The notes under the pieces: generated by a model | Seen by the model: only the letters and a program-made list of their open reading frames with translations | Told to the model about the DNA's origin: nothing | Databases searched by the model: none | Shown here: positions 1-64,000 of the stretch, one piece after another | Layout: every line of letters starts with the position of its first letter | Position numbering within the stretch: the stretch's first letter is position 1 | Source: Heteronotia binoei | Lineage: Eukaryota | Direction: 5' to 3' | Assembly: GCF_032191835.1 (NCBI RefSeq) | Contig: NC_083237.1 | Coordinates: 40,796,001 to 40,860,000, forward strand | DNA length: 64,000 nucleotides | Position numbers and translations under genes: made by a program

Positions 1-494
1 ATTTACCACCCCGTATCTCTGAACTGTCACAATTTGCAAATGCGCTAAATCCTCAGCTGAGGGCTCCCCCCTCCTCTAAGAAAGAGATGTCAGGTAGCAT
101 CTGGGACTCCTGCAAGAGGAACCCAAAAATGAAAGCAATTGGAACATCTGGACCCAAATACTCTCCAGAATACATCTACATTAACTAGAATGGAAGTGAG
201 GGTTTACTATAGTAGTTTTCCAGCTATCCCAAAATGACTGCCAAAGGAGGCAGAGCCAAACACAAAATGGCCACTGCAGCAGGTAGATCTACACAAAAAT
301 CCTCTCCCATCTCGAGTCTAGACTTTGCATACCTCCCAGTTCCCCTTTCTTCTTCACCCACAGAATAATCAACATGTGGTATTTATTGCTGCAGAAAGTG
401 GCAGCGGCTACAAGCAGAGGCAGCTTCAAGAAGGGACTGAATAAACATATGGAGCAGAGGTCCATCAGTGCCAATTGCCAGAAGGTACAGATGG

Positions 495-680
495 AACAGC
501 CTCCCTAGGGCAGTGATGCTCTGTATTCTTGATGCTTGTGGGGCAACAGAGGGACGACTTCTGGAGAGTTCTGGCCCCACTGGTGGACCTCCTGATGCCT
601 CCTGGGTTTTGGCCACTGTGTGATGCAGAGTGTTGGACTGGATGGGCCACTGGCCTGATCCAACATGGCTTCTCTTATGG
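495..680 (+). mobile_element. CR1-type LINE 3' end fragment
   Basis: Ends gtgttggactggatgggccactggcctgatccaacatggcttctcttatg, resembling reptile CR1-type 3' termini; similar sequence at 60200-60365. Confidence 0.5.
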
Positions 681-808
681 CCTTACATCTCATGGTGAAA
701 TGGAGTATAGTAAGAGCATGGTTGAATCACACCAAAGGAGGCAGTGGCTTAGCTCCTTATCCAGGGAAAGCAGGAATTCCGCGTTGAAGATGCACCGAGA
801 TTTCTTAC

Positions 809-1252
809 CTCCTTCTCTCCAGAAGCATCCTCCAAGGGAGTCACCTGGTGACCTCGGTGCTCCTGGGATCTGCTGCAGGTCACGCAGAGGGCGGCTTCAT
901 CCTCCCCGCAGAAAAACATCAGGGGCTCCCGGTGCTTCTCGCAGACGCCCCCTTCCCCTTCTCCCCCCTTCGCTTCCGCCCCCTCCCCTTCCAAAGGGCT
1001 GAATTTCTTAGCTATTTCGACAAAGTTGGCCAGCAGCTGGTTGGGGCGGAGGTTCCCCTGCTGAGCTGCTCCTCTGCATTGGGGGCAGGAAGGCTCTGCA
1101 GCAGCCCCCGCCTCCCCCCAGCTGCGGGTGAGGCAGGCTCGGCAGAAGTTGTGGCCGCACTGGGTGACGATCACCGGGTCCCTGAAGAAGTCCAGGCAGA
1201 TGGAGCAAGAGGCTTCCTCGCAGAGCTTCTTCAGGGGACCTTTAGCCGCCAT
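809..1252 (-). CDS. TRIM-family E3 ligase (TRIM27/39/7-like), first coding exon: RING + B-box2
   Basis: MAAKGPLKKLCEEASCSICLDFFRDPVIVTQCGHNFCRAC...CPQC is a C3HC4 RING; CEKH...FCGEDEAALCVTC...H..H is a B-box. ATG at 1252 has Kozak context gcagccATGG. Phase-0 donor gag|gtaaga at 809/808. Downstream coiled-coil and PRY-SPRY exons were not identified in the window. Confidence 0.9.
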
Positions 1253-1720
1253 GGCTGCCCCCTTGGCCAGGGGAGAGAGAGAGAAGAACAGAATCGGTTT
1301 CGGTTTTTCCTGCGTTTCCCAAAGCAGTGAGGAGGGCGTTTCCCTGCGAGCGAATGACTCTGCCGCCGGCACCCAATCAGCGACCAGCCGAGCAATGCCC
1401 CCCAAGAAAGAGTCGCTGGGAAAAGAACAAAGCAGTAGATGGGGGGGGGGCTCTTTAAGACCAACTAAATTTTGTTCCGAATGTAAGCTTTCGTCTGCTC
1501 TGAGCAGACTTCATCAGACAAAATTGCAATGGCAAGCCATCTTTAAATATAGAGAAAGTAGACAGAAAGAATGCCGCTTTTGCACTTCTTTGCTGGCGTT
1601 TGGACTAGGCGCCTCGGAGGGAAGCGAGGGAGACTGAGGGGTCTGGCAGGGGAGACATCCCAGTGTCTGGGGAGATGTTAGAGGTCCCCGGCAAGTAGGG
1701 GTGAAAGGCACGGATCGGGC
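1253..1720 (-). promoter_or_regulatory. GC/CpG-rich 5' UTR and promoter region of the TRIM gene
   Basis: CpG-rich stretch contiguous with TRIM exon 1 against a CpG-poor background; TSS not located. Confidence 0.35.
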
Positions 1721-1959
1721 TGCTGAGTATCTCAATATCTTCCGGTCTCAACCTTTCTTATCTTAACCTCCCAACCATGCTCTTGCCAAAGAACTTGGAT
1801 CCCAGCAACAAAAAGTGCACGTTTTCTGAGAAGGACATCTGTATGTTTACAGGCATTGTGTTATTAACATTTATGATTTATGATGTTTTACGGACACACA
1901 AATGGCAGTAGTGCTGTTTCATTGCTACAGTTTTAGAACACAAACAAACGCTGGTGGCG

Positions 1960-2078
1960 GCGGGGGGGGGGGGGCGGTTAACAGCAGGCGCCCGACCAAC
2001 AAACGGTTCTGCCGAACCGATAGCACATTAGGTATTGGTTCGATAGAACCGGTGCGAACCGGCTGAATCCCACCACTG
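1960..2078. mobile_element. One end of a non-autonomous DNA transposon (hAT-like MITE)
   Basis: Ends gaaccggtgcgaaccggctgaatcccaccactg (reverse complement begins cagtggtgggattc); partner TIR and TSD not found. Confidence 0.3.
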
Positions 2079-2821
2079 ATCCCCCCCAAAAAACCTGGGG
2101 AATGGCAATTCGATAAGCAATTCCCACCACAACCTACTCTGTTAAAAACATGTAGGAAATGTAACCATCTGTTTACAAATTAAACAACCACTGGATAGTC
2201 CTAATCAGGGCCTTAGCCAGTATTTAAAAAGTCAGGGAGGGGCTTTTAAAAAGTTGGGCAACACCCTTTTCCATCAGTTGCAGGTCTTGTCATTTATCAG
2301 AAGCTTTCTGGGTTAGGGGCAAAAGCTGGAAGCTCTGAAAGTGGTCAAGTCAAAGCAGCCAATTCTAAAACTTTGAAGTAAAAAAGGGATTGCACCTTGC
2401 ATGTAAGCGTGGGTAGGGGGGGGTCCTTCCACTTCCCTCTCCCCCACCCCGGTGCTTTGCAGCCAGCAACTTCATAGTTCCCCTCCCTGGCCCATTCAAC
2501 GTGGCTTCCTCTGCCTCCCTCCTCTCCACCTGCGGTTTTTGCTGCTGCAGTGCACTGAGCCCTGCTCAGCTCTCCCAGTTCTGGTTGCTGCAGATGACGC
2601 TTTGCCAGCTCAGCTATGGCAAAAAGGAAAAAGGAGGCTGTGCCTTGGAAGGGTTCCCTGGGAGTTGGGGGGCTCTGCCTGGAAGTCAGGGGGCAGTGTC
2701 CTCACAGGCCCATTGTGGCTACAAGCCTGGTCCTAGTACTTCAGTTTCAAAATTAATCCTTTCTATCATGCAACTAGCAGGCACCTCTCTTAAAGCATTC
2801 CACCATGGCCCAAAGTATGTT

Positions 2822-3071
2822 NNNNNNNNNNNNNNNNNNNNNNNNNNNNNNNNNNNNNNNNNNNNNNNNNNNNNNNNNNNNNNNNNNNNNNNNNNNNNNN
2901 NNNNNNNNNNNNNNNNNNNNNNNNNNNNNNNNNNNNNNNNNNNNNNNNNNNNNNNNNNNNNNNNNNNNNNNNNNNNNNNNNNNNNNNNNNNNNNNNNNNN
3001 NNNNNNNNNNNNNNNNNNNNNNNNNNNNNNNNNNNNNNNNNNNNNNNNNNNNNNNNNNNNNNNNNNNNNNN
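2822..3071. other. Assembly gap (250 N)
   Basis: Run of N characters. Confidence 1.
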
Positions 3072-3135
3072 ATATTAAGCCACACACTCTCTGATGTAGC
3101 CAATCCTCCAAGACCTTATAGAACTCTTCTCACAG
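3072..3135. mobile_element. Fragment of the cagggct-TIR hAT MITE family
   Basis: atattaagccacacactctctgatgtagccaatcctccaaga matches the arm of the complete MITE at 63127-63306. Confidence 0.55.
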
Positions 3136-3337
3136 GGTTTTTATTCCCCCCCCCAAAGATGTAAATTAGGTGGACAAGACCATCTTCAGGAAAAATGTGT
3201 TCTTATAACCCAGTCTTGCTAGCAATAGAACAATTAACAGACAGCTTTTATTACATTTTATTGGTTTTCCATGCAAACTCTCTCATTCTAGCATCACTGT
3301 TTTATTGGTTTCCCACACAAATGCTATCCAGACCAAA

Positions 3338-3420
3338 TGTTTATTTATTTTATTTATTTATTTACATTAAACTTTTATCCCGCCCTCTCCGCAAGCGGAC
3401 TCAGGGTGGCTCACAACATT
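3338..3420 (-). mobile_element. L2/Squam3-type 3' tail
   Basis: (ttta)n followed by ttatcccgccct...ctcagggtggctcacaaca, the reverse complement of the L2 tail at 33157-33243. Confidence 0.55.
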
Positions 3421-3499
3421 CGAAAGAACAATGTTCTTTCTATTTTGCTATTTTGCCATTGGATCCTAACTTTATACCATTTTTCATTTTTAACCACTG

Positions 3500-3640
3500 C
3501 CCATCAGCTGTAAATAGCTCTGCTCACTGTACCCCATTCCATTGTCTGATGAAATATGCATACATACAAAAGCTTACATTCTGAATAAAACTTTGCCAGT
3601 CTTAAAGGTGCTACTGGACTCCTACTTTGTTCTATTGTCT
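3500..3640 (+). mobile_element. Penelope-like element 3' terminal fragment
   Basis: tctgatgaa...aaagcttaca...agtcttaaaggtgctactggact; shares agtcttaaaggtgctactggact with 46236-46258, the 3' end of the GIY-YIG-bearing element. Confidence 0.5.
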
Positions 3641-4321
3641 CATCATCAGTTAGTCGACATTTATTCCATTACAGATGCATGTGTGTCTAAACTTGATTAA
3701 GAAGTATCAAGTTTAATATTCTATGGTTCTATACAAATGATTCACATAAAGAAACATATATTAATGCAGTTCCATTTGTGCAAGATTGCCTGCAGCTTTC
3801 TAACTTTACAAGCTCATGTGTAATTTTCATGCTCAGAAACAGGTTGAACAAGAGTTTGCAAGCATAAATTCAAGTGTAGATTCAATGTTTGAATTAGTGC
3901 AAGCAGCTATTGCCCCCCCCCCCCCCAGTCGGAATAACAAGGCAAACACTTTAATTTTTGGGTAATAAAACAGGGCAACTTTATTGAACATTTTTCTATG
4001 GCATGAGGCAACCTAAAATGCTGGACAGGCCAAGGGAAACCCCTGACCCTTCCCTGTCTGGCAAGGGCAAGCCACCCAGCCCCCGGCAGTAGCCAGTTTG
4101 CATTGGCTAATGCCAGGCTGGCTAAGGCCGGGTTTACCCTCCACCCGGTGCAGGCCTTAACCGAGGAGGGAACCCTATAGCGAGCATCACAGCAGAGAGC
4201 CATACAGCCCAGCTGCCATTCCATCCTGCCACTTCCCCTCAAACAGCGTAAACCAAGGGTGCTCACCAGTGTCCTAAATCACCCAAAGCACACTCCAGCC
4301 ACTGACAATGCCAAGCCTCAG

Positions 4322-4745
4322 CTTAGGCACTTGCACCCACCGGGTGGCCCAGAGCCACCCGAAGCCCCAGCCGTAGCTCATGCTAAAAGGCCTTGTTGCC
4401 CTTCACAGACAGGTGGACCCTGTCCTGCCGATACAGGTCCGCCAACTCCGACCTTATAGCAGGATGCGGAAGGTAAACACCCAAGCCTCCACACAAGGCC
4501 TTCTGAAGGGCCCTGTTGGCCTTGCGTCTGACCCTTTCAATCCCTGCTGGATCCCAGGCCGCCCTCCAAACCCTGTGAGGAAGTATGGCAGACCACAGAA
4601 TCAGCCCCCTGCTTTGTACGATCTGAAGATCCTCACTCGCCTGCAAAGAAAGGGCCCTCCCTTTCAAAATGCCAAGAAAATTGCCACCAAGGTGGGCCAC
4701 CAAAACAGTCCTCCCTTGAAAGAGAAGTGGCTGGAGCCCGGACCA
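4322..4745 (-). pseudogene. SGNH-hydrolase ORF remnant of Ngaro copy 1
   Basis: HLGGN (block III) and DRVHL (block V, DGVHL in copy 2); block I removed by a deletion near 4752; premature stop at 4383. Confidence 0.75.
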
Positions 4746-4749
4746 GCAT

Positions 4750-5520
4750 AGCCTATGTGGAATGAGTGTATCCCAAATTTAACCCCATCAAGCCCAAGCT
4801 TCTCCAGGGTCCTCGTAGTTACAGTCCAAAACTGAAACTTGGTTAACAGGGACTGATTTGCGTGGCGGAATAAGGGATCATCGTCCTCTCCTTGAGTAGC
4901 AATATACCACTTTAATGCGATCACTGGGCAGAGTTCCTGCTCCCGACATAAACCCAGAGCGATCATCACACCCTTCTGTTTCTGGTCGGTTTTTGATCTC
5001 CATACCCTAAGAGATACTTGGTCCCCTACAAATTTAATGTCACCCGAATGCAAGGCACGATCAGCACTATCTTGGCGCGAGCTTGCAACTAGCTCACTAA
5101 CCCTGAAGGCCCCAAAGAAGGCCACCAATGCCGCTGCATGAAACAATCCCAACTCGAAAGTAGAGGTACACATTTTGGGTCACACTGAATGCAATCCTTT
5201 TAGAACTGCTGAGGAAATGGATTGCCTCGTGTCCGGTCGAGGATCTTGCTCATGCTCCCACCCCTCTAACATCTTCTGTAGTCTGAAATCACCCGTGGCC
5301 TCTGAAAATCCCTGGATTTTACTATTAAATGCCAAGGCAGCCATACTTGCCCTGATGGACTTAACCACAAGCCCCTTACCTTTCAAGTGGACGTAGAAGT
5401 GCATGAGATGTGAAGCTGGGATAGGCCAAATTGCACGCAACCCTACCTGCTCCCTAAACATTTGAAACTGCAGGACAGAGCGGTTATATGCCTTCCTGAT
5501 ACTGGGTGCCAGAGCTAACT
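4750..5520 (-). pseudogene. Tyrosine recombinase remnant of Ngaro copy 1
   Basis: LALAPSIRKAY..., FFGAFRVSELV, RSKTDQ, HSFHIG; frameshifted and C-terminally deleted. Confidence 0.85.
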
Positions 5521-5559
5521 GCATTGCATGGTTAGCCTCAGCTCTCCAAGCTGCCACAT

Positions 5560-7140
5560 GTCCGGGGGCATCCGTGCCGGCCAAAGATTGGCCTATGGTG
5601 CAAGCTGCCGAAATTGCTCCATCTGCCGGTGAGACAGAGTGTCCGCCACACCATTGCAAACACCAGGCACATGCTTTGTGAGGAATAAAATATTCAGACG
5701 CAAACAATGTAATGTGAATGCTCTGACCAAATCATCACTGGGGCAGATTTGGAAGTAAGAGTGTTAATAATGTGAACCACTGCCTGGTTGTCTCACCAAA
5801 AATGAACGACATGATTGGCCAGTTCAGCCCCCCAAAGCTGAACTGCTACCACTATTAGGAAAAATTCTAAAAAGTTCAAATTTCGGCATAGCTCACTGTT
5901 CAACCACTCCCTAAGCCATCCTTCCGTGCACCAATGTCCAAGGAAGTACACCCCAAATCCAATGGATGTGGCTACATCAGAAGTGATCTGCAGATCAGCT
6001 TCAATCTCATGTCATCCCGTCAAAAGGAAATGCCATTAAAGGATGACAAAAACTGCTCCCACACCTCTAAGTCCTGCTGCATTCCACTGCTAAGCCTGAT
6101 CCAGTGATGAGGAAGATGTAAAGCCCCTATGGCATCACACAGCTGCCGCAGGAAGGCCCTGCCCAGGGCCACCACTTTGCATGCAAAGTTAAGGTGGTCA
6201 ACGATCTGCTGAAGTTCCAATAGAGAAATCTTCTGCCTACCTTTCAGTGCAGCCAATTTCAGCCTCAGGTCTTGAACCTTCTCCACTGGCAGCCATGAAG
6301 CTTGCCGCACGGTGTCCAACTCGATACCCAAAAAGGTCAACACCAATGAGGGGCCCTCCATCTTTTCATGGGCCAGCAGGACCCCAAGGTCCCTAGCCAG
6401 CCCTACAAATGTATGGAGCAGCCGTGCACATTGGCCTGACCCCCCCGGGACCACAAGCAAAAAATCATCAAGGTAATGGACCAAGTTAGCTGAACCAGCC
6501 TTCCTCCATAAGGCCCATTGCAAAAAGGAACTAAAACGCTCAAAGACCGCACATGATATAGAGCAACCCATGGGTAATGTCCTATCCATGTAATATTTGC
6601 CCTCGGATATAAAATCCAGTAGCTCAAAGTCGTTGGGTTGCACCGGGAGGAGGCGAAACACTGACTTAATGTCACATTTAGCCATCTCTGCCCCCACCCT
6701 GCAAGTCCAAACCCCTTTGACTGCCTGGTCAAAGGAGGTGTACCAAACTGAACAAAGGGAATGGCATCATTCATCGACCCCCCTTTTGGGTAGGACAAGT
6801 GATGAATGAGGCGAAATTCCCCAGCCGCCTTCTTGGGCACCATGCCTAAAGGAGATATCCACAGATTCAGGACAGGAGGGCTATCAAAAGGGCCTAGTAC
6901 TCGGCTCTCTGCACATACCTTCGCTATCTTGTCCCTCACCACATGTTCCAACCCGTGAACTGAATGTAAATTCCGGGACATAGAGGATCCCCTGAGGTCC
7001 TGAAATGGAATATGAAACCCTAACACGAAGCCCTCCCACAAATACTTCCCGTCAGCTACCCTGGGGTACTCAGTCAAAAGGTCCTTAAGTACCCTCAGCC
7101 TGATTGGACTGGGACACTTTCCCAGATGCTTGGGTGCTCC
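5560..7140 (-). pseudogene. RT/RNase H remnant of Ngaro copy 1
   Basis: PLGMVPKKAAGEFRLIHHLS, KCDIKSVFR, LPMGCSISC, HYLDDF; several frameshifts. Confidence 0.9.
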
Positions 7141-8612
7141 CCCCAGTCCCCAGACGCTTACTTCCAGCTCTTGGTTTTGATTTGTTGCATGCCGAGAAAG
7201 CATGGGACCCCCCACACAGTGGACACTCGTGTTTGTATTTGCAAGTTTTTCTATTGCACATGCCCTGCAACGTGTACTCCCAACACAGCAGCCGGGGTTG
7301 AACTGGCTGCCCCGCTGCTGCGTGGGGACCAGCTATGCTCGCCTGCTTACTCACGAGATGGCCACTAGTGGACCTGTCGCCACTATTAGGCTTTGCCGGT
7401 GACATCAACTGCAGTCACAGCTGCTGGTTGATCTGGTCCCAGGGTATTGCCGGGTTCAGGTCAGCCCTCATATGGAACTCCTCATCGTACTGCAACCAAG
7501 CAGCATCAGAGAAGTCCGTATAAGCCTTATAGATGATGTCACAGTATTGAAATAGCGGTGCTGCCCGTAAAAGCTGAGTACGTGCAATCACCCTTGCATA
7601 AATCAGAAACCGTAGCAACCAGTTCGTCCAATTCTTATCCACCTTTCTCCACTTCAATTTCTCCTTGTCCTTATCCTCTAATTCGTCTTTGTCCTTCTTC
7701 TCAAGCTCCCTATAAAAAAGGCTAAAAACGTCAACATATTCCCCCCTTAAAATCTTTTCCCCGGTGGCCACTGTCAAGTGGTCCCCCAGGGGCATGGTGG
7801 TGTCTCCAAAGGGGTGACACTGAAAGGGGACTGCCCCATAGGAGGTCGGGGCCAAACCCCATCCTCCCCATCGAGATGCAGGCCAACCGGCCGGCCATTG
7901 GCTATAGAGGTGTTGACCCCAGGGCAAAGATCCAGACAACATCTGGTTGAGCCCCCTGCAAATTGGACTGTGTAGCAACTGTTGAGGAAGGCTGAGTATG
8001 CCCCCAGGGAAAATACTGACCTTGGGCAAACGGGGCCAAAGCCCGTGGAACACAGGGCTGGTTAGGTAACTCCCCCAAACCACCCAATCCAAACATAGCC
8101 GTAGAACCCACTGGACCAGGCATGTACAGGGACCCCCAACCACCTTAGGGCCACCCACTACTGGGCCCTGGACTATTATGCTTACCCTCTGAGTCCTCTG
8201 CATTCACAGCAACTACCACCGGAGCCAGGCCCACCCACCTGGGGCAACTTGCAGCATCTGGAGTGTTGCCTTCTCCATCAGACTCGGAATCATTCTTGTC
8301 AACCGGGTCATGGCTCGGTCCTCCTGAACTGCCTGCCCGAGCAGTGCTGCCCTGCAAAGCAGAAAGATGTGCCAGTACCTCCTGTTCAAAGGCCCTAGTA
8401 GATGCCCCTGCTGCCTTACGGCCCTTAACAAGTCTCGTTGCCCCCGGGTCCAGACCCTGCTGTTGCTACAGTGCCCCAAGCTGATCCATAATCACCCACC
8501 TGGTGAGCACCTCCTCCTCATCCCCAGGCACAGGATTCGCTGCGCACTTCCTGGCAGCGCCCTTAAGGGACTGCTTGCCCTTTAGCATGCCCTGACACTT
8601 TTTAGGAGCCAT
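7085..8612 (-). pseudogene. Gag-like ORF1 remnant of Ngaro copy 1
   Basis: Starts MAPKKCQG at 8612; contains PLGDHL...GEYVDVFSL, AAWLQYDEEF and CWEY...CNRKTCKYKHECPLCGGSHAFSAC; interrupted by stops and frameshifts. Confidence 0.8.
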
Positions 8613-9469
8613 CGGCCCATGCCAAAACCCCTGAAGCAGAAAGGGAGTGGGAAAATGAGGGTTGTGGTTCCTTTCCCCTTTCTTATATATATATGTAACT
8701 GCCAGTCCCACACCCTCAACACCCTGGAGACTAGTCTTTAGCCCATCACTGCCCCAGGAGATGGCTGGGAAGAAGGCCCAAGGAACAAAGTGTAATGGCC
8801 GCCTCCCACCCAGCCGGCTTAGAAGCTGGTAGCCAGATGGGCTGGGGGGGTGTTGAGAACTCCTGGTGGCCCCCGGTTAGAGTCAGATGACCCAGGAAGC
8901 TCCTCAAACCCTGACCACTATAATCCCCAATAGGAGAAAAGCCGGTCCCTGTGAGGCCCCAATCCAAAGCGGAGGGGTGAAGAGGACACCCCACTGGGCG
9001 GGGAAGAAAGGAGAGGGACCCAGCAACTCAGCCGCACCACCCGTCCGAGGACCACCACCAAACCGGAAACCAACTCCCGATCTACGAGCCATTGGCTTGC
9101 CATGCAACACACTCTCAGCCCACCGACGAGGAGCACTAGCAAGTGTCCTTCCCTGGCTGAGAGCACTTCAAACTGCACCATTCAGGGTCTGGGCTGAATG
9201 CCCCCAAGCTCTGCCCCCCATCCAAGCCCAGATTGGCGGGAATGTGCACTCATATCAGTGTGCAGCCAGGTGGTCATGTAAATGTTACAACCACTGGAAA
9301 CTGAATTTGACTTAAAAATGCTAAAAAAGTAATGCATGTTGTAGAAACTCAGATGATAGGCTAGGATAAATTTTATCCTTAACGGTAGTATACCGATTAC
9401 TACATCACAGTGTGCTAATGTACTAAAGAGCCAATTTCTTTTATTTGTTTGTTTGTTTATTGCCATAAA

Positions 9470-9640
9470 GAACAGACTGATTTATGATGACCCCACAGGG
9501 TTTTCAAGTCAAGAAACATTCAGAGGTGGTTTGTTATTGTTTGCCTCCACGTCACAATCTTGAAGGTCTCTCATCAAAATACTAGCCAAGGCCAACTCTA
9601 CTTAGCTTTCAGGATTTGATGAGATCTGGATAGTATAGGG
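9470..9640 (-). mobile_element. 5S rRNA-derived SINE (5S-Sauria-like)
   Basis: Reverse complement gatctcatcaaatcctgaaagctaagtagagttggccttggctagtattttgatgagagacc resembles the 5S internal promoter (A and C boxes), followed by a Sauria-like caaaccacctctg segment. Confidence 0.6.
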
Positions 9641-9775
9641 CAGGGGTGGCCAACGGGTGCTCTCCAGGTTTTTTTGCCTACAACTCCCATCAGCCCCAGC
9701 CAACATGGCCAATAGCTAAGGCTGATGGGAGCTGTAGGCAAAAAACATCTGGAGAGCTACCATTGGCCACCCCTA
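9641..9775. mobile_element. hAT MITE
   Basis: TIRs caggggtggccaa / ttggccaccccta, internal palindrome, perfect 8-bp TSD gtataggg (9633-9640, 9776-9783). Confidence 0.9.
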
Positions 9776-9902
9776 GTATAGGGTAATTTCAATCTACTGA
9801 TGACAACAGATTTCAAGAGGATTGAGGGTATAATGGATGAAGAAATATAAGTAGGGAATAGTAGGTCAATGGAGCAAGTAGAGCAATTAAAGTATTTAAG
9901 AG

Positions 9903-10189
9903 TTAGGGTTTGTAGAATCTTTCGAGCTCAAGTGCCGTGTTCTACTGGAGAAAGTTTTTCTTCCAGACGTTTCGTTCTCAGCTGCGGAGAACATCCGCAG
10001 TGGCGTTGCAGCCGGAGCAGGCGCTCTGACCTCGCCTGCTCCGGCTGCAACGCCACTGAGGATGTTCTCCGCAGCTGAGAATGAAACGTCTGGAAGAAAA
10101 ACTTTCTCCAGTAGAACACGGCACTTGAGCCCAAAAATTCTACAAACCCTAATGATGTTACCAGCCGTGAAAACCTGAAATCTTTGATA
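9903..10189. mobile_element. Penelope-like fold-back insertion (inverted pseudo-LTR fragments)
   Basis: About 120-bp inverted arms joined at 10032/10033; flanking duplication tttaagag(tta); same termini as 57711-58518. Confidence 0.8.
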
Positions 10190-10674
10190 TTTAAGAGTTA
10201 TATTTCAAGTGAATCTTTCTTTGAAGGTGCATTTGGAGTCTGTTATAAGAACAGTCATAAACAGTGGGAAAGCTATTTTTTTTTAATTCCTCTGAGGGAC
10301 AACGTATTCCTGCAGCAGGAATATGCATTTAATATTAAAGCATTTAATATTAAAGTTTCTGAGCAGTGTGGATTCGTGTGGTAACAGACAATACTGATGG
10401 ACCATTGCTAAGATTTTTACACAATATACTGGAAACATTGAAAAGTGTGACAGAAATAGCTTTGAGAGCCCAGATTGGGGACATGACTTTTGAAGCAAAG
10501 GCTTAGTGGAAAGCATTTAATCTGAAAAGTGTGGATGGGGTACTAGCCAAATTGATGGTATCAAGACTAATGCTTGAATTGCCCAGGATTTTCAAATTTG
10601 AAAAGTGAACCATTTTTTTCTTTGCTTAAGGAGAACTTTATCTTTTTAGAAGCAAAGACTTTTTGGTTACCAAA

Positions 10675-10785
10675 TGATGGTTTTATGTTGGTTTTATGTT
10701 GTAAGCCGCCCTGAGCCCGCCTCGGTGGGGTAGGGCGGGATATAAATCGAATTAAATAAATAAAAAATAAAAATAAATAAAAACA
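10675..10785 (+). mobile_element. L2/Squam3-type 3' tail
   Basis: gttgtaagccgccctgagccc...gggcgggatataaat followed by an (aaat)n tail. Confidence 0.6.
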
Positions 10786-11355
10786 AACAAGTAACTTTGT
10801 GGCTAAATTTTCGGTGGCTGTAATAAAAAGATGTTGTAAATCAGATACTCTCTCTTAGGTTTCTCTTTTATTGTGTGACGGCTCATAGTTCATGACTTTT
10901 GTCACAAACGAAGAAATTGAGAATAAAAAGCTTCATGCAGCCATCAATGCAGTTTGACTTCCAGCTACTTGCTTATCAGCCTATGCTCTGAGCCAATGTG
11001 CTTTTTATGATTTGCATGGCACTGCTTGAATGTTGGGTTAGAACAAAACTTTATTATGAGTATACAAAATCCCCACCACCCAAAAAAATCTACCAGGCAA
11101 ACCAATGAAGTATAGAATACTGTTTTAATTTTGAAAAAGGCTGCACACTACTTTAGGTCTCATTGTGGTGACACAGAAGATGAAATATAAGTTCTACATA
11201 TTAAAAAAGATATATGTCACAGAATAGTGTGTAGTTTGGAATAATGTACATCTAAACATGAAACATTCATTTTCCCAAGTTTGTTAAATGAACCATTTAG
11301 ATGAACATTTTTTTTTCTAGTGGTCCCAGGTCACATGATTTATTATCATCATCAT

Positions 11356-11477
11356 CAGGGGTTTTGTTGTAGAAAAACCTCAACAAAAACTCATTTGCAT
11401 GTTAGGCCACACCCCCTGAAACCAAGCCAGCCAGAACTGCATTCCTGTGCGTTCCTGCTAAAAAAGAAAAAGCCCTG
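11356..11477. mobile_element. hAT MITE in an (atc)n microsatellite
   Basis: caggggtttt...aaaagccctg termini; 8-bp flanks atcatcat / atcataat. Confidence 0.7.
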
Positions 11478-13304
11478 ATCATAATCATCTTCATCATCAT
11501 CATTTATTAGTTGCTATTGGGCAAAGTTACTTAAAAGAGAAAACCATACAAACACTATACAACCCCCAAAGCACATTTCTGAATTAATTTAAAATTAAAA
11601 TCAGTTGTAAAAAGGAGGGAGAGCCTTTTGCCTCCCATTGGTAGAAGGGATTTTCAGAACAGCAATACTAAAACATATATTTATAATAACATCCTCCCCC
11701 CATTCCTTTTCTGTTTAGGTACCTTAAGTATGTAGTCAGTAGGCAGAACTATATTTATACCAACCCTAAATCTATCCTTTTTGCTATGCTTTAAAATGTG
11801 TCTATATCCCCTTAAAATTCTGTTATCTGTTATTAAGGAAGAATAAATATTAAATTTAAGGACCAACAGATTCTGTGGCTAGGAACATCACACCATTTTG
11901 TTTAATTTAATAGGTGTAACTTTGTAATGTTTTCAAGGACAGTGTGTGCAAGGTTGCCTTAGATGGGTTGTTCATTCAATTTAATGAAATAGAAGAAATA
12001 GCCCCAGGTAGATGACCAGATATCAGTTGTAATTTTGAGAATCTCCAAACCCCACATGGAGGTCTGCTTGGGTAAGGACTACTCAGCCTACTCAGAACAG
12101 AAACCTTTTCTCTGTATAATATATGTATTTTAAAATTAATGGAGACACATTAACTTCAGAAAATATTTAAAGGGATAAGAAGTCTCTAAGTAGAAAAAGA
12201 ACCCCGTTGATCAGCACATCATGATATCACTGAATTAGTCTTACCAAAACCAGAGGGAGCATATGTATTGTACTGTGGAAATAGTGCAAAAAAAATAAGA
12301 CATTTCAGCAAAGATAAATGGATTGGATCCAGTGTTCCATTGGCTCAAGGGTCACAGATCTTTCCCATTCTCTGTCCTCTGTCAAGCAATATGTACTGGC
12401 AGAGTCCCATTCCAACAAGAGATGTTCGCCCTCAGAGGGATCTCTGAGACAATATTATTTTGGAGAGTCATTGGAGAGAGTTCAGCAGCTTTCCTCTCCA
12501 GCTCTTTTGAATAACAATCCCAGAGTAATAAACAGATAGAATGTGTGTTTGTGTGTGTGTGGGGGGGGGGGGGGGGACATGCACACAGGTATGTGTAAGT
12601 GAGAGGGGATGTAAAGTGGAGAAGAATAAGATGGTGATACTTTGTGGGAAGCAACATGCTCCCCAAACCTACTCCGTTAGAAGCAGGTGAGAAATGTAAC
12701 CATCTCTTTCCAAATTAAATAACCACTGAATAGTTCTAAATATTTATGCTCCAAAATCCACCTTAATTCCCCACAAAACTTTCAGACACCTCTCTTAAAG
12801 CCCAATGTACTTTTGGCACAATAAGTGGAACTTGTAAGAACAATGTTGAAGACAAGGACAGAAGAAGGTTAAGGAATTAAATATAATTTAAAATTCACAC
12901 AATTTCAAACAACCTTTTTAATTGGTTGGTTGGCATTATCACTAATAAATGAGAAATTGAAGCATAACACACCAAAGCAGTGATACTGTTTCCTTTTTAT
13001 ACTTTTGCTCCTCGCAAATTGAACAACACAAACGTCTGATATTTTGTACCCTTATTTGAGTTTAGTTCTATTCTCAAAACAGTTTAAATTTCCATAATAG
13101 AAAATAATGATGTGTGTATGTGTGTGTCAGAGGGTTTTCGAGTGGTGCATTTTTACTATCAATATGAAGGATTCACATTAGATAACCTTTGTAAACCTGA
13201 CCAAATACATGGAAGAACAGAATTACTGTTAGTCTAAAAATGGTTAAAAGATGCCTCATTATTAATAGGGGAGATATAAATGTTATTGTCCTTTCTAATC
13301 TTTC

Positions 13305-13532
13305 TCCTAACCTGATCAGAATAGTTCAGGCTAACCTAATCTCATCAGAACTTGGAAGTTAAGTAGGGTCATCCCTGGCTAATATTTAGATGAGAGATCT
13401 CCAAGGAATACCTGGATCATGATGAGGAAGCAGGCAATGGCAAACCATTTCTAAACATTTTTTTCTTTGCGATAAAAACTCCACAGGGTTCCCATAAAGT
13501 CAGTTGTGACTTCTTGGCACTTTCAACCACTA
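13305..13532 (+). mobile_element. 5S rRNA-derived SINE (5S-Sauria-like)
   Basis: atctcatcagaacttggaagttaagtagggtcatccctggctaatatttagatgagagatc is 5S-like, followed by gcaatggcaaacc shared with the Sauria SINE at 60993-61287. Confidence 0.65.
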
Positions 13533-13686
13533 GTATTCTTCCTCATGTCCATAGTTACAATCAAATAAGTGTAAATCAAGTAAGCATTGAAAATTACCAT
13601 GTAACTTGTTTAGACACTTACTGAGATGATGTGGCCATCATTAATGAGCAGCCATTCTCTATGACATTTTATTTTTTCCATACTTT

Positions 13687-14637
13687 CTATGAAAATTTGG
13701 GTTTTTTTAAGAGATGAATGTGGAGACATAGTTTCCTGAGAGCCACTTTGACTTCCTTGTTCTTCAAGCTGTAAATAAGAGGATTTAACAAGGGTATGAA
13801 GACAGTGTAGAAGAGTGACAGGAATTTTTCTGTATCAAAAGATTGACTTGACTTGGGCTTCAGATACACTGTCATTCCAGAGCCATAGAAAGACATCACC
13901 ACTATGAGATGTGAGGAACATGTTGAGAAAGCCTTGCTCCTTCCCTCTACAGATGGCATCTTTAGAATGGTAGAAGCAATGCATATGTATGAAATGGAAA
14001 TCAAAGCAAATGGGATTAATCCAAGAAATACTGCCTCCAGAAACAATATATGCTCATTTATAGAGGTGTTGCCACAGACTAGTTTGACCACAGCAGGAAA
14101 GTCACAAAAGAAATCGTTGATTTCATTGGAGTCACAGAAAGAAGAGGTGAACACCAGGACAGTTTGGCCAACTTGCATTGGGATTGCAGCCATCCAGGAG
14201 GATGCAACCAACCCAGAGCACACTGTATTACTCATAATGATGGTGTAGCGCAGTGGGTGACAAATGGCAACGTAGCGGTCATATGCCATGGCAGCCAAAA
14301 GAAAACATTCTGCTGCCCCTGTGATAAGGAAGACGTTCATTTGAAAGGCACAACTGAGGAATGAAATGGATTTATCCTCTGACAGCAGGTTTTCAAGCAT
14401 TTTGGGGACAACAGTTGAGGTGTAGCATATCTCCAGAAAACTCAGGTTCCTGAGAAAGAAAAACATGGGGCTGTGGAGTGTCTGGTAGACCAATGTGACA
14501 ATAATTATGAGAGCATTCCCACTGAGAACTGACAGATAGACAGTTAGGAAAACAGAGAAGAACAAACCCTCCAGTCCTGGCAAATCAGAGAATCCCAGCA
14601 ACAGGAAATTATTTAATGTGCTTTGATTTCCTTTCAT
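13687..14637 (-). CDS. Olfactory receptor, class II (family 10-like), intact, 316 aa
   Basis: N-glycosylation site NQS; LHSPMFFFL, MAYDRYVAICHPL, KAFSTCSSHL, PLLNPLIYSL; polypyrimidine tract and AG acceptor at 14646-14647 just upstream of the ATG. Confidence 0.97.
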   Translation of the reverse strand: MKGNQSTLNNFLLLGFSDLPGLEGLFFSVFLTVYLSVLSGNALIIIVTLVYQTLHSPMFFFLRNLSFLEICYTSTVVPKMLENLLSEDKSISFLSCAFQMNVFLITGAAECFLLAAMAYDRYVAICHPLRYTIIMSNTVCSGLVASSWMAAIPMQVGQTVLVFTSSFCDSNEINDFFCDFPAVVKLVCGNTSINEHILFLEAVFLGLIPFALISISYICIASTILKMPSVEGRSKAFSTCSSHLIVVMSFYGSGMTVYLKPKSSQSFDTEKFLSLFYTVFIPLLNPLIYSLKNKEVKVALRKLCLHIHLLKKPKFS

Positions 14638-15029
14638 TTCTCAATCTGGTTAAAAAGAAAAGAAAAGAAGCAATAATTTAACAGCAACTCATGAAATGAG
14701 ACATCTAGCAATTCTAAATTTAGTGCCATCAAACAGGAAGCACTATGTAACTGGACCATACTTGAAGTTTTATACATGATTGGGTTTTACAATGAATATC
14801 ATCTACAGTGTAGCAGAAGCAAAAAAGAAAAAAAAGTCCCATCTTCTGTTGACAATGATTGAAGCTGTGTTCACTCTTAGTTGGATATTGTACTATAGCA
14901 ATTGTATGATGCTGGATTTCTCTGTGTAGGAAAGACAGCCAGGAGATGAAATTGCTACAGGGAAATAACAATGCAATATCCAAAGAAGTGTGGATACAGC
15001 TTATATTTAAGATGAGGACTACGTATTAT

Positions 15030-15255
15030 TTTATTTTGTTACTTCTTTCTGTTATAGCTTGCTGTTCTCCCAAGGGGAGATAGCAGTTCAGGTTGTTCTG
15101 TTCTCCATTTTTACCTTCACAATAACCCTGTGAGGTAGGTTAGGCTGAGAATATGTGACTGACTCACTCAGCAAGCTCCCATGGCAGAGTGGGAATTCTA
15201 ACCTGGTCCTCCAAGATCATAGTCTGACACGCTCACAACTACACAGCACTGGCTG
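15030..15255 (-). mobile_element. Squam3/MIR-like tRNA-derived SINE
   Basis: cttcacaataaccctgtgaggtaggttaggctgaga CORE-like segment; decayed tRNA-like head at the right end. Confidence 0.6.
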
Positions 15256-15827
15256 TCTTCGTGAGCTTACTCTAGATCCAATGAGCTTAAATGAGACTGA
15301 TGCTAGCTGAATGTTAGAAGAAAAAATCAGGTAATGAGAATACATAAGGCAAAGAAACCAATTACCAAGGGGAAGGGTGGATTATCTTTTCATCAGGCTT
15401 TTTCCATACCTGCAGAACTGCTAGTAACAGCTATGATAGAGGCAGACGCACTAGGGAGCTGACAGATGTTGAACCTCTGCCAAGCATACAGCTCTGAAAG
15501 GTGCAACAGTTATGTGGGAACAAGAAAAATAGAGACAACAACCCTGCAAAAGAGATGCATTGCATTACATGAGCACTGAGCAGGGAATCTGTTCAGCTTT
15601 ACCATGAGGTGAACTGCAGATAGACTACCATGAGGGAAAAACAATACCCCCCCCTCTTTATTTTAAGACTAGGACTTTACTGTCCCTGTTTTGTTCACTT
15701 GCTTTCCTCCATGCTTCTGCTATTATTTTTCCTTCCCATCAATCATTACAAGTGAGGCAGAGGAGAAAGAACAGACCTGTCAATGAAAATGGAAAGAGTG
15801 GCTGTAGCCAAAAGTAAAAGCCAGAAA

Positions 15828-17891
15828 GGGACTTCCGGGATCCGTCATCTTGGCGTCAGAGCTGCCGCAGATCTCTCTCTGTGGCATCTCTGAGTCTGGT
15901 CGTTGACACCCCCACAGGGAAGGCCTGGAGGGCTTTCTCTAGGCATGGGAACCCCACGGTGGGGAGGGGGCCAGTGGCAACTGCCCCCTATACTTGTCGT
16001 GCATCCTGAGGCTCTGCGGCTATGAAAGCTGCTTATCAGCAGAAAAAGAAGAACTCCCGATTGCTTTTATGCTTTCTTTTTCTCCAGTACAGTTTCAAAT
16101 AAACATATTTCCACTTCTAAAGCGATGATTCTACTTAAGAAGTAGGTGTTTTTTCCTAAATTTACCCCCTGATGGGTCACTTTGCATAACTACAAAAGAC
16201 TAGCTCACGGATTATTGCAAGCGGCCTCGGATCGACAGGAGTAGTTTTAACCTTTTGAATTGGACTGAATATAAGTACTGAAATTGACCCGAACTTTAAT
16301 TGGATATATATTACAGAGATTATCAAGAATTTGCAATATGATTTGAACACAAAGGAGATATACAAGAAAAAAAAGAACTCTGTCTCTTTTATCTGACTCT
16401 AACTGAAAGAATTTCTTCAACAGGAGGGAAGTGAAAATACAATCTGACTTGAGAGACTGACTTTTGAAAGTATAACCTGAATATGGCACTTTTTAATGAA
16501 ATGGCTCATGAAAAAGATATTTGCTCAAATCTCAGATCTTTAAAGGAAGATTTTATTTCACTTATGCAGCTTCTTGGAGATTACTTTATGCTCATTGCTA
16601 ATGATTTGAGCGAAGAAGATCCTACAACTAATGAAATAGCTAATCTACAGGAGTTCAGCATTAAAGAGAGCGAATTGATGAAAGCAGAAGGGGAAATTGT
16701 TATGCGAAACAAACAAAGGCAAAAGAAGATGGTCTCTTATGACGGACTTTCAAAACCACTCAAGCGGAGAAGGGAAAATGGCAATGAATTCTTCTTCCTG
16801 TGGTTGGGGGGGCAGGACATACTGAGAAGAGTAAAGCTGCACTTCAAGCAACACATCTGGATTAGGAAAGCGATCCGTAAAAAGGTTTTTGGTTTTTCCA
16901 TTTCTGCTTTGGTGAATGGCTGAATAAAGAACTCTGACTAAGAAGTGAAAGATGTTACTTAAAAGACAAGCTGTGGACAAAGGGGCTGCCTCAGATACAA
17001 TTTGGGTGTAGAAAGCAAAGGAACTTAAAGGGGTTTTTAAAAAGTTTTTGGGAAAGAAGGACTTTGGAATTTTGGGTTTCCCTTTCGTCTTTTTTCCTTT
17101 GTTTTTTCTCCTTTCTCTCTTTCTGCTGAATAAGCAAATACGTAATTAATACAGATGTTAAAATTTAAAAGATTAAGAGAGATCTTGAAGAAATAATGTT
17201 AATGAGGTTTATTAGCATAACTCTTTAGATAGTAGATCTACTCACATTTTGCATATTTAGGGAGACTGCTTCTAATGATGTGAGAATAGGATCAAGGGTG
17301 AAAAGCCAGATAGTATAAAGGTTGCAGAATTTGATAGTTTTCGTAATATGGTAGATTTGCTACTAATATGTTAGCAGGAGAAATAGTTTAGATGGAGATA
17401 GACAGTTGTATTTGATGTATCTTATGTAATTTGCTATGAACAAATAAATAATTTTAAGTGTTCCTTTTAATCAGGTTTTTGCTAAATCAATAAACTAATC
17501 TGTGCCTATTATAGGTTTAAGTTAAATCAGGAAATCTGACGTTGAGACAGTCTTATAAGAATTTTTTTATGAACTGGTTATACTTAATTTGTGTTTAAGA
17601 AGATTTGTTTGGTCTAATATTGCTTTACTAGTTTATTATGAGAATTACTTTTTTCCCCTTTATATTGGTGAGAGAAGATAAGAAGTAATACTTAAGGAGA
17701 TTTTTATACTTGTAGGTAGGAAGATTTGAGTAATATCTTGGGAGGTGGAATTATATTTGTACTGGCTTCTGTTTCTTTTTGTCCCACTCTTTAAAGTTTC
17801 CTTTTCTCTCTTTTCCCCTCTTTTATGTATCATCTGCAATGCTTCTTTATTGTAGTTTAAATCAATAAAACTTTTTAAAAACTCAAAAATC
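15828..17891 (+). mobile_element. Putative non-autonomous L1-dependent element (about 2.06 kb) with an unassigned ORF
   Basis: GC-rich start gggacttccggg, 146-aa ORF at 16483-16923, AT-rich 3' part, AATAAA near 17866, A-rich tail; flanks aaaagccagaaa (15816-15827) and aaaagccaacaa (17892-17903). Confidence 0.4.
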
Positions 17892-18931
17892 AAAAGCCAA
17901 CAATCAAAGGATATAAGTGGAATTGCTTTGCAGTTTGTGTTTGAAGACAGAGGGGAAAATTCTGTCAAGAGACCAGGGTGAATTTTTTTAACAAGGAAAT
18001 TCTCTATTAGCAACTAGAAGTATGCAGTTTAATTTGGCTGTTTTATTACAGCAGCATTTCATCTTGAGAGAAAGACAGAGAGAGCACAGCTTTGTTGTGA
18101 AACACTATTTGTAAGTCACGTTTCTGTCCACATGGAAGTTAGGAAAGATCCATGGCCTTTCCAGGTCTCTGCCTTGTGAGTCTCAGCTTTCCCTTACTCC
18201 TATATATCTGGGAATATCTCTGGAAATATCTCCTCCGCCAACATAGTCTCTAAGAGGGTAGCTTGCTGAAGGACTGGTACTCTGGCATTCTGAATTGTGA
18301 TGGGCCTTAAAAAATCATCCTAGATTCTAAATATTTGGCTTCACTGCCATCAGATGCCATGCGGGCTAGACCTAGAGTCACCACCTGTGGAGGACTTGAA
18401 GGGAGGAGACTCAGAGGAATTGAGGGGTAAGGACAGGCACAACAGTGATTTTGTGCTGTAAGTGTCATCACACACTAGTATGATATTGACACCTTCCAAT
18501 TCCCCCCGTCCCAGAGTCCTGTGCTGTGGGAGCACTGCCTAATCACTTAGACGTTTCCTGCTGTAATAGGAAACCTCCACATCTGCAAACTTTGGTAATG
18601 GAAGGATCCTCTAGTTCCCCTTCCTTTCCTTCTGCTTGAATTCAGAAATTGGAGTACTATCAGACAAACATAAAACAGTTCAATAATATGATAAAAGCAC
18701 ATACATGGCCCTCATACACAGAAATCTGAGATCTAAAGAATGGTGATAATATACAATACTTTAACCCTGCTCTAAAACTTATCCATAACAATGGTTAAAC
18801 TCAGGACCGACACATTTCAGTTTACTGAAGACAATAGATTCCAAATGATTTGAAAGTGTGATAGATGAAGAAATATAAGTAGGGAGTAGCAGGTCTGTCT
18901 AAGAATCAAGTAGAGCAATTAAAGTCTTTAG

Positions 18932-19164
18932 GGTCGTTTTCGCACTCACCTTCAGCCGGCGCGACCCCCCTCTTCACCGCGCAGGATCTGCGCGAATTTC
19001 GCACTAAACACTGCGGAGCAGCCAGAAAAGCCGGAAGCTCCCGTCGCAAAAGCCGCGCAAACGCCAAACTGCTTTTTGGCGGTTTCAGTTTGAGCGGCTT
19101 TTGCGCCGGGAGCTTCCGGCTTTTCTGGCTGCTCCGCCGGCTGAAGGTGAGTGCGAAAACGACC
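18932..19164. mobile_element. PIF/Harbinger-type palindromic MITE
   Basis: TIR ggtcgttttcgcactcaccttcagccggc and its reverse complement; 3-bp TSD tag. Confidence 0.85.
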
Positions 19165-19942
19165 TAGGAGTTCTATTTCTAGAGTATTTCTCTTGGAAGG
19201 TGCATTTGAACTTTATTATAAGAACAGCCATGAGTACTGGGAAAGCTATTTTGAGATTTTATTATTCCTTTTAAGGCCAATATGTTCCTGCAGCAGTTAA
19301 AGCATTTGATGCTAAAGTTTCTGGTCAGTTTTTATATGCTGTAGGGGTTTGGATTAGTGTGGTAACGGGTAATATTAATGGGCCATTGCTAAGATTTTTA
19401 CACAATATACTGGGAACTTTGAGATGTGTGACAGGAATAGCTTTGAGACCCCAGATTGGGGATATGACTTTTGAAGCAAAAGCTTGGTTGTAAGCATTTA
19501 ATCTGAAAACTAGGATGTTGAATTTGAATTTAGAATCAGGTCTTCATGGATTAGTTATGCTAGATCATCATTATGAGTGACTGGGGAAATACATGGAATT
19601 TATATTTTTATGGCTGGTGATGATAGATACCAATGATATGATAGAAACTATGAGGAGTTGTGAATTGAGTCAATCAATTAAAAGACATTTGAGGGATCTT
19701 GATTATAAGACTATGTTGGTTAGAGTCTGCAGAGAATGTTTAGCCTTCCCCCAAATTATGGTACTCTTCACACAATAGAAAATACTATCCATTTTAATTA
19801 TCTCTTCCCAAGTATAGATGGGCATTTATGCTTGTTCATTTGAATGCTTGGCATTGGTGGCACGGTTAAGGTTTAATGGTATTTCTTTCTTTCTCTAATA
19901 GACTCTGTGGATAGGGTACTAATGAAAGATTGTATAGATCAT

Positions 19943-21292
19943 CAGGGCTTTTTTTGTAGAAGGAACTCCTTTGCATATTGGGTCCCACATCCCTGATGTG
20001 GCCAATCCTCCTGAAGCTTACAGAAAGCCCTGTACTATGAGCCCTGGATTAGGAACTACCAGAAGTTCAAACTGGTTTTGGAGAGGTAGAGGAACTAGAG
20101 ATAATATTGTAAACATTTGCTGGATTATGGAGAAAGCACAGAAGTACCAGACAAATGTCTATTTCTGCTTCATTAACTACACCAAAGCATTTGATTCTGT
20201 GGATCACAACAAACTGTGGCAAGTCCTTAAAGAGATGGGAATACCAGACCTCACATGTCTCCTGAGAAACCTGTATAAGGGTCAAGAAGCAACTGTCAGA
20301 ACAGGATATGGAACAACTGGTTTAGTTGTTGGTTTAGATTAGGGAAAGGAGTTCGACAAGGATGTATATTGTCAACCTACTTATTTAATTTATATACGGA
20401 GTACATCATGCAGAATACTAGCCTGAATGAAGCACAAGCCAGAATTAAGATTGCCGGGAAAAACAACAACAACCTCAGATATGTGGATGACACCACTACT
20501 GGCAGAAAGTGAAGAGGACCTAAAGAACCTCTTGTTGAGGGTGAAAGAGGAGAGTGCAAAAGTAGGCTTGAAACTCAATATCAAAAAACTAAGATCATGG
20601 CATCTGGTCCCATCATGGCTTGGCAAATAGAAAGAGAAGACATGGAAGTAGTGACAGACTTCACATTCCTGGGATCCAAGATCACGGCAGATGGAGACTG
20701 TAGCCATGAAATTAAAAGAGGCTTGCTCCTTGGGAGGACAGCTATGGCAAACCTAGACAGTATAATAAAAAGTAGAGACATCACCCTGCCAACAAGAGTC
20801 TGTATGTCAAAGCAATTATATTCCCAGTAGTAATGTATGGCTGTTAGAATTGGACCATAAGGAAGGCTGAGCACAGAAAAATAGATGCTTTTGAGATGTG
20901 GTGCTGGAGAAGACACTTGAGAATCCCTTGGACTGCAAGAAGATCAAATCAGGGAAACCGACCCTGACTGCTCCTTGGACAGTTAGATGCTGAAGCTGAA
21001 GCTCAAATACTTTGGCCACCAAATGAGAAGGAAGCACTCACTGAAGAAGACCCTGATGCTGGGAAAAGACAGAAGGCAAAAGAAGAAGGGGAAAGCAAAA
21101 GATGAGATGGCTGGACAGCATTAACTAACGTGAATTTGAATGGACTTCAGAGGATGGTGGAAGACAGGAGGACCTGTGTGACTGGGTCCATGGGATCACA
21201 AAGAATTTGACTCGACTGTGCAACTGAACAACAACAAAAGCTCTTGAATGATTGGCTACATGTAAAGGAGTTACTGCTACAAAAAAGCCCTG
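19943..21292. mobile_element. hAT MITE (cagggct family) split by a BovB insertion
   Basis: Left arm 19943 to about 20049, right arm about 21239-21292; 8-bp flanks tagatcat / tagaacat; intact relative at 63127-63306. Confidence 0.8.
20050..21238 (+). mobile_element. RTE-BovB LINE, 5'-truncated, degenerate
   Basis: RT remnants NICWIMEKA...YFCFINYTKAFDSVDHNKLWQVLKEMGIP, FTFLGSKITADGDCSHEIKR; ends actgaacaacaacaa. Confidence 0.92.
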
Positions 21293-21601
21293 TAGAACAT
21301 ATTTTGGACTCAGAATTTTCATATTTGAGGGCTGAACTGATTTTTTCTTTGCTTAAGGAAGACCCTATCTTTTTAGAAGCAAAGACTTCTTAGTTAGCAA
21401 AGTATTAAGATGAACAAGTAACTTTGTGGCTAAATTTTTGATGGTTGTAGTAAAAATACGTTGTAACTCAGATACTGTATCTTAAGCTTCTCTTTTAGTG
21501 TGTGATGGCTCATTGTTTATGACTTTTGTCACAAAGATAGTAATTGAGAAAAAAAAGTTTCATGCAACCATCAACTCAATCAGACTTCTAAAAAAAAAAA
21601 T

Positions 21602-21815
21602 AAGGTAGTCCCCTGTGGAAGCACCAGCCGTTTTCGACTCTGGGGTGATGTTGCTTTCACCACATTTTCACGGCAGACTTTTTACGAGGTGGTTTGCCAT
21701 TGCCTTCCCCAGTCATCTACACTTTCCTCCCAGCAAGCTGGGTACTCATTTTACCTACCTCGGAAGGATGGAAGGCTGAATCAGTCTGGAGCTGGCTACC
21801 TGAACCAGCAGTTGC
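21602..21815 (-). mobile_element. Sauria SINE, 5'-truncated
   Basis: Reverse complement of the central and 3' parts of 60993-61287 (ccatccttcc...aaaatgagtacccagcttgctggg...gcaatggcaaacc). Confidence 0.8.
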
Positions 21816-23301
21816 ACCATCCTTGGGCTTCTTTCCTTCCCGACTCCATAAATCAATTCCCCAACAGTTGCTGCACAGGCATGTTTTGACCCGTGCCTCC
21901 CTCCAATTCCCTGCACATCTTCCTGATATTGATTTTTAAAGGTCAGAAAGGCATGAGGAAAATTGGAGAGAGATATGAGTCAAAATGTGTCCATGCTGAA
22001 ACTGGTGAGGAATCCATTGTTTGAGCTGATGAAAGCAGAAGCCTGAGGACAGTGAGTGCTACTGTGGAAAAGGTCAAAGTGTGTACTCAGTAGGCAGAAC
22101 TATATTTATACCACACTATAATGAAGTATCCTCTGATTCACAAAGTTGTATACATTTGTTAGTCTTTGAATTACTATAGGATTCTTCATTCTCTTAGGGG
22201 GTGGAACCTACCCCATCTTTCCCCTTCACTGAACAGTCTATTGTTGTTGTTGTTATACATTTCCTTTTGTCTCACTTCTGTAGTCTTTCTCCAAGTTAAA
22301 GAATCCTCCTCCAACTTAGGCGAGTACTCTTCTGTGGGAGGAAGAGCAACTTAAGTTGGAGGAGGGCAACTTAAAGAATGGCTGGATTCACCCACTATAC
22401 TTTAAGATGTATATTCTTATAGGTAACAAAAAGCAAAAGAACAATAACCTCTGATGGCACATAAAACTAAACAAGTACGAATCTGCTTAGTCCTTGGGTG
22501 GATCCCCCATATACATTGCATATATTTCATGGAATAGAAATGAAGGCTTGCATCACAGCACTCCAGTGATCCAAATCTGGAGTTTTTCTCTGATGTTAGA
22601 GAGACTAGTAATATGTATGGAAAACAATAGAATCAGATTTTTTTTTTCAGATTCAGATTCAAAACCTTTAATGGCATGCTAAAAAATAAATAAAATACAA
22701 ACAGTACCTAAAATGAGAGAAGGTAATTAAGACAATATAATGGAGAAACAATGCATTTAAACAGAACTGATCAAATATTCATTGCCTTTGCCTAGATATA
22801 TAATAGCCCTTATGTAATAGAGTCAAAATAAAAGGAAGGAAGCAAATTAAAAACCCATGATAAAACAAAGAAGATTTATTAGGCTGGCATCATTGCAGAA
22901 GAGTGTTATTGATCAGAAAGGCTCACCTCGGAGAAATGATTCATTTCATTGGGACTATAATGCCATAATCATAGTGTTAAACACACAGATAACTATAGAC
23001 ATAGTTACAGTGTCATTGATTCAAATGGTGGCTGCTAACTGAATATGAAGCTACCTTTCACAAGAGTTGATAAGGCAAAGACTTGCAGATGACAAAGAAA
23101 AAATAAAGTTGCAAAAGCATCCTTTGAAAGAAATGGCTTGGACCTTAGTCTTAAGATAGGACAGTTTGGTGGAGCTGTAGAACATTTTTAAGTGTGGTGT
23201 GATGTTCACAGCCATAGCTAAAAAAAAGTTCACTGCGGTCAAGAAGATTCCAGAAGAAGAAGCACTGTAAATCATTTATGGTTGTTGTTTTTTTAAAGTA
23301 A

Positions 23302-23857
23302 GACTGATTTCACACTGGGCGTTTTTGCACTGACCTTTTACTGGCGCGACCACCCTCCTCACGCCAGCGGATCTGCAGGGATTTCGCACCAGAAGCGCCG
23401 GCGCAGCCAAAAGAGCCGGATACTTCCGTCGCGAAACCCGCTCAAACGTTTTCCTGCTTCTTGGCGGTTTCCGTTTGAGCTGGTTTTGCGACGGAAGTTG
23501 CCGGCTCTTTTGGCTGCGCCGGCGCTTCTGGTGCGAAATCCCTGCAGATCCGCCGGCGTAAGGAGGGTGGTCGCGCCAGTAAAAGGTCAGTGCGAAATCA
23601 GCCACTATGTTTGTTCCGGGTTGGAGAGCCCTTTTGCTACAGGGGCTTTACTCCATTTTTGCACAAGTTGCCCTGGAGCTGCGAGTTGCCACACTGTTAT
23701 TCTGCAGCAAGCAGAAACCGCTTGTCAACATATCCTGCTTGCTGCGGAATAGCAGCGTGGCAACTCATAGCTCCGGGGCAATTTGTGTGAAAATGGAGTG
23801 AAGCCCCGGTAGCAAAGGGGCTCTCCACTCCGGAACAAGTATAGTGTGAAATTGGTC
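23302..23857. mobile_element. Two nested PIF/Harbinger-type MITEs (outer 23302-23857, inner 23317-23603)
   Basis: Outer TIRs gactgatttcacact / agtgtgaaattggtc with flanks taa / tat; inner palindrome flanked by a 3-bp act duplication and related to 18932-19164 and 28050-28237. Confidence 0.8.
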
Positions 23858-23904
23858 TATCTCTTTTGTCTCCCACTTCCCTTTAGATCTGGTGAAAGAG
23901 ACCA

Positions 23905-24864
23905 TCACACTTTTAATTTCTGATTCACAAATCGCCCTTCCAGAATCTTTCCAACAGCCTTTCTCAGGGCTTCCCTAACATCCTTGTTTCTCAGGCTATA
24001 TACCAAAGGGTTGACTATGGGAGGCAAGACTGTGTACAAAAGAGAAAATATTTTGTTAATGTCTTTCATGGTTTCAATTTTTGGTACTATGTACACAATC
24101 ATTAAGGCACCATAGAAAAGAGAGACAACAATCAAGTGAGAAGAGCAGGTGGAAAAAGCCTTTTGCCTTCCAGTAGTGGATGGAATTTTCATGACGGCAG
24201 CAATAATATATATATAGGACAATAAAGTCAAAAGAAATGGTGGAAACGTAAATATGATAGCCATGATTACACTGACTCGTTTGATGAAACTGGTATTACT
24301 GCATGATATTTCAAGGAATGATAGAGACTCACAAAAGAAATGATCAATTTCATAGTGATCACAATACCAAAGCTGTAACATAAAAGCCAGATATATTGAA
24401 CTAAACACAATCCCATTGATCCAGGACCCAGCTGCTAACTGGATACAAAGCTTTCCATTCATAAGAGCTGCATAATGAAGGGGTTTGCATATAGCTAAGA
24501 AACGATCATAAGACATTACACAGAGAAGATAACATTCTGTACCAGCTAGGCAAGCAAAGAAATATAGCTGTGTGATACATTGTTTGAAAGATATGGTTTT
24601 GTTCCCTGTCAAGAGACTAGACAGCAATCTGGGTAGGATGGCTGAGCTGTACAGCATCTCCAGGCAGGATAAATTTCCCACAAAGAAATACATGGGAGTA
24701 TGTAGATGCTGATCTGTCACCATCAAGAGAAAGGTGAGGAAGTTGGCCAATATAGTTAAAATGTAGATCACCAAAAACAGCAGAAATAGAAAGATTTGAA
24801 GGTTGTGGAGTTCCTCAAATCCCAGAAGGATGAAGTCTGTGATCAGTGACTTGTTTCCATGCAT
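23905..24864 (-). CDS. Olfactory receptor, class II (family 11/6-like), intact
   Basis: Probable start MHGNKS at 24864 (open frame extends to 24912); LHTPMYFF, MSYDRFLAICKPLHY, KAFSTCSSHL, PPIVNPLVYSLRN. Confidence 0.96.
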   Translation of the reverse strand: MHGNKSLITDFILLGFEELHNLQIFLFLLFLVIYILTILANFLTFLLMVTDQHLHTPMYFFVGNLSCLEMLYSSAILPRLLSSLLTGNKTISFKQCITQLYFFACLAGTECYLLCVMSYDRFLAICKPLHYAALMNGKLCIQLAAGSWINGIVFSSIYLAFMLQLWYCDHYEIDHFFCESLSFLEISCSNTSFIKRVSVIMAIIFTFPPFLLTLLSYIYIIAAVMKIPSTTGRQKAFSTCSSHLIVVSLFYGALMIVYIVPKIETMKDINKIFSLLYTVLPPIVNPLVYSLRNKDVREALRKAVGKILEGRFVNQKLKV

Positions 24865-25244
24865 TATTTTTGATATCAAATACATATAGTTATTGCAGGT
24901 CCTGAAATTCAATTTGATATAACATAAATAAGAAGTATTATATAAGCATACATTTGTTATGTATCTTTCCTTTTAGGATTAAAGTAAGGTGAACAGTTTT
25001 TATTTTAAATGAAATTGATAAGGTAGGCAATGGGTGTACAGCCCTCTGATACTACTGATTTCTACGTGCTTTCTTTGTTGTAAGTGTTAAAAATATATAT
25101 TGCCCCACTCCTCTGAGTGTTCATACCAAAGCTTCAATAAAATGAATATAAATTAGAGCAAAATGTAGATTCAGAGGGGAAAACCTCCAACAACTTATGT
25201 TCCAGCATTCAGGATGCAGCTATTGCAATTTCTAGATTCCTCGG

Positions 25245-25320
25245 AGGAAAACGTTGTGAAAGCAATGTCACCTCAGAGTCGGAAACAACTGGTGCTTGCA
25301 CAGGGGACCTTTACTTTTCA
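25245..25320 (+). mobile_element. Sauria SINE 3' fragment
   Basis: gttgtgaaagcaatgtcacctcagagtcggaaacaactggtgc...cacaggggacctttac matches the 3' end of 60993-61287. Confidence 0.65.
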
Positions 25321-25532
25321 GAGGAAGACAAGATTCAGTTCATGGACAAAGGAGGACAGTATAGACCATGTAGCTGCCTGACCAGAAGAAGAAAATGAAG
25401 GTTCTGTAGCGTAGGAATAGAGTACTGGAGTAGAAGACTGGCTTACATTTCTCCATTGTTAATCCAGTTTTGAATAGGGGGAAAAAGGCAAACAGAATGA
25501 TTCTTTGGTAGTTTGAAGCTTTTTACCTACAA

Positions 25533-25725
25533 GGACTCCCTGACCTGGATAGCCCAGGCTAGCCTGATCTGACAAAATCACAGAATCTAATCAGTGTTGG
25601 CCCTGGATAGTATGGGAGCCCATCAAGGAATATCTTGGTAGAGACACAGACACAGTCAATGGCAAACCATTTTTGATGTATTTTGCCTTGAAAACCCCAT
25701 GCAACTTGACAGTAGTTTCCACCAT
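25533..25725 (+). mobile_element. 5S rRNA-derived SINE (5S-Sauria-like), decayed
   Basis: cctggatagcccaggctagcctgatct... head and caatggcaaacc...ttgccttgaaaacccc tail, as in 13305-13532. Confidence 0.55.
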
Positions 25726-28049
25726 CATCTACAAGGACATACTGAAAAGTTCCAGTTTACCAGCAAAAAAGACAACTAAGGAAGAGAGGCATAATCACAC
25801 TTTATAAAATTATGCATCAGGTGGAGGAAATGCATATATAAAAATTCAAGATATCAGACAATGGGTCAGATCCAAATTGAACTGGCAATGCCTACCAATT
25901 CACACTTTCTGCTGCAGACTCCCTTCATGTCATGCCCCAAAGGCAGCATTTTGAGATTAGTGGACTGCAATGGAAGGAGAGAGGCAGAAAAGTCCCATTT
26001 CATTGATGGGTTAATCTGGATTCAGAATGATAGGAGATAACATATTTGCAGTTTTACAATCATGTTATTTTACAGGGAGGTTAAAGAAGATTATGAGGTA
26101 AATACCTAGAACAGGAAGAAAATGAGAAATTCTAACAGTTCTGTCAAATATTCTAAAGCATGTTCTGCTTTCTTCATCTGTCTTTGTAGAAGCATTTGTT
26201 AGACCAGCTTTCCTTATTTTTCCTTAATATTCTATTTTTTTTGTTGCTGATGATTCTATCCTCAGTTTCTTTCACATCTCAAGCTTTATGCAAAAGGAGA
26301 CTTCTCCCATTTATTATTTATTATCTAGCAAAAATGCAAAGGGTCTCAAGAGATGTTGACTAATTGTTGAAGTGGGAATGTTAATAATGCAAACATCTAC
26401 ATTGAAACAAAATAATATGGAAATGTTGAATCATTAAAGGAAGTCTGTGGATGTGATAGCCATTTGGACCTTGTGTCCTGAACTTGAAACTTTTGGTCTA
26501 TCATAGTCAATCAGTCAATTTATTTCTTATGGTCTACGACCAGCACAAATCATTATATACACTGCTCAGAGTTTTAAAAGTGGTCCATCAGTTAAATGGG
26601 ATATAAAAACTAAAATAGACAGTTAAGAAACTAGAGTATTACATAAAATATCCTTATGAACTTTACAGGCAGCAGCAAAAAACCTTGCACAAGAAGCTGT
26701 ACTCTGCACTTTAATGCCCATGAGAAACCTCCTTAAAAGCTCAGAGTCAGAACAGTTTGGGAACTTCCTGACCAAAGGGAGAATAAACTTAGCATGTATT
26801 TCTTGGTAAAACTGACAAGAGAACAAAACATCTCAGTTGTTTCTACTATGCCAGCACCTTTCTACCAAAGGAGTCCTTCTATACCTTCCTTCTAGCATTG
26901 CCAAAGAGAGTACATTCCATCTAGCTAAAGAAAATGCTCTTCTATGGAGACTCCAGTGACATAAGATATGCTGCTAGAACTATGATGTATCTGATGTTAT
27001 CTGGTGCCAAAAAGTTTGGTGCTTTATTGATGTCACACTGTCGTTCAGTGTCTAGCACCCTCTTTTTGATAGTTGCAATTGCCTGGTCTAAACCCATCAT
27101 TAGAAGGGTCTGTGAAGAATACCCTAGAGATATTAACTTTCAATTAACCGCAGTTAACCAGGAGGATTGAAAGCAGTCCCTAAGGATCAGAGGTGTTAGT
27201 CCTTGAGGAACATAGTTTAATTTGAGCCAGAAATTGATAGAAGCAAGGTTTACCCTGGCCTCTACTTTAATTAGCCCAGATTCTAAGTGCAAGCTTGCTT
27301 TAACTTGGCAGTTTAAAAGCTGCCTTTATAAACTTTGATTGGACTCTTTCTAAAGGGACAAAGTTGAGGGAAGATGGTCCTAATACTGACCCATAGAGTA
27401 GCTGAGATAAAGTTTTGGCTTGGTATAATCTGAGGGGAACAGGGACATATTGCCCTCCTTTGGAATGGAAAAAAAATTAAAATAGCCTGAGCAGACTTTT
27501 GGCCAATCGCAGTCACATACTCATGGTGTGCATTCCTTGCCCCTAATGACTGTAATTCTACCCCAAAATATTTATGGCTCCTGACCTCAATCCTGTGTTC
27601 ATTGATGTTCCAGGCCCAAGTTTTAGGCCTCTTCCCAAAAGATTTGTTTTTTGGTAATTAATTATCAACTGGTTTTCATTACAAAAAAGGCTAAAAGCCT
27701 GCAGGGCTCTTCTAAGACCCACGGGAGTTCAAGAAAGAATTACCATGTAATTGGCATATAGGAGTTCAGAAATCTTTCTATTAGCTAAAGTGGGGAGAAG
27801 AAAATCAGGGTTACTCAGGCTACTAGTCATACCATTAATATAGAAAATAAATTGCAAAACACAGCTTTGTTTCACTTCTTTTGATGTTGATACGGAGTTA
27901 GTGAGATGACCAGTCCTGTTGCATCTGACTTTAAGAGATGTGTTGGAATATAAAACTTGCATTAAATGTAAATGTATTCAATTGATGGATGTAATCTCAA
28001 GTTTCTCCCAAAGCTTTACCCTTGATATGGAATCAAACTCAGTCTTTAA

Positions 28050-28237
28050 GGGCGTTTTCGCGCTGACCTTAATCGGCAGTGACGCCCCTCTTCACCGCGC
28101 AGGATCTTTTGCGCTGCAAAAGCCGCGGGACTTTGCGGCTCTTCCGGGTGCTCCGCGGCAATTGGTGCGAAATCCGCGCAGATCCTGCGCAGTGAAGAGG
28201 GGCGTCGCTGCCGATTAAGGTCAGTGCGAAAACGCCC
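28050..28237. mobile_element. PIF/Harbinger-type palindromic MITE
   Basis: TIR gggcgttttcgc[g/a]ctgacctt and its complement; perfect TAA TSD; interrupts the RT frame of the host LINE (AAFNDL|...). Confidence 0.9.
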
Positions 28238-28995
28238 TAAGTCATTAAAAGCAGCATGTAGAGAAACTGCTGTGCTAGCAGCATATTTTTCAATTAGATG
28301 TTGCATAATTAAACAATGCCCCAGAATAGACCTTCCCTCCCTAAATCCAGCCTGTTCTTTGACCAATAGATTTTCTTGGTCTATCCAGATTTTAAATTTC
28401 TCTAGAAGGTAGACTGCATAAAGTTTTCCAATTATGCTGAGCAAGTTGATTGGTTTGTAATTGGATGTAAATTGTAATTTTTCCTTTTTTGAAGAAAGGA
28501 ATAATTATCGCATGTATCCACTCTTCTGGGATTCTCCCTGAGTCATCAACATAAATAAATAATGTGACCAGAGGTGGGGGCCCACCAATCAATATTACTT
28601 TTCAGCTCAGGAGGGATGTAATCAATACCAGGGGCTTTCCCACCCTTAAGCAGATTAATCAGTGACAATTTCATTCATGGAAACAGGAGGCCATTCAGGA
28701 AGGTTAGCAATGTTCTGCAGAGATGTTTCTTGAGGGACCTGTGCATGTAACTTCCAGAAATATGTTTCCCAGGTTCAAGCCATAACTGGGGAATCTAACA
28801 GAAAAGTTTCCTTAACTGAAAATTTGGATGTCAGTTTCCAAAAAAATCAAAGTTTTTTTTTTTATCTTTTGCTGCCTGAATTAGTTGTGCCCATGTTACC
28901 TTAATATTGACTTTCTTCTTCTGGACCACTATATGTTTATAGATTGTCTTTTTTTCTACTAGATGGTGATGTAGATTCAAGGATTCAGACCATGG

Positions 28996-31900
28996 GCTGG
29001 AGTGCGCGGTGAGGCTGGATCGTGGAGCCGAGTGTGCGGTGCCGAGGATGCCGGCAGCAACCAGTCGGCTGAAGGAGGCTGCCGCAAAGACGCAGTGTGG
29101 TGTGGCTGGCAACTGCTATGGGCGGAGTTTCCCACTGGCTTTTCAGGTGGAGTGGTGGATTTTCCTCTCTCCCGGGGCATTCCATTCCTGTGGGCACCCT
29201 CCCTGCATGCTGCCGACATTTGCTGGGGCGCAGATGTTCAGCTAAATTGACAGCCGGGAGTCTCACGACTACGAGACCCTGTTTGGGGCTCAAGTGGCGT
29301 CTGGAGGCCTGGTGCACTGGATTGCAGGGCGGTTCAGCTGCGACCTGAGACAGCTGTGGAACCTGTGGCAACCCTCCAGCTGGGAATCAGAAGGGCTTAA
29401 TCCAGATGGCTGAGGAGGATACGGGGGAGGTCTTACCCCCCCCCAGGTCACCTGAGCTGTCCAGTGTCCATCGGGCCCTTAGACAACACTACTGCACTTT
29501 AAAAAAACTGCATCTAAGACTGCACTTCAAGAACACTTTATGAGCAGCTGCACTTTAAAAAACAATCTGCACTATAATAAAAAGGATAACATCTGACATT
29601 TTAATATTACAGCACTCTTACCTAATGACTTCTAACCTTCCATACTCACTAAAATGAACATAGAATTATATTGCTGACCACTAAATTAATTGGGAAAAAT
29701 TGTATTAGTTAATTGGATTATTGTTAATTATTTAGCTTTGATGAATTTTATATATTTTTAGCAAATTAATTGATGGGAGATATTAACTGGGAGGGGTTTA
29801 TCTATTAAGGAGCTACTAATTAATTTTTTTTAAAAAAATAGCTAATCAATTAGAGGGGAGATTACAGGGTTGGGATTTTTAAATTAATTCACTATTAGAT
29901 TAAAATATTAGTGAGCTAGCCAAATTTGAATAGTGAGTGAACGGTGGGGTTGGAAGTTTTAACATCTAATAGGGTGGTGAGGGAGGTTGTATCCATGTTA
30001 GTGAAGGCCACACTGGATGCCCGTGAGGATGCCCGACCTGGGGATTCCAGTACTCCTGGGGAGGGGAAGGTATGACGGTGGGAGCAGACAGAATTATAAA
30101 GGAAGGAGGCTGAGACAAAATAGAGTTCGGCCCCCTTCCAGTCTGCATCCCATTCCGACGGTGACAGATAGTGGGGTCAAGAGGAATGGCCCGACTCCGT
30201 CATTGGTGTTATGTAATGGCAGGTCCATAAATAACAAGACCTTGACCCTTAGGGAGTTCCTGCTTAAGCAGGATGTGGACCTGGCTTGTGTGACCGAGAC
30301 CTGGGTGCAAGATGCAGAGACTGTAGCTCCCTCCCAGATGACCCCCCCAGGATACTCGGTCTTTCACCAATCACGGACTAGTGGGTGGGGGGAGGGGTGC
30401 CTCTATTTATACGAGAGGATTACTCCTTCCGGGCTCTCCCAGCTCCAATGATCAATGTTATCGAATGTGCCGGTCTGGTGTAGGATGTGGGGGAGGGGTT
30501 GGTGATCTGGCTGGTGTACCATCTGCCCAGCGCCTTACTATCCTTGATGGAGGCCGTGACAGACTGGGTATTGGAATACACAAGGCTTGTGATCTTGAGG
30601 GATTTCAATGTCCATGCCAATGACGCAGCCTCCAGTCAGGCAATGGACCTAGTGTCTTCCATGGTGACACTGGGACTCTCCCAATTTGTTGCAGCACCCA
30701 CTCACCAGGTGGGGCACATGTTAGATTTGGTCTTTGCGGCCGGGGTTCTGGTGAGCGGTATTACCGCTGAGGCAGTGCCATGGTCAGACCATTTTGCCTT
30801 CAAGGCTCGTGTAAATGCTCCATTCCAACCCTGTATGGGTGGAGAGCCTATTTTGGCTCGCCCGTGGAGTCTGATAGACCCTAAGCAGTTCCAAATGGCT
30901 CTGCGGGATCCCTGGCTCCCTGACGATTCCCTTGATGACCTTGATGACAGCTGATTATCCAGGGCCATCAATGAGATCGCACCTCGACGCCCTCTGCGCC
31001 CTTGTGTTAAGCTGGCTCCGTGGTATACCCTGGAGCTATGACAGCTGAAACAAGAGCTCAGATGGCTAGAGAGGCAATGGCGGCACACTTGAGACAAAAT
31101 GACAAGAACATCTTATAGAGTGTTTATGAGGTCCTATGAGATGGCAGTCAAAGCCACTGAGAAGGATTACTTTGCAGCTAAGATTGCGTCTGCAAATTCA
31201 CACCCGGTACAATTGTTTAGGATAATTGGGAACCTTACAACACTGCCTCAAGGCAGACCAAATGCTAGAGAATTAGAGATTGGCTATGTGGCTTTTGCAA
31301 AATTCTTTGCAGATAAAATCACGCCGCTCTGCCACGACCTCCCCGCCACATTGGATACAGTACAAGAACTCGAGTCTCCGTGCCTGTCTTCTGGTTCAGT
31401 TCTGGATCACTTTGACACACTTAGCTTGGGGGAAGTTGATGGAATCCTCTCTACTGTACACCCAACAACTTGCGATTTGGACCCATGTCCCTCTTGGCTA
31501 ATTAAATCTTGCCAGAGGGAACTTAGATGTCCTATACGGGACATTGTAAATAGATTCCTCTCAGAGAGACATTTTCCAACACCTCTTAAAGAGGCTGTGG
31601 TCTGCCCTCTCTTGAAAAAGATTACATCAGATCTGGCAAAATTGGCACATTATTGGCCAGTCTCAAATTTACCATTTTGGGGTAAAATCATTGAGAGGGC
31701 AGTAGCATTACAGTTGCAGAGTTTTCTGGATGACACTTCCATCTTAGATTCTCACCAGTCTGGCTGTCGCCCGGGTCATGGGATGGAGACAGTGCTGGTC
31801 GCCTTGGTGGATGATCTCCAGAGGCATTTGGATCGAGGTGGTGTGGCGGTGCTGTTGTTGTTAGAACTGTTGGCTGCATTCGATAAGGTCAACCATTGGT

Positions 31901-33211
31901 TACTGACCCGCCGCCTTGCCAACGCAGGGATTCGGGGGCTGGCCTTACAATGGCTTTCCTCCTTCCTTGATGGATGGGGACAAAGGGTGGCAATTGGGAG
32001 AGCATTGTCCCAGAGGCACTCATTAGATTGTGGGGTGCTGCAAGGGGCAGTGCTCTCTCCGATGTTATTTAACATCTACATGCGCCCCCTTTCCCAGATT
32101 GCCCAGAGTTATGGGCTTGGGTGTCATCAATATGTGGATGACACCCAGTTCTATCTACTAATAGACGGTCAGCCTGACTGCATCCCAAAAAATCTGGACC
32201 TAGCGTTGCAAGCCGTGGCAGGTCGGCTCAGGCTGAGTAGGTTGAAGCTAAATCCAATGAAGACAGAGGTCCTTTGCCTGGGTCATGGCAGTCTAGGAAG
32301 GGAAATCCCCCTTCCAGTTTTTGATGGTGCGCCAATGAAAGTGGTGCACAGGGTCAAGAGCTTGGAGGTTCTACTAGAGCCTTCCTTGTCAATGGAGGCC
32401 CAGATAGCAGCCACTGCCAAATCCGCTTTTTTCCATCTTAGACGGGCAAGGCAGTTGGCCCCCTTCCTGGAGCATCACAACTTGGCAACAGTGATCCATG
32501 CAACGGTCACCTCGAGATTGGATTACTGGAATGCCCTCTACATGGGGCTGCCCTTGTGCCGAACCCGGAAGCTGCAGCTGGTATGGAATGTGGCAGCTAG
32601 GCTATTAGGGCTCCCAAAGTGGGAGCACATACAGCCGGGGCTGCGCGAGCTGCACTGGCTGCCAGTTGTATACTGGATTCATTACGAAGTGCTGGTCATT
32701 ACCTTTAAAGCCCTATATGATCGAGGACCTACCTACCTTAGGGACCGTATCTCCCCATATGTGCACCAGAGAATACTGAGATCAGGTGCAAAGAATTGGT
32801 TGACAATCCCTGGGCCAAAGGAGGCCAAACTGAAGAGTACATGTGAAAGGGCCTTTTCGATCGTAGCTCCACACTGGTGGAACCAACTACCGGATGAAGT
32901 GCGGGCCCTGCGGAGTCTTGATCAATTCCATAGGGCCTGCAAGACTACCCTTTTCCGAATGGCCTTCATTTAATGGCCTTCATTTAGTCTACTATATCTG
33001 GTCATCAAAAACCACTGAGGAGAATATTCAGAATATAGCACTGCAAATGTTAGTTTTAATTGTAATTTGATTATTTTAATTATAATGGTTTTATTTAGCA
33101 AATTGTATATTGTATTGAAATAATGGTTTTATATTGTAAATTAAAATTTCATATATGTTGTGAGCCGCCCTGAGCTTGCTTTGGCGGGGAGGGCGGGATA
33201 TAAATAAAAGA

Positions 33212-33243
<32 letters not shown>

Positions 33244-33244
33244 G
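28996..33244 (+). mobile_element. Near full-length L2 LINE
   Basis: GC-rich 5' end, EN-RT ORF2, 3' tail gttgtgagccgccctgag...gggcgggatataaat plus (tta)n; possible TSD catgg. Confidence 0.9.
30017..32973 (+). pseudogene. L2 ORF2 (APE endonuclease + RT), disrupted
   Basis: CNGRSINNK, CVTETW, RDFNVH, HMLDLVF, WSDH (EN); 624-aa open stretch 31099-32973 with HQSGCRPGHGMET, GVLQGAVLSP, YVDDTQ; stops and frameshifts upstream. Confidence 0.9.
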
Positions 33245-34177
33245 CATGGTATGCAGAAATAAGTGTATTTTTTGCTTCCACGTATTCCTTATCAAACCAT
33301 GATTTTGAATACTTTTTTGCTTTTATTGACTGTAAGCCGGTGTCATGAATAAATAAGGGTTTCCGTTTCTGAAGTAAATTGTCATAATGGATCAGTGGAT
33401 CCTGACCTGATATAGATTCTATGATCATTGATAGATGCTGTAATGTGGTTTCTTCCACTAAAACCCCCTTCAGCCTCTGCTGAAGATACACCATCCATTT
33501 GGCATGGCATCCTGACTTTAATAAAGGTGAGATATGGGTCATTACCTTTAAAGCCAGATATGGGTCCTTGATTGGATTTTAAGATGGAACTGAGAACATA
33601 TTGGAAAAAAGGTAAAGTAAAAGAAGTAGATGATCTCCCACAAGCTCTGGGAGCACCTGAAAAGTCTTAACAAGGGGAAGAAGGGTTTTTGTTGACTAAC
33701 AAGTAGTCAATGGTGCTGCACCCTGTTCTTGCCATAAATGTAATGTCCCCTGGATGATCACCTACAGTAGAGCTATTCAATATGAAAAAAATTAATTATT
33801 TGGACATATTAAAAAAGGCATAAGTCAGCATAATTTGCTGCACCATCTTTGGTGGAATGTGGGTAATGTGTATAAATCTTGTTGATGGCTGAAAATGCTT
33901 TGAACATAGCATGGAGAAATTGGTCATTCTGGCCCAATCTGGCATTGAAGTCACCTCCTATAAGAACCTTGCCAACTGGGTTGGCTACAATAAAGTTTTC
34001 TATATACTGTTCTAAATTGGCCCAGATGGTTGTGGTACTTGTCTTGCTTCCTTGCGGAGAGAGGTAGACATTAACCACCAGTAGTGTTTAAAAGCCAAAT
34101 TGTAAAAGTACAGCCATAGCTTGCTGGTTCAATGACTGTAAAGCTGTGCACTTTACATTTAATGAGGTAGATATTAG

Positions 34178-34325
34178 CAGGGGTCATTTTGTAGAAAAAT
34201 AGGCGGTGGAGCTTATCCAGGGATTGTTATGAAGCTGCACATGCTATTCAATGGATAAGGAGGTGGAACTCTCAGAAAAGTGCAGGAGCTGCTCTCCTTT
34301 GAGCTCCCACTGAATCTGAGGCCTG
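34178..34325. mobile_element. hAT MITE
   Basis: cagggg...gaggcctg termini; 8-bp flanks gatattag / aatattag. Confidence 0.7.
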
Positions 34326-34585
34326 AATATTAGGATTCCCATTACCCCTTTTAGCATCCGTGGACCTAAACCTGGAGTTGCCCCAACATTAAAAGAATGA
34401 TATCCATTTGACAGAAGACAGGAATGTCCCTCACTGAAATGGTCGATTGGCTGACTGCCAGTAGTGCCGACCCTCAAGGTAGGCCAGAAAGCACCCCAGA
34501 AGCAGAAGGGGAGGCAGATCAAGCTGGGCCAGAAGGGGAGACAGGCAGTACTATGAGGCAATCTCAGAGATATGGACTTTGTAAA

Positions 34586-35833
34586 TGTCAGACGATGGAA
34601 TTTTAAATCAGCCAGACCTTGAATTGTTGCAAAGTTAAGCTTTATTTGATAATCCATAAGTATCTGAGTGAAGGAGAAGATTGAGACTGATACAATGCGG
34701 CCTTAGGAGGCTGGCGCTGCTGGAGCAGCGCCCCGAGGCTGGCGGGCCTTGGGGGGCTGCTGGAGCATCCTGGCCAACTGGCCCCGCCAGCGGGGGATCT
34801 GTCAGCGCCGGTCCCGCTGGCTGGCCTCGTCCGAAGTCCCAGAGTAGCAGCTGGTCAATCTGCCTCTGCACCTCTCAGGTCATGAGAGTGGTGTTCGTGT
34901 GGACCTCGTCCCTGAGGTCTCTTTGCATCGCTCTCATCTCCTTTTTCATCTTTTCCATGATTTCCTCCCCCTTCAGGGGGCTCCTGTTTTCCCCCTTTGA
35001 ATCAGTCCCTCTGCCCCGCTCTTCGTCCGACCCAACAGGGTCCTTCTCCCTGTTGTCACGGTCCTGGTTGCCTCTGCTCCCCAGGTTTCCGCCCTGGCCG
35101 GGTCTGGTCAGTAGGTTCTCATGGTGCCCTGGGGCCTCATCCATCAGAGTGGTCGATGTTCTCGGCTGCCACTTCTGCGGGGTGATGGACAGCATCTGGA
35201 TGTGGAGGGGGGACCCTCCTTTTCTCCGAGCCCCGGTGATGTGCCAGGGGGGAGTTTTGACTTTGCTTAAAGGTTCAGCAGGTTCTCTGTCATCTGGAAC
35301 TTTTTCAGCCATCTGACTTAAAAGTGGCCGGTTCAGATAAGCCTTAAACTGGGATCAGTCTCAAAATGTCAGACGATGGAATTTCAAATCAGCCAGACCT
35401 TGAATTGTTGCAAAGTTAAGCTTTATTCGATAATCCATAAGTATCAGAGTGAAGGAGAAGATTGAGACTGATACAATGTGGCCTTAGGAGGCTGGCTATA
35501 TTGGGATACATCAAAGGGAACTATACAGAGCTACAATTCTAAACAGGGTTGAGGTGAGGTGCAACAATTCACATGGTCTGTCCCTCTTATCTCATTGTTG
35601 TTGCTATTCTTCCGGGGATAGTCAAGCAACTTTCCCTGGAGGTGCCTTATCTTCAAAGAGGGGAATTTCTGCCTTTGTTAGTATCAGGGAAGAGAAAGGT
35701 TCACACTGAGCATTGGTAATATCTGCATTCTCTACTTTGATATGCAAGGGCTTTTTCTCATGGTTAGTAACACAGTTCAAAGATGGCTACAGTTCAGCTA
35801 AGCAGTTTACCAGTAAAGTTACATCAGCTGACA
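34586..35833 (-). mobile_element. Internally deleted Tf1/sushi-type Gypsy element (family B)
   Basis: Full LTR 35367-35833 (tgtcag...ctgaca); gag N-terminus MAEKVPDD...TPQKWQPRTSTTLMDEAP homologous to the gag at 50602-52133; partial second LTR 34586-34715; flanks do not match. Confidence 0.85.
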
Positions 35834-36587
35834 AGAGCGTCTGTTGTCCAAGTTTCTTGTATCAATATTATGTCATAATTCCGCTGGAAAAATGAATGCT
35901 CCTTTCTACAGCGGGCCCAGCCTGCCACATTCCTTGATATAATTTTCAAGGTTTTTATGGTGTCTGACATGTGCTGGTCTGGTGCCCATCAGTCTTGGGG
36001 TTCTCCTGTTGGTAATTGTTGGTAATTATCCTAGGGTTACTTGAGCTGATGTGAAAATGTCTCTCCTGCATTTTTCAGAATTCTAAAATTGTGTTAAAGT
36101 ACACATGTTTCTAGAAATCCTTTGGCTTGCTAGTTCAAAATGTAACTTTGCTTGCAGATTCCAGATGGTACACTTCTTTGTCCTCTTCTTGTTTTTTGCT
36201 TGCATCTAGCAGTTCCTGTAGCAAGAACAGGACTGCTGGCTGCTGCCTTAACATTAGGAAGCTGATTTCAATTATCCAATAAATGAACTCTAATACATAT
36301 ATGCTATATGCCTAATCAATATGTCTTCCATATTCTAATGTGATTCTGAATGTAGAATATGATTTCTTCTTGGCAGAGCAAGCAAAAATGTACAAATAAG
36401 TGTTCATGTCACAAATGTTATGTAAAATTATGGAAGATGGAGCAGTGTTCCAACTTGGAACAATGTCAAGTATGCTTTAAAAAAAAACTACCTAAGTCCA
36501 TAGCATTGTTAATGTTTATCAAAGAGCACAGAGTTATACAAAGCAGCTTAACAGCCAGCCTGGCTTTTTATTCATTGTTGTCTGTTT

Positions 36588-36925
36588 CATGAGTCCCCAA
36601 ACTTTTTGAGCCTGTGGGCACCTTTGGAATTCTGACACAGTATAGTGGGTGCAGCCAACAAATGGCTGCCACAGAAGGTGGAGTCAACCACAAAATGTAG
36701 CCCACAGCTTACTTTCAGTCGCACAAGGAAGATCCTTGTGTTGTGATGCAACTGTTACCAAATAAAAACTGCACAGCCAATCAAATCTCCAATAGCCAAT
36801 CAGAAGTCTCACTGGACAAAAGCCCCACATGGCTTTGTCAACTTTCTAAAAATACTTGTTGAGTGCCAGAAAAGGTGTTCCTGGGCACCATGGCACCCAG
36901 GGGGCACCAAATTGAGAATCATTGG
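36588..36925. mobile_element. Decayed hAT-like MITE
   Basis: gagtccccaaactttttgagcctg...gggcaccaaattgagaatcattg resembles caggggtcccc-type TIRs; TSD not seen. Confidence 0.4.
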
Positions 36926-38394
36926 CCTATTCTGACTGGCAGTGGTTCTCCAGGTTCTCAGAGAGACAGGTAAAAAGTTTCTAGTGGCCCAAACCCTCTG
37001 AAACATTTGAAATTGCTTAGGTACTTCATTAGTGGGTTGTTTTAGCTGTTGCTGGTTTCAGTAGTTGTAAAACTGCCACATAAACAAAATAATAAATTCT
37101 TTGGGGAGAAAATCCCTGTAGTTAGAAAGTTTTATACGTACATAAATTACTTCTACATGCAACTGTGTGAGCAGAATTGCTGTTATGACAATCCAAACAA
37201 CCTTCAAGTGAGTAAGAGATTTAAAAAAAAATGAGAAAAAAATAAACTCATTTCCATAAACCATTGCAAGTATAGTGAGACCTTTTGAATGTGACAAGGT
37301 CAGTTTCACTGGCTGCTTGTTTACCCTATGCAGCTGAAATTTCCTAGCCATCATCTTGGTATTACAGGTAAACAGGATGATTTCAGCACGTTTGTTCCTT
37401 GATCTCCTCAATAACTGGAGTTTCTATCACACTACAATTACATAATTGAGGTTATCAAGTTCAATTCATATATTTCTTCTCCAGCTAGCATTCAACATCT
37501 GTAGAGGGAAATCAATATATGTCAGCCTGAAGTAATAAAGTTAATGGTTTCTTTTCAGAAGACAGTCCTAGCAAGTCTTCAAAACAGATGTTTCCATTGC
37601 AGAAGTTTGAACTTAAAATTGTAACTAAAATAACTTAAAATGTCGCTATAACAGATTTTTTAAAAATGTATATGTGCCTAAATCCATCAATGTATAGTAA
37701 TTAGTATTCTATTGGCTGGAATCAATCCTAAACAGAGTTTCACTCTTCAGTAGCTTTAGAAGGATGTAACTCTGTCAGGATTGCACAGCAACAGTGCAAT
37801 CATATCCAGAGTTTTTCCATTTCAGTGGACTTGTACTGGACATCAGTGAGCTTATCCTGGAGAAACTCTGCATGTAATTCATATGTAGTGGCAGAAAAAT
37901 AGCTTTTAAGAAGTCTATCAGTAGTTCTTTATTGAAAGTGCTCATTCTTTTAATTATGTCAGCAACAACAGCAACAACAATACTGTCTTCATGCTTGAAA
38001 TCAATTATCTTGAAGTGCACTAGATTTGGGTTCTTTGTCCCTCCAAACCAGTTCTGAAGACTTATCTTTCTACACAACTCTGTTGTTCTTATTATGTCTC
38101 TTTGATTCTATTAGAACAGACTCATTTTCCCCCATGTTGCTTTGTACTGTTACTGTTGTCGTGTGTTCTGTTATTTTTTATTTAAAATAATAATTAAAAA
38201 GTGGTTGTGTACTGGCTAAAAAGTACCAATAATACAGTTAACATCTCTCTCTTTCTCTCTTGGATCCCAGTTGAAGACTGTTTCACTATAATCTAACAGA
38301 AAATGACACTTAATTGGAAATGGTGGCTCACTGTCTTTCTTCTAAGGGACCATCAGTACTTAGAATGTAATGCCTGTATTTTGTGCAAAGTCTG

Positions 38395-38450
38395 TAGTTG
38401 CAGGAACTATGGATTGGACTAGATGACCCTTCCAACTCTATGATTCTATG
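38395..38450 (+). mobile_element. CR1 LINE 3' end
   Basis: ggactagatgacccttccaactctatgattctatg, the CR1 (ATTCTRTG)n-type terminus. Confidence 0.7.
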
Positions 38451-38619
38451 TCCACATCCTTACCTGTCTGGTTAAAGGAAATGGATGAAGAGAGTAATAT
38501 TCACTACTTAAAAACAAGTGAAATGAGAGTGGGAAAACTTTAGTGAAAAGAAGCAGATTATAAAACATTTTATGGAAAGAAGTATAAACATAATATTTCT
38601 TTATCTCTAGATTTGATCC

Positions 38620-39573
38620 ATGGAAAAGAAGGTGTGGGACAACCAAACTACGGTTACAGAATTTATTCTTCTGGGATTTGGAGACAACCCAGATCTTCAG
38701 ATATTTCTCTTTCTCATAGTCCTGATTATCTACATGGTGACCATGGTTGGAAACATCCTCATTTTTGCTCTTGTTGTGGCTGACCAACACCTGCACACAC
38801 CCATGTACTACTTTCTGGGAAATCTTTCCTGCTTGGAGACCTTCTACAGTTCTACCATCCTTCCCAGGATGTTGGGCAGTTTCATGACTGGAAACAGATC
38901 CATTTCCTTCATTGACTGTTTTTTACAGATGTATTTCTTTGGTTCTCTTGCTGCAACAGAATGTTTCCTCTTGTCTGCCATGTCATATGACAGATACTTG
39001 GCCATCTGCAAGCCTTTGCACTATACAACCCTTATGAACAATAGAGATTGTCTCCATTTAATAATTGGGTCTTGGATAAGTGGTTTTCTAGGAAATAGCA
39101 TATTGTTTCCTCTGCTGCAGTTAACATTCTGTGGGCAGAATGACATTGATCATTTCTTTTGTGACTTCAACCCCTTGCTAAAATTAGCATGCAGTGACAC
39201 TCAAAAAATAGTCATTTTTGCTTTCATAATTGCTTGTATATTCACATTGCCTCCTTTTCTCTTGACTGTGACATCCTATGTTTGCATCATTACCACCATC
39301 CTGAGAATTCCCTCTTCTGTAGGAAGGCAAAAGGCTTTCTCCACCTGCTCCTCCCATCTCATTGTAGTTACCATTTTCTATGGGACATTGATGATAGTCT
39401 ATATGCTGCCCAAAACCCAAGCACTGGGAGATCTGAACAAAGTCTTCTCAGCATTTTACACGATCTTAACTCCTATGGTCAATCCCCTCATATACAGCTT
39501 GAGAAATAAAGAAGTAAAACAGGCCTTGAAGAAGGTTCAAGAGAAAATAATGCCAGCTAAATTCCTAAGCTAA
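38620..39573 (+). CDS. Olfactory receptor, class II (family 11/6-like), intact, 317 aa
   Basis: NQT glycosylation site; LHTPMYYF, MSYDRYLAICKPLHY, KAFSTCSSHL, PMVNPLIYSLRN; acceptor tttctttatctctag ending at 38610. Confidence 0.97.
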   Translation: MEKKVWDNQTTVTEFILLGFGDNPDLQIFLFLIVLIIYMVTMVGNILIFALVVADQHLHTPMYYFLGNLSCLETFYSSTILPRMLGSFMTGNRSISFIDCFLQMYFFGSLAATECFLLSAMSYDRYLAICKPLHYTTLMNNRDCLHLIIGSWISGFLGNSILFPLLQLTFCGQNDIDHFFCDFNPLLKLACSDTQKIVIFAFIIACIFTLPPFLLTVTSYVCIITTILRIPSSVGRQKAFSTCSSHLIVVTIFYGTLMIVYMLPKTQALGDLNKVFSAFYTILTPMVNPLIYSLRNKEVKQALKKVQEKIMPAKFLS

Positions 39574-41418
39574 AGCAAAGAGTGTTGTGAATGTTCAGGT
39601 CCTACAGATACTTTTGATCTACAGTAAAATAAAAGCTAGTTTTTGCTTGTACTAGCGTATAAAACATCTGTATTTGATCAGTTGAAAAGAGGAAATGTGT
39701 GATCTAGGGATTAAAGTTGAAATGTGTCCACTTCCATTTTACAGGTATGCTAAAATTCAGACATTGGTCATGCCCTCCATTGAGCATTCCAGGAATTTAG
39801 CCATGAGGAAAAACTGGTAACTGACAGTATATCCCTGGTTGCAGCTAGAAACTTTCCAGCAATAATTTGTGCAAGCACAATGTTTGAATTTTGGATTGCT
39901 GTGTTCATATAACCACTGCTCAAAAGTAGGTATGTGTACATGAGAGAGTTATATTAAGGCCATTTGTCATTAAAAAAAAACTTGACTTGGGAAGGTCCAC
40001 TGCCATTTTATGTTCTATGTTAGATATTTTTTTTTTGTGATTTTAACCTTTTATTGTATTTTATGCATATTGATGTACACTTCCTTGAGCCCTGTCCTAT
40101 GGGAGAGGGTAATTTAAGAATTGAAATAATAAATACTATGGCATCATAACCTTTCAGCTCATAGATTTTTCTCTGATAAAAAAAAAATGCAGGCAGTGTA
40201 TGATTACAATGGCAACATATCCAGTCATGTTTATCCATTCCATAATTATTTAATACTAGAATTACAACTCATATTAGAAAATTAATCCAGAGTAATTTCC
40301 AGTGGATCCACTATATTTCCAGATGGAATGAAATGTTAAGTCAAATCATTCAGAAGTGATATGCCCTCCCAAATTTTAAGCAGAACTTTACAAAGTGTCT
40401 ATGTTCTGTCTACATATCTATCCAGAAAATAAGATTGCAGGATCCAATGGCATCAACTACACAATCTCTGGCTAATCCTCCAATGTGATATAGGCTTTCA
40501 TGTGCAACAATGCCCCTCTGCTCTGTACATAAGACAAACCAGCCAATCTCTATGCAAAAGAATAAATGCACACAAATCTGACATTAAAAATGGGAGTATC
40601 CAGAAACTAGCAGAACACTTCAATCTACCAGGACATTCCATCAAGAACTTAAAGGTCATCATAGTTCAACAGAAACATGTCAAAAACAAAATCAGGAAGC
40701 TGCTGTATTGGAATTTAAATGTAAATTTGACTCAGTCAGACTTGAATTGAATAGAGACTTTGGATGGTTATCTCATTACCAGAAGTATGCGGCCCCTTCT
40801 CGCCCATGCTGCTGTACGGCGGCATAGGGCGGGGGCCATGTTTGCCTCCCCGGATGGAGTTGAGGCAAACAGACCTCCACCCATCCAGGGATGTCGGGGG
40901 GGGGGGGGCGTGGATTGGGGCTTTATCAGTCCCAGCTACGCCTCCAGTGGCACTGTTTTGGGGCGCTTTTGGCTGGAGCAGGAGCGTTTTTCAGCACTCC
41001 TGGCTGATCGGGCTGTGGCCTGCGTCGTTGACATCACGGCACAGAGGGAGAACGGGGGCGTGTGGTTTTTAGCCTCTGGGCTACCAGCACAGCTTTTGAG
41101 CAGAGCGGAGGAGCGTTAGCTCAGCCCGCTCTTCCCCCTCTTCTGCCCCTCATCATTATCAGGAGTACCTGGGGCTGCCAGCTGGACCCGGCCTATACAA
41201 CACAGGCTCGACGACAGGTTTTGGAGGCTTCTCCAGTGGTCCCCTGTTTAAGAGGGCCTTCATTGTTGGGTTGGGGGGATTCTTTTTGGAGCGTAGTGCT
41301 GTTGTTGCCTGCCACTCCCCCCTCCCTCCCTTGGTGGCACAGGGGTGGGTAAGCAGGCCCCCCCTTTCTTGTATAGATACCCCCCATCAAGTGGTTTTTG
41401 AGGGTGGTGGGACTGGCT

Positions 41419-42962
41419 ATGGCCCCCCCCAAAAAGTCAGGGGGTATTTAAGGGCAAGCAGCCCCTTAAGGGAGTGGCTAAGAGGCACACACCTATTGAA
41501 CGCCCTGGGGAGGAAGAGGAGGCATGCACCAGGCGAGCTATAATTGAGCAGCCTGGTGCGTTGGAATGGCAGCAGGGTTTGGACCCTGGGTCAACTGGGC
41601 TAGTCAGGGGCCATAAAGCAGCAAGGACTTCTACCAGGGCTTTCGAGCAGGAGGTTTTGACTTGTCTTTCTACTTTACAGGATATGGCCGCTCGGGGTGG
41701 TACTTCTGGAGAGCCGAGCCGGGATCCACCGGACAACAATTCCAATTCTGAGGGAGAGGGCAACACTCCGGATGGGGCAAGTCTCTCTGGGTGAGGCAGG
41801 GTTCTGGCACCGGTGGAGGTAGCAGTTAATGTCGAAGATCCAGATGGTAAGCATTGCAGTTCAGGTAATAATAGTGGGTGGCCCTGAGGGGGGGGGGGTT
41901 GGGGAGCCCCCTACATGCCAGGTTTGGCTGGCTCTACGGCTATGTTCGATCCTGATGGTGTGTGTGTGTGGGGGGTCACCTAACCTGCCCAGTGTTCCAG
42001 GAGCTTGGGTCCCTGGGGTTCAAGGGCAGGTCTTTCCTTGGGAGCCTACTCAGGTCTCTTTGACTGCTGCTGTGCAATCTACTTTGCAGGGGGCTCCGTC
42101 ACATCAGTTGTCGGTTGGGTCTTTACCATGGAAAAAACAACTTTATAGTCAATGGCCGGCTGAATGGCCAGCAGCGCAATGGGGTGGATGGGGTTTGGCC
42201 CCGACTCCTTATGGAGCAGTCTTTTTTCAGTGTCAACTGTTTGGGGACATCGCCATGCCCCTGGGTGACCATTTGACGGTTGCTACCAGGGAAAAGATTT
42301 TGTGTGGGGAGTATGTTGATGTCTTTAGCCTTCTTTATAGGGAGCTTGAGAAGAAGGACAAGGATGAACTAGAGGATAAGGACAAGGAGAAACTCAAACG
42401 GAGAAAGGTTGAGAATTGGGTTAACTGGTTGCCAGGGTTTTTGATTTATGCAGGGGTAATAGCGCGTGCACAGCCTCTACGGGCGGCACCGCTATTCCAA
42501 TATTGTGACATTATATACAAGGCTTATACGGACTTCTCGGGTGCTGCATGGTTGCAGTACAACGAGGAGTTCTGTATGAGGGTGGCATTGAACCCTGCAA
42601 TTCCCTGGAATCGGATTAAGCAGCAGCTGTGGCTGCAATTTATGTCTCCGGCTAAGCCTAACAGTGGTGACAGGTCTGACAGCGGTCATCTTGTGAGTAA
42701 ACAGGCGAGTGTAGTTGGTCCCCGCACAGCAGCGGGGCAGCCGGTTCAACCCCGGCTGCTGTGTTGGGAGTACATGTCGCAGGGCATATGCAACAGGAAA
42801 ACGTGTAAGTATAAGCATGAGTGCCCGCTGTCTGGGGGTTTGCATGCCTTATCAGCATGCAATAAATCCAAGCCCAGACCTGGGGGTAAGCGTCCAGGTG
42901 GCTGTGGGAATACCCAATCAGCAAACAAAGGGGCCCAGCCCCATCAAGCTGAGGGTACTTAA
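41419..42962 (+). pseudogene. Gag-like ORF1 of Ngaro copy 2
   Basis: ATG at 41419 (MAPP...KGKQPLKG after a frameshift); open stretch 41829-42962 with CWEY...CNRKTCKYKHEC finger. Confidence 0.8.
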
Positions 42963-44120
42963 GGACCTTTTGGCGGAGTACCCTAGGGCTGACGACAGGA
43001 AGTATTTGTGGGAGGGCTTTCTTTTTGGGTTTCATATTCCATTTCAGGGCCCCAGGGGACCCTTTCTGGCAAGGAATTTATGTTCAATTCAGGGGATGGA
43101 ACAAGTGGTGCGGGACAAGATAGGGAAGGAGTGTGCGGAGGGCTGTGTGTTAGGCCCTTTTGACAGTCTGCCTATCCTAAATTTGTGGGTATCCCCTTTA
43201 GGCGTTGTTCCGAAGAAGGCGCCGGGGAAGTTCCGTCTCATTCACTACTTGTCTTACCCAAAAGGTGGGTCGGTGAATGACGCCATTCACGATTTCCTAT
43301 GTTCAGTTCTGTATACCTCCTTTGACCAGGTGGTCAAAGTGATACGGAGTTGCGGTGTGGGGGCGGAGATGGTGAAATGCGACATTAAGTCTGCGTTTTG
43401 CCTTCTTCTTGTGCACCTCGATGACTTTGAGCTTTTGGGTTTATGTTCGAGGGCAAGTATTACATGGATAGGGCTTTACCTATGGGTTGCTTTATATCCT
43501 GTTCGGCCTTTGAGTGTTTTAGCACCTTTTTGGAATGGGTCCTGTGTAAACGGTCGGGCTCAGCTAATTCAGTTCATTATCTGGATGATTTCTTGTTTGT
43601 AGGCCTGCGAGGGTTGGGCCAGTGTGCCCGGCTGCTTCAGTCCTTTTTACGGCTGGCGGGGGACCTCGGGGTCCTGCTGGCCCATGAAAAGACGGAGAGC
43701 CCTTTACTGGTTTTGACCTTTCTGAGTATTGAGTGATTGAGCAGTGAACTATGTCGTAATTTGACATTTCTGGAGTTTTTCCAATAGTGGTAGCTGCTCA
43801 GCTGTGGGGGGCTGAGTTGGCTAATCATGTTGTGCATTTTTGGTGTGGCAAGCTGGCAGTAGTTCAAGTTATCAATACTCTGACTTCCAAATCTGTCCCA
43901 GTAATGAGCCTCATTAGGTCATTCACTTTACATTGTTTGTGCTTGGACATTTTATTTCTTGCTAAGCATGTGCCAGGTGTTTGCAATGGTGTGGCGGATA
44001 CTCTGTCTCACCGGCAGATGGAGCGATTTCGGCAGCTTGCACCAGAAGCCGAACTTCGGCCAGCACAGATGCCCACAGAGATGTGGCAGCTTGGAGAGTT
44101 GAGGCTGACTGGGTAATGCA
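42900..44120 (+). pseudogene. RT/RNase H of Ngaro copy 2, internally deleted
   Basis: PLGVVPKKAPGKFRLIH, KCDIKSAF, HYLDDF; deletion near 43736 relative to copy 1; LEFFPIVVAAQLWG. Confidence 0.88.
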
Positions 44121-44903
44121 GTTAGCTCTGGCACCCAGTACCAGGAAGGCCTATAATTGCTCTGTCAAGCAGTTTCAAGCATTTAGGGAACAGGTAGGGT
44201 TGGGCATGCTTTGGCCCATTCCAGCGTCACACCTCATGCAGTTCTGCATCCATTTGAAAGGTAAGGGGCTTGTAGTTAAGTCTATAAGGGCAAAGTTGGC
44301 AGCTTTGGCTTTTAACAGTAAAATAAAGGGATTTGCAGATGCCACAAGTGATTTTAAGGCTGCACAAGATGTTAGAGGGTTGGGCCCGGGAGCAGGGTCC
44401 TTGGCTCAACACAAGGCAACTCTTTTCTCCTTCAGTTTTAAAGGGATTGCATGCGGTGTGGTCCAGAGTTTGTACCTCTACGTTTGAGGCTTTATTGTTT
44501 CAGGCTGTGGCACTGATGGCTTTCTTCAGGGCACTCAGGGTTAGCGAGCTAGTGGTTAGCTCGCGCCACGACTGTTCTGGTTGTGCCCTTCATTCCGACG
44601 ACTTAAAATTTGATGGTGACCAGGTATCTATTAAGGTACGGAGGTCAAAAACTGAAGCAGAAGGGTGTTGTGATCACCTTGGGTTCGTGCCAAGACCAGG
44701 AAATTTGCCCAGTGCTTGCATTAAAGAGGTACATTGCCGTACGGGGTGAGGATGCGGGTCCCTTATTCTGCCATGAAGATTGGTCACCATTGACCAAGTT
44801 CCAGTTTTGGACGATCACCTCCAGGGCCTTGGAGAAGCTGGGGCTGGGTGGGGTCAGATTTAGGACCCACAAGGGTTATGTTCACCCATTGGACTCCCAA
44901 TAG
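44115..44903 (+). pseudogene. Tyrosine recombinase of Ngaro copy 2
   Basis: MQLALAPSTRKAY, FFRALRVSELV, RRSKT; deletion at 44870/44871 joins RTH to KGYVHP. Confidence 0.85.
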
Positions 44904-44978
44904 AGCCTGGATATGGGTGATGTTGTTCCCAGTGTTGGGATTGTTCACTTTGTTCCTTTCTATTTTCCAGGTGCTGTG

Positions 44979-45567
44979 ATGTGGCGTGAGAGGCTGAGGA
45001 TTTTGATCACCGATCATAGCATGGTGTTTTGGGTGGCCCACCAGGCGTGGCGTTCATCAATTAGATCTCAGTTGGGGCTCAACAAGTGGGCTGTGGTCTA
45101 GTGGCAGAGACGCTGGGGCCTGCGGTGGGCCAGGCTCCTGCCACTCCTATTCCAGGGGAGGACGGGTCCTCCGCAGCATGTTTTGGTTATCCACCTCGAT
45201 GGCAACGTTCTTGGCTTGCTGAAGGGGAGGGCCCTTTTACTGCAGGCAATTGAGGATCTTCGGGTTATACAGGTGGCCCGAGGTGCTGATTTTGTGGTCC
45301 GCCATCCTTCCTCGCAGGGTGTGGAGGGCTGCCTGGGATCCTGCGGGGATCGAAAGGGCTAGGCGCAAGGCCAATAGGGCGATCAAGAAGGCGCTATATG
45401 GAGGCCTTGGTGTTTACTTGCCACACCCTGCTATAAAGTCGGAGTTGGCAGACCTATATCAGCAGGACGGTGTCCACCTGTCTGTGAAGGGCAACAGGGC
45501 CTTTTTGCACGAACTACAGCTGGGGCTTCGGTTGGCCTTGGGCCAACCGGTGGGCGCAAGTGCCTAA
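44979..45567 (+). pseudogene. SGNH/GDSL-hydrolase ORF of Ngaro copy 2
   Basis: RILITDHS (block I, Ser at 45018), IHLDGN (block III, 45192-45206), DGVHL (block V, 45466-45480); one stop and a frameshift. Confidence 0.8.
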
Positions 45568-47779
45568 GCGGAGGCTTGGGATTGTGGTGGTAGGAGTTTG
45601 ATTTGGGCTATATAGGTAACCAGTGAATACCCTCAGTTTGTCCCTGTTTCAGGGGAAGTGGCGGGATGGGACGGCAGCTGGGCTGTACGGTTCTCTGCTG
45701 TGATGCCCGCTATAGGGTTCCCTCCTCTGGCAGGCTGCTCCTGTGTGTGTGACCTGGCCACTGGAGGGTATTCCTGGCCTTCGCCGGCCTGGAATTAGCC
45801 AGTACAAACTGGCTACTGCCGGGGGCTGGGTGGCTCGCCCTGTCTGGACAGGGAAAGGTCAGGGTTTCCCTTGGCCTGTCCGGTAGTTTAGGTTGCCCCA
45901 TGCCGTGGTTGTTCAATAAAGTTGCCCTGTTTGTTTATCCAATACACCGTGTTTGTCTCGTTCTTCTGACTGGGGGTGCAAACTGCCTTTTCCTTTCAGG
46001 TATTCTATTCAGATTCATCAATAGTAGGAAGTGGTCATGCCCAGCCTGGATTACACATTTTTCCTTTCCTTATTCAGCGTTTGCAGCTGCTTTACATTTA
46101 CATGGGACTCACTTCCTGCATCCACTCCCTCTCCCCCTACCACCTATATATGTCTGGCCAGTTTCTACATACCCTCCATACATTGGACAAAGAGAGCTGT
46201 GTTGTTTGAAAACTTATGCTACAACTAAATTTGTTAGTCTTAAAGGTGCTACTGGACTTTTTACTATTTTGCAGCAACAGACTAACATGACTAACTCCTC
46301 TGGATTTATGTTGTGTTGGAGAAACAAAAACAGACTGTGTAGGAGAAACAAAAAGAGAGTGGGAGACTAATACTTCAGGCACAAGAGTCTGCAGGATAGG
46401 TTAAATTTAGCTCCCCCTTCTATATGCTTGAAAAATAGATATGCATAAAGTTTTGCTTTAATTGTGCATGCTGGTTCATTTCCTCTCCCACTTAGAAAAT
46501 TATGCTGTTTTTCAATACAATAAACACATCTGAAAAATTTCATATTCTGTCTCAGTAATTCTGGTACTGTGAAGTGAAAAAGAGAACATTATACCTCCAC
46601 ATCAACAACGTCTCCTTCATCTCATACAAGTATATGTTGCTTTGTGGGTACATGTTTGTTCTTTGCTCTCATGTTTTGTGGGAAGGATAGAAGCCTTAAA
46701 TCTCAAATGTTCCTACTGAACATGTTAACAACACTCCAGGGTGCAAAATTTTGCTACTGTCACTGAAAAAAATACAACAGCAGCAGCAACAACAACAAAA
46801 AGCAGCCATCCAGGATTTAATACAGAATTTAATCCTGGATGAGTTACATGGCATATATTCCTAAATCTTCACTGGTGGGGGTTAGGCAGGCCTGTAGCGA
46901 CAATGGGTCCCCCAGGGGGAGCAAGTCACTCAATTCAATCCCACCTGCCATCTGTATGGCCCCTCCATTGGAGGGCCTCCAATCTGCCCCTTTTGCTCAC
47001 TGCCACTCTGACTGGGCCCCTGTGGCTGCTATGGTGGCTGACCCTTCCCAGCAGTTATGCCACAGGGATGGGGCTCACTCCTGGGATCACCGTACTGTGC
47101 CAGCATAGAAGAGCACCACGAAAAAGAGAGACCCTCCAAGCACTGGGGTGCCAAGAGAGGAAGCCTTCCTTGGAACAGAAAGAAGCCCCCGCTAGCTGGG
47201 TCCTCAATGGCCAGAGGCAGCAGGGGTCTTGGAATCTGAGGGGGGGGGCAGTTCATTCCAGGAGAGTGGGAAGGAGGCTTCACTTTTGTTTGGTCAGAGA
47301 GACTAGCAGGAAGAGACTTTGAATTGGCACTGTGTGTGTGTGGGGGGGGGGGAGAAACCTACATTCAGCTGAATTCCTCTGGAAGGTTTACTGAGTTATA
47401 CAAATGAGGGAGGGGGTGCTGTTGCTTTACTTGAAAAGCAGAGAAAGTAGGGGCCTGGCTCCCCCCCCAAAAAAAAAAATACTGCTGTGGGCTCTGCTAA
47501 AAATGAAATCCTGACTATGGCCCTAGAGTTAGGTTAACCTTTCCCAATTGCGTCTCCCTCAGAGTACTCAGTGATACATCATCATTGGTCTGAAGGTAAG
47601 GAGATAGTGACACTGTTTATCCCTTTAGCACTCTATCCCCTTTACACTGTGTGACATCAAGAACACTAGTGGTTTTGAAGCTGTGTACCTAATGTTGGGA
47701 TTGAAAGACATGTCACTATTAGTTTAACACCACCACTCCCCCCCCCCCAGTTCAGCAGTCTCACAGCCTGAGTTGATAG

Positions 47780-49682
47780 GGAAGAAGAAGAAGATATTGG
47801 ATTTATATCCCACCCTAAACTCTGAATCTCAGAGCAGTCACAATCTTCTTTACCTTCCCTGACCCACAACAGACACACTGTGAGGTGGGTGAGGCTGAGA
47901 GAGCTCTTACAGCAGCTACCCTTTCAAGGACAACTCCTACAAGAGCTATGGCTAACCCAAGGCCATTCCAGCAACTGCAAGTTGTTAACAAATAAAGTAT
48001 ACAGGGTTTACCCTATATAACAAAAGGGGATCTTTATTCAGATACACTGGGAAGAACACCCTTCAGAGAGAAAAACACCAGACTTCAGGTTCTGAAATAT
48101 ATTGTAAATTTATTTAAATCTTAGTTACTGCAGCATTTTAACAGGAGTACATGATTACATGATTTCATAGACTCATGGGTGTGTGGGTGTTTACATGACC
48201 CATGGTTAAATGATTCTTAGTTACATGATTACAATCTTTCCTATGCTTAAATCCCTTAACCTATTCCATTTAGTAAAAGCAAAGCCATTGTAAAGATAGC
48301 AAAGAGCATCCCATCCTCACCTCTCCTTTGGCTTCAGGTCAATGCAGAAGTATGTAGAGGGGTCTTGCTTCTCAGGAGGCTTCTCCTAGACTCACTGCTA
48401 ACTAGCTAACAAACTAATCAACCACACCCTCCTTGATGGGTCCAATTATACCTTTCCCACCATCCACCTTTTCCCTCTCTGTCCAGCCAAAACTCAGGAA
48501 ACCTCCCCCCCTCCTTGACCTATCCAATCAGAACCCAGAAAGTGCCCCTTTCCTTCTATTCAATCAGAAGCCAACAAGTCAAACCCCGTCACTCTTGGTC
48601 AAAAAGTAAAAAACCTTTGTTACATAAGAAAACCCCTTGTTATTGCCAAATACTAATTGATACCAGATGACCACTGAACCTAACTGAACCAAAAGGGCAA
48701 AAACCCATTGGGACTAACTGGGACAAACTCTTCCCATAAGCCTGAGAACCCTATCTCACCCTTTTTAATCAATACCTTGATACCTATAAAGCATAATATC
48801 ATATTGTATAGTAAAATCATACACAATCAATATAAAATCCCACACGTGAGACCAAGAATACTACCCATATGTGAATAATCAGGAATATGTGTAAAATCAG
48901 GAACATATATATGAAAAGAAAGAGATACATATGTGTGTGTATACATTCTACTTTGTCCTACATAATTCCCTAACCATTAGACGTCCACTATAGCCCTTTA
49001 GCCTATTTGGGAGGGAAGTCTAACAAATCCACTTACTAAAAATCCCCTTCTCTATGTCCAGCCTGAATTTCTGACAGGTTTTCTCCTCTCTTGGCAATCT
49101 CTCTCCCACTCCCTCTTTTCTCCAATTCATCACAAGTGGAATGATTATTATAGAAACCACTCTATGCATCTTCCCTATCCCCTCTCATTCCCTTCCCAAC
49201 AGATATAGATAAGCATCCATAGTCTATAGAATTCAAGCCATTAGGCAGCATTCAAGCTGTTTGGCAGCATTCCTTCACACTGGGATGCATAGCAATTGCT
49301 CCCTATAAGGGCATTGACAAAAGTTCCTTTCTGTAATGAGTAACAGTTGTTGTTTTTCAACTTCAAATGACTCAAGTCACAATGTTCTGAAAAGATGTTC
49401 TGAAAGCAATGCATTGGGACCATCAACTTTGTTTACCACATATTTGAACGACCGCGTTGTACAGCCAGGCATTCCAAAACAGTCCAGTCAGCCACTAATC
49501 AGTACCAGATGTATTCTTTCCCAGAAAGGTCATTCAGCCATTCGGGCCTTCATTTTTACACAGACAATCATAGTATAGCAACATTATATATATAAATCCA
49601 ACAAAGTGGAGGAGTGGGGAATCAAACCCAGTTCTTCCAGATAAGAGTCTGCACACTTAACCACTATACCAAACTGGCTCTC
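47780..49682 (-). mobile_element. Squam3-like SINE split by an LTR-type insertion
   Basis: 47780-47982 plus 49604-49682 rejoin into a sequence colinear with the uninterrupted copy at 56866-57142. Confidence 0.8.
47983..49603 (-). mobile_element. Putative 1.62-kb solo LTR
   Basis: Termini tgtt...aaca; perfect 4-bp TSD aagt (47979-47982, 49604-49607); AATAAA on the minus strand at 48033-48038; no internal ORF or terminal direct repeat. Confidence 0.7.
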
Positions 49683-49683
49683 T

Positions 49684-50124
49684 TAGGTGATCTTAGGACT
49701 TTTGAGGCTGTCTTATCAGGAACCGCTCAAGATTTTATGACCTTCTTGGCAACCATGGGCCTGTTTCAGGTAATAACTGGTTCTACACATTGTACAGGCA
49801 ATACTCTTGATCTGGTATTTTGATGGTTGGGAGGAATGTGATTTGAAGATAAAGGAATTGATGATGGTTCCTTTATCAACGATAGATCATTTTCAGGTTT
49901 ACACTGTCAGGGATACCAAGACTAGGCAGGGGTGGTGGATCTATTAAAATGATCCACTCCCAAAGCCAGATGGATACAAATGGCTTTCTGATGGATCTTG
50001 AAGATTTTTATGTTAGTATATATTTTGTGCCTTTCAATACGCTGGATGACCTCTAGAATGAAGAAATCACCCTGGGTGATTGACGTAACCATTTCTAGGT
50101 ACCTATGGACAATGAAGGACAAGG
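49684..50124 (+). mobile_element. Old L2 endonuclease fragment (host of the Gypsy insertion)
   Basis: AQDFMTFLATMGLFQVITGSTHCTGNTLDLVF, homologous to the L2 EN near 30640-30740. Confidence 0.65.
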
Positions 50125-50546
50125 TGTCAAGCATTGTATACTTATTCTCTGTTAAAGTATTCAGATTTTAAAAATGGTTACTAACCCTGAATTAAACCTA
50201 TGCACATCAAAGTAGCAACCCCCACCTTTCTTCTTTTGCTTTTACTAACAGATGCAGGAATGTTCTCTTTGAAGATAAGACCTCCTGGGAAACATTCTCA
50301 GGCTCCGACAGGCCTGAACCCAGGATGTGCTAGCCGCAATATAGATAAGGAGTCTAGCTTGTGAATTTCACACATTAATGTAGAATTGTTTATAGAACCT
50401 TTGATGTGCCATTTTAAAACATGTATTCTAGTATTACAAACTATCAGTTCCAATCTCCTGCTTGACTGAGCCAACATGGATTATAAATAAACCTAACTTT
50501 GTTTCAAAACCCAAGGACTGGTTATTTTGAAATCTCATGCTTCACA
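50125..50546 (+). repeat. 5' LTR of family A chromovirus
   Basis: tgtcaagc...gcttcaca; about 25 differences (about 6 percent, manual count) from the 3' LTR. Confidence 0.95.
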
Positions 50547-50601
50547 TTTTGGAACTGATCCTTTATTAACAGTTCATCTCACCTGGTAACTTTTAAGCCA
50601 G

Positions 50602-52133
50602 ATAGCTGAAAAAGCACCAGATAACAGAACCTATCGATCCATTCGAAGGAGTAGAGGCGCGGACCGCCCCCCCCCCCGGCACATCATTGGGACTCGGAGA
50701 GTCAGGGGGCGCGGATAGCCTCTGCACATACAACAATTGTTCATGACCCCTCAGAAGTGGGAACCACGCACCTCCACGGCATTGATGGATGAAGCACCAG
50801 CACGCCACAAAATCATCCTGTCAAGACCGGCACGAGGAGGCAGAGGTGGTGGGAATCCCGAGGAAAGATGGGAAGACTGCCCCATGAGAGACGAGGACGA
50901 GCGGGGTGGACCCCGGCCAGAGGAAGGCCGTCCAGCTGGGTCCGAGTCAGAGGAGGAAGATGGGGACAACCTGAAAGAACCAGACATCCTGGAGACCGTG
51001 AGAGGGGAGATGACTACCATGGCAAGGAAACTATGGGACGAGATCCAAGCTAATGCCACCTTCATGGCGCAAGAGATGCAGAGGCAGATCAAACGGCTGC
51101 TGAGGTGCAACCCAGGGAGGGCCCCGTTGGCTCCACCAGTTGCACTGGCACCAGCACCACCGGTACCACTGGCTGTGCTGGCACCCCAAGTGCCCCCAGT
51201 GGTACCTGGACAACCAGGAGGCCCCGCACCACCCCCAGGACCCCCGGCCCCTCGAGACTATGGGAGTGGTCGAGAAGTGGATGCTACCTTCGAAGGAGAC
51301 CCAGAAGAAGTAGAGTATTTCACCATTCAAGCCAATAGTTACATGCACTATTGGGGAAATACATTCCCTGATGAATTCAGCCGAGTGGACTACCTAGGGT
51401 CGAAGCTGAAGGGAGCAGCAAGAAGATGGTACGTAAGCCTGTATGAGACGAGGGGCCCTGAGCTCGACACAGTGGCCGGGTTCCTGCAGGCACTACTGAC
51501 TCAATATGAGGACCCCCTCTAAGAGACCCGGGCCATCACAGCCTTGTGCGAGATGTGGCAAGGGGTGAAATCTGTGCGTGAGTATGCAGCCGATTTCAGG
51601 GTCCACTCGGCCAAGGTTCGAGGGTGGAGTGATATGATGAAGATTGAAGAGTTCCAGAGAGGGCTGAATGTGAGCCTGCTGGACCGAGCCCTGCAGCAAG
51701 CCCGCCCTACCACCCTAGTGAGATGGGTACAGCTGGCAGGTGAAGTGGAGACTAACATGAAACTAGTAGCCCTCCAACACCAACTGCAACAAGGGGAAAA
51801 GGGGGGACGTGAGGCTTGGTCAGGGGCCAAGAGAGACGGGAAGAAGAGTGTGGCCCAGGGGGGGACACCCAAAACTCCCCCAGTGCGCAAATTCTTTTGA
51901 TGTGGCAACCCAAACCACTTAGCGGCCAACTGCTCAGAGAAACCTCGAGCCCCCCCCCGACTCCGAAGCCAACAGCGGTGGGACCGAAGAAGACTTCAAC
52001 CAGACCCAAGGAGTTGGTTCGGGGAAGCACCGCAATGTCGACTGTGCTAGATGAGGATATTATAGTTCTGGATGACTTCAGTGAGGGGTCTTGGGGAGCA
52101 GAGCCGGCAGAAAACGAGAGTGACCTGCACTGA
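50602..52133 (+). pseudogene. Gag (retrotransposon capsid + decayed CCHC knuckle)
   Basis: Start mutated to ATA (50602); DATFEGDPEEVEYF...SKLKGAARRWY; knuckle RKFF*CGNPNHLAANC; internal stops. Confidence 0.85.
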
Positions 52134-55100
52134 AAGGTGCCGGGAGGCAGGTCGTGGATCTAACGGCACCATTGCGGGTGAGAGGAACTGGATCTTTATT
52201 TTTTGTACCATTGACATTGCTGAAGCTAAAACGTTTTATCCATGCCCGAGCCCTAATTGACTCAGTGCACAAGGGAGATTATTACACCAAAACTAGTGGA
52301 TGCTTTGGGACTGGTGCAGAAGCCTCTGCCCCACCCAATCCAATTCGAAAAAATGGACGGGTCCGTAATGAGGGGGGAGCCTTGCGTAGAAGAGGCTCAA
52401 GGAGTACCTGTGGGAATAGAAAACCATTGGGACATAGAAATGTTCTGGATTGCCCCCTCATACTCATTTGACATAATATTGGGGGTAGGGTGGCTAGCTA
52501 AGCACCAACCAGACATACAATGGGGAGACCAAACAATAGACTTCACCGACAGAAGGTGCAAACACCATCACTGGTTGGGGGCCTGGGGGACTAATCCTCC
52601 CCCCAGGAATGAAAAAATGTGCATGTCGGTGGAAGAGATTCAATCCATCCCCAGAGAGTACAGAGACTTGCGCAGAGTGTTCAGTGAGGAGGAGGCGAAT
52701 GAGCATCTCCCACATCGAAGCACGACTGCGCGATCGAACTAATCCCCAGCCAGGAGCTGCCTAAAGCCAAACTGTACTCCATGGGGTGGGCTGAGAAGGC
52801 AGAACTGAGAAAATTCATAGACAAAAACCTCAAAAGAGGCTTTATCCGGCCAGCCACTGCCCCACATGCTGCGTCGGTGCTTTTCCGGAAAAAGGACAGG
52901 AGCCTAGGCTTTGCACTGACTTTCGTGGGATAAATGGGATCTCAATGTCCAACGCATATCCCATTCCCCTGATCAAAGATCTCCTGAGTACAGTGTCTGA
53001 AGGATCCATTTTCACAAAACTGGACCTGAGGGATGCGTACTTTAGAGTATGGATCAAATAGTGGGACGAATGGAAGACCGCATTCAACACACCAATGGGG
53101 CAGTTCGAGTACCTCATGATGCCTTTTGGATTACAGGGGGCTCCAGGAGTGTTTATGAACTTCATCAACGAGGTCCTGAGAGAGTACCTGTATAAGGGGG
53201 GGTCTACCTGGATGACATCGTTATCCATTCCAAAGACATGGCTTCCCATGTGCAGTTAGTGAGGAAGGTGCTCTCCATCTTGTAGGAGCACAAGTTGTTT
53301 GCTAAACTATCCATGTGTGAATTCCATCAAACCGAGCTTGGTTATCTAGGATTCAGAGTTTCCGGGAAGGGACTGGCCATGGATCCCGCTAAAATACAGG
53401 CAGTATTAGATTGGGCACCCCTGAGGACACGTTTACAATCTTTCCTCAGGTTCGCAAATTTTTATAGAACCTTCATTCAGGGGTTCGCCCAGGTGATGTT
53501 ACCCCTGACGGACTTGCTTAAGACCAAAGGGAAGGGGCCGGAGGCGAAAAAGCCGGGGGCGAAACTGGCATGGAATCCTGCCTGCCAAAAAGCATTCAAG
53601 AAACTTAAACGATTGTTCATGAGTGAACCAGTGTTAAGCCATCCCGATGAACTTAAGCCCTTTGTGGTTCAATGCGACGCCTCCGACGTGGCTGTAGGAG
53701 CCATATTAATGCAAAAGGATTCTGAAGGGAGATTATGACCATGTGCCTACATCTCTTAAAAAATTCTCACCTGAGCAGCGCAATTGGTCGGTGTGGGACA
53801 AGGAGGCGTTTGAAGTGACTTTTGCATTAAAAACATGGTGGTCCTGGTTGGAGGAAGCGAGGGTGCCATTTGAAATCTGGACTGACCATAAGAACTTAGA
53901 AGCATTGCCTGGTCGGAGGAAATTAACTGAAAAACAGATCTGGTGGGTGGGATTCTTTGCAAAGTTCGACTTCACTCTGAGACATATACCTGGGGCAAAA
54001 AAAATTCTTGGCTGACGCGCTGTCCAGACTGCCCTAACACAAGAGTCAGAGGGAGGAAGTGGTGGACTCCATCATCCCTCCCAGTGCAGTGGCCTGCGCC
54101 GTGACTACCCGGTCAGGGAAGAAAAAGGGAGCGCCAGAACCATGGGGGGGGGGGGCAATAGACTAATAGAGGAAACAGAACGGGAAGGCGAGAAAAAGCC
54201 ATAAGTGTTGATTAAAGGGACTGGGGTTATTTGGTACCACGATTGGAAACTATATGTCTCCAAAGTGCTGTGGCTAGAAGTTTTGCAACATTGTCACAGC
54301 AACAAACTATCTGGCCACTTTGGATATGTGAAAATGTTACACCTAGTCAAAAGGCAATTTTGGTGGCCTCAAATGAAAAAAGACATTTCAGAGTTTGTAA
54401 CTACTTTCCCAGTGTGCATAATGGCAAAAAGGTGTGGCCGACCCCCCCCCCCCCCCCCCAGTCTCCTTCAACCCACTCAAACTGCAGAACAGCCATGGTC
54501 CATGGTGTCTATGGACTTTATAGTGGAACTGCCAGTTTCTCAGGGCAGGACTGTAATATTGGTAGTAGTAGACACTTTCTCGAAGCAAGCGCATTTTATT
54601 CCATTCAAGAAACTGCCCACAGCAAAAAAACTTGCGTACTTATTTTTCCAACACATTGTTAAAGTCCACTCCTTCCACGATAAGGTCATTAGCGACCACG
54701 GGCCGCAATTCGTTGCCAACTTCTGGCGGGAGTTCTGCAAGTTAACAGGCATGGAACAGGGGTTGAGTTCCGCCTACCACCCTCAGATGGACGGACAGAT
54801 GGAACGCGTAAACACGCTTCTAGAACAATACTCACGGTGTTATGTGAACTATCAACAGACTAATTGGGTGGAACTATTGCCATTTGCAGAATATGGATAC
54901 AATAATAGTCTCCATAGCTCAACCAAAGCATCCCCATTTAAAATCATGAATGGTTATGAAGGAAAGCCATTTCCCCTGTTGCCGAGGGGAAACGGAACTG
55001 AACCCCCCTCTTCTTGTCAGCAATTGTGGGAGACTCTGGGGAAGGGATGGGCTATAATTCAAGAAAACTTGGAAGCAGCCAAACAGGACTATAAAGCACA

Positions 55101-55574
55101 CTATGGCAAAAAGCATACTCCAGAGTGGAACTTTAAAAGGGAGAAACTGTGTTTTTATCTACAAAGAACCTTCCCTTGCCACAAACCTCCAGGAAGCTGG
55201 CTTATAAATATCTGGGACCCTTTAAAATAAAGATAGTAATAAACAAAGTGACAGTAGAATTAGAGTTACCAAAACCATTTAGTAAAATTCATCCTGTTTT
55301 CCATTGCAGCCTTCTTTGGTGAGATCCGGGGGCTATGAGTTGGCACCCTCACCCGCCGGAGCCAAAACCTATTCAGGTGAAGGGTCAGAGTCACCATGAG
55401 GTGCAAGAGATATTGGATGCAAGAGAGAAAAGAGGGGTGTTATACTTCCTAGTACTCTGGAAGTATTTCCCCCCGAGTTGTGATGAATGGGTAAAAGCAT
55501 CCGACCTCCAGGCCCCGCTCCTCCTCAAAAGATTTTACCTGCTGCACCCAGACAAACCCCGAGCAAGAGCTTAG
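52109..55574 (+). pseudogene. Pol (protease, RT, RNase H, integrase, chromodomain)
   Basis: ALIDS, TKLDLRDAY, VYLDDI, VQCDASDVAVG, H...GHFG (IN zinc finger), SMDFI, ISDHGPQF, EVQEILD...YFLVLWKYFPPSCDEWV; multiple frameshifts and stops. Confidence 0.92.
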
Positions 55575-55586
55575 GAGGGGGCAGTA

Positions 55587-56007
55587 TGTCAAGCATTGCA
55601 TATTTATTCTCTGTTATAGTATTCAGATTTTAGAAATTGTTACTAACCCTGAATTAAAGCTAAGCACATCAAAGTAGCAACCCCCACCTTTCTTCTTTCG
55701 CTTTTACTAACAGATGCAGGAATGTCCTCTTTGAAGATAAGACCTCCTGGTACACATTCTCAGGCTCCGCCAGGCCTCAACCCAGGATGTGCTAGCTGCA
55801 ATATAGATAGGGAGTTTAGCGTGTGAATTTCACATGTGAATGTAGAATCGTTTATAGAACCTTTGATGTGCCATTTTAAAACATGTATTCTAGTATTACA
55901 AAGTATCAGTTCCAATCTCCTGCTCGACTGAGCCACATGGATTATCAATAAACCTAACTTTGTTTCAAAACCCAAGGACTGGTTATTTTGAAATCTCATG
56001 CTTGACA
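55587..56007 (+). repeat. 3' LTR of family A chromovirus
   Basis: tgtcaagc...gcttgaca, preceded by the PPT. Confidence 0.95.
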
Positions 56008-56865
56008 CAAGGGAGACTTTAGTAGGTGGCAATCCTTCCTATTAGTCTCTCCAGGATCCTTAATTTACATTTTCTGGAAGAAATGCCTCACATCCCGATT
56101 GGCTGGTTCTAAGAGAATGGCCAATCAGAATGCTGGCATCAGGATACTGGAGAGTAATGGAATCAATTTTGGGGGAAACTCTCTGACACTGTAGAATTTT
56201 CACCCAAATTGCTAGAGCATCCCCTCACAAAACCATATAGTTTCCCCAAAATTGTTAGACTGTCTCCACATGACATGCCTGGCATGACAACATCACTTCT
56301 GGGTGATGTAATCACACTCTGCATACTGCACATTACAGAGCTCTTTGGGGGTCAGGATCCCCTTGGCGGCCTGCTCTGTGCAGGTGGGTTGGAGTCCTCA
56401 AAACTGGGGGAAACCCCACCTCCAGTGGGAGCTTGAAAAGTGTAGTACAGCTTGCATTACTTTTGTCCATGCAGGTTCCACAATTCCCAGCAGAGCCTTT
56501 GCGGATGGCCAAAGAGTATATTTCCTCTCCTTTTACCAGAAGAAAAGCTGGCTATATCTAGCCCAACGTACAGATTTTCCAATGTTAATATGAGCTGGAC
56601 TCACATGGTCTATATACAGTGAATTTTCCTGACACACACATGGTAGATACTGATAGCTCTGATAAAGTCAATTTATCTGCTGTGCAGAAGAAGGGAAAGA
56701 CTGAATAGATTCACTTGTCCCTCACCTCAAAGATGTGATAACCACTACTATTGGTCAGTGAACTGCATGCTTTCCTAGTTAGTTAGAAAGCACTTTTTTT
56801 ATTCCAAGTAGCACATGTTTGCACATAGTACCAGAAGCTGATGTAATATTAGTAAGTGACAGTAG

Positions 56866-57142
56866 TAGAAGAAGAAGATATTGGATTTATATCCCTCCCT
56901 CCGCACCAAAGAGTCTCAGAGCGGCTCACAATCTCCTTTACCTTCCTCCCCCACAACAGACACCCTGTGAGGTGGGTGGGGCTGGAAAGGGCTCTCCCAG
57001 CAGCTGCCCTTTAAAGGACAACCTCTGCCAGAGCTATGGCTTACCCAAGGTCATGCTAGCAGGTGCAAGTGGAGGAATGGAGAATCAAACCCAGTTCTCC
57101 CAGAAAAGAGTCCACGCACTTAACCACTACATCAAACTGGCG
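56866..57142 (-). mobile_element. Squam3-like SINE (long form), complete
   Basis: Minus strand has a tRNA-like head (gccagtttgatgtagtggttaagtgcgtggac...ggtttgattctccatt), CORE-like body and (ctt)n tail. Confidence 0.75.
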
Positions 57143-57319
57143 CTACACCAAACCACTACACCAAACAGTCACACATATCCTTTTCCATTTATCTCCAGTC
57201 TCCAGCAACATCATGATCAACAAGTCCAGATCTAGAGTCTAGAAGTTTATTCATGGTCAAGACCGGCATTTCACATTTAAACAAGTCCAGATCATTTTAG
57301 TATGTAAAAGATGTATATG

Positions 57320-57460
57320 AAGAACCAATTTGGTGTCATAGTTTGTGTACTGGACCTGAGAAACCTGTCTTCAAATCACCACTTCAAATCACCTCTTTAG
57401 GTCAGTGACTTACTTTCAGTCTAATCTACTTCACAAAGTTGTTGTGATGACAAAATGAAT
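57320..57460 (+). mobile_element. Decayed MIR/Squam3-like SINE
   Basis: tRNA-like head and tctacttcacaaagttgttgtgatgacaaaatg CORE-like segment. Confidence 0.45.
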
Positions 57461-57710
57461 TCTTCTCACTCATCCAGCCAGGGAAATGGGACCCACTGAA
57501 CCTTCTGCATTTATACATTTGTCAAATTTCTGCATTTGTACAATTATTAAAGCTTACATGAAGGAGCGTCTTTGCCTCCTGCAGCTTCTCCACTGAATCA
57601 CATTGCGACTCAGTTAATTTTTGTCCTGCAGACCTGGGAATAAACTTTCTCAGGTCAGAAAAGACCAATATAGGTAGGAGACTTCTTCCCCAACTGTCAC
57701 TCTTACAACT

Positions 57711-58518
57711 TTAGGGTTTGTAGAATCTTTCGGGATCAAGTGCCGTGTTCTACTGGAGAAAGTTTTCCTTCCAGACGTTTCGTTCTCAGCTGCGGAGAAC
57801 ATCCTCAGTGGCGTTGCAGCTGGAGCAGGAGCTCAGACCTTCTTGGCTGCTGTGCATTGAGTGGGGCCAGGGCTGCTGGAGAGCTGCTATTTGTAGGCTG
57901 GAGGGGGTGTGATGAAAGGGCAATTGTTTTGTGGATGTGCCTATTGTTTGGTGGGGTTTCCTGGAAGGGTAGTAATAAGGAAACTGGCTGTTGAATGTGA
58001 CCATTGTTCTGTGTTAATTGCTGGGAAGGTTGGAAGGGGTTTGAAGATAAGGAAGATGGTTGTTGACTGTGCTGATTGTTCTGTGGAACAATCAACCAGC
58101 AAATTCCACAGAACAATCAGCACAGTCAACAACCATCTTCCTTATCTTCAAACCCCTTCCAACCTTCCCAGCAATTAACACAGAACAATGGTCACATTCA
58201 ACAGCCAGTTTCCTTATCACTACCCTTCCAGGAAGCCCCACCAAACAATGGGCACATCCACAAAACAATTGCCCTTTCATCACACCCCCTCCAGCCTACA
58301 AATAGCAGCTCTCCAGCAGCCCTGGCCCCACTCAATGCACAGCAGCCAAGAAGGTCTGAGCGCCTGCTCCGGCTGCAACGCCACTGAGGATGTTCTCCGC
58401 AGCTGAGAACAAAACGTCTGGAAGGAAAACTTTCTCCAGTAGAACACGGCACTTGATCCTGAAAGATTCTACAAACCCTAATGATGTTACCAGCCGTGAA
58501 AACCTGAATTCTTTGATA
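57711..58518. mobile_element. Penelope-like fold-back insertion with about 375-bp inverted arms
   Basis: Arms 57712-58088 and 58104-58478 around a 15-nt loop; 3' extension aatgatgttaccagccgtgaaaacctgaa; 12-bp TSD actcttacaact (57699-57710, 58519-58530). Confidence 0.85.
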
Positions 58519-58831
58519 ACTCTTACAACTCATCTGTCTGACGGCTTTTTCCATAGGAGTCCCACAATGCTTAGCATAGCCTTTCCAGGGGTTAGAGAAG
58601 ATCTCCTTCCTTTTTCACCAGCTGGTTGGATACCAACTAACATATTTAATGAGTCCAGGATTGAAGAGTTTTAAAGATAATAACCAATATTTGAATTGAA
58701 TGTGAATGAACCATCTGATAAAATAAAATGTTATTTCTTACTTTTTTTTACATTCTGTAAGTTTTAAAAAGTAAACTTTAATAAGAAAACTCTGAGGTTG
58801 GAATGGAACATAGCTGCCGAGATCATTATGA

Positions 58832-58869
58832 CGTTCATTAGAAACCTCTAGGCTTCTATCCCTTGGGGA
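58832..58869. promoter_or_regulatory. Candidate OR promoter motifs (homeodomain TAATGA + O/E/EBF site)
   Basis: ttcatta (TAATGA on the minus strand) and tcccttgggg (YCCCNNGGGR) about 2.55 kb upstream of the OR ATG at 61423; motif match only. Confidence 0.3.
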
Positions 58870-60199
58870 CAGTTTTCAGTGTTCTGAAAGAGAGTTCTCA
58901 AATCAGCCTGTCCATCCTTTAGAGTGGGGGCATTTATGAACTGAGAGTAAAATGGAAGAATTATAATTCCCATTTTCAATCAGAAATGTTGTGAGGAAAT
59001 AAAAAAAAAATTCTACGGTTTTCAGTTTTTGCTTTTACCCTTGAACATCAGAATACATAGAAGCCATCGGTTGTGCTTTTTCAATTTCCAGGTAATATTA
59101 GAGCTTGTTTTTTTTTTAAGAATTAGCAATCGAGGCACCTATGGTTAATTGCTTTCTTTTCTATGGTAAGTAAAGCATATAATTTTACAAGGACAAATTC
59201 CATGACTCTTAATGTACAACTATATCTATCTGTCTGTTTGCTGAGATTGTGAACATCCTGCCTACTTATGTAGCCAGTATACCTTCCCTGCTATTGCATT
59301 TAGTTCTGGATCACACCAAAGCTAAGCACTTATATATTTCAGTTATCTATATATTTTTTTTTAAATTTCAGTTATCTCTATTAACTGTTAAGCATTTTTA
59401 AAAAATATCTCCACTTAAATTCATTAGGAATTTCAATTATTTGACTTTGGCTAGATTTTTCCCAGACAAAAAAAGTTTCATGCCAGCAGCAAGTGCAATT
59501 GTTTTCTGATAACCTTATGTTCCTTTAAGTATGTTTTGGATGTTGTCAAAGCTAATTCCATTTATGTGTAATCTAAGGGTGAACAAAAACTACTGGATCT
59601 ATTTTCATTGTATGATTTCAAACTGTAAAAAAGTTGTACAAATTCTATCAATTCCAAAAGGCAATTAAACTTTCCAGTGTTTAGGAAGTCACTATATAAA
59701 TGTGTAGCATTTGCTGAATTGTGCCAAATTAAACATTAATTAGGTTGTTGGATTCAAATTTTCCTACCAAAATCCAACTTCTTTTCCCCTTTGGGTACTG
59801 AAACATTCTCGAGTTTACTCAGTCCACATAAACCCTTTTTGTAGGGTCCCCTCCTTTGACAAATTTACAGTTGTGGGGGATTTTTTTAAATGTGTGAAGA
59901 GCCCTAACTGTTCTGTGAGTGGCCTTTCCCCCCAGAAATTGAACATTATCAAAATGGGGGCATGGGAATGAGCTAGTGCCTTTACTGCTATTTATTCACA
60001 AATTGGACACCTGCGAAGGGGCACAGAGATTTTGGAAGTACCTCCCACCCTTCAAAATCTTTCCCTCATGAACACTTTGAGATTTCAGGATCTCAAAAAC
60101 TGATTCTTCTGGGGTTTTTTAAACTGACTCTCACAATTGCCTCATCATCCAGTTACCCTTGGTCTCTCAATGGCTACTAGCCATGATGAATAAAGGGGA

Positions 60200-60365
60200 G
60201 TAAAGAGGAAGCAGACTTCTAAATACCAGTGGTCAACAGACATCATCAAGGGAAGTCCTTCTCTTTTAGTTTATCCTGCAGGGCAACTGGTTAGGCTCCT
60301 ATGTGAAACAGGATGCTGGACTAGGGACCACTGGTGTCATCCAGCAGGTTTTTCTTCTTATGTTA
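60200..60365 (+). mobile_element. CR1-type LINE 3' end fragment
   Basis: caggatgctggactagggaccactggtgtcatccagcagg...tcttatgtt, related to 495-680. Confidence 0.5.
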
Positions 60366-60992
60366 ACATTCTGACCCATCAGAAGATGATTTACTATTAA
60401 TCTTTTTTAAATTTATTTTGGTTATTTTACAAAATCATATTTTTCAGCATAGCTTTTGGCAATCTAACTCTTGCTTGTGAGTGGCCTGTTTTTGCAGCTT
60501 TCATTGGCCACGTAAGATCAGGCAGTTTACTCTTAGATGGAGAAATGTTGTACTTATCAAGGTTAACTAAATCTCAGAGGTTTTAAGTGTCCACATTCTC
60601 AAAATATTATGTGTAACTTCATCCAAAAAGATCTTAATGCTGTTTTTTTGCAGTGAGCTCTTCAGAGCAGGTGGACTGTAGGGGTAACTTAGAAAGCATC
60701 CAGGGAAAGAAATATTGGTGTGTATGAAGGCTGCTTTAGAACCAGCTTTTGTGGGTTCTACACCCATAGTACCCTGTTGCCTAAGAATGTGTAATGAGTA
60801 GAGTATTCTTGGGCATTTGGGCATTTGGATATTATAAACTCTCTCTCTCTGTATTTGTATTTGTGTTTGTGTGTTTAGTTTCATATCTGATAAATTTACT
60901 GACAAAAAGGGGGTTTTGCTTACACATGGGGGTTTTTGGGGGGAGGGAAGAGATTAACTTTAAATGGATTAAACACAAGTAATATTTTTGTT

Positions 60993-61287
60993 AAAGGGCC
61001 CCATGGCACAGAGTGGTAGAGCTGTAGTACTGCAGTCCTAAGCTCTGCTCACGACCTGAGTTCGATCCCAGCGGAAGCTGGGTTCAGGTAGCCGGCTCAA
61101 GGTTGACTCAGTCTTCCATCCTTCCAAGGTCAGTAAAATGAGTACCCAGCTTGCTGGGGGGAAAGTGTAGATGACTGGGGAAGGCAATGGCAAACAACCC
61201 CATAAAAAGTTTGCTGTGAAAATGTTGTGAAAGCAACGTCAACCCAGAATCGGAAACGACTGGTGCACAGGGGACTAACTTTACCTT
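60993..61287 (+). mobile_element. Full-length Sauria SINE
   Basis: tRNA-like head (tggcacagagtggta...gagttcgatccc), central ccatccttccaaggtcagtaaaatgagtaccc, 3' (acctt)-like tail; 13-bp TSD taatatttttgtt. Confidence 0.88.
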
Positions 61288-61422
61288 TAATATTTTTGTT
61301 GCAAAAAGTCTCTGGACTGCAGAAAATTAAAAAAAAAAAACAAATGCTAAATTAACTGTCATCATTTCTTCATTCAATTTATTAACAAAAACTACCCCTT
61401 TTCTGCTATCTGCTTCTTCCAG

Positions 61423-62397
61423 ATGAAGAAAATCATTTCACCAAAACCAACCAACTTTACCGGAGTGACTGAATTTGTCCTTCTGGGTTTAACCAATCAT
61501 CTTGAACTGCAGGTGTTGTTGTTCATTGTATTTCTCTTGGTATACATAATCATAATGGTGGGTAATTTGCTAATTTTCATTATGATCCTTGTAGACCCAT
61601 CTCTTTACACACCAATGTATTTCTTTCTCAAGGTTCTCTCCTTCTTGGACATCTGCTACTCTTCAGTTACCCTCCCCAAAATGCTAGTGAATTTCCTGTC
61701 TGAGGACAAGAGAATTTCCTATATTGGCTGTGCTACTCAAATGTTCTTCCTGCTTTTCCTAGGGGCTTCAGAATGCTTCCTCTTGGCAGCTATGGCCTAT
61801 GATCGGTATGTAGCCATATGCAAACCACTGATGTACATGACCATCATGAACGAGAAATTTTGCCTTTCACTAACAGTTCTGTCATGGTTCTTTGGCAATT
61901 TGGTATCTTTGCTTCAGACAGTTTGGGTTTTTACTCTGCCATTTTGTGGATCAGATAAAATCAACTATTTTTTCTGTGATATACCGCCCCTCATCAAACT
62001 TTCTTGCATTGACACTTCTTCATATGAGATGCAGCTCTTTACAGCAACAATCCTAGTTATTTTGACACCCTTTTCCTTCATTGTTGTGTCCTACCTTCTG
62101 ATTATTTACAACATTTTAAAAATGGCAACAGTGGAAGGCCGTCAGAAAGCCTTCTCCACCTGCTCTTCACATCTCTTGGTGGTGACTTTGTACTATGGGA
62201 GTGGCAGCTTGGTCTACCTAAAGCCCAAATCCATTCATTCACAGGACAGTAACAAAGTGTTGGCTTTGATGTACACTGTCATCACCCCCATGTTGAACCC
62301 AATTATTTACAGTCTAAGGAACAAAGAGATCAGTGAGGCAATGAAGAGGATGGTGAACAAGGCAAAGAATCGAAAAATACTTTTCCATGGGACATAG
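61423..62397 (+). CDS. Olfactory receptor, class II (family 10-like), intact, 324 aa
   Basis: NFT glycosylation site; LYTPMYFF, MAYDRYVAICKPL, KAFSTCSSHL, PMLNPIIYSLRN; acceptor cttcttccag immediately before the ATG. Confidence 0.97.
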   Translation: MKKIISPKPTNFTGVTEFVLLGLTNHLELQVLLFIVFLLVYIIIMVGNLLIFIMILVDPSLYTPMYFFLKVLSFLDICYSSVTLPKMLVNFLSEDKRISYIGCATQMFFLLFLGASECFLLAAMAYDRYVAICKPLMYMTIMNEKFCLSLTVLSWFFGNLVSLLQTVWVFTLPFCGSDKINYFFCDIPPLIKLSCIDTSSYEMQLFTATILVILTPFSFIVVSYLLIIYNILKMATVEGRQKAFSTCSSHLLVVTLYYGSGSLVYLKPKSIHSQDSNKVLALMYTVITPMLNPIIYSLRNKEISEAMKRMVNKAKNRKILFHGT

Positions 62398-62739
62398 GTT
62401 ATTGATTATGGTTGTTTTGTATAATGTTAAGCTGGTGATATTTTTAAGTGCTATACAATTCCCAAAGTTCAAACAAGCATGAATATCCAGTTCATTTAGA
62501 TACATTGGCTTGTATCCTACCATGCTGCTTAGTAAAGTTTGAAGCCTTCCTCTGGCATAAGGAGTCCTTAGAATTGAGAAAGTCACAAAAGCTGGAGGGA
62601 AATTCCTTTGGGAAACTTCTGTCTTTGCTGTGTAGAGTGATAGGATTCATATGCTCCCATTCGCCTTTCCAAAGTAGAAGTCAAATTCTTACCATTCAAG
62701 GACAGTAGCTGCCTTTACCACTTATCCCTATTTATTTTA

Positions 62740-62875
62740 AGAGACCAGGTCCCAAGGAGAAAATGGCTCTTTTGGAAGATGACCTCTATGTTGAGGTCCC
62801 ACCCCTCCAAACCCCACTCTCCTGAGTTTCCATCCCCAGATCTGCAGGAATTCCCCAACCTGAAGTTGGCAACCT
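62740..62875. mobile_element. hAT-like MITE fragment (ggttgccaac TIR family)
   Basis: Ends ttccccaacctgaagttggcaacc; other end not identified. Confidence 0.4.
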
Positions 62876-63126
62876 CACTACATACTGGGTGAGCAAAAAG
62901 GAGGAGGTAATATCAAAGTCCTCAAAAGACTTGTTTCTGATTGTTATAGCCCACCTTGCCTTTGCAAAGAAAGTAGGGATTTGGAGGCAGGGATTAATTG
63001 GTGGGCTTCAGGGTGCCCAGTTTTGAATTGGACATCCAGTATTTGCCATTTTTGTCCAGTAAATAAACTTAAAATAAAAAGGGGAGGCCACCACTGCAAA
63101 ACCAGGAAGAAAAAAATTGTGCAGAG

Positions 63127-63306
63127 CAGAGCTTTTTTGTAGCAGGAACTCCTTTGCATATTAGGCCACACTCCCCTGATGTAGCCAATCCTCCAGGAAC
63201 ATACAGGGATCTTTTACAGGGCCTATTTAAGCTCTTGGAAGATTGGCTACATCAGGGGTGTGTGGCCTAATATGCAAAGGAGTTCCTGCTACAAAAAAAA
63301 GCCCTG
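63127..63306. mobile_element. hAT MITE, complete and near-palindromic
   Basis: About 70-bp inverted arms; perfect 8-bp TSD gtgcagag (63119-63126, 63307-63314). Confidence 0.92.
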
Positions 63307-63529
63307 GTGCAGAGAGAAATGGAATATTTGCTCCAATGTATGTCTGGGAACAGAATAAAGAAGATGGAGCTGCATAAAAAACATGTTGGGGCTGTTTAAA
63401 CATTGAATATTCTGTATCATATCCTTCTGCATCATTTTTCTTCTGCATATATTGAAATGCTATTATATTAGGTAATATTCACAACAAGAGAATTTGGCAA
63501 AAAAAAGGCATATAAAAACAATGTGATGA

Positions 63530-63790
63530 GATCCCCTACTTCTCAGAGTTCCAAAAGACTGGTTCGGAAAACTCAAATATCAATCCACTTAGCGGTGTGT
63601 ATTCAATAGATCCGCAAAGTACAGTCCACTGAGTCCCCAAAGCCAAGTCCAAATGAGGTTCCACAGTCAAGCTTCTTGTTTCATTGTTATGTATTTTGTC
63701 AATGGACAATATTCTTGTACACTGTTTATCAGACCTTCAAGCAATGTCCAGAACAAAAGACTGAATTGTCAAACTCTGGCTCCGGCAGAA
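63530..63790 (-). mobile_element. Possible Penelope-like terminal fragment
   Basis: Recalled resemblance to squamate Penelope pseudo-LTRs (ccagtcttttggaactctg); no partner copy in the window. Confidence 0.3.
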
Positions 63791-63879
63791 GTCAAATAAG
63801 CAAATAATTTAACTCAGAGGACAAAGATTAACTGTGTAAGGATACAATATTACACAGAATTTGGAATGGAAAGGTCTTA

Positions 63880-63980
63880 AGAGAGCCAGTGTAGTATCAT
63901 GGTTAGAGTGCTGGAGTAGAATCCAGAAAACCCAGGTTCAAATTTCCACTCTACCATGAAAATTTCCTGGGTGACCTTGT
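63880..63980 (+). mobile_element. Squam3/MIR-like SINE head
   Basis: gagagccagtgtagtatcatggttagagtgctggag...cccaggttcaaat...ctgggtgaccttg. Confidence 0.6.
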
Positions 63981-64000
63981 TCCTTTCTGAAGTACTGTGG

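Follow-up and report, generated by a model that had tools for sequence, protein, structure and literature searches.

In Xenopus, the elements DIRS-53_XT and DIRS-54_XT encode a gag-like protein, reverse transcriptase/RNase H (RT/RNase H), and a tyrosine recombinase (YR), together with a fourth ORF for an SGNH hydrolase with "no proven function" (10.1101/2021.08.05.455354; PMC9210276). The DIRS-54_XT consensus is without split direct repeats, which some of its copies possess (10.1101/2021.08.05.455354; PMC9210276). YR retrotransposons have no protease, and their downstream frames overlap and carry no conserved start codons; the literature searched explains neither the route by which these frames are expressed nor the role of the hydrolase. 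Outside this group, the ORF1 protein of ZfL2-1, a CR1/L2-type LINE, forms a coiled-coil dimer, is an active esterase with a pI of 10.8, and binds acidic lipids (PMC3905857). Spliced subgenomic RNAs are known from LTR retrotransposons, such as the short GAG RNA of Arabidopsis Copia (PMC5580714). In the literature searched, including PMC7192593, PMC9341512, PMC3783388, PMC4495291, PMC4157794, PMC8547959, PMC6681497, PMC3212892, and PMC12477816, no description was found of splicing that joins a leader to YR or SGNH.

The window, that is, the whole stretch of 64,000 nucleotides analyzed here, comes from an animal and contains olfactory receptor genes (Pfam 7tm_4) as well as two copies of an element comparable to those of Xenopus (Table 1). 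ORF1, RT/RNase H, YR, and SGNH follow one another in this order on one strand. The hallmark order of Ngaro elements, a gag-like ORF1, RT/RNase H, and YR on one strand, is present, as is the SGNH hydrolase ORF after YR that is a trait of the amphibian type. The element works like an amphibian-type Ngaro and resembles DIRS-53_XT and DIRS-54_XT in frame order, in its overlapping frames, and in the position of SGNH after YR, whereas splicing goes unmentioned in the paper on the Xenopus elements (10.1101/2021.08.05.455354; PMC9210276). Split direct repeats of the form A1-ORFs-B1-A2-B2 were found in neither copy by self-blastn or by local alignment against shuffles, and terminal repeats were not found in either copy. 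Since both copies are decayed, loss of the split direct repeats is possible; given their absence, the element is filed as Ngaro-like and not as a member of Ngaro. After RNase H, no Pfam match to a methyltransferase was obtained in the frames scanned, which are broken and were compared with general Pfam profiles. The nearest named homologs of the element are gecko proteins.

Table 1. Features of the Ngaro-like element in the window.
Feature	Position	Strand	Basis or remark
Copy 2, decayed Ngaro-like YR retrotransposon	40790..45980 (limits approximate)	+	GC shift and alignment with copy 1
Copy 1 of the same element	3922..8612	-	Leader, donor 8186/8185, and YR acceptor 5623 present; SGNH acceptor deleted
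Donor of the original prediction, GT at 41349	41346..41354	+	Pairing with the SGNH acceptor unsupported
Coding exon of the ORF1 leader, with a basic N-terminus, two helices (predicted), and a flexible linker	41419..41846	+	P0007 alignment and model
Shared phase-1 donor: exon end 41846, GT 41847-41848	41844..41852	+	atg/GTAAGC, score 8.9
Rest of ORF1: Pro/Gly linker, gag-like core, Cys/His finger; frameshifted	41847..42962	+	Product of donor read-through
RT/RNase H frame, broken, overlapping gag and YR	42715..44116	+	RVT_1 E 6e-05, under the Pfam curated cut-off
Phase-1 acceptor ahead of the recombinase	43998..44017	+	ccggcag/ATGGAGC in both copies
Tyrosine recombinase, frameshifted, ~30 codons missing after His 44868-44870	44018..44903	+	Stop 44901-44903
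SGNH acceptor, phase 1: branch-point-like motif, pyrimidine tract, AG	44944..44970	+	Splice-site score and start of homology
SGNH esterase exon	44971..45567	+	Ten Eublepharis macularius RefSeq proteins carrying PF13472 match at 58-69% identity
AATAAA, polyadenylation-signal-like	45915..45920	+	Common to copy 1

The GC content climbs from 0.38 to 0.63 near 40800 and drops past 46000, which delimits copy 2, and its positions 41428-45976 align to copy 1 at 77-79% identity. Within ORF1, the gag part is recognized through residues 241-559 of the database protein P0025, which align to 41997-42956 (55%). The leader, gag, RT, YR, and SGNH are all broken in copy 2. In the leader exon, the breaks are a frameshift near 41423-41430 and a stop codon at 41792-41794; in the SGNH frame, a stop codon at 45099-45101 is followed by a frameshift near 45267. 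Copy 2 is unable to make any of the three proteins proposed below in intact form. The 5' regions of the two copies, 40790-41418 (+) and 9240-8613 (-), each about 630 nt long, are unrelated, and the bodies behind them are 78% identical; promoter replacement or recombination is possible.

The original prediction had placed a splice acceptor directly before the SGNH frame, and this site stands: its pyrimidine tract runs up to an AG at 44970, and homology to RefSeq lizard gene models begins exactly there. With a score of 14.5, it ranks first of the 369 AG sites in 40780-45980 under a rough splice-site matrix (approximate frequencies), and a branch-point-like TTCAC is located 23 nt upstream, with its A at 44947. 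A best acceptor as strong was obtained in 6 of 300 two-base-block shuffles of copy 2. Since an acceptor-like site on the antisense strand of copy 2 scores 14.0, the motif at 44970 by itself is modest evidence. Searching with the broken SGNH frame, read with X at its two breaks, yielded ten Eublepharis macularius RefSeq proteins of 208-338 residues in a first round, and codon 44970-44972 is included in, or is the start of, the homology in eight of them (one match extends further upstream). The acceptor ending at 44970 is real; as DNA, it is seen in one copy only, as the stretch matching 44865-45126 is absent from copy 1, a deletion already reported in the original prediction.

All ten first-round matches carry the end of an N-terminal piece with a motif like PVAVAV, and none starts at the equivalent of ATG 44979. 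The origin of this piece is seen in P0007, in which residues 2-138 align to 41423-41848 and to 8612-8184 of copy 1, while residues 138-237 align to 44970-45269. Gly 138 is thus common to the leader and SGNH matches and, like Gly 139 of P0006, aligns to both 41846-41848 and 44970-44972. Because the leader exon ends at codon position 1 and the SGNH exon starts at position 2, the two join in frame. The aligned donor of copy 1, 8186/8185, reads agg/GTAAGC and scores 9.0. Both window copies read Gly-Lys through the donor into gag, which is the same Gly-Lys as in P0025; P0007 and P0025 have a common leader end and part at the donor, the former entering SGNH and the latter reading through Gly-Lys into gag. 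Inside the leader, a strong acceptor is also present at 41661-41680 (+) and at 8352 of copy 1 (scores 14.1 and 11.5), and the leader match of P0025 starts near the former, which may account for short isoforms. Acceptor-like sites occur just 5' of the ORF1 ATG in both copies (41357-41376 (+) and 8631 of copy 1), the match of P0022 starts at 41377, and a 5' UTR intron is possible.

In the gene models of relatives, the donor at 41846 also feeds the recombinase, a route missed by the original prediction, and YR is thus a second partner besides SGNH. P0024 leaves the leader and enters the recombinase at window codon 44017, and in all ten YR-entering proteins the junction falls 38 residues before APST, an offset equal to that of the window codon, with Gly, Asp, or Val as the junction residue. 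Around this acceptor, 33 of 35 bases are identical between the window copies. Its score is weak (rank 21 of the 369 AG sites), and its AG is forced, being part of a Gln codon in the overlapping RNase H frame. Isoforms X1 and X2 of LOC129337769 differ by one residue at the YR junction, as is typical of tandem acceptors. For RT, ten candidate AGs for a phase-1 acceptor were considered in 42600-43200, of which the best scores 2.8 and lies upstream of stops common to both copies; none was accepted. Both copies have lost the catalytic end of the recombinase through distinct deletions whose starts are a few codons apart at most (44865-44903; copy 1 4771-4745).

Three forms are found among the relatives. 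A search with the leader only returned P0025, in which the leader is read through into gag, and P0024, in which it continues into the recombinase. A leader profile, built from 14 leaders and scored against 8000 candidates, found 30 proteins in which the leader is followed by SGNH in 20 (three with a short YR-derived piece between), YR in six, gag in four, and RT in none, a tally that is biased because the profile was built mostly from leader+SGNH proteins. Contigs of 2.1-3.8 kb from ENA and Logan are the source of the four leader+gag matches. In three lizard families, the SGNH and YR forms part at one residue (P0023/P0024 at 138, P0040/P0186 at 123, and P0182/P0181 at 144), with such same-residue parting seen in Eublepharis, Hemicordylus, and Elgaria. 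Two of the three forms are listed as isoforms at each of four RefSeq loci, LOC128347973 (X1/X2), LOC128349017 (X1/X3), LOC134392018 (X1/X2), and LOC134398982 (X1/X2); to our knowledge, RefSeq lists isoforms only where transcript support exists. Leader+SGNH models are present in Anolis, Heteronotia, Pogona, and Rhineura as well.

The junction residue itself fits a split codon. Dereplication reduced 39 leader-bearing proteins to 19, and 18 of these have Gly or Asp at the SGNH junction, 14 residues before GHS, against a background of 15%, these proteins being mutually related and not independent samples. The residue is one with a G-starting codon in all 19, the neighboring positions vary, and Gly or Asp is what a split codon predicts. 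Relatives without a detected leader have Gly or Asp at this position in 23 of 80 cases, and named lacertid and frog proteins in one of nine; outside this squamate group, the position is not fixed. Lacertid and frog SGNH proteins have long low-complexity N-termini too. P0057, a 394-residue ORF call on a 1677-nt Logan contig, contains in one frame the leader, a 21-residue piece whose start resembles that of the YR exon (seven of its first nine residues match the window), and SGNH, whereas the leader and SGNH are 3.1 kb apart in the window. Its layout is that of Elgaria isoform X1. Junctions are known from gene models and ORF calls, with the read-through points of P0192 and P0196 placed by eye. 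Scans for related loci gave 172 pattern matches in metagenome contigs and 53 in viral contigs, of which none was confirmed.

The splice sites have a common phase and are present in both copies unless deleted, and database proteins of three forms part at one residue. It is proposed, with a probability of roughly 0.77, that in active relatives one ORF1 donor would give rise to three products by alternative splicing. Unspliced RNA, in which donor 41846 is read through, would produce leader+gag; a splice from 41846 to acceptor 44017 would produce leader+recombinase; and a splice from 41846 to acceptor 44970 would produce the leader+SGNH esterase. Judging from the gene models, the three forms are presumably real mRNAs and proteins, and splicing would supply the start codon absent from the YR and SGNH frames.

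A different pairing had been put forward in the original prediction, in which a donor in the 5' UTR at 41348 is spliced to 44971 and the hydrolase is expressed alone from ATG 44979, as retroviral env is. That a splice skips gag, RT, and YR is supported by the leader-SGNH gene models of relatives. The GTAAGC at 41349 and the ORF1 ATG at 41419 both exist as motifs in copy 2, the ATG at 44979 is present and opens MWRERLRILITDHS, such a minor isoform is conceivable, and short RefSeq models of 208-250 aa occur. However, the leader exon end precedes SGNH in all ten first-round matches, the short ones included, and relatives carry the ORF1 leader ahead of SGNH, joined at the equivalent of 41846/41847. 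Met is found at the equivalent of 44979 in one of 19 distinct leader-bearing relatives. The 5' UTR donor ranks 8th of 361 GT sites and sits in a 5' region without detectable homology in copy 1, where this donor has no counterpart. An env-type arrangement would also call for a donor upstream of gag and a Gag-independent product, whereas the supported donor is inside ORF1 and about 140 residues are common with Gag. A free, env-like hydrolase is hence very improbable. Since the leader is joined ahead of SGNH in relatives, the product is likely a fusion of leader and esterase, similar to ZfL2-1 ORF1p of zebrafish.

The SGNH domain might alternatively be a C-terminal extension of the recombinase, made when the YR stop is read through or when a donor within YR is spliced to SGNH. 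In copy 2, SGNH shares the frame of the YR stop and follows it at a distance of 23 codons, and strong donors exist inside YR in both copies (44193, 44260). Among 147 further relatives, other pieces are joined to SGNH in 11 (YR pieces in nine, an RT/RNase H piece in one, and a gag piece in one), and in P0180, P0183, and P0057 a short YR-derived piece stands between the leader and SGNH. This extension is nevertheless highly unlikely, as full YR models stop at their own stop codon, with P0024, P0181, P0186, P0193, and P0198 ending just after YVR/YIR, and the YR-piece forms that can be checked still start with the leader and are without the catalytic domain. The lack of an in-frame YR-SGNH fusion, on which the original prediction depended, was thereby borne out. 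Somewhat less improbable, though still unlikely, is that the junctions represent cryptic splicing of de-repressed transposon RNA or annotation artefacts without a role, with YR and SGNH expressed by leaky scanning, re-initiation, or frameshifting. The 11 other joins would fit such noise, and coding conservation alone has left at least 14 donor-like and at least 16 acceptor-like sites common to both copies. Neither point accounts for a donor, phase, and acceptor offsets that stay the same across families whose leaders are about 30-60% identical, and the front of both YR and SGNH is without a conserved Met among relatives. Splicing from one shared ORF1 donor is therefore preferred.

The protein encoded by the third form has the features of an SGNH enzyme. 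Relatives possess the Ser, Asn, and Asp-His motifs and the flavodoxin-like fold of the family; all 24 compared retain the catalytic Ser and the block-III Asn, and the block-V DxxH was correctly located in 22 of them, the exceptions being P0057, where an earlier motif was matched, and P0195, where there was no match. In the window copy, DHS and DGVH are present and block III is damaged. In the AlphaFold model of P0007, with a mean pLDDT of 58.8, a basic and disordered N-terminus is followed by two helices of low confidence (residues 32-52 and 74-94; pLDDT 54-68), a long linker, and the SGNH domain. The best Foldseek matches of this model are PAF-acetylhydrolase and GDSL enzymes, and a PDB sequence search with P0007 gave one weak, unrelated match. 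As the ZfL2-1 esterase (4C1B) is not the top structural match (rank 33, E 6.9e-05), no special kinship with it is established. The SGNH parts have a pI of 9.7-11.2 in five of five. Five proteins of the same family (P0027, P0029, P0043, P0046, and P0173) are 1300-3100 residues long with 4-6 tandem SGNH domains, which may reflect domestication as a host gene or the merging of gene models. Ten other SGNH proteins (P0077, P0096, P0123, P0135, P0139, P0150, P0153, P0159, P0160, and P0171) have a different N-terminal helix with a G-x-x-W-L motif; those looked up are from frogs, making this a candidate amphibian leader family.

Like ZfL2-1 ORF1p, the leader-esterase form combines a helical N-terminal part, a basic stretch, a flexible linker, and a basic SGNH esterase with Ser-Asp-His and Asn (PMC3905857). 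It differs in that the LINE protein is described as the sole ORF1 product, whereas here the esterase would be one splice form with an N-terminus common to Gag and the recombinase. In addition, lipid binding and activity have been demonstrated for ZfL2-1 ORF1p (PMC3905857), while here they are putative. The shared basic helical leader could serve as a tag that draws the recombinase and esterase into the Gag particle, and the strongly basic esterase could direct this particle to membranes, as proposed for ZfL2-1 ORF1p. Such co-assembly through the leader and membrane targeting are suggested tentatively, at a little under even odds. More doubtful still is a general scheme for vertebrate Ngaro-like elements, in which a one-donor, several-acceptor program would place one leader, capable of self-association, on Gag, on the recombinase, and on an esterase that binds membranes, to form a protease-free particle, with the esterase as the counterpart of retroviral matrix/env, and which would extend to YR retrotransposons from protists to vertebrates.

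As with the subgenomic RNAs of retroviral env and LTR elements, host splicing would balance what a single compact transcript yields. Such spliced subgenomic RNAs also give rise to foamy virus Bet and HERV-K Rec. In contrast to those systems, the donor here is located within ORF1, about 140 codons from its start, splicing would yield the integrating enzyme itself, and there is no envelope protein. Introns are reportedly present in some Ngaro elements, so that prior mention of such splices is possible. A shared spliced leader offers one testable answer to how the recombinase and hydrolase are expressed. If true, it would redefine both proteins, with a recombinase of about 450-490 residues and a hydrolase of about 320-400 residues, and a group of lizard RefSeq genes labeled "uncharacterized" would be accounted for as splice forms of transposons. 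The leader-esterase form also points to convergence with the ORF1p esterases of LINEs.

Other features of the window surround the two copies. Copy 2 adjoins a frame at 40433-40790 (+) that resembles a GIY-YIG endonuclease remnant of a Penelope-like element; a Pfam scan of 40433-40747 gave no convincing family. A TRIM-like exon with RING/B-box is located at 749-1510 (-). Four olfactory-receptor-like frames are present at 13687-14640, 23905-24972, 38617-39573, and 61351-62397. Long near-perfect hairpin repeats at 57705-58487, 23311-23609, and 9920-10136, with arms of 384, 138, and 104 nt and related copies at several places, are likely miniature inverted-repeat elements.

Follow-up and report, generated by a model that had tools for sequence, protein, structure and literature searches.

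Reverse transcription primed by the first bases of an element's own RNA has been shown by experiment for the fission yeast retrotransposons Tf1 and Tf2 (Schizosaccharomyces pombe), and is predicted from sequence for their vertebrate relatives. The mechanism of Tf1 is described in two papers (PMC7175516, PMC5341516). Self-priming is likewise described for yeast and vertebrates in PMC6317226 and PMC4600332, and a preprint treats it as a trait that the members of the Tf1/sushi group have in common (bioRxiv 10.1101/2022.12.06.519325). From complementarity between primer-binding site (PBS) and LTR alone, as here, it has been predicted for Tj1, Tosmo1-3 and Tcry1 of fission yeasts and for plant Tcn1; Tj1 was shown to transpose, which the two gecko elements presented below cannot do, and the hosts differ. 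Chromoviruses are reported from reptile genomes in PMC3670739. In a literature search for which most primary papers were out of reach, no lizard chromovirus with a described PBS came up; Butler et al. 2001 may cover such cases.

In the 64-kb stretch of gecko DNA analysed here (the window, to which all coordinates refer), two LTR-retrotransposon copies, A and B, display the trait of the Tf1/sushi group, a PBS complementary over at least about 10 nt to the element's own LTR: the match is 11/11 in A and in B. This PBS-LTR complementarity is well above chance. We consider it highly probable (roughly 0.88), judging from the sequences of these copies and of related elements, that in the A/B lineage, as in Tf1, the leading 11 bases of the element's RNA served as the primer for its reverse transcription. 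In contrast to Tf1 and Tf2, the gecko copies are dead and known from sequence alone, their primer sequence is unrelated and their host is different.

Element A (50125-56007, plus strand) is a decayed, dead chromovirus, present in one copy in the window. Its 5' LTR (50125..50546, 422 nt, TG...CA ends) is 94% identical to the 3' LTR (55587..56007, 421 nt; K2P 0.062), and the target-site duplication CAAGG flanks both LTRs (50120-50124 and 56008-56012). Domain matches identify stop-interrupted gag remnants with DUF4939 and Retrotrans_gag (50719..51900), followed by pol remnants with stops and frameshifts (52266..55571), in which protease, RT, RNase H and integrase stand in Ty3/gypsy order, an arrangement seen in A only, as B is without pol. 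A chromodomain (PF00385, E 6.7e-08) lies C-terminal to the integrase at about 55398-55535, and a polypurine tract (55573..55581) immediately 5' of the 3' LTR. With TG...CA LTR ends, target-site duplication and polypurine tract, all of these chromovirus (Ty3/gypsy) features are present in A.

In an integrase-only tree of 144 sequences (FastTree, midpoint root), A groups with three squamate proteins, two from snakes and one from a gecko (support 0.988). The clade enclosing them (91 tips, support 0.94) further includes one protein from a pipefish and one from Neonectria, and plant-named proteins fall outside it. A is thus placed by its sequence as a chromovirus of the fungal/vertebrate clade. This is the integrase clade of the Tf1/sushi group (sushi-ichi of Takifugu; the GyDB fungi/vertebrates cluster), a correspondence to be read with the composition of the tree, which includes neither a Tf1 nor a sushi-ichi reference. 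The domain set of that group is the same as that of A as well, including the DUF4939 gag and the chromodomain.

The PBS of A (50549-50559) begins 2 nt past the 5' LTR end at 50546 and, as the earlier note had recorded, is the exact complement of an LTR 11-mer at 50443-50453 and of its second copy in the 3' LTR at 55905-55915. This 11-mer has its first base 104 nt ahead of the LTR end and would represent the RNA 5' end and self-primer. A TATA-like box, TTTTAAAA (50412-50419), lies at -31 to -24 from this predicted RNA start, so the spacing of 24-31 nt given before also stands, and the box presumably acts as promoter. The box is confined to A, and B has just ATATA at -29.

Element B (35812-34586, minus strand) is an internally deleted, dead copy without pol, again the only one in the window. 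Its full 5' LTR (35367..35812, 446 nt) is homologous to that of A and is followed, after a 2-nt spacer, by a PBS without TGG (35354-35364). This PBS pairs 11/11 with the LTR 11-mer on the minus strand (35472-35462), which starts 106 nt before the LTR end, and is also complementary to 34691-34681 in the 3' LTR remnant (34586..34715, 130 nt, 97% identity to the 5' LTR). TG...CA ends and a 5-nt target-site duplication (35813-35817 and 34581-34585) are present. Leader and gag start (34716..35353) are 68% alike to A in aligned columns. The internal deletion took pol, the polypurine tract and most of the 3' U3; because pol, and hence the chromodomain, is missing, B can be classed as a chromovirus only by its homology to A. 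At the deletion junction (34715-34740, minus strand), gag is joined to U3 at a short common motif, a near copy of which occurs about 25 nt earlier in gag, and the deletion looks microhomology-mediated from this sequence. Two other readings of B were rejected: the full 5' LTR and the target-site duplication rule out a miniature element with 130-nt LTRs, and a plus-strand orientation is ruled out by the gag remnant, which sits on the minus strand.

The earlier note described the LTRs of A and B as otherwise dissimilar, which is wrong. They align with 280 matches in 392 columns (71%; 59% with gaps counted) and a score of 322, compared with a maximum of 175 among 100 shuffles. Likeness amounts to about 70-76% in each of U3, R-U5 and leader, and to 68-71% of aligned positions over leader and gag start. 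A and B are evidently, by their sequences, two dead related copies of one gecko LTR-retrotransposon lineage. Three of the claims made before need qualifying. The spacing shared by both is real (104 nt in A, 106 nt in B, before the LTR end) but inherited, since the LTRs are homologous. The phrase "two chromovirus families" fits A, which has a chromodomain, but extends to B by homology only, and each "family" is one copy. Finally, the compensatory change had been presented as direct sequence support for self-priming; the support is indirect, and the A/B comparison alone is thin.

The compensatory change itself is as described: B differs from A at duplex positions 7 and 8 on both arms with pairing kept, a U-A pair becoming C-G and the adjacent C-G pair becoming U-A. 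By position alone, the odds that two changes land on positions that pair are 1 in 55, and no double changes were left when the partners were slid by 1-3 columns. The covariation score was matched by 27/500 column shuffles. As A and B are homologous, they provide just one comparison, and the two adjacent changes may have been one event. As for the extent of the match, a reach of 11 nt was found, for A and B alike, in 0/200 LTR shuffles, 0/20 foreign LTRs and 0/50 decoy windows. Across both strands of the window, 14/1307 sites resembling an LTR end (TNWCA) have such an 11-nt complement, namely A, B, nine sites in one long palindrome and three others.

The related elements extend this comparison. 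Related loci were taken from three collections, with 67 distant viral loci that matched in RT and RNase H only left out. The search for LTR pairs covered 158 loci together with A and yielded 51 that are flanked by a direct repeat. B brought the number to 52; ahead of any pairing test, 31 of these were set aside (24 for a contig end, three for identity below 80%, four for lack of a CA end), so that A, B and 19 more elements with repeat-defined LTR ends remained. Fifteen of the 19 belong to A's clade, one of them (L032) placed there by its identity of 130/175 to another (L007). A perfect PBS-LTR match of 9-12 nt, starting 1-2 nt after the LTR, is present in 12 of these 15, with 11 different sequences; the same match length was reached for these loci in 0-6 of 60 shuffles and in 0-1 of 20 foreign LTRs. 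The three in-clade loci without a match are L166, L187 and L189. None of the four plant-side loci has such a match, and none exceeds 7 nt. The L007/L032 pair is a second homologous pair with a compensatory change, from U-A to G-C.

Several features define the reach of these comparisons. The 19 relatives include no squamate element, and L003 is possibly a chimeric contig. In a second set, whose LTR ends were guessed from terminal repeats and are uncertain, the match occurs in 2/6 in-clade and 0/7 other loci, and in a boundary-free scan of 114 loci self and cross matches overlapped. A TATA-like motif, from a list broadened after the sequences had been inspected, starts at a distance of 27-31 nt 5' of the partner arm in five elements, namely A, B and the nearest relatives L003, L006 and L181; such a motif is found at 2-13% of LTR positions. 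From the 11-mer to the LTR end, A and B span about 105 nt, in contrast to 316-415 nt in these three. Scans for closer relatives recovered no further squamate elements with DNA context; a degenerate DNA pattern from motifs common to A and B had 0 matches in the metagenome collection, and gag searches returned one gecko match and 139 distant matches, none with DNA context.

Two loci outside the counted sets may be mentioned here. L162, near the pipefish protein, has by eye a 10/11 PBS-LTR match with one A-C mismatch (about 80-95 and 625-640), and the 3' LTR of L209 carries the LTR 11-mer of L162. In the prokaryote collection, eukaryotic chromovirus contigs (L160-L248) occur in many bacterial and archaeal genome bins, likely as binning contamination.

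RNA folding was assessed on two decayed copies, with a program that cannot model pseudoknots. When R-U5-PBS segments are folded from the 11-mer, the duplex forms with z scores of -4.0 (A) and -3.5 (B), and adding 60 nt of U3 does not impair it. Its pair probability is 0.87-0.94 for A in folds of 125-600 nt; for B it is 0.00-0.51 in folds of at least 200 nt begun at the 11-mer, where it is outcompeted. Inside lies an irregular stem with AATAAA, in which A and B differ by two double and three single changes. Against shuffles this stem is weak in A (15/200 as good) and reaches 4/200 in B, and it was not recovered in a four-LTR alignment. In A, this predicted R-U5 stem-loop (50475-50539, plus strand; AATAAA at 50486-50491) is a candidate equivalent of the U5-IR stem. 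Compared with the three-duplex "pretzel" of Tf1, the central duplex is thus present in A and B and the inner stem partly so; the third helix, 3' of the PBS, was not found, as shuffled flanks did equally well in 61 and 74 cases out of 200. The predicted stem hides AATAAA in A and in B (35440-35375, minus strand), and this burial might dampen use of the poly(A) signal in the 5' LTR if the model holds.

Under Tf1-like self-priming, the transcript would begin with the 11-mer, some 30 nt past the TATA-like box, and the RNA 5' end would fold back on the PBS across an R-U5 stem-loop of roughly 95 nt. The RNase H of the element's RT would then cut past base 11 to create a free 3' OH, from which RT would extend the primer through the 2-nt spacer, U5 and R before jumping to the 3' R. 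A plus strand started from the polypurine tract would copy the primer back as PBS, so that 11-mer and PBS could drift together. The proposal of the earlier note holds as the most likely reading, backed by the related elements and the integrase tree; its evidence is indirect, and the RNA start is a predicted one.

One rival to this reading is priming by a tRNA fragment: elongator tRNA-Met, cleaved in its anticodon loop, would yield a 5' half that might sit on the PBS of B, and a tRNA CCA end might sit on the TGG of A. For this test we used 31 antisense probes against mouse tRNAs, published in supplement 5 of PMC7428014, which are not gecko sequences and lack Gln, Pro and Ala. Nine nt of the PBS of B (10 if one G-U pair is allowed) match the Met-CAT probe exactly, in the region of the anticodon stem-loop, the PBS core of A occurs in 0/31 probes, and neither PBS matches a tRNA 3' end in this set. 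A tRNA-fragment match had been named beforehand as an observation that would speak against self-priming; it exists in part for B (9 nt, a tRNA-Met half) but not for A. A precedent is provided by the copia elements Osser, Bryco and Bianca, for which half-tRNA priming is described in PMC6317226 and which, like B with its 9-nt tRNA-Met-half match, lack a TGG-type PBS. These are Ty1/copia elements, whereas those studied here belong to Ty3/gypsy, and A, which has no such match, pairs better with its own LTR, as does B. The TGG that a tRNA CCA end would need stands at offset 3 of the post-LTR sequence in A, but is absent from B, and ARAGORN found no tRNA genes in the window. A 9-nt match is expected in about one of 20 tries with 31 probes of about 73 nt, and the PBS of A mismatches the tRNA-Met half and pairs 11/11 with its own LTR. 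The hypothesis would also leave unexplained why the LTR 11-mer changes along with the PBS, and why 11 different PBS sequences of relatives each match their own LTR. Because of this expected frequency, the misfit to A and the covarying 11-mer, we regard tRNA-fragment priming as very unlikely.

Just as improbable is a purely structural role, in which the duplex is an RNA helix that closes R-U5 for packaging, translation or poly(A) control, with the transcript starting upstream and another primer in use. Such a helix would suit a duplex that closes a long stem-loop covarying between A and B, with AATAAA buried inside, and that is unaffected by added U3. It would not account for one arm always lying 1-2 nt after the LTR end, the primer's place, with no alternative primer site present, nor for the TATA-like motif that precedes the other arm, at about -30, in the five nearest cases. 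Internal G-U pairs are moreover absent from the duplexes; in the neighbouring inner stems they occupy 5/38 cells. Chance, or a single local inverted duplication without function that A and B both inherited, has little left in its favour beyond the common ancestry of A and B and the frequency of inverted repeats in the window; at each of the two changes the opposite arm is altered to match, and the arrangement reappears, with unrelated sequences, across the clade but not outside it. This geometry of the relatives has largely refuted the idea already, and we give it next to no weight.

Self-priming thus remains our preferred reading, and it raises a possibility about how the duplex evolves. The PBS might be rewritten from the self-primer in each cycle, so that a mutation in the LTR 11-mer passes to the PBS without a second mutation; we hold this tentatively, as somewhat short of an even chance. 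Plus-strand synthesis would turn the 11-nt RNA primer into PBS sequence, and in Tf1 the primer is reported to be copied to give PBS DNA in single-stranded form (PMC11042837). We infer that the copied primer would be fixed at the internal PBS via the second strand transfer, and if so, covariation would be partly automatic. Rewriting would leave the duplex free to drift between families and yet keep it purely Watson-Crick, and it would account for the L007/L032 swap from U-A to G-C, which has no wobble path. No G-U pair occurs among the 22 duplex pairs of the window, and none inside the 119 pairs of the 12 relatives, where there is one terminal G-U; nor was a longer duplex found at these PBS-LTR sites when G-U was allowed. 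Strict selection for perfect pairing fits these data equally well. No account of PBS rewriting from a self-primer was found in the literature, most primary papers being out of reach.

If rewriting is true, the gecko pair is a natural record of a rewriting ratchet in an amniote. Covariation that comes from templated primer copying would be evidence for self-priming, and no measure of selection on the helix. As to self-priming itself, the gecko lineage is an instance of a trait already expected in the Tf1/sushi group, which it confirms without opening a new question; what the A/B pair adds is a clean case of natural compensatory change in a lizard, together with the prediction of an exact RNA start.

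The surrounding sequence belongs to a gecko olfactory receptor cluster. Four open olfactory receptor frames (Pfam 7tm_4) lie at 13687-14640 (minus), 23905-24972 (minus), 38617-39573 (plus) and 61351-62397 (plus), and the ORF at 38617-39570 has 92-95% identity to proteins of four geckos, against 81-84% for other lizards, which bears out the earlier note's mention of a reptile. A TRIM-like exon with a RING and B-box frame occupies 749-1510 (minus). Other mobile sequences are present as well: 3922-8606 and 41428-45976 are two opposite-strand copies with about 78% identity, an RT and a weak tyrosine-recombinase N-terminal match, from which we infer a DIRS-like element, and an open frame of 626 codons with an RT domain at 31093-32973 (plus) is probably a non-LTR element. 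Long palindromes occur at 57705-58487, 9903-10189, 23311-23609 and 63133-63298, the first of them with 384-nt arms that are 98% complementary around a 15-nt loop. The sole Rfam match in the window is a degraded 5S rRNA-like piece just over the threshold (13308-13425, plus), possibly from a 5S-derived repeat.
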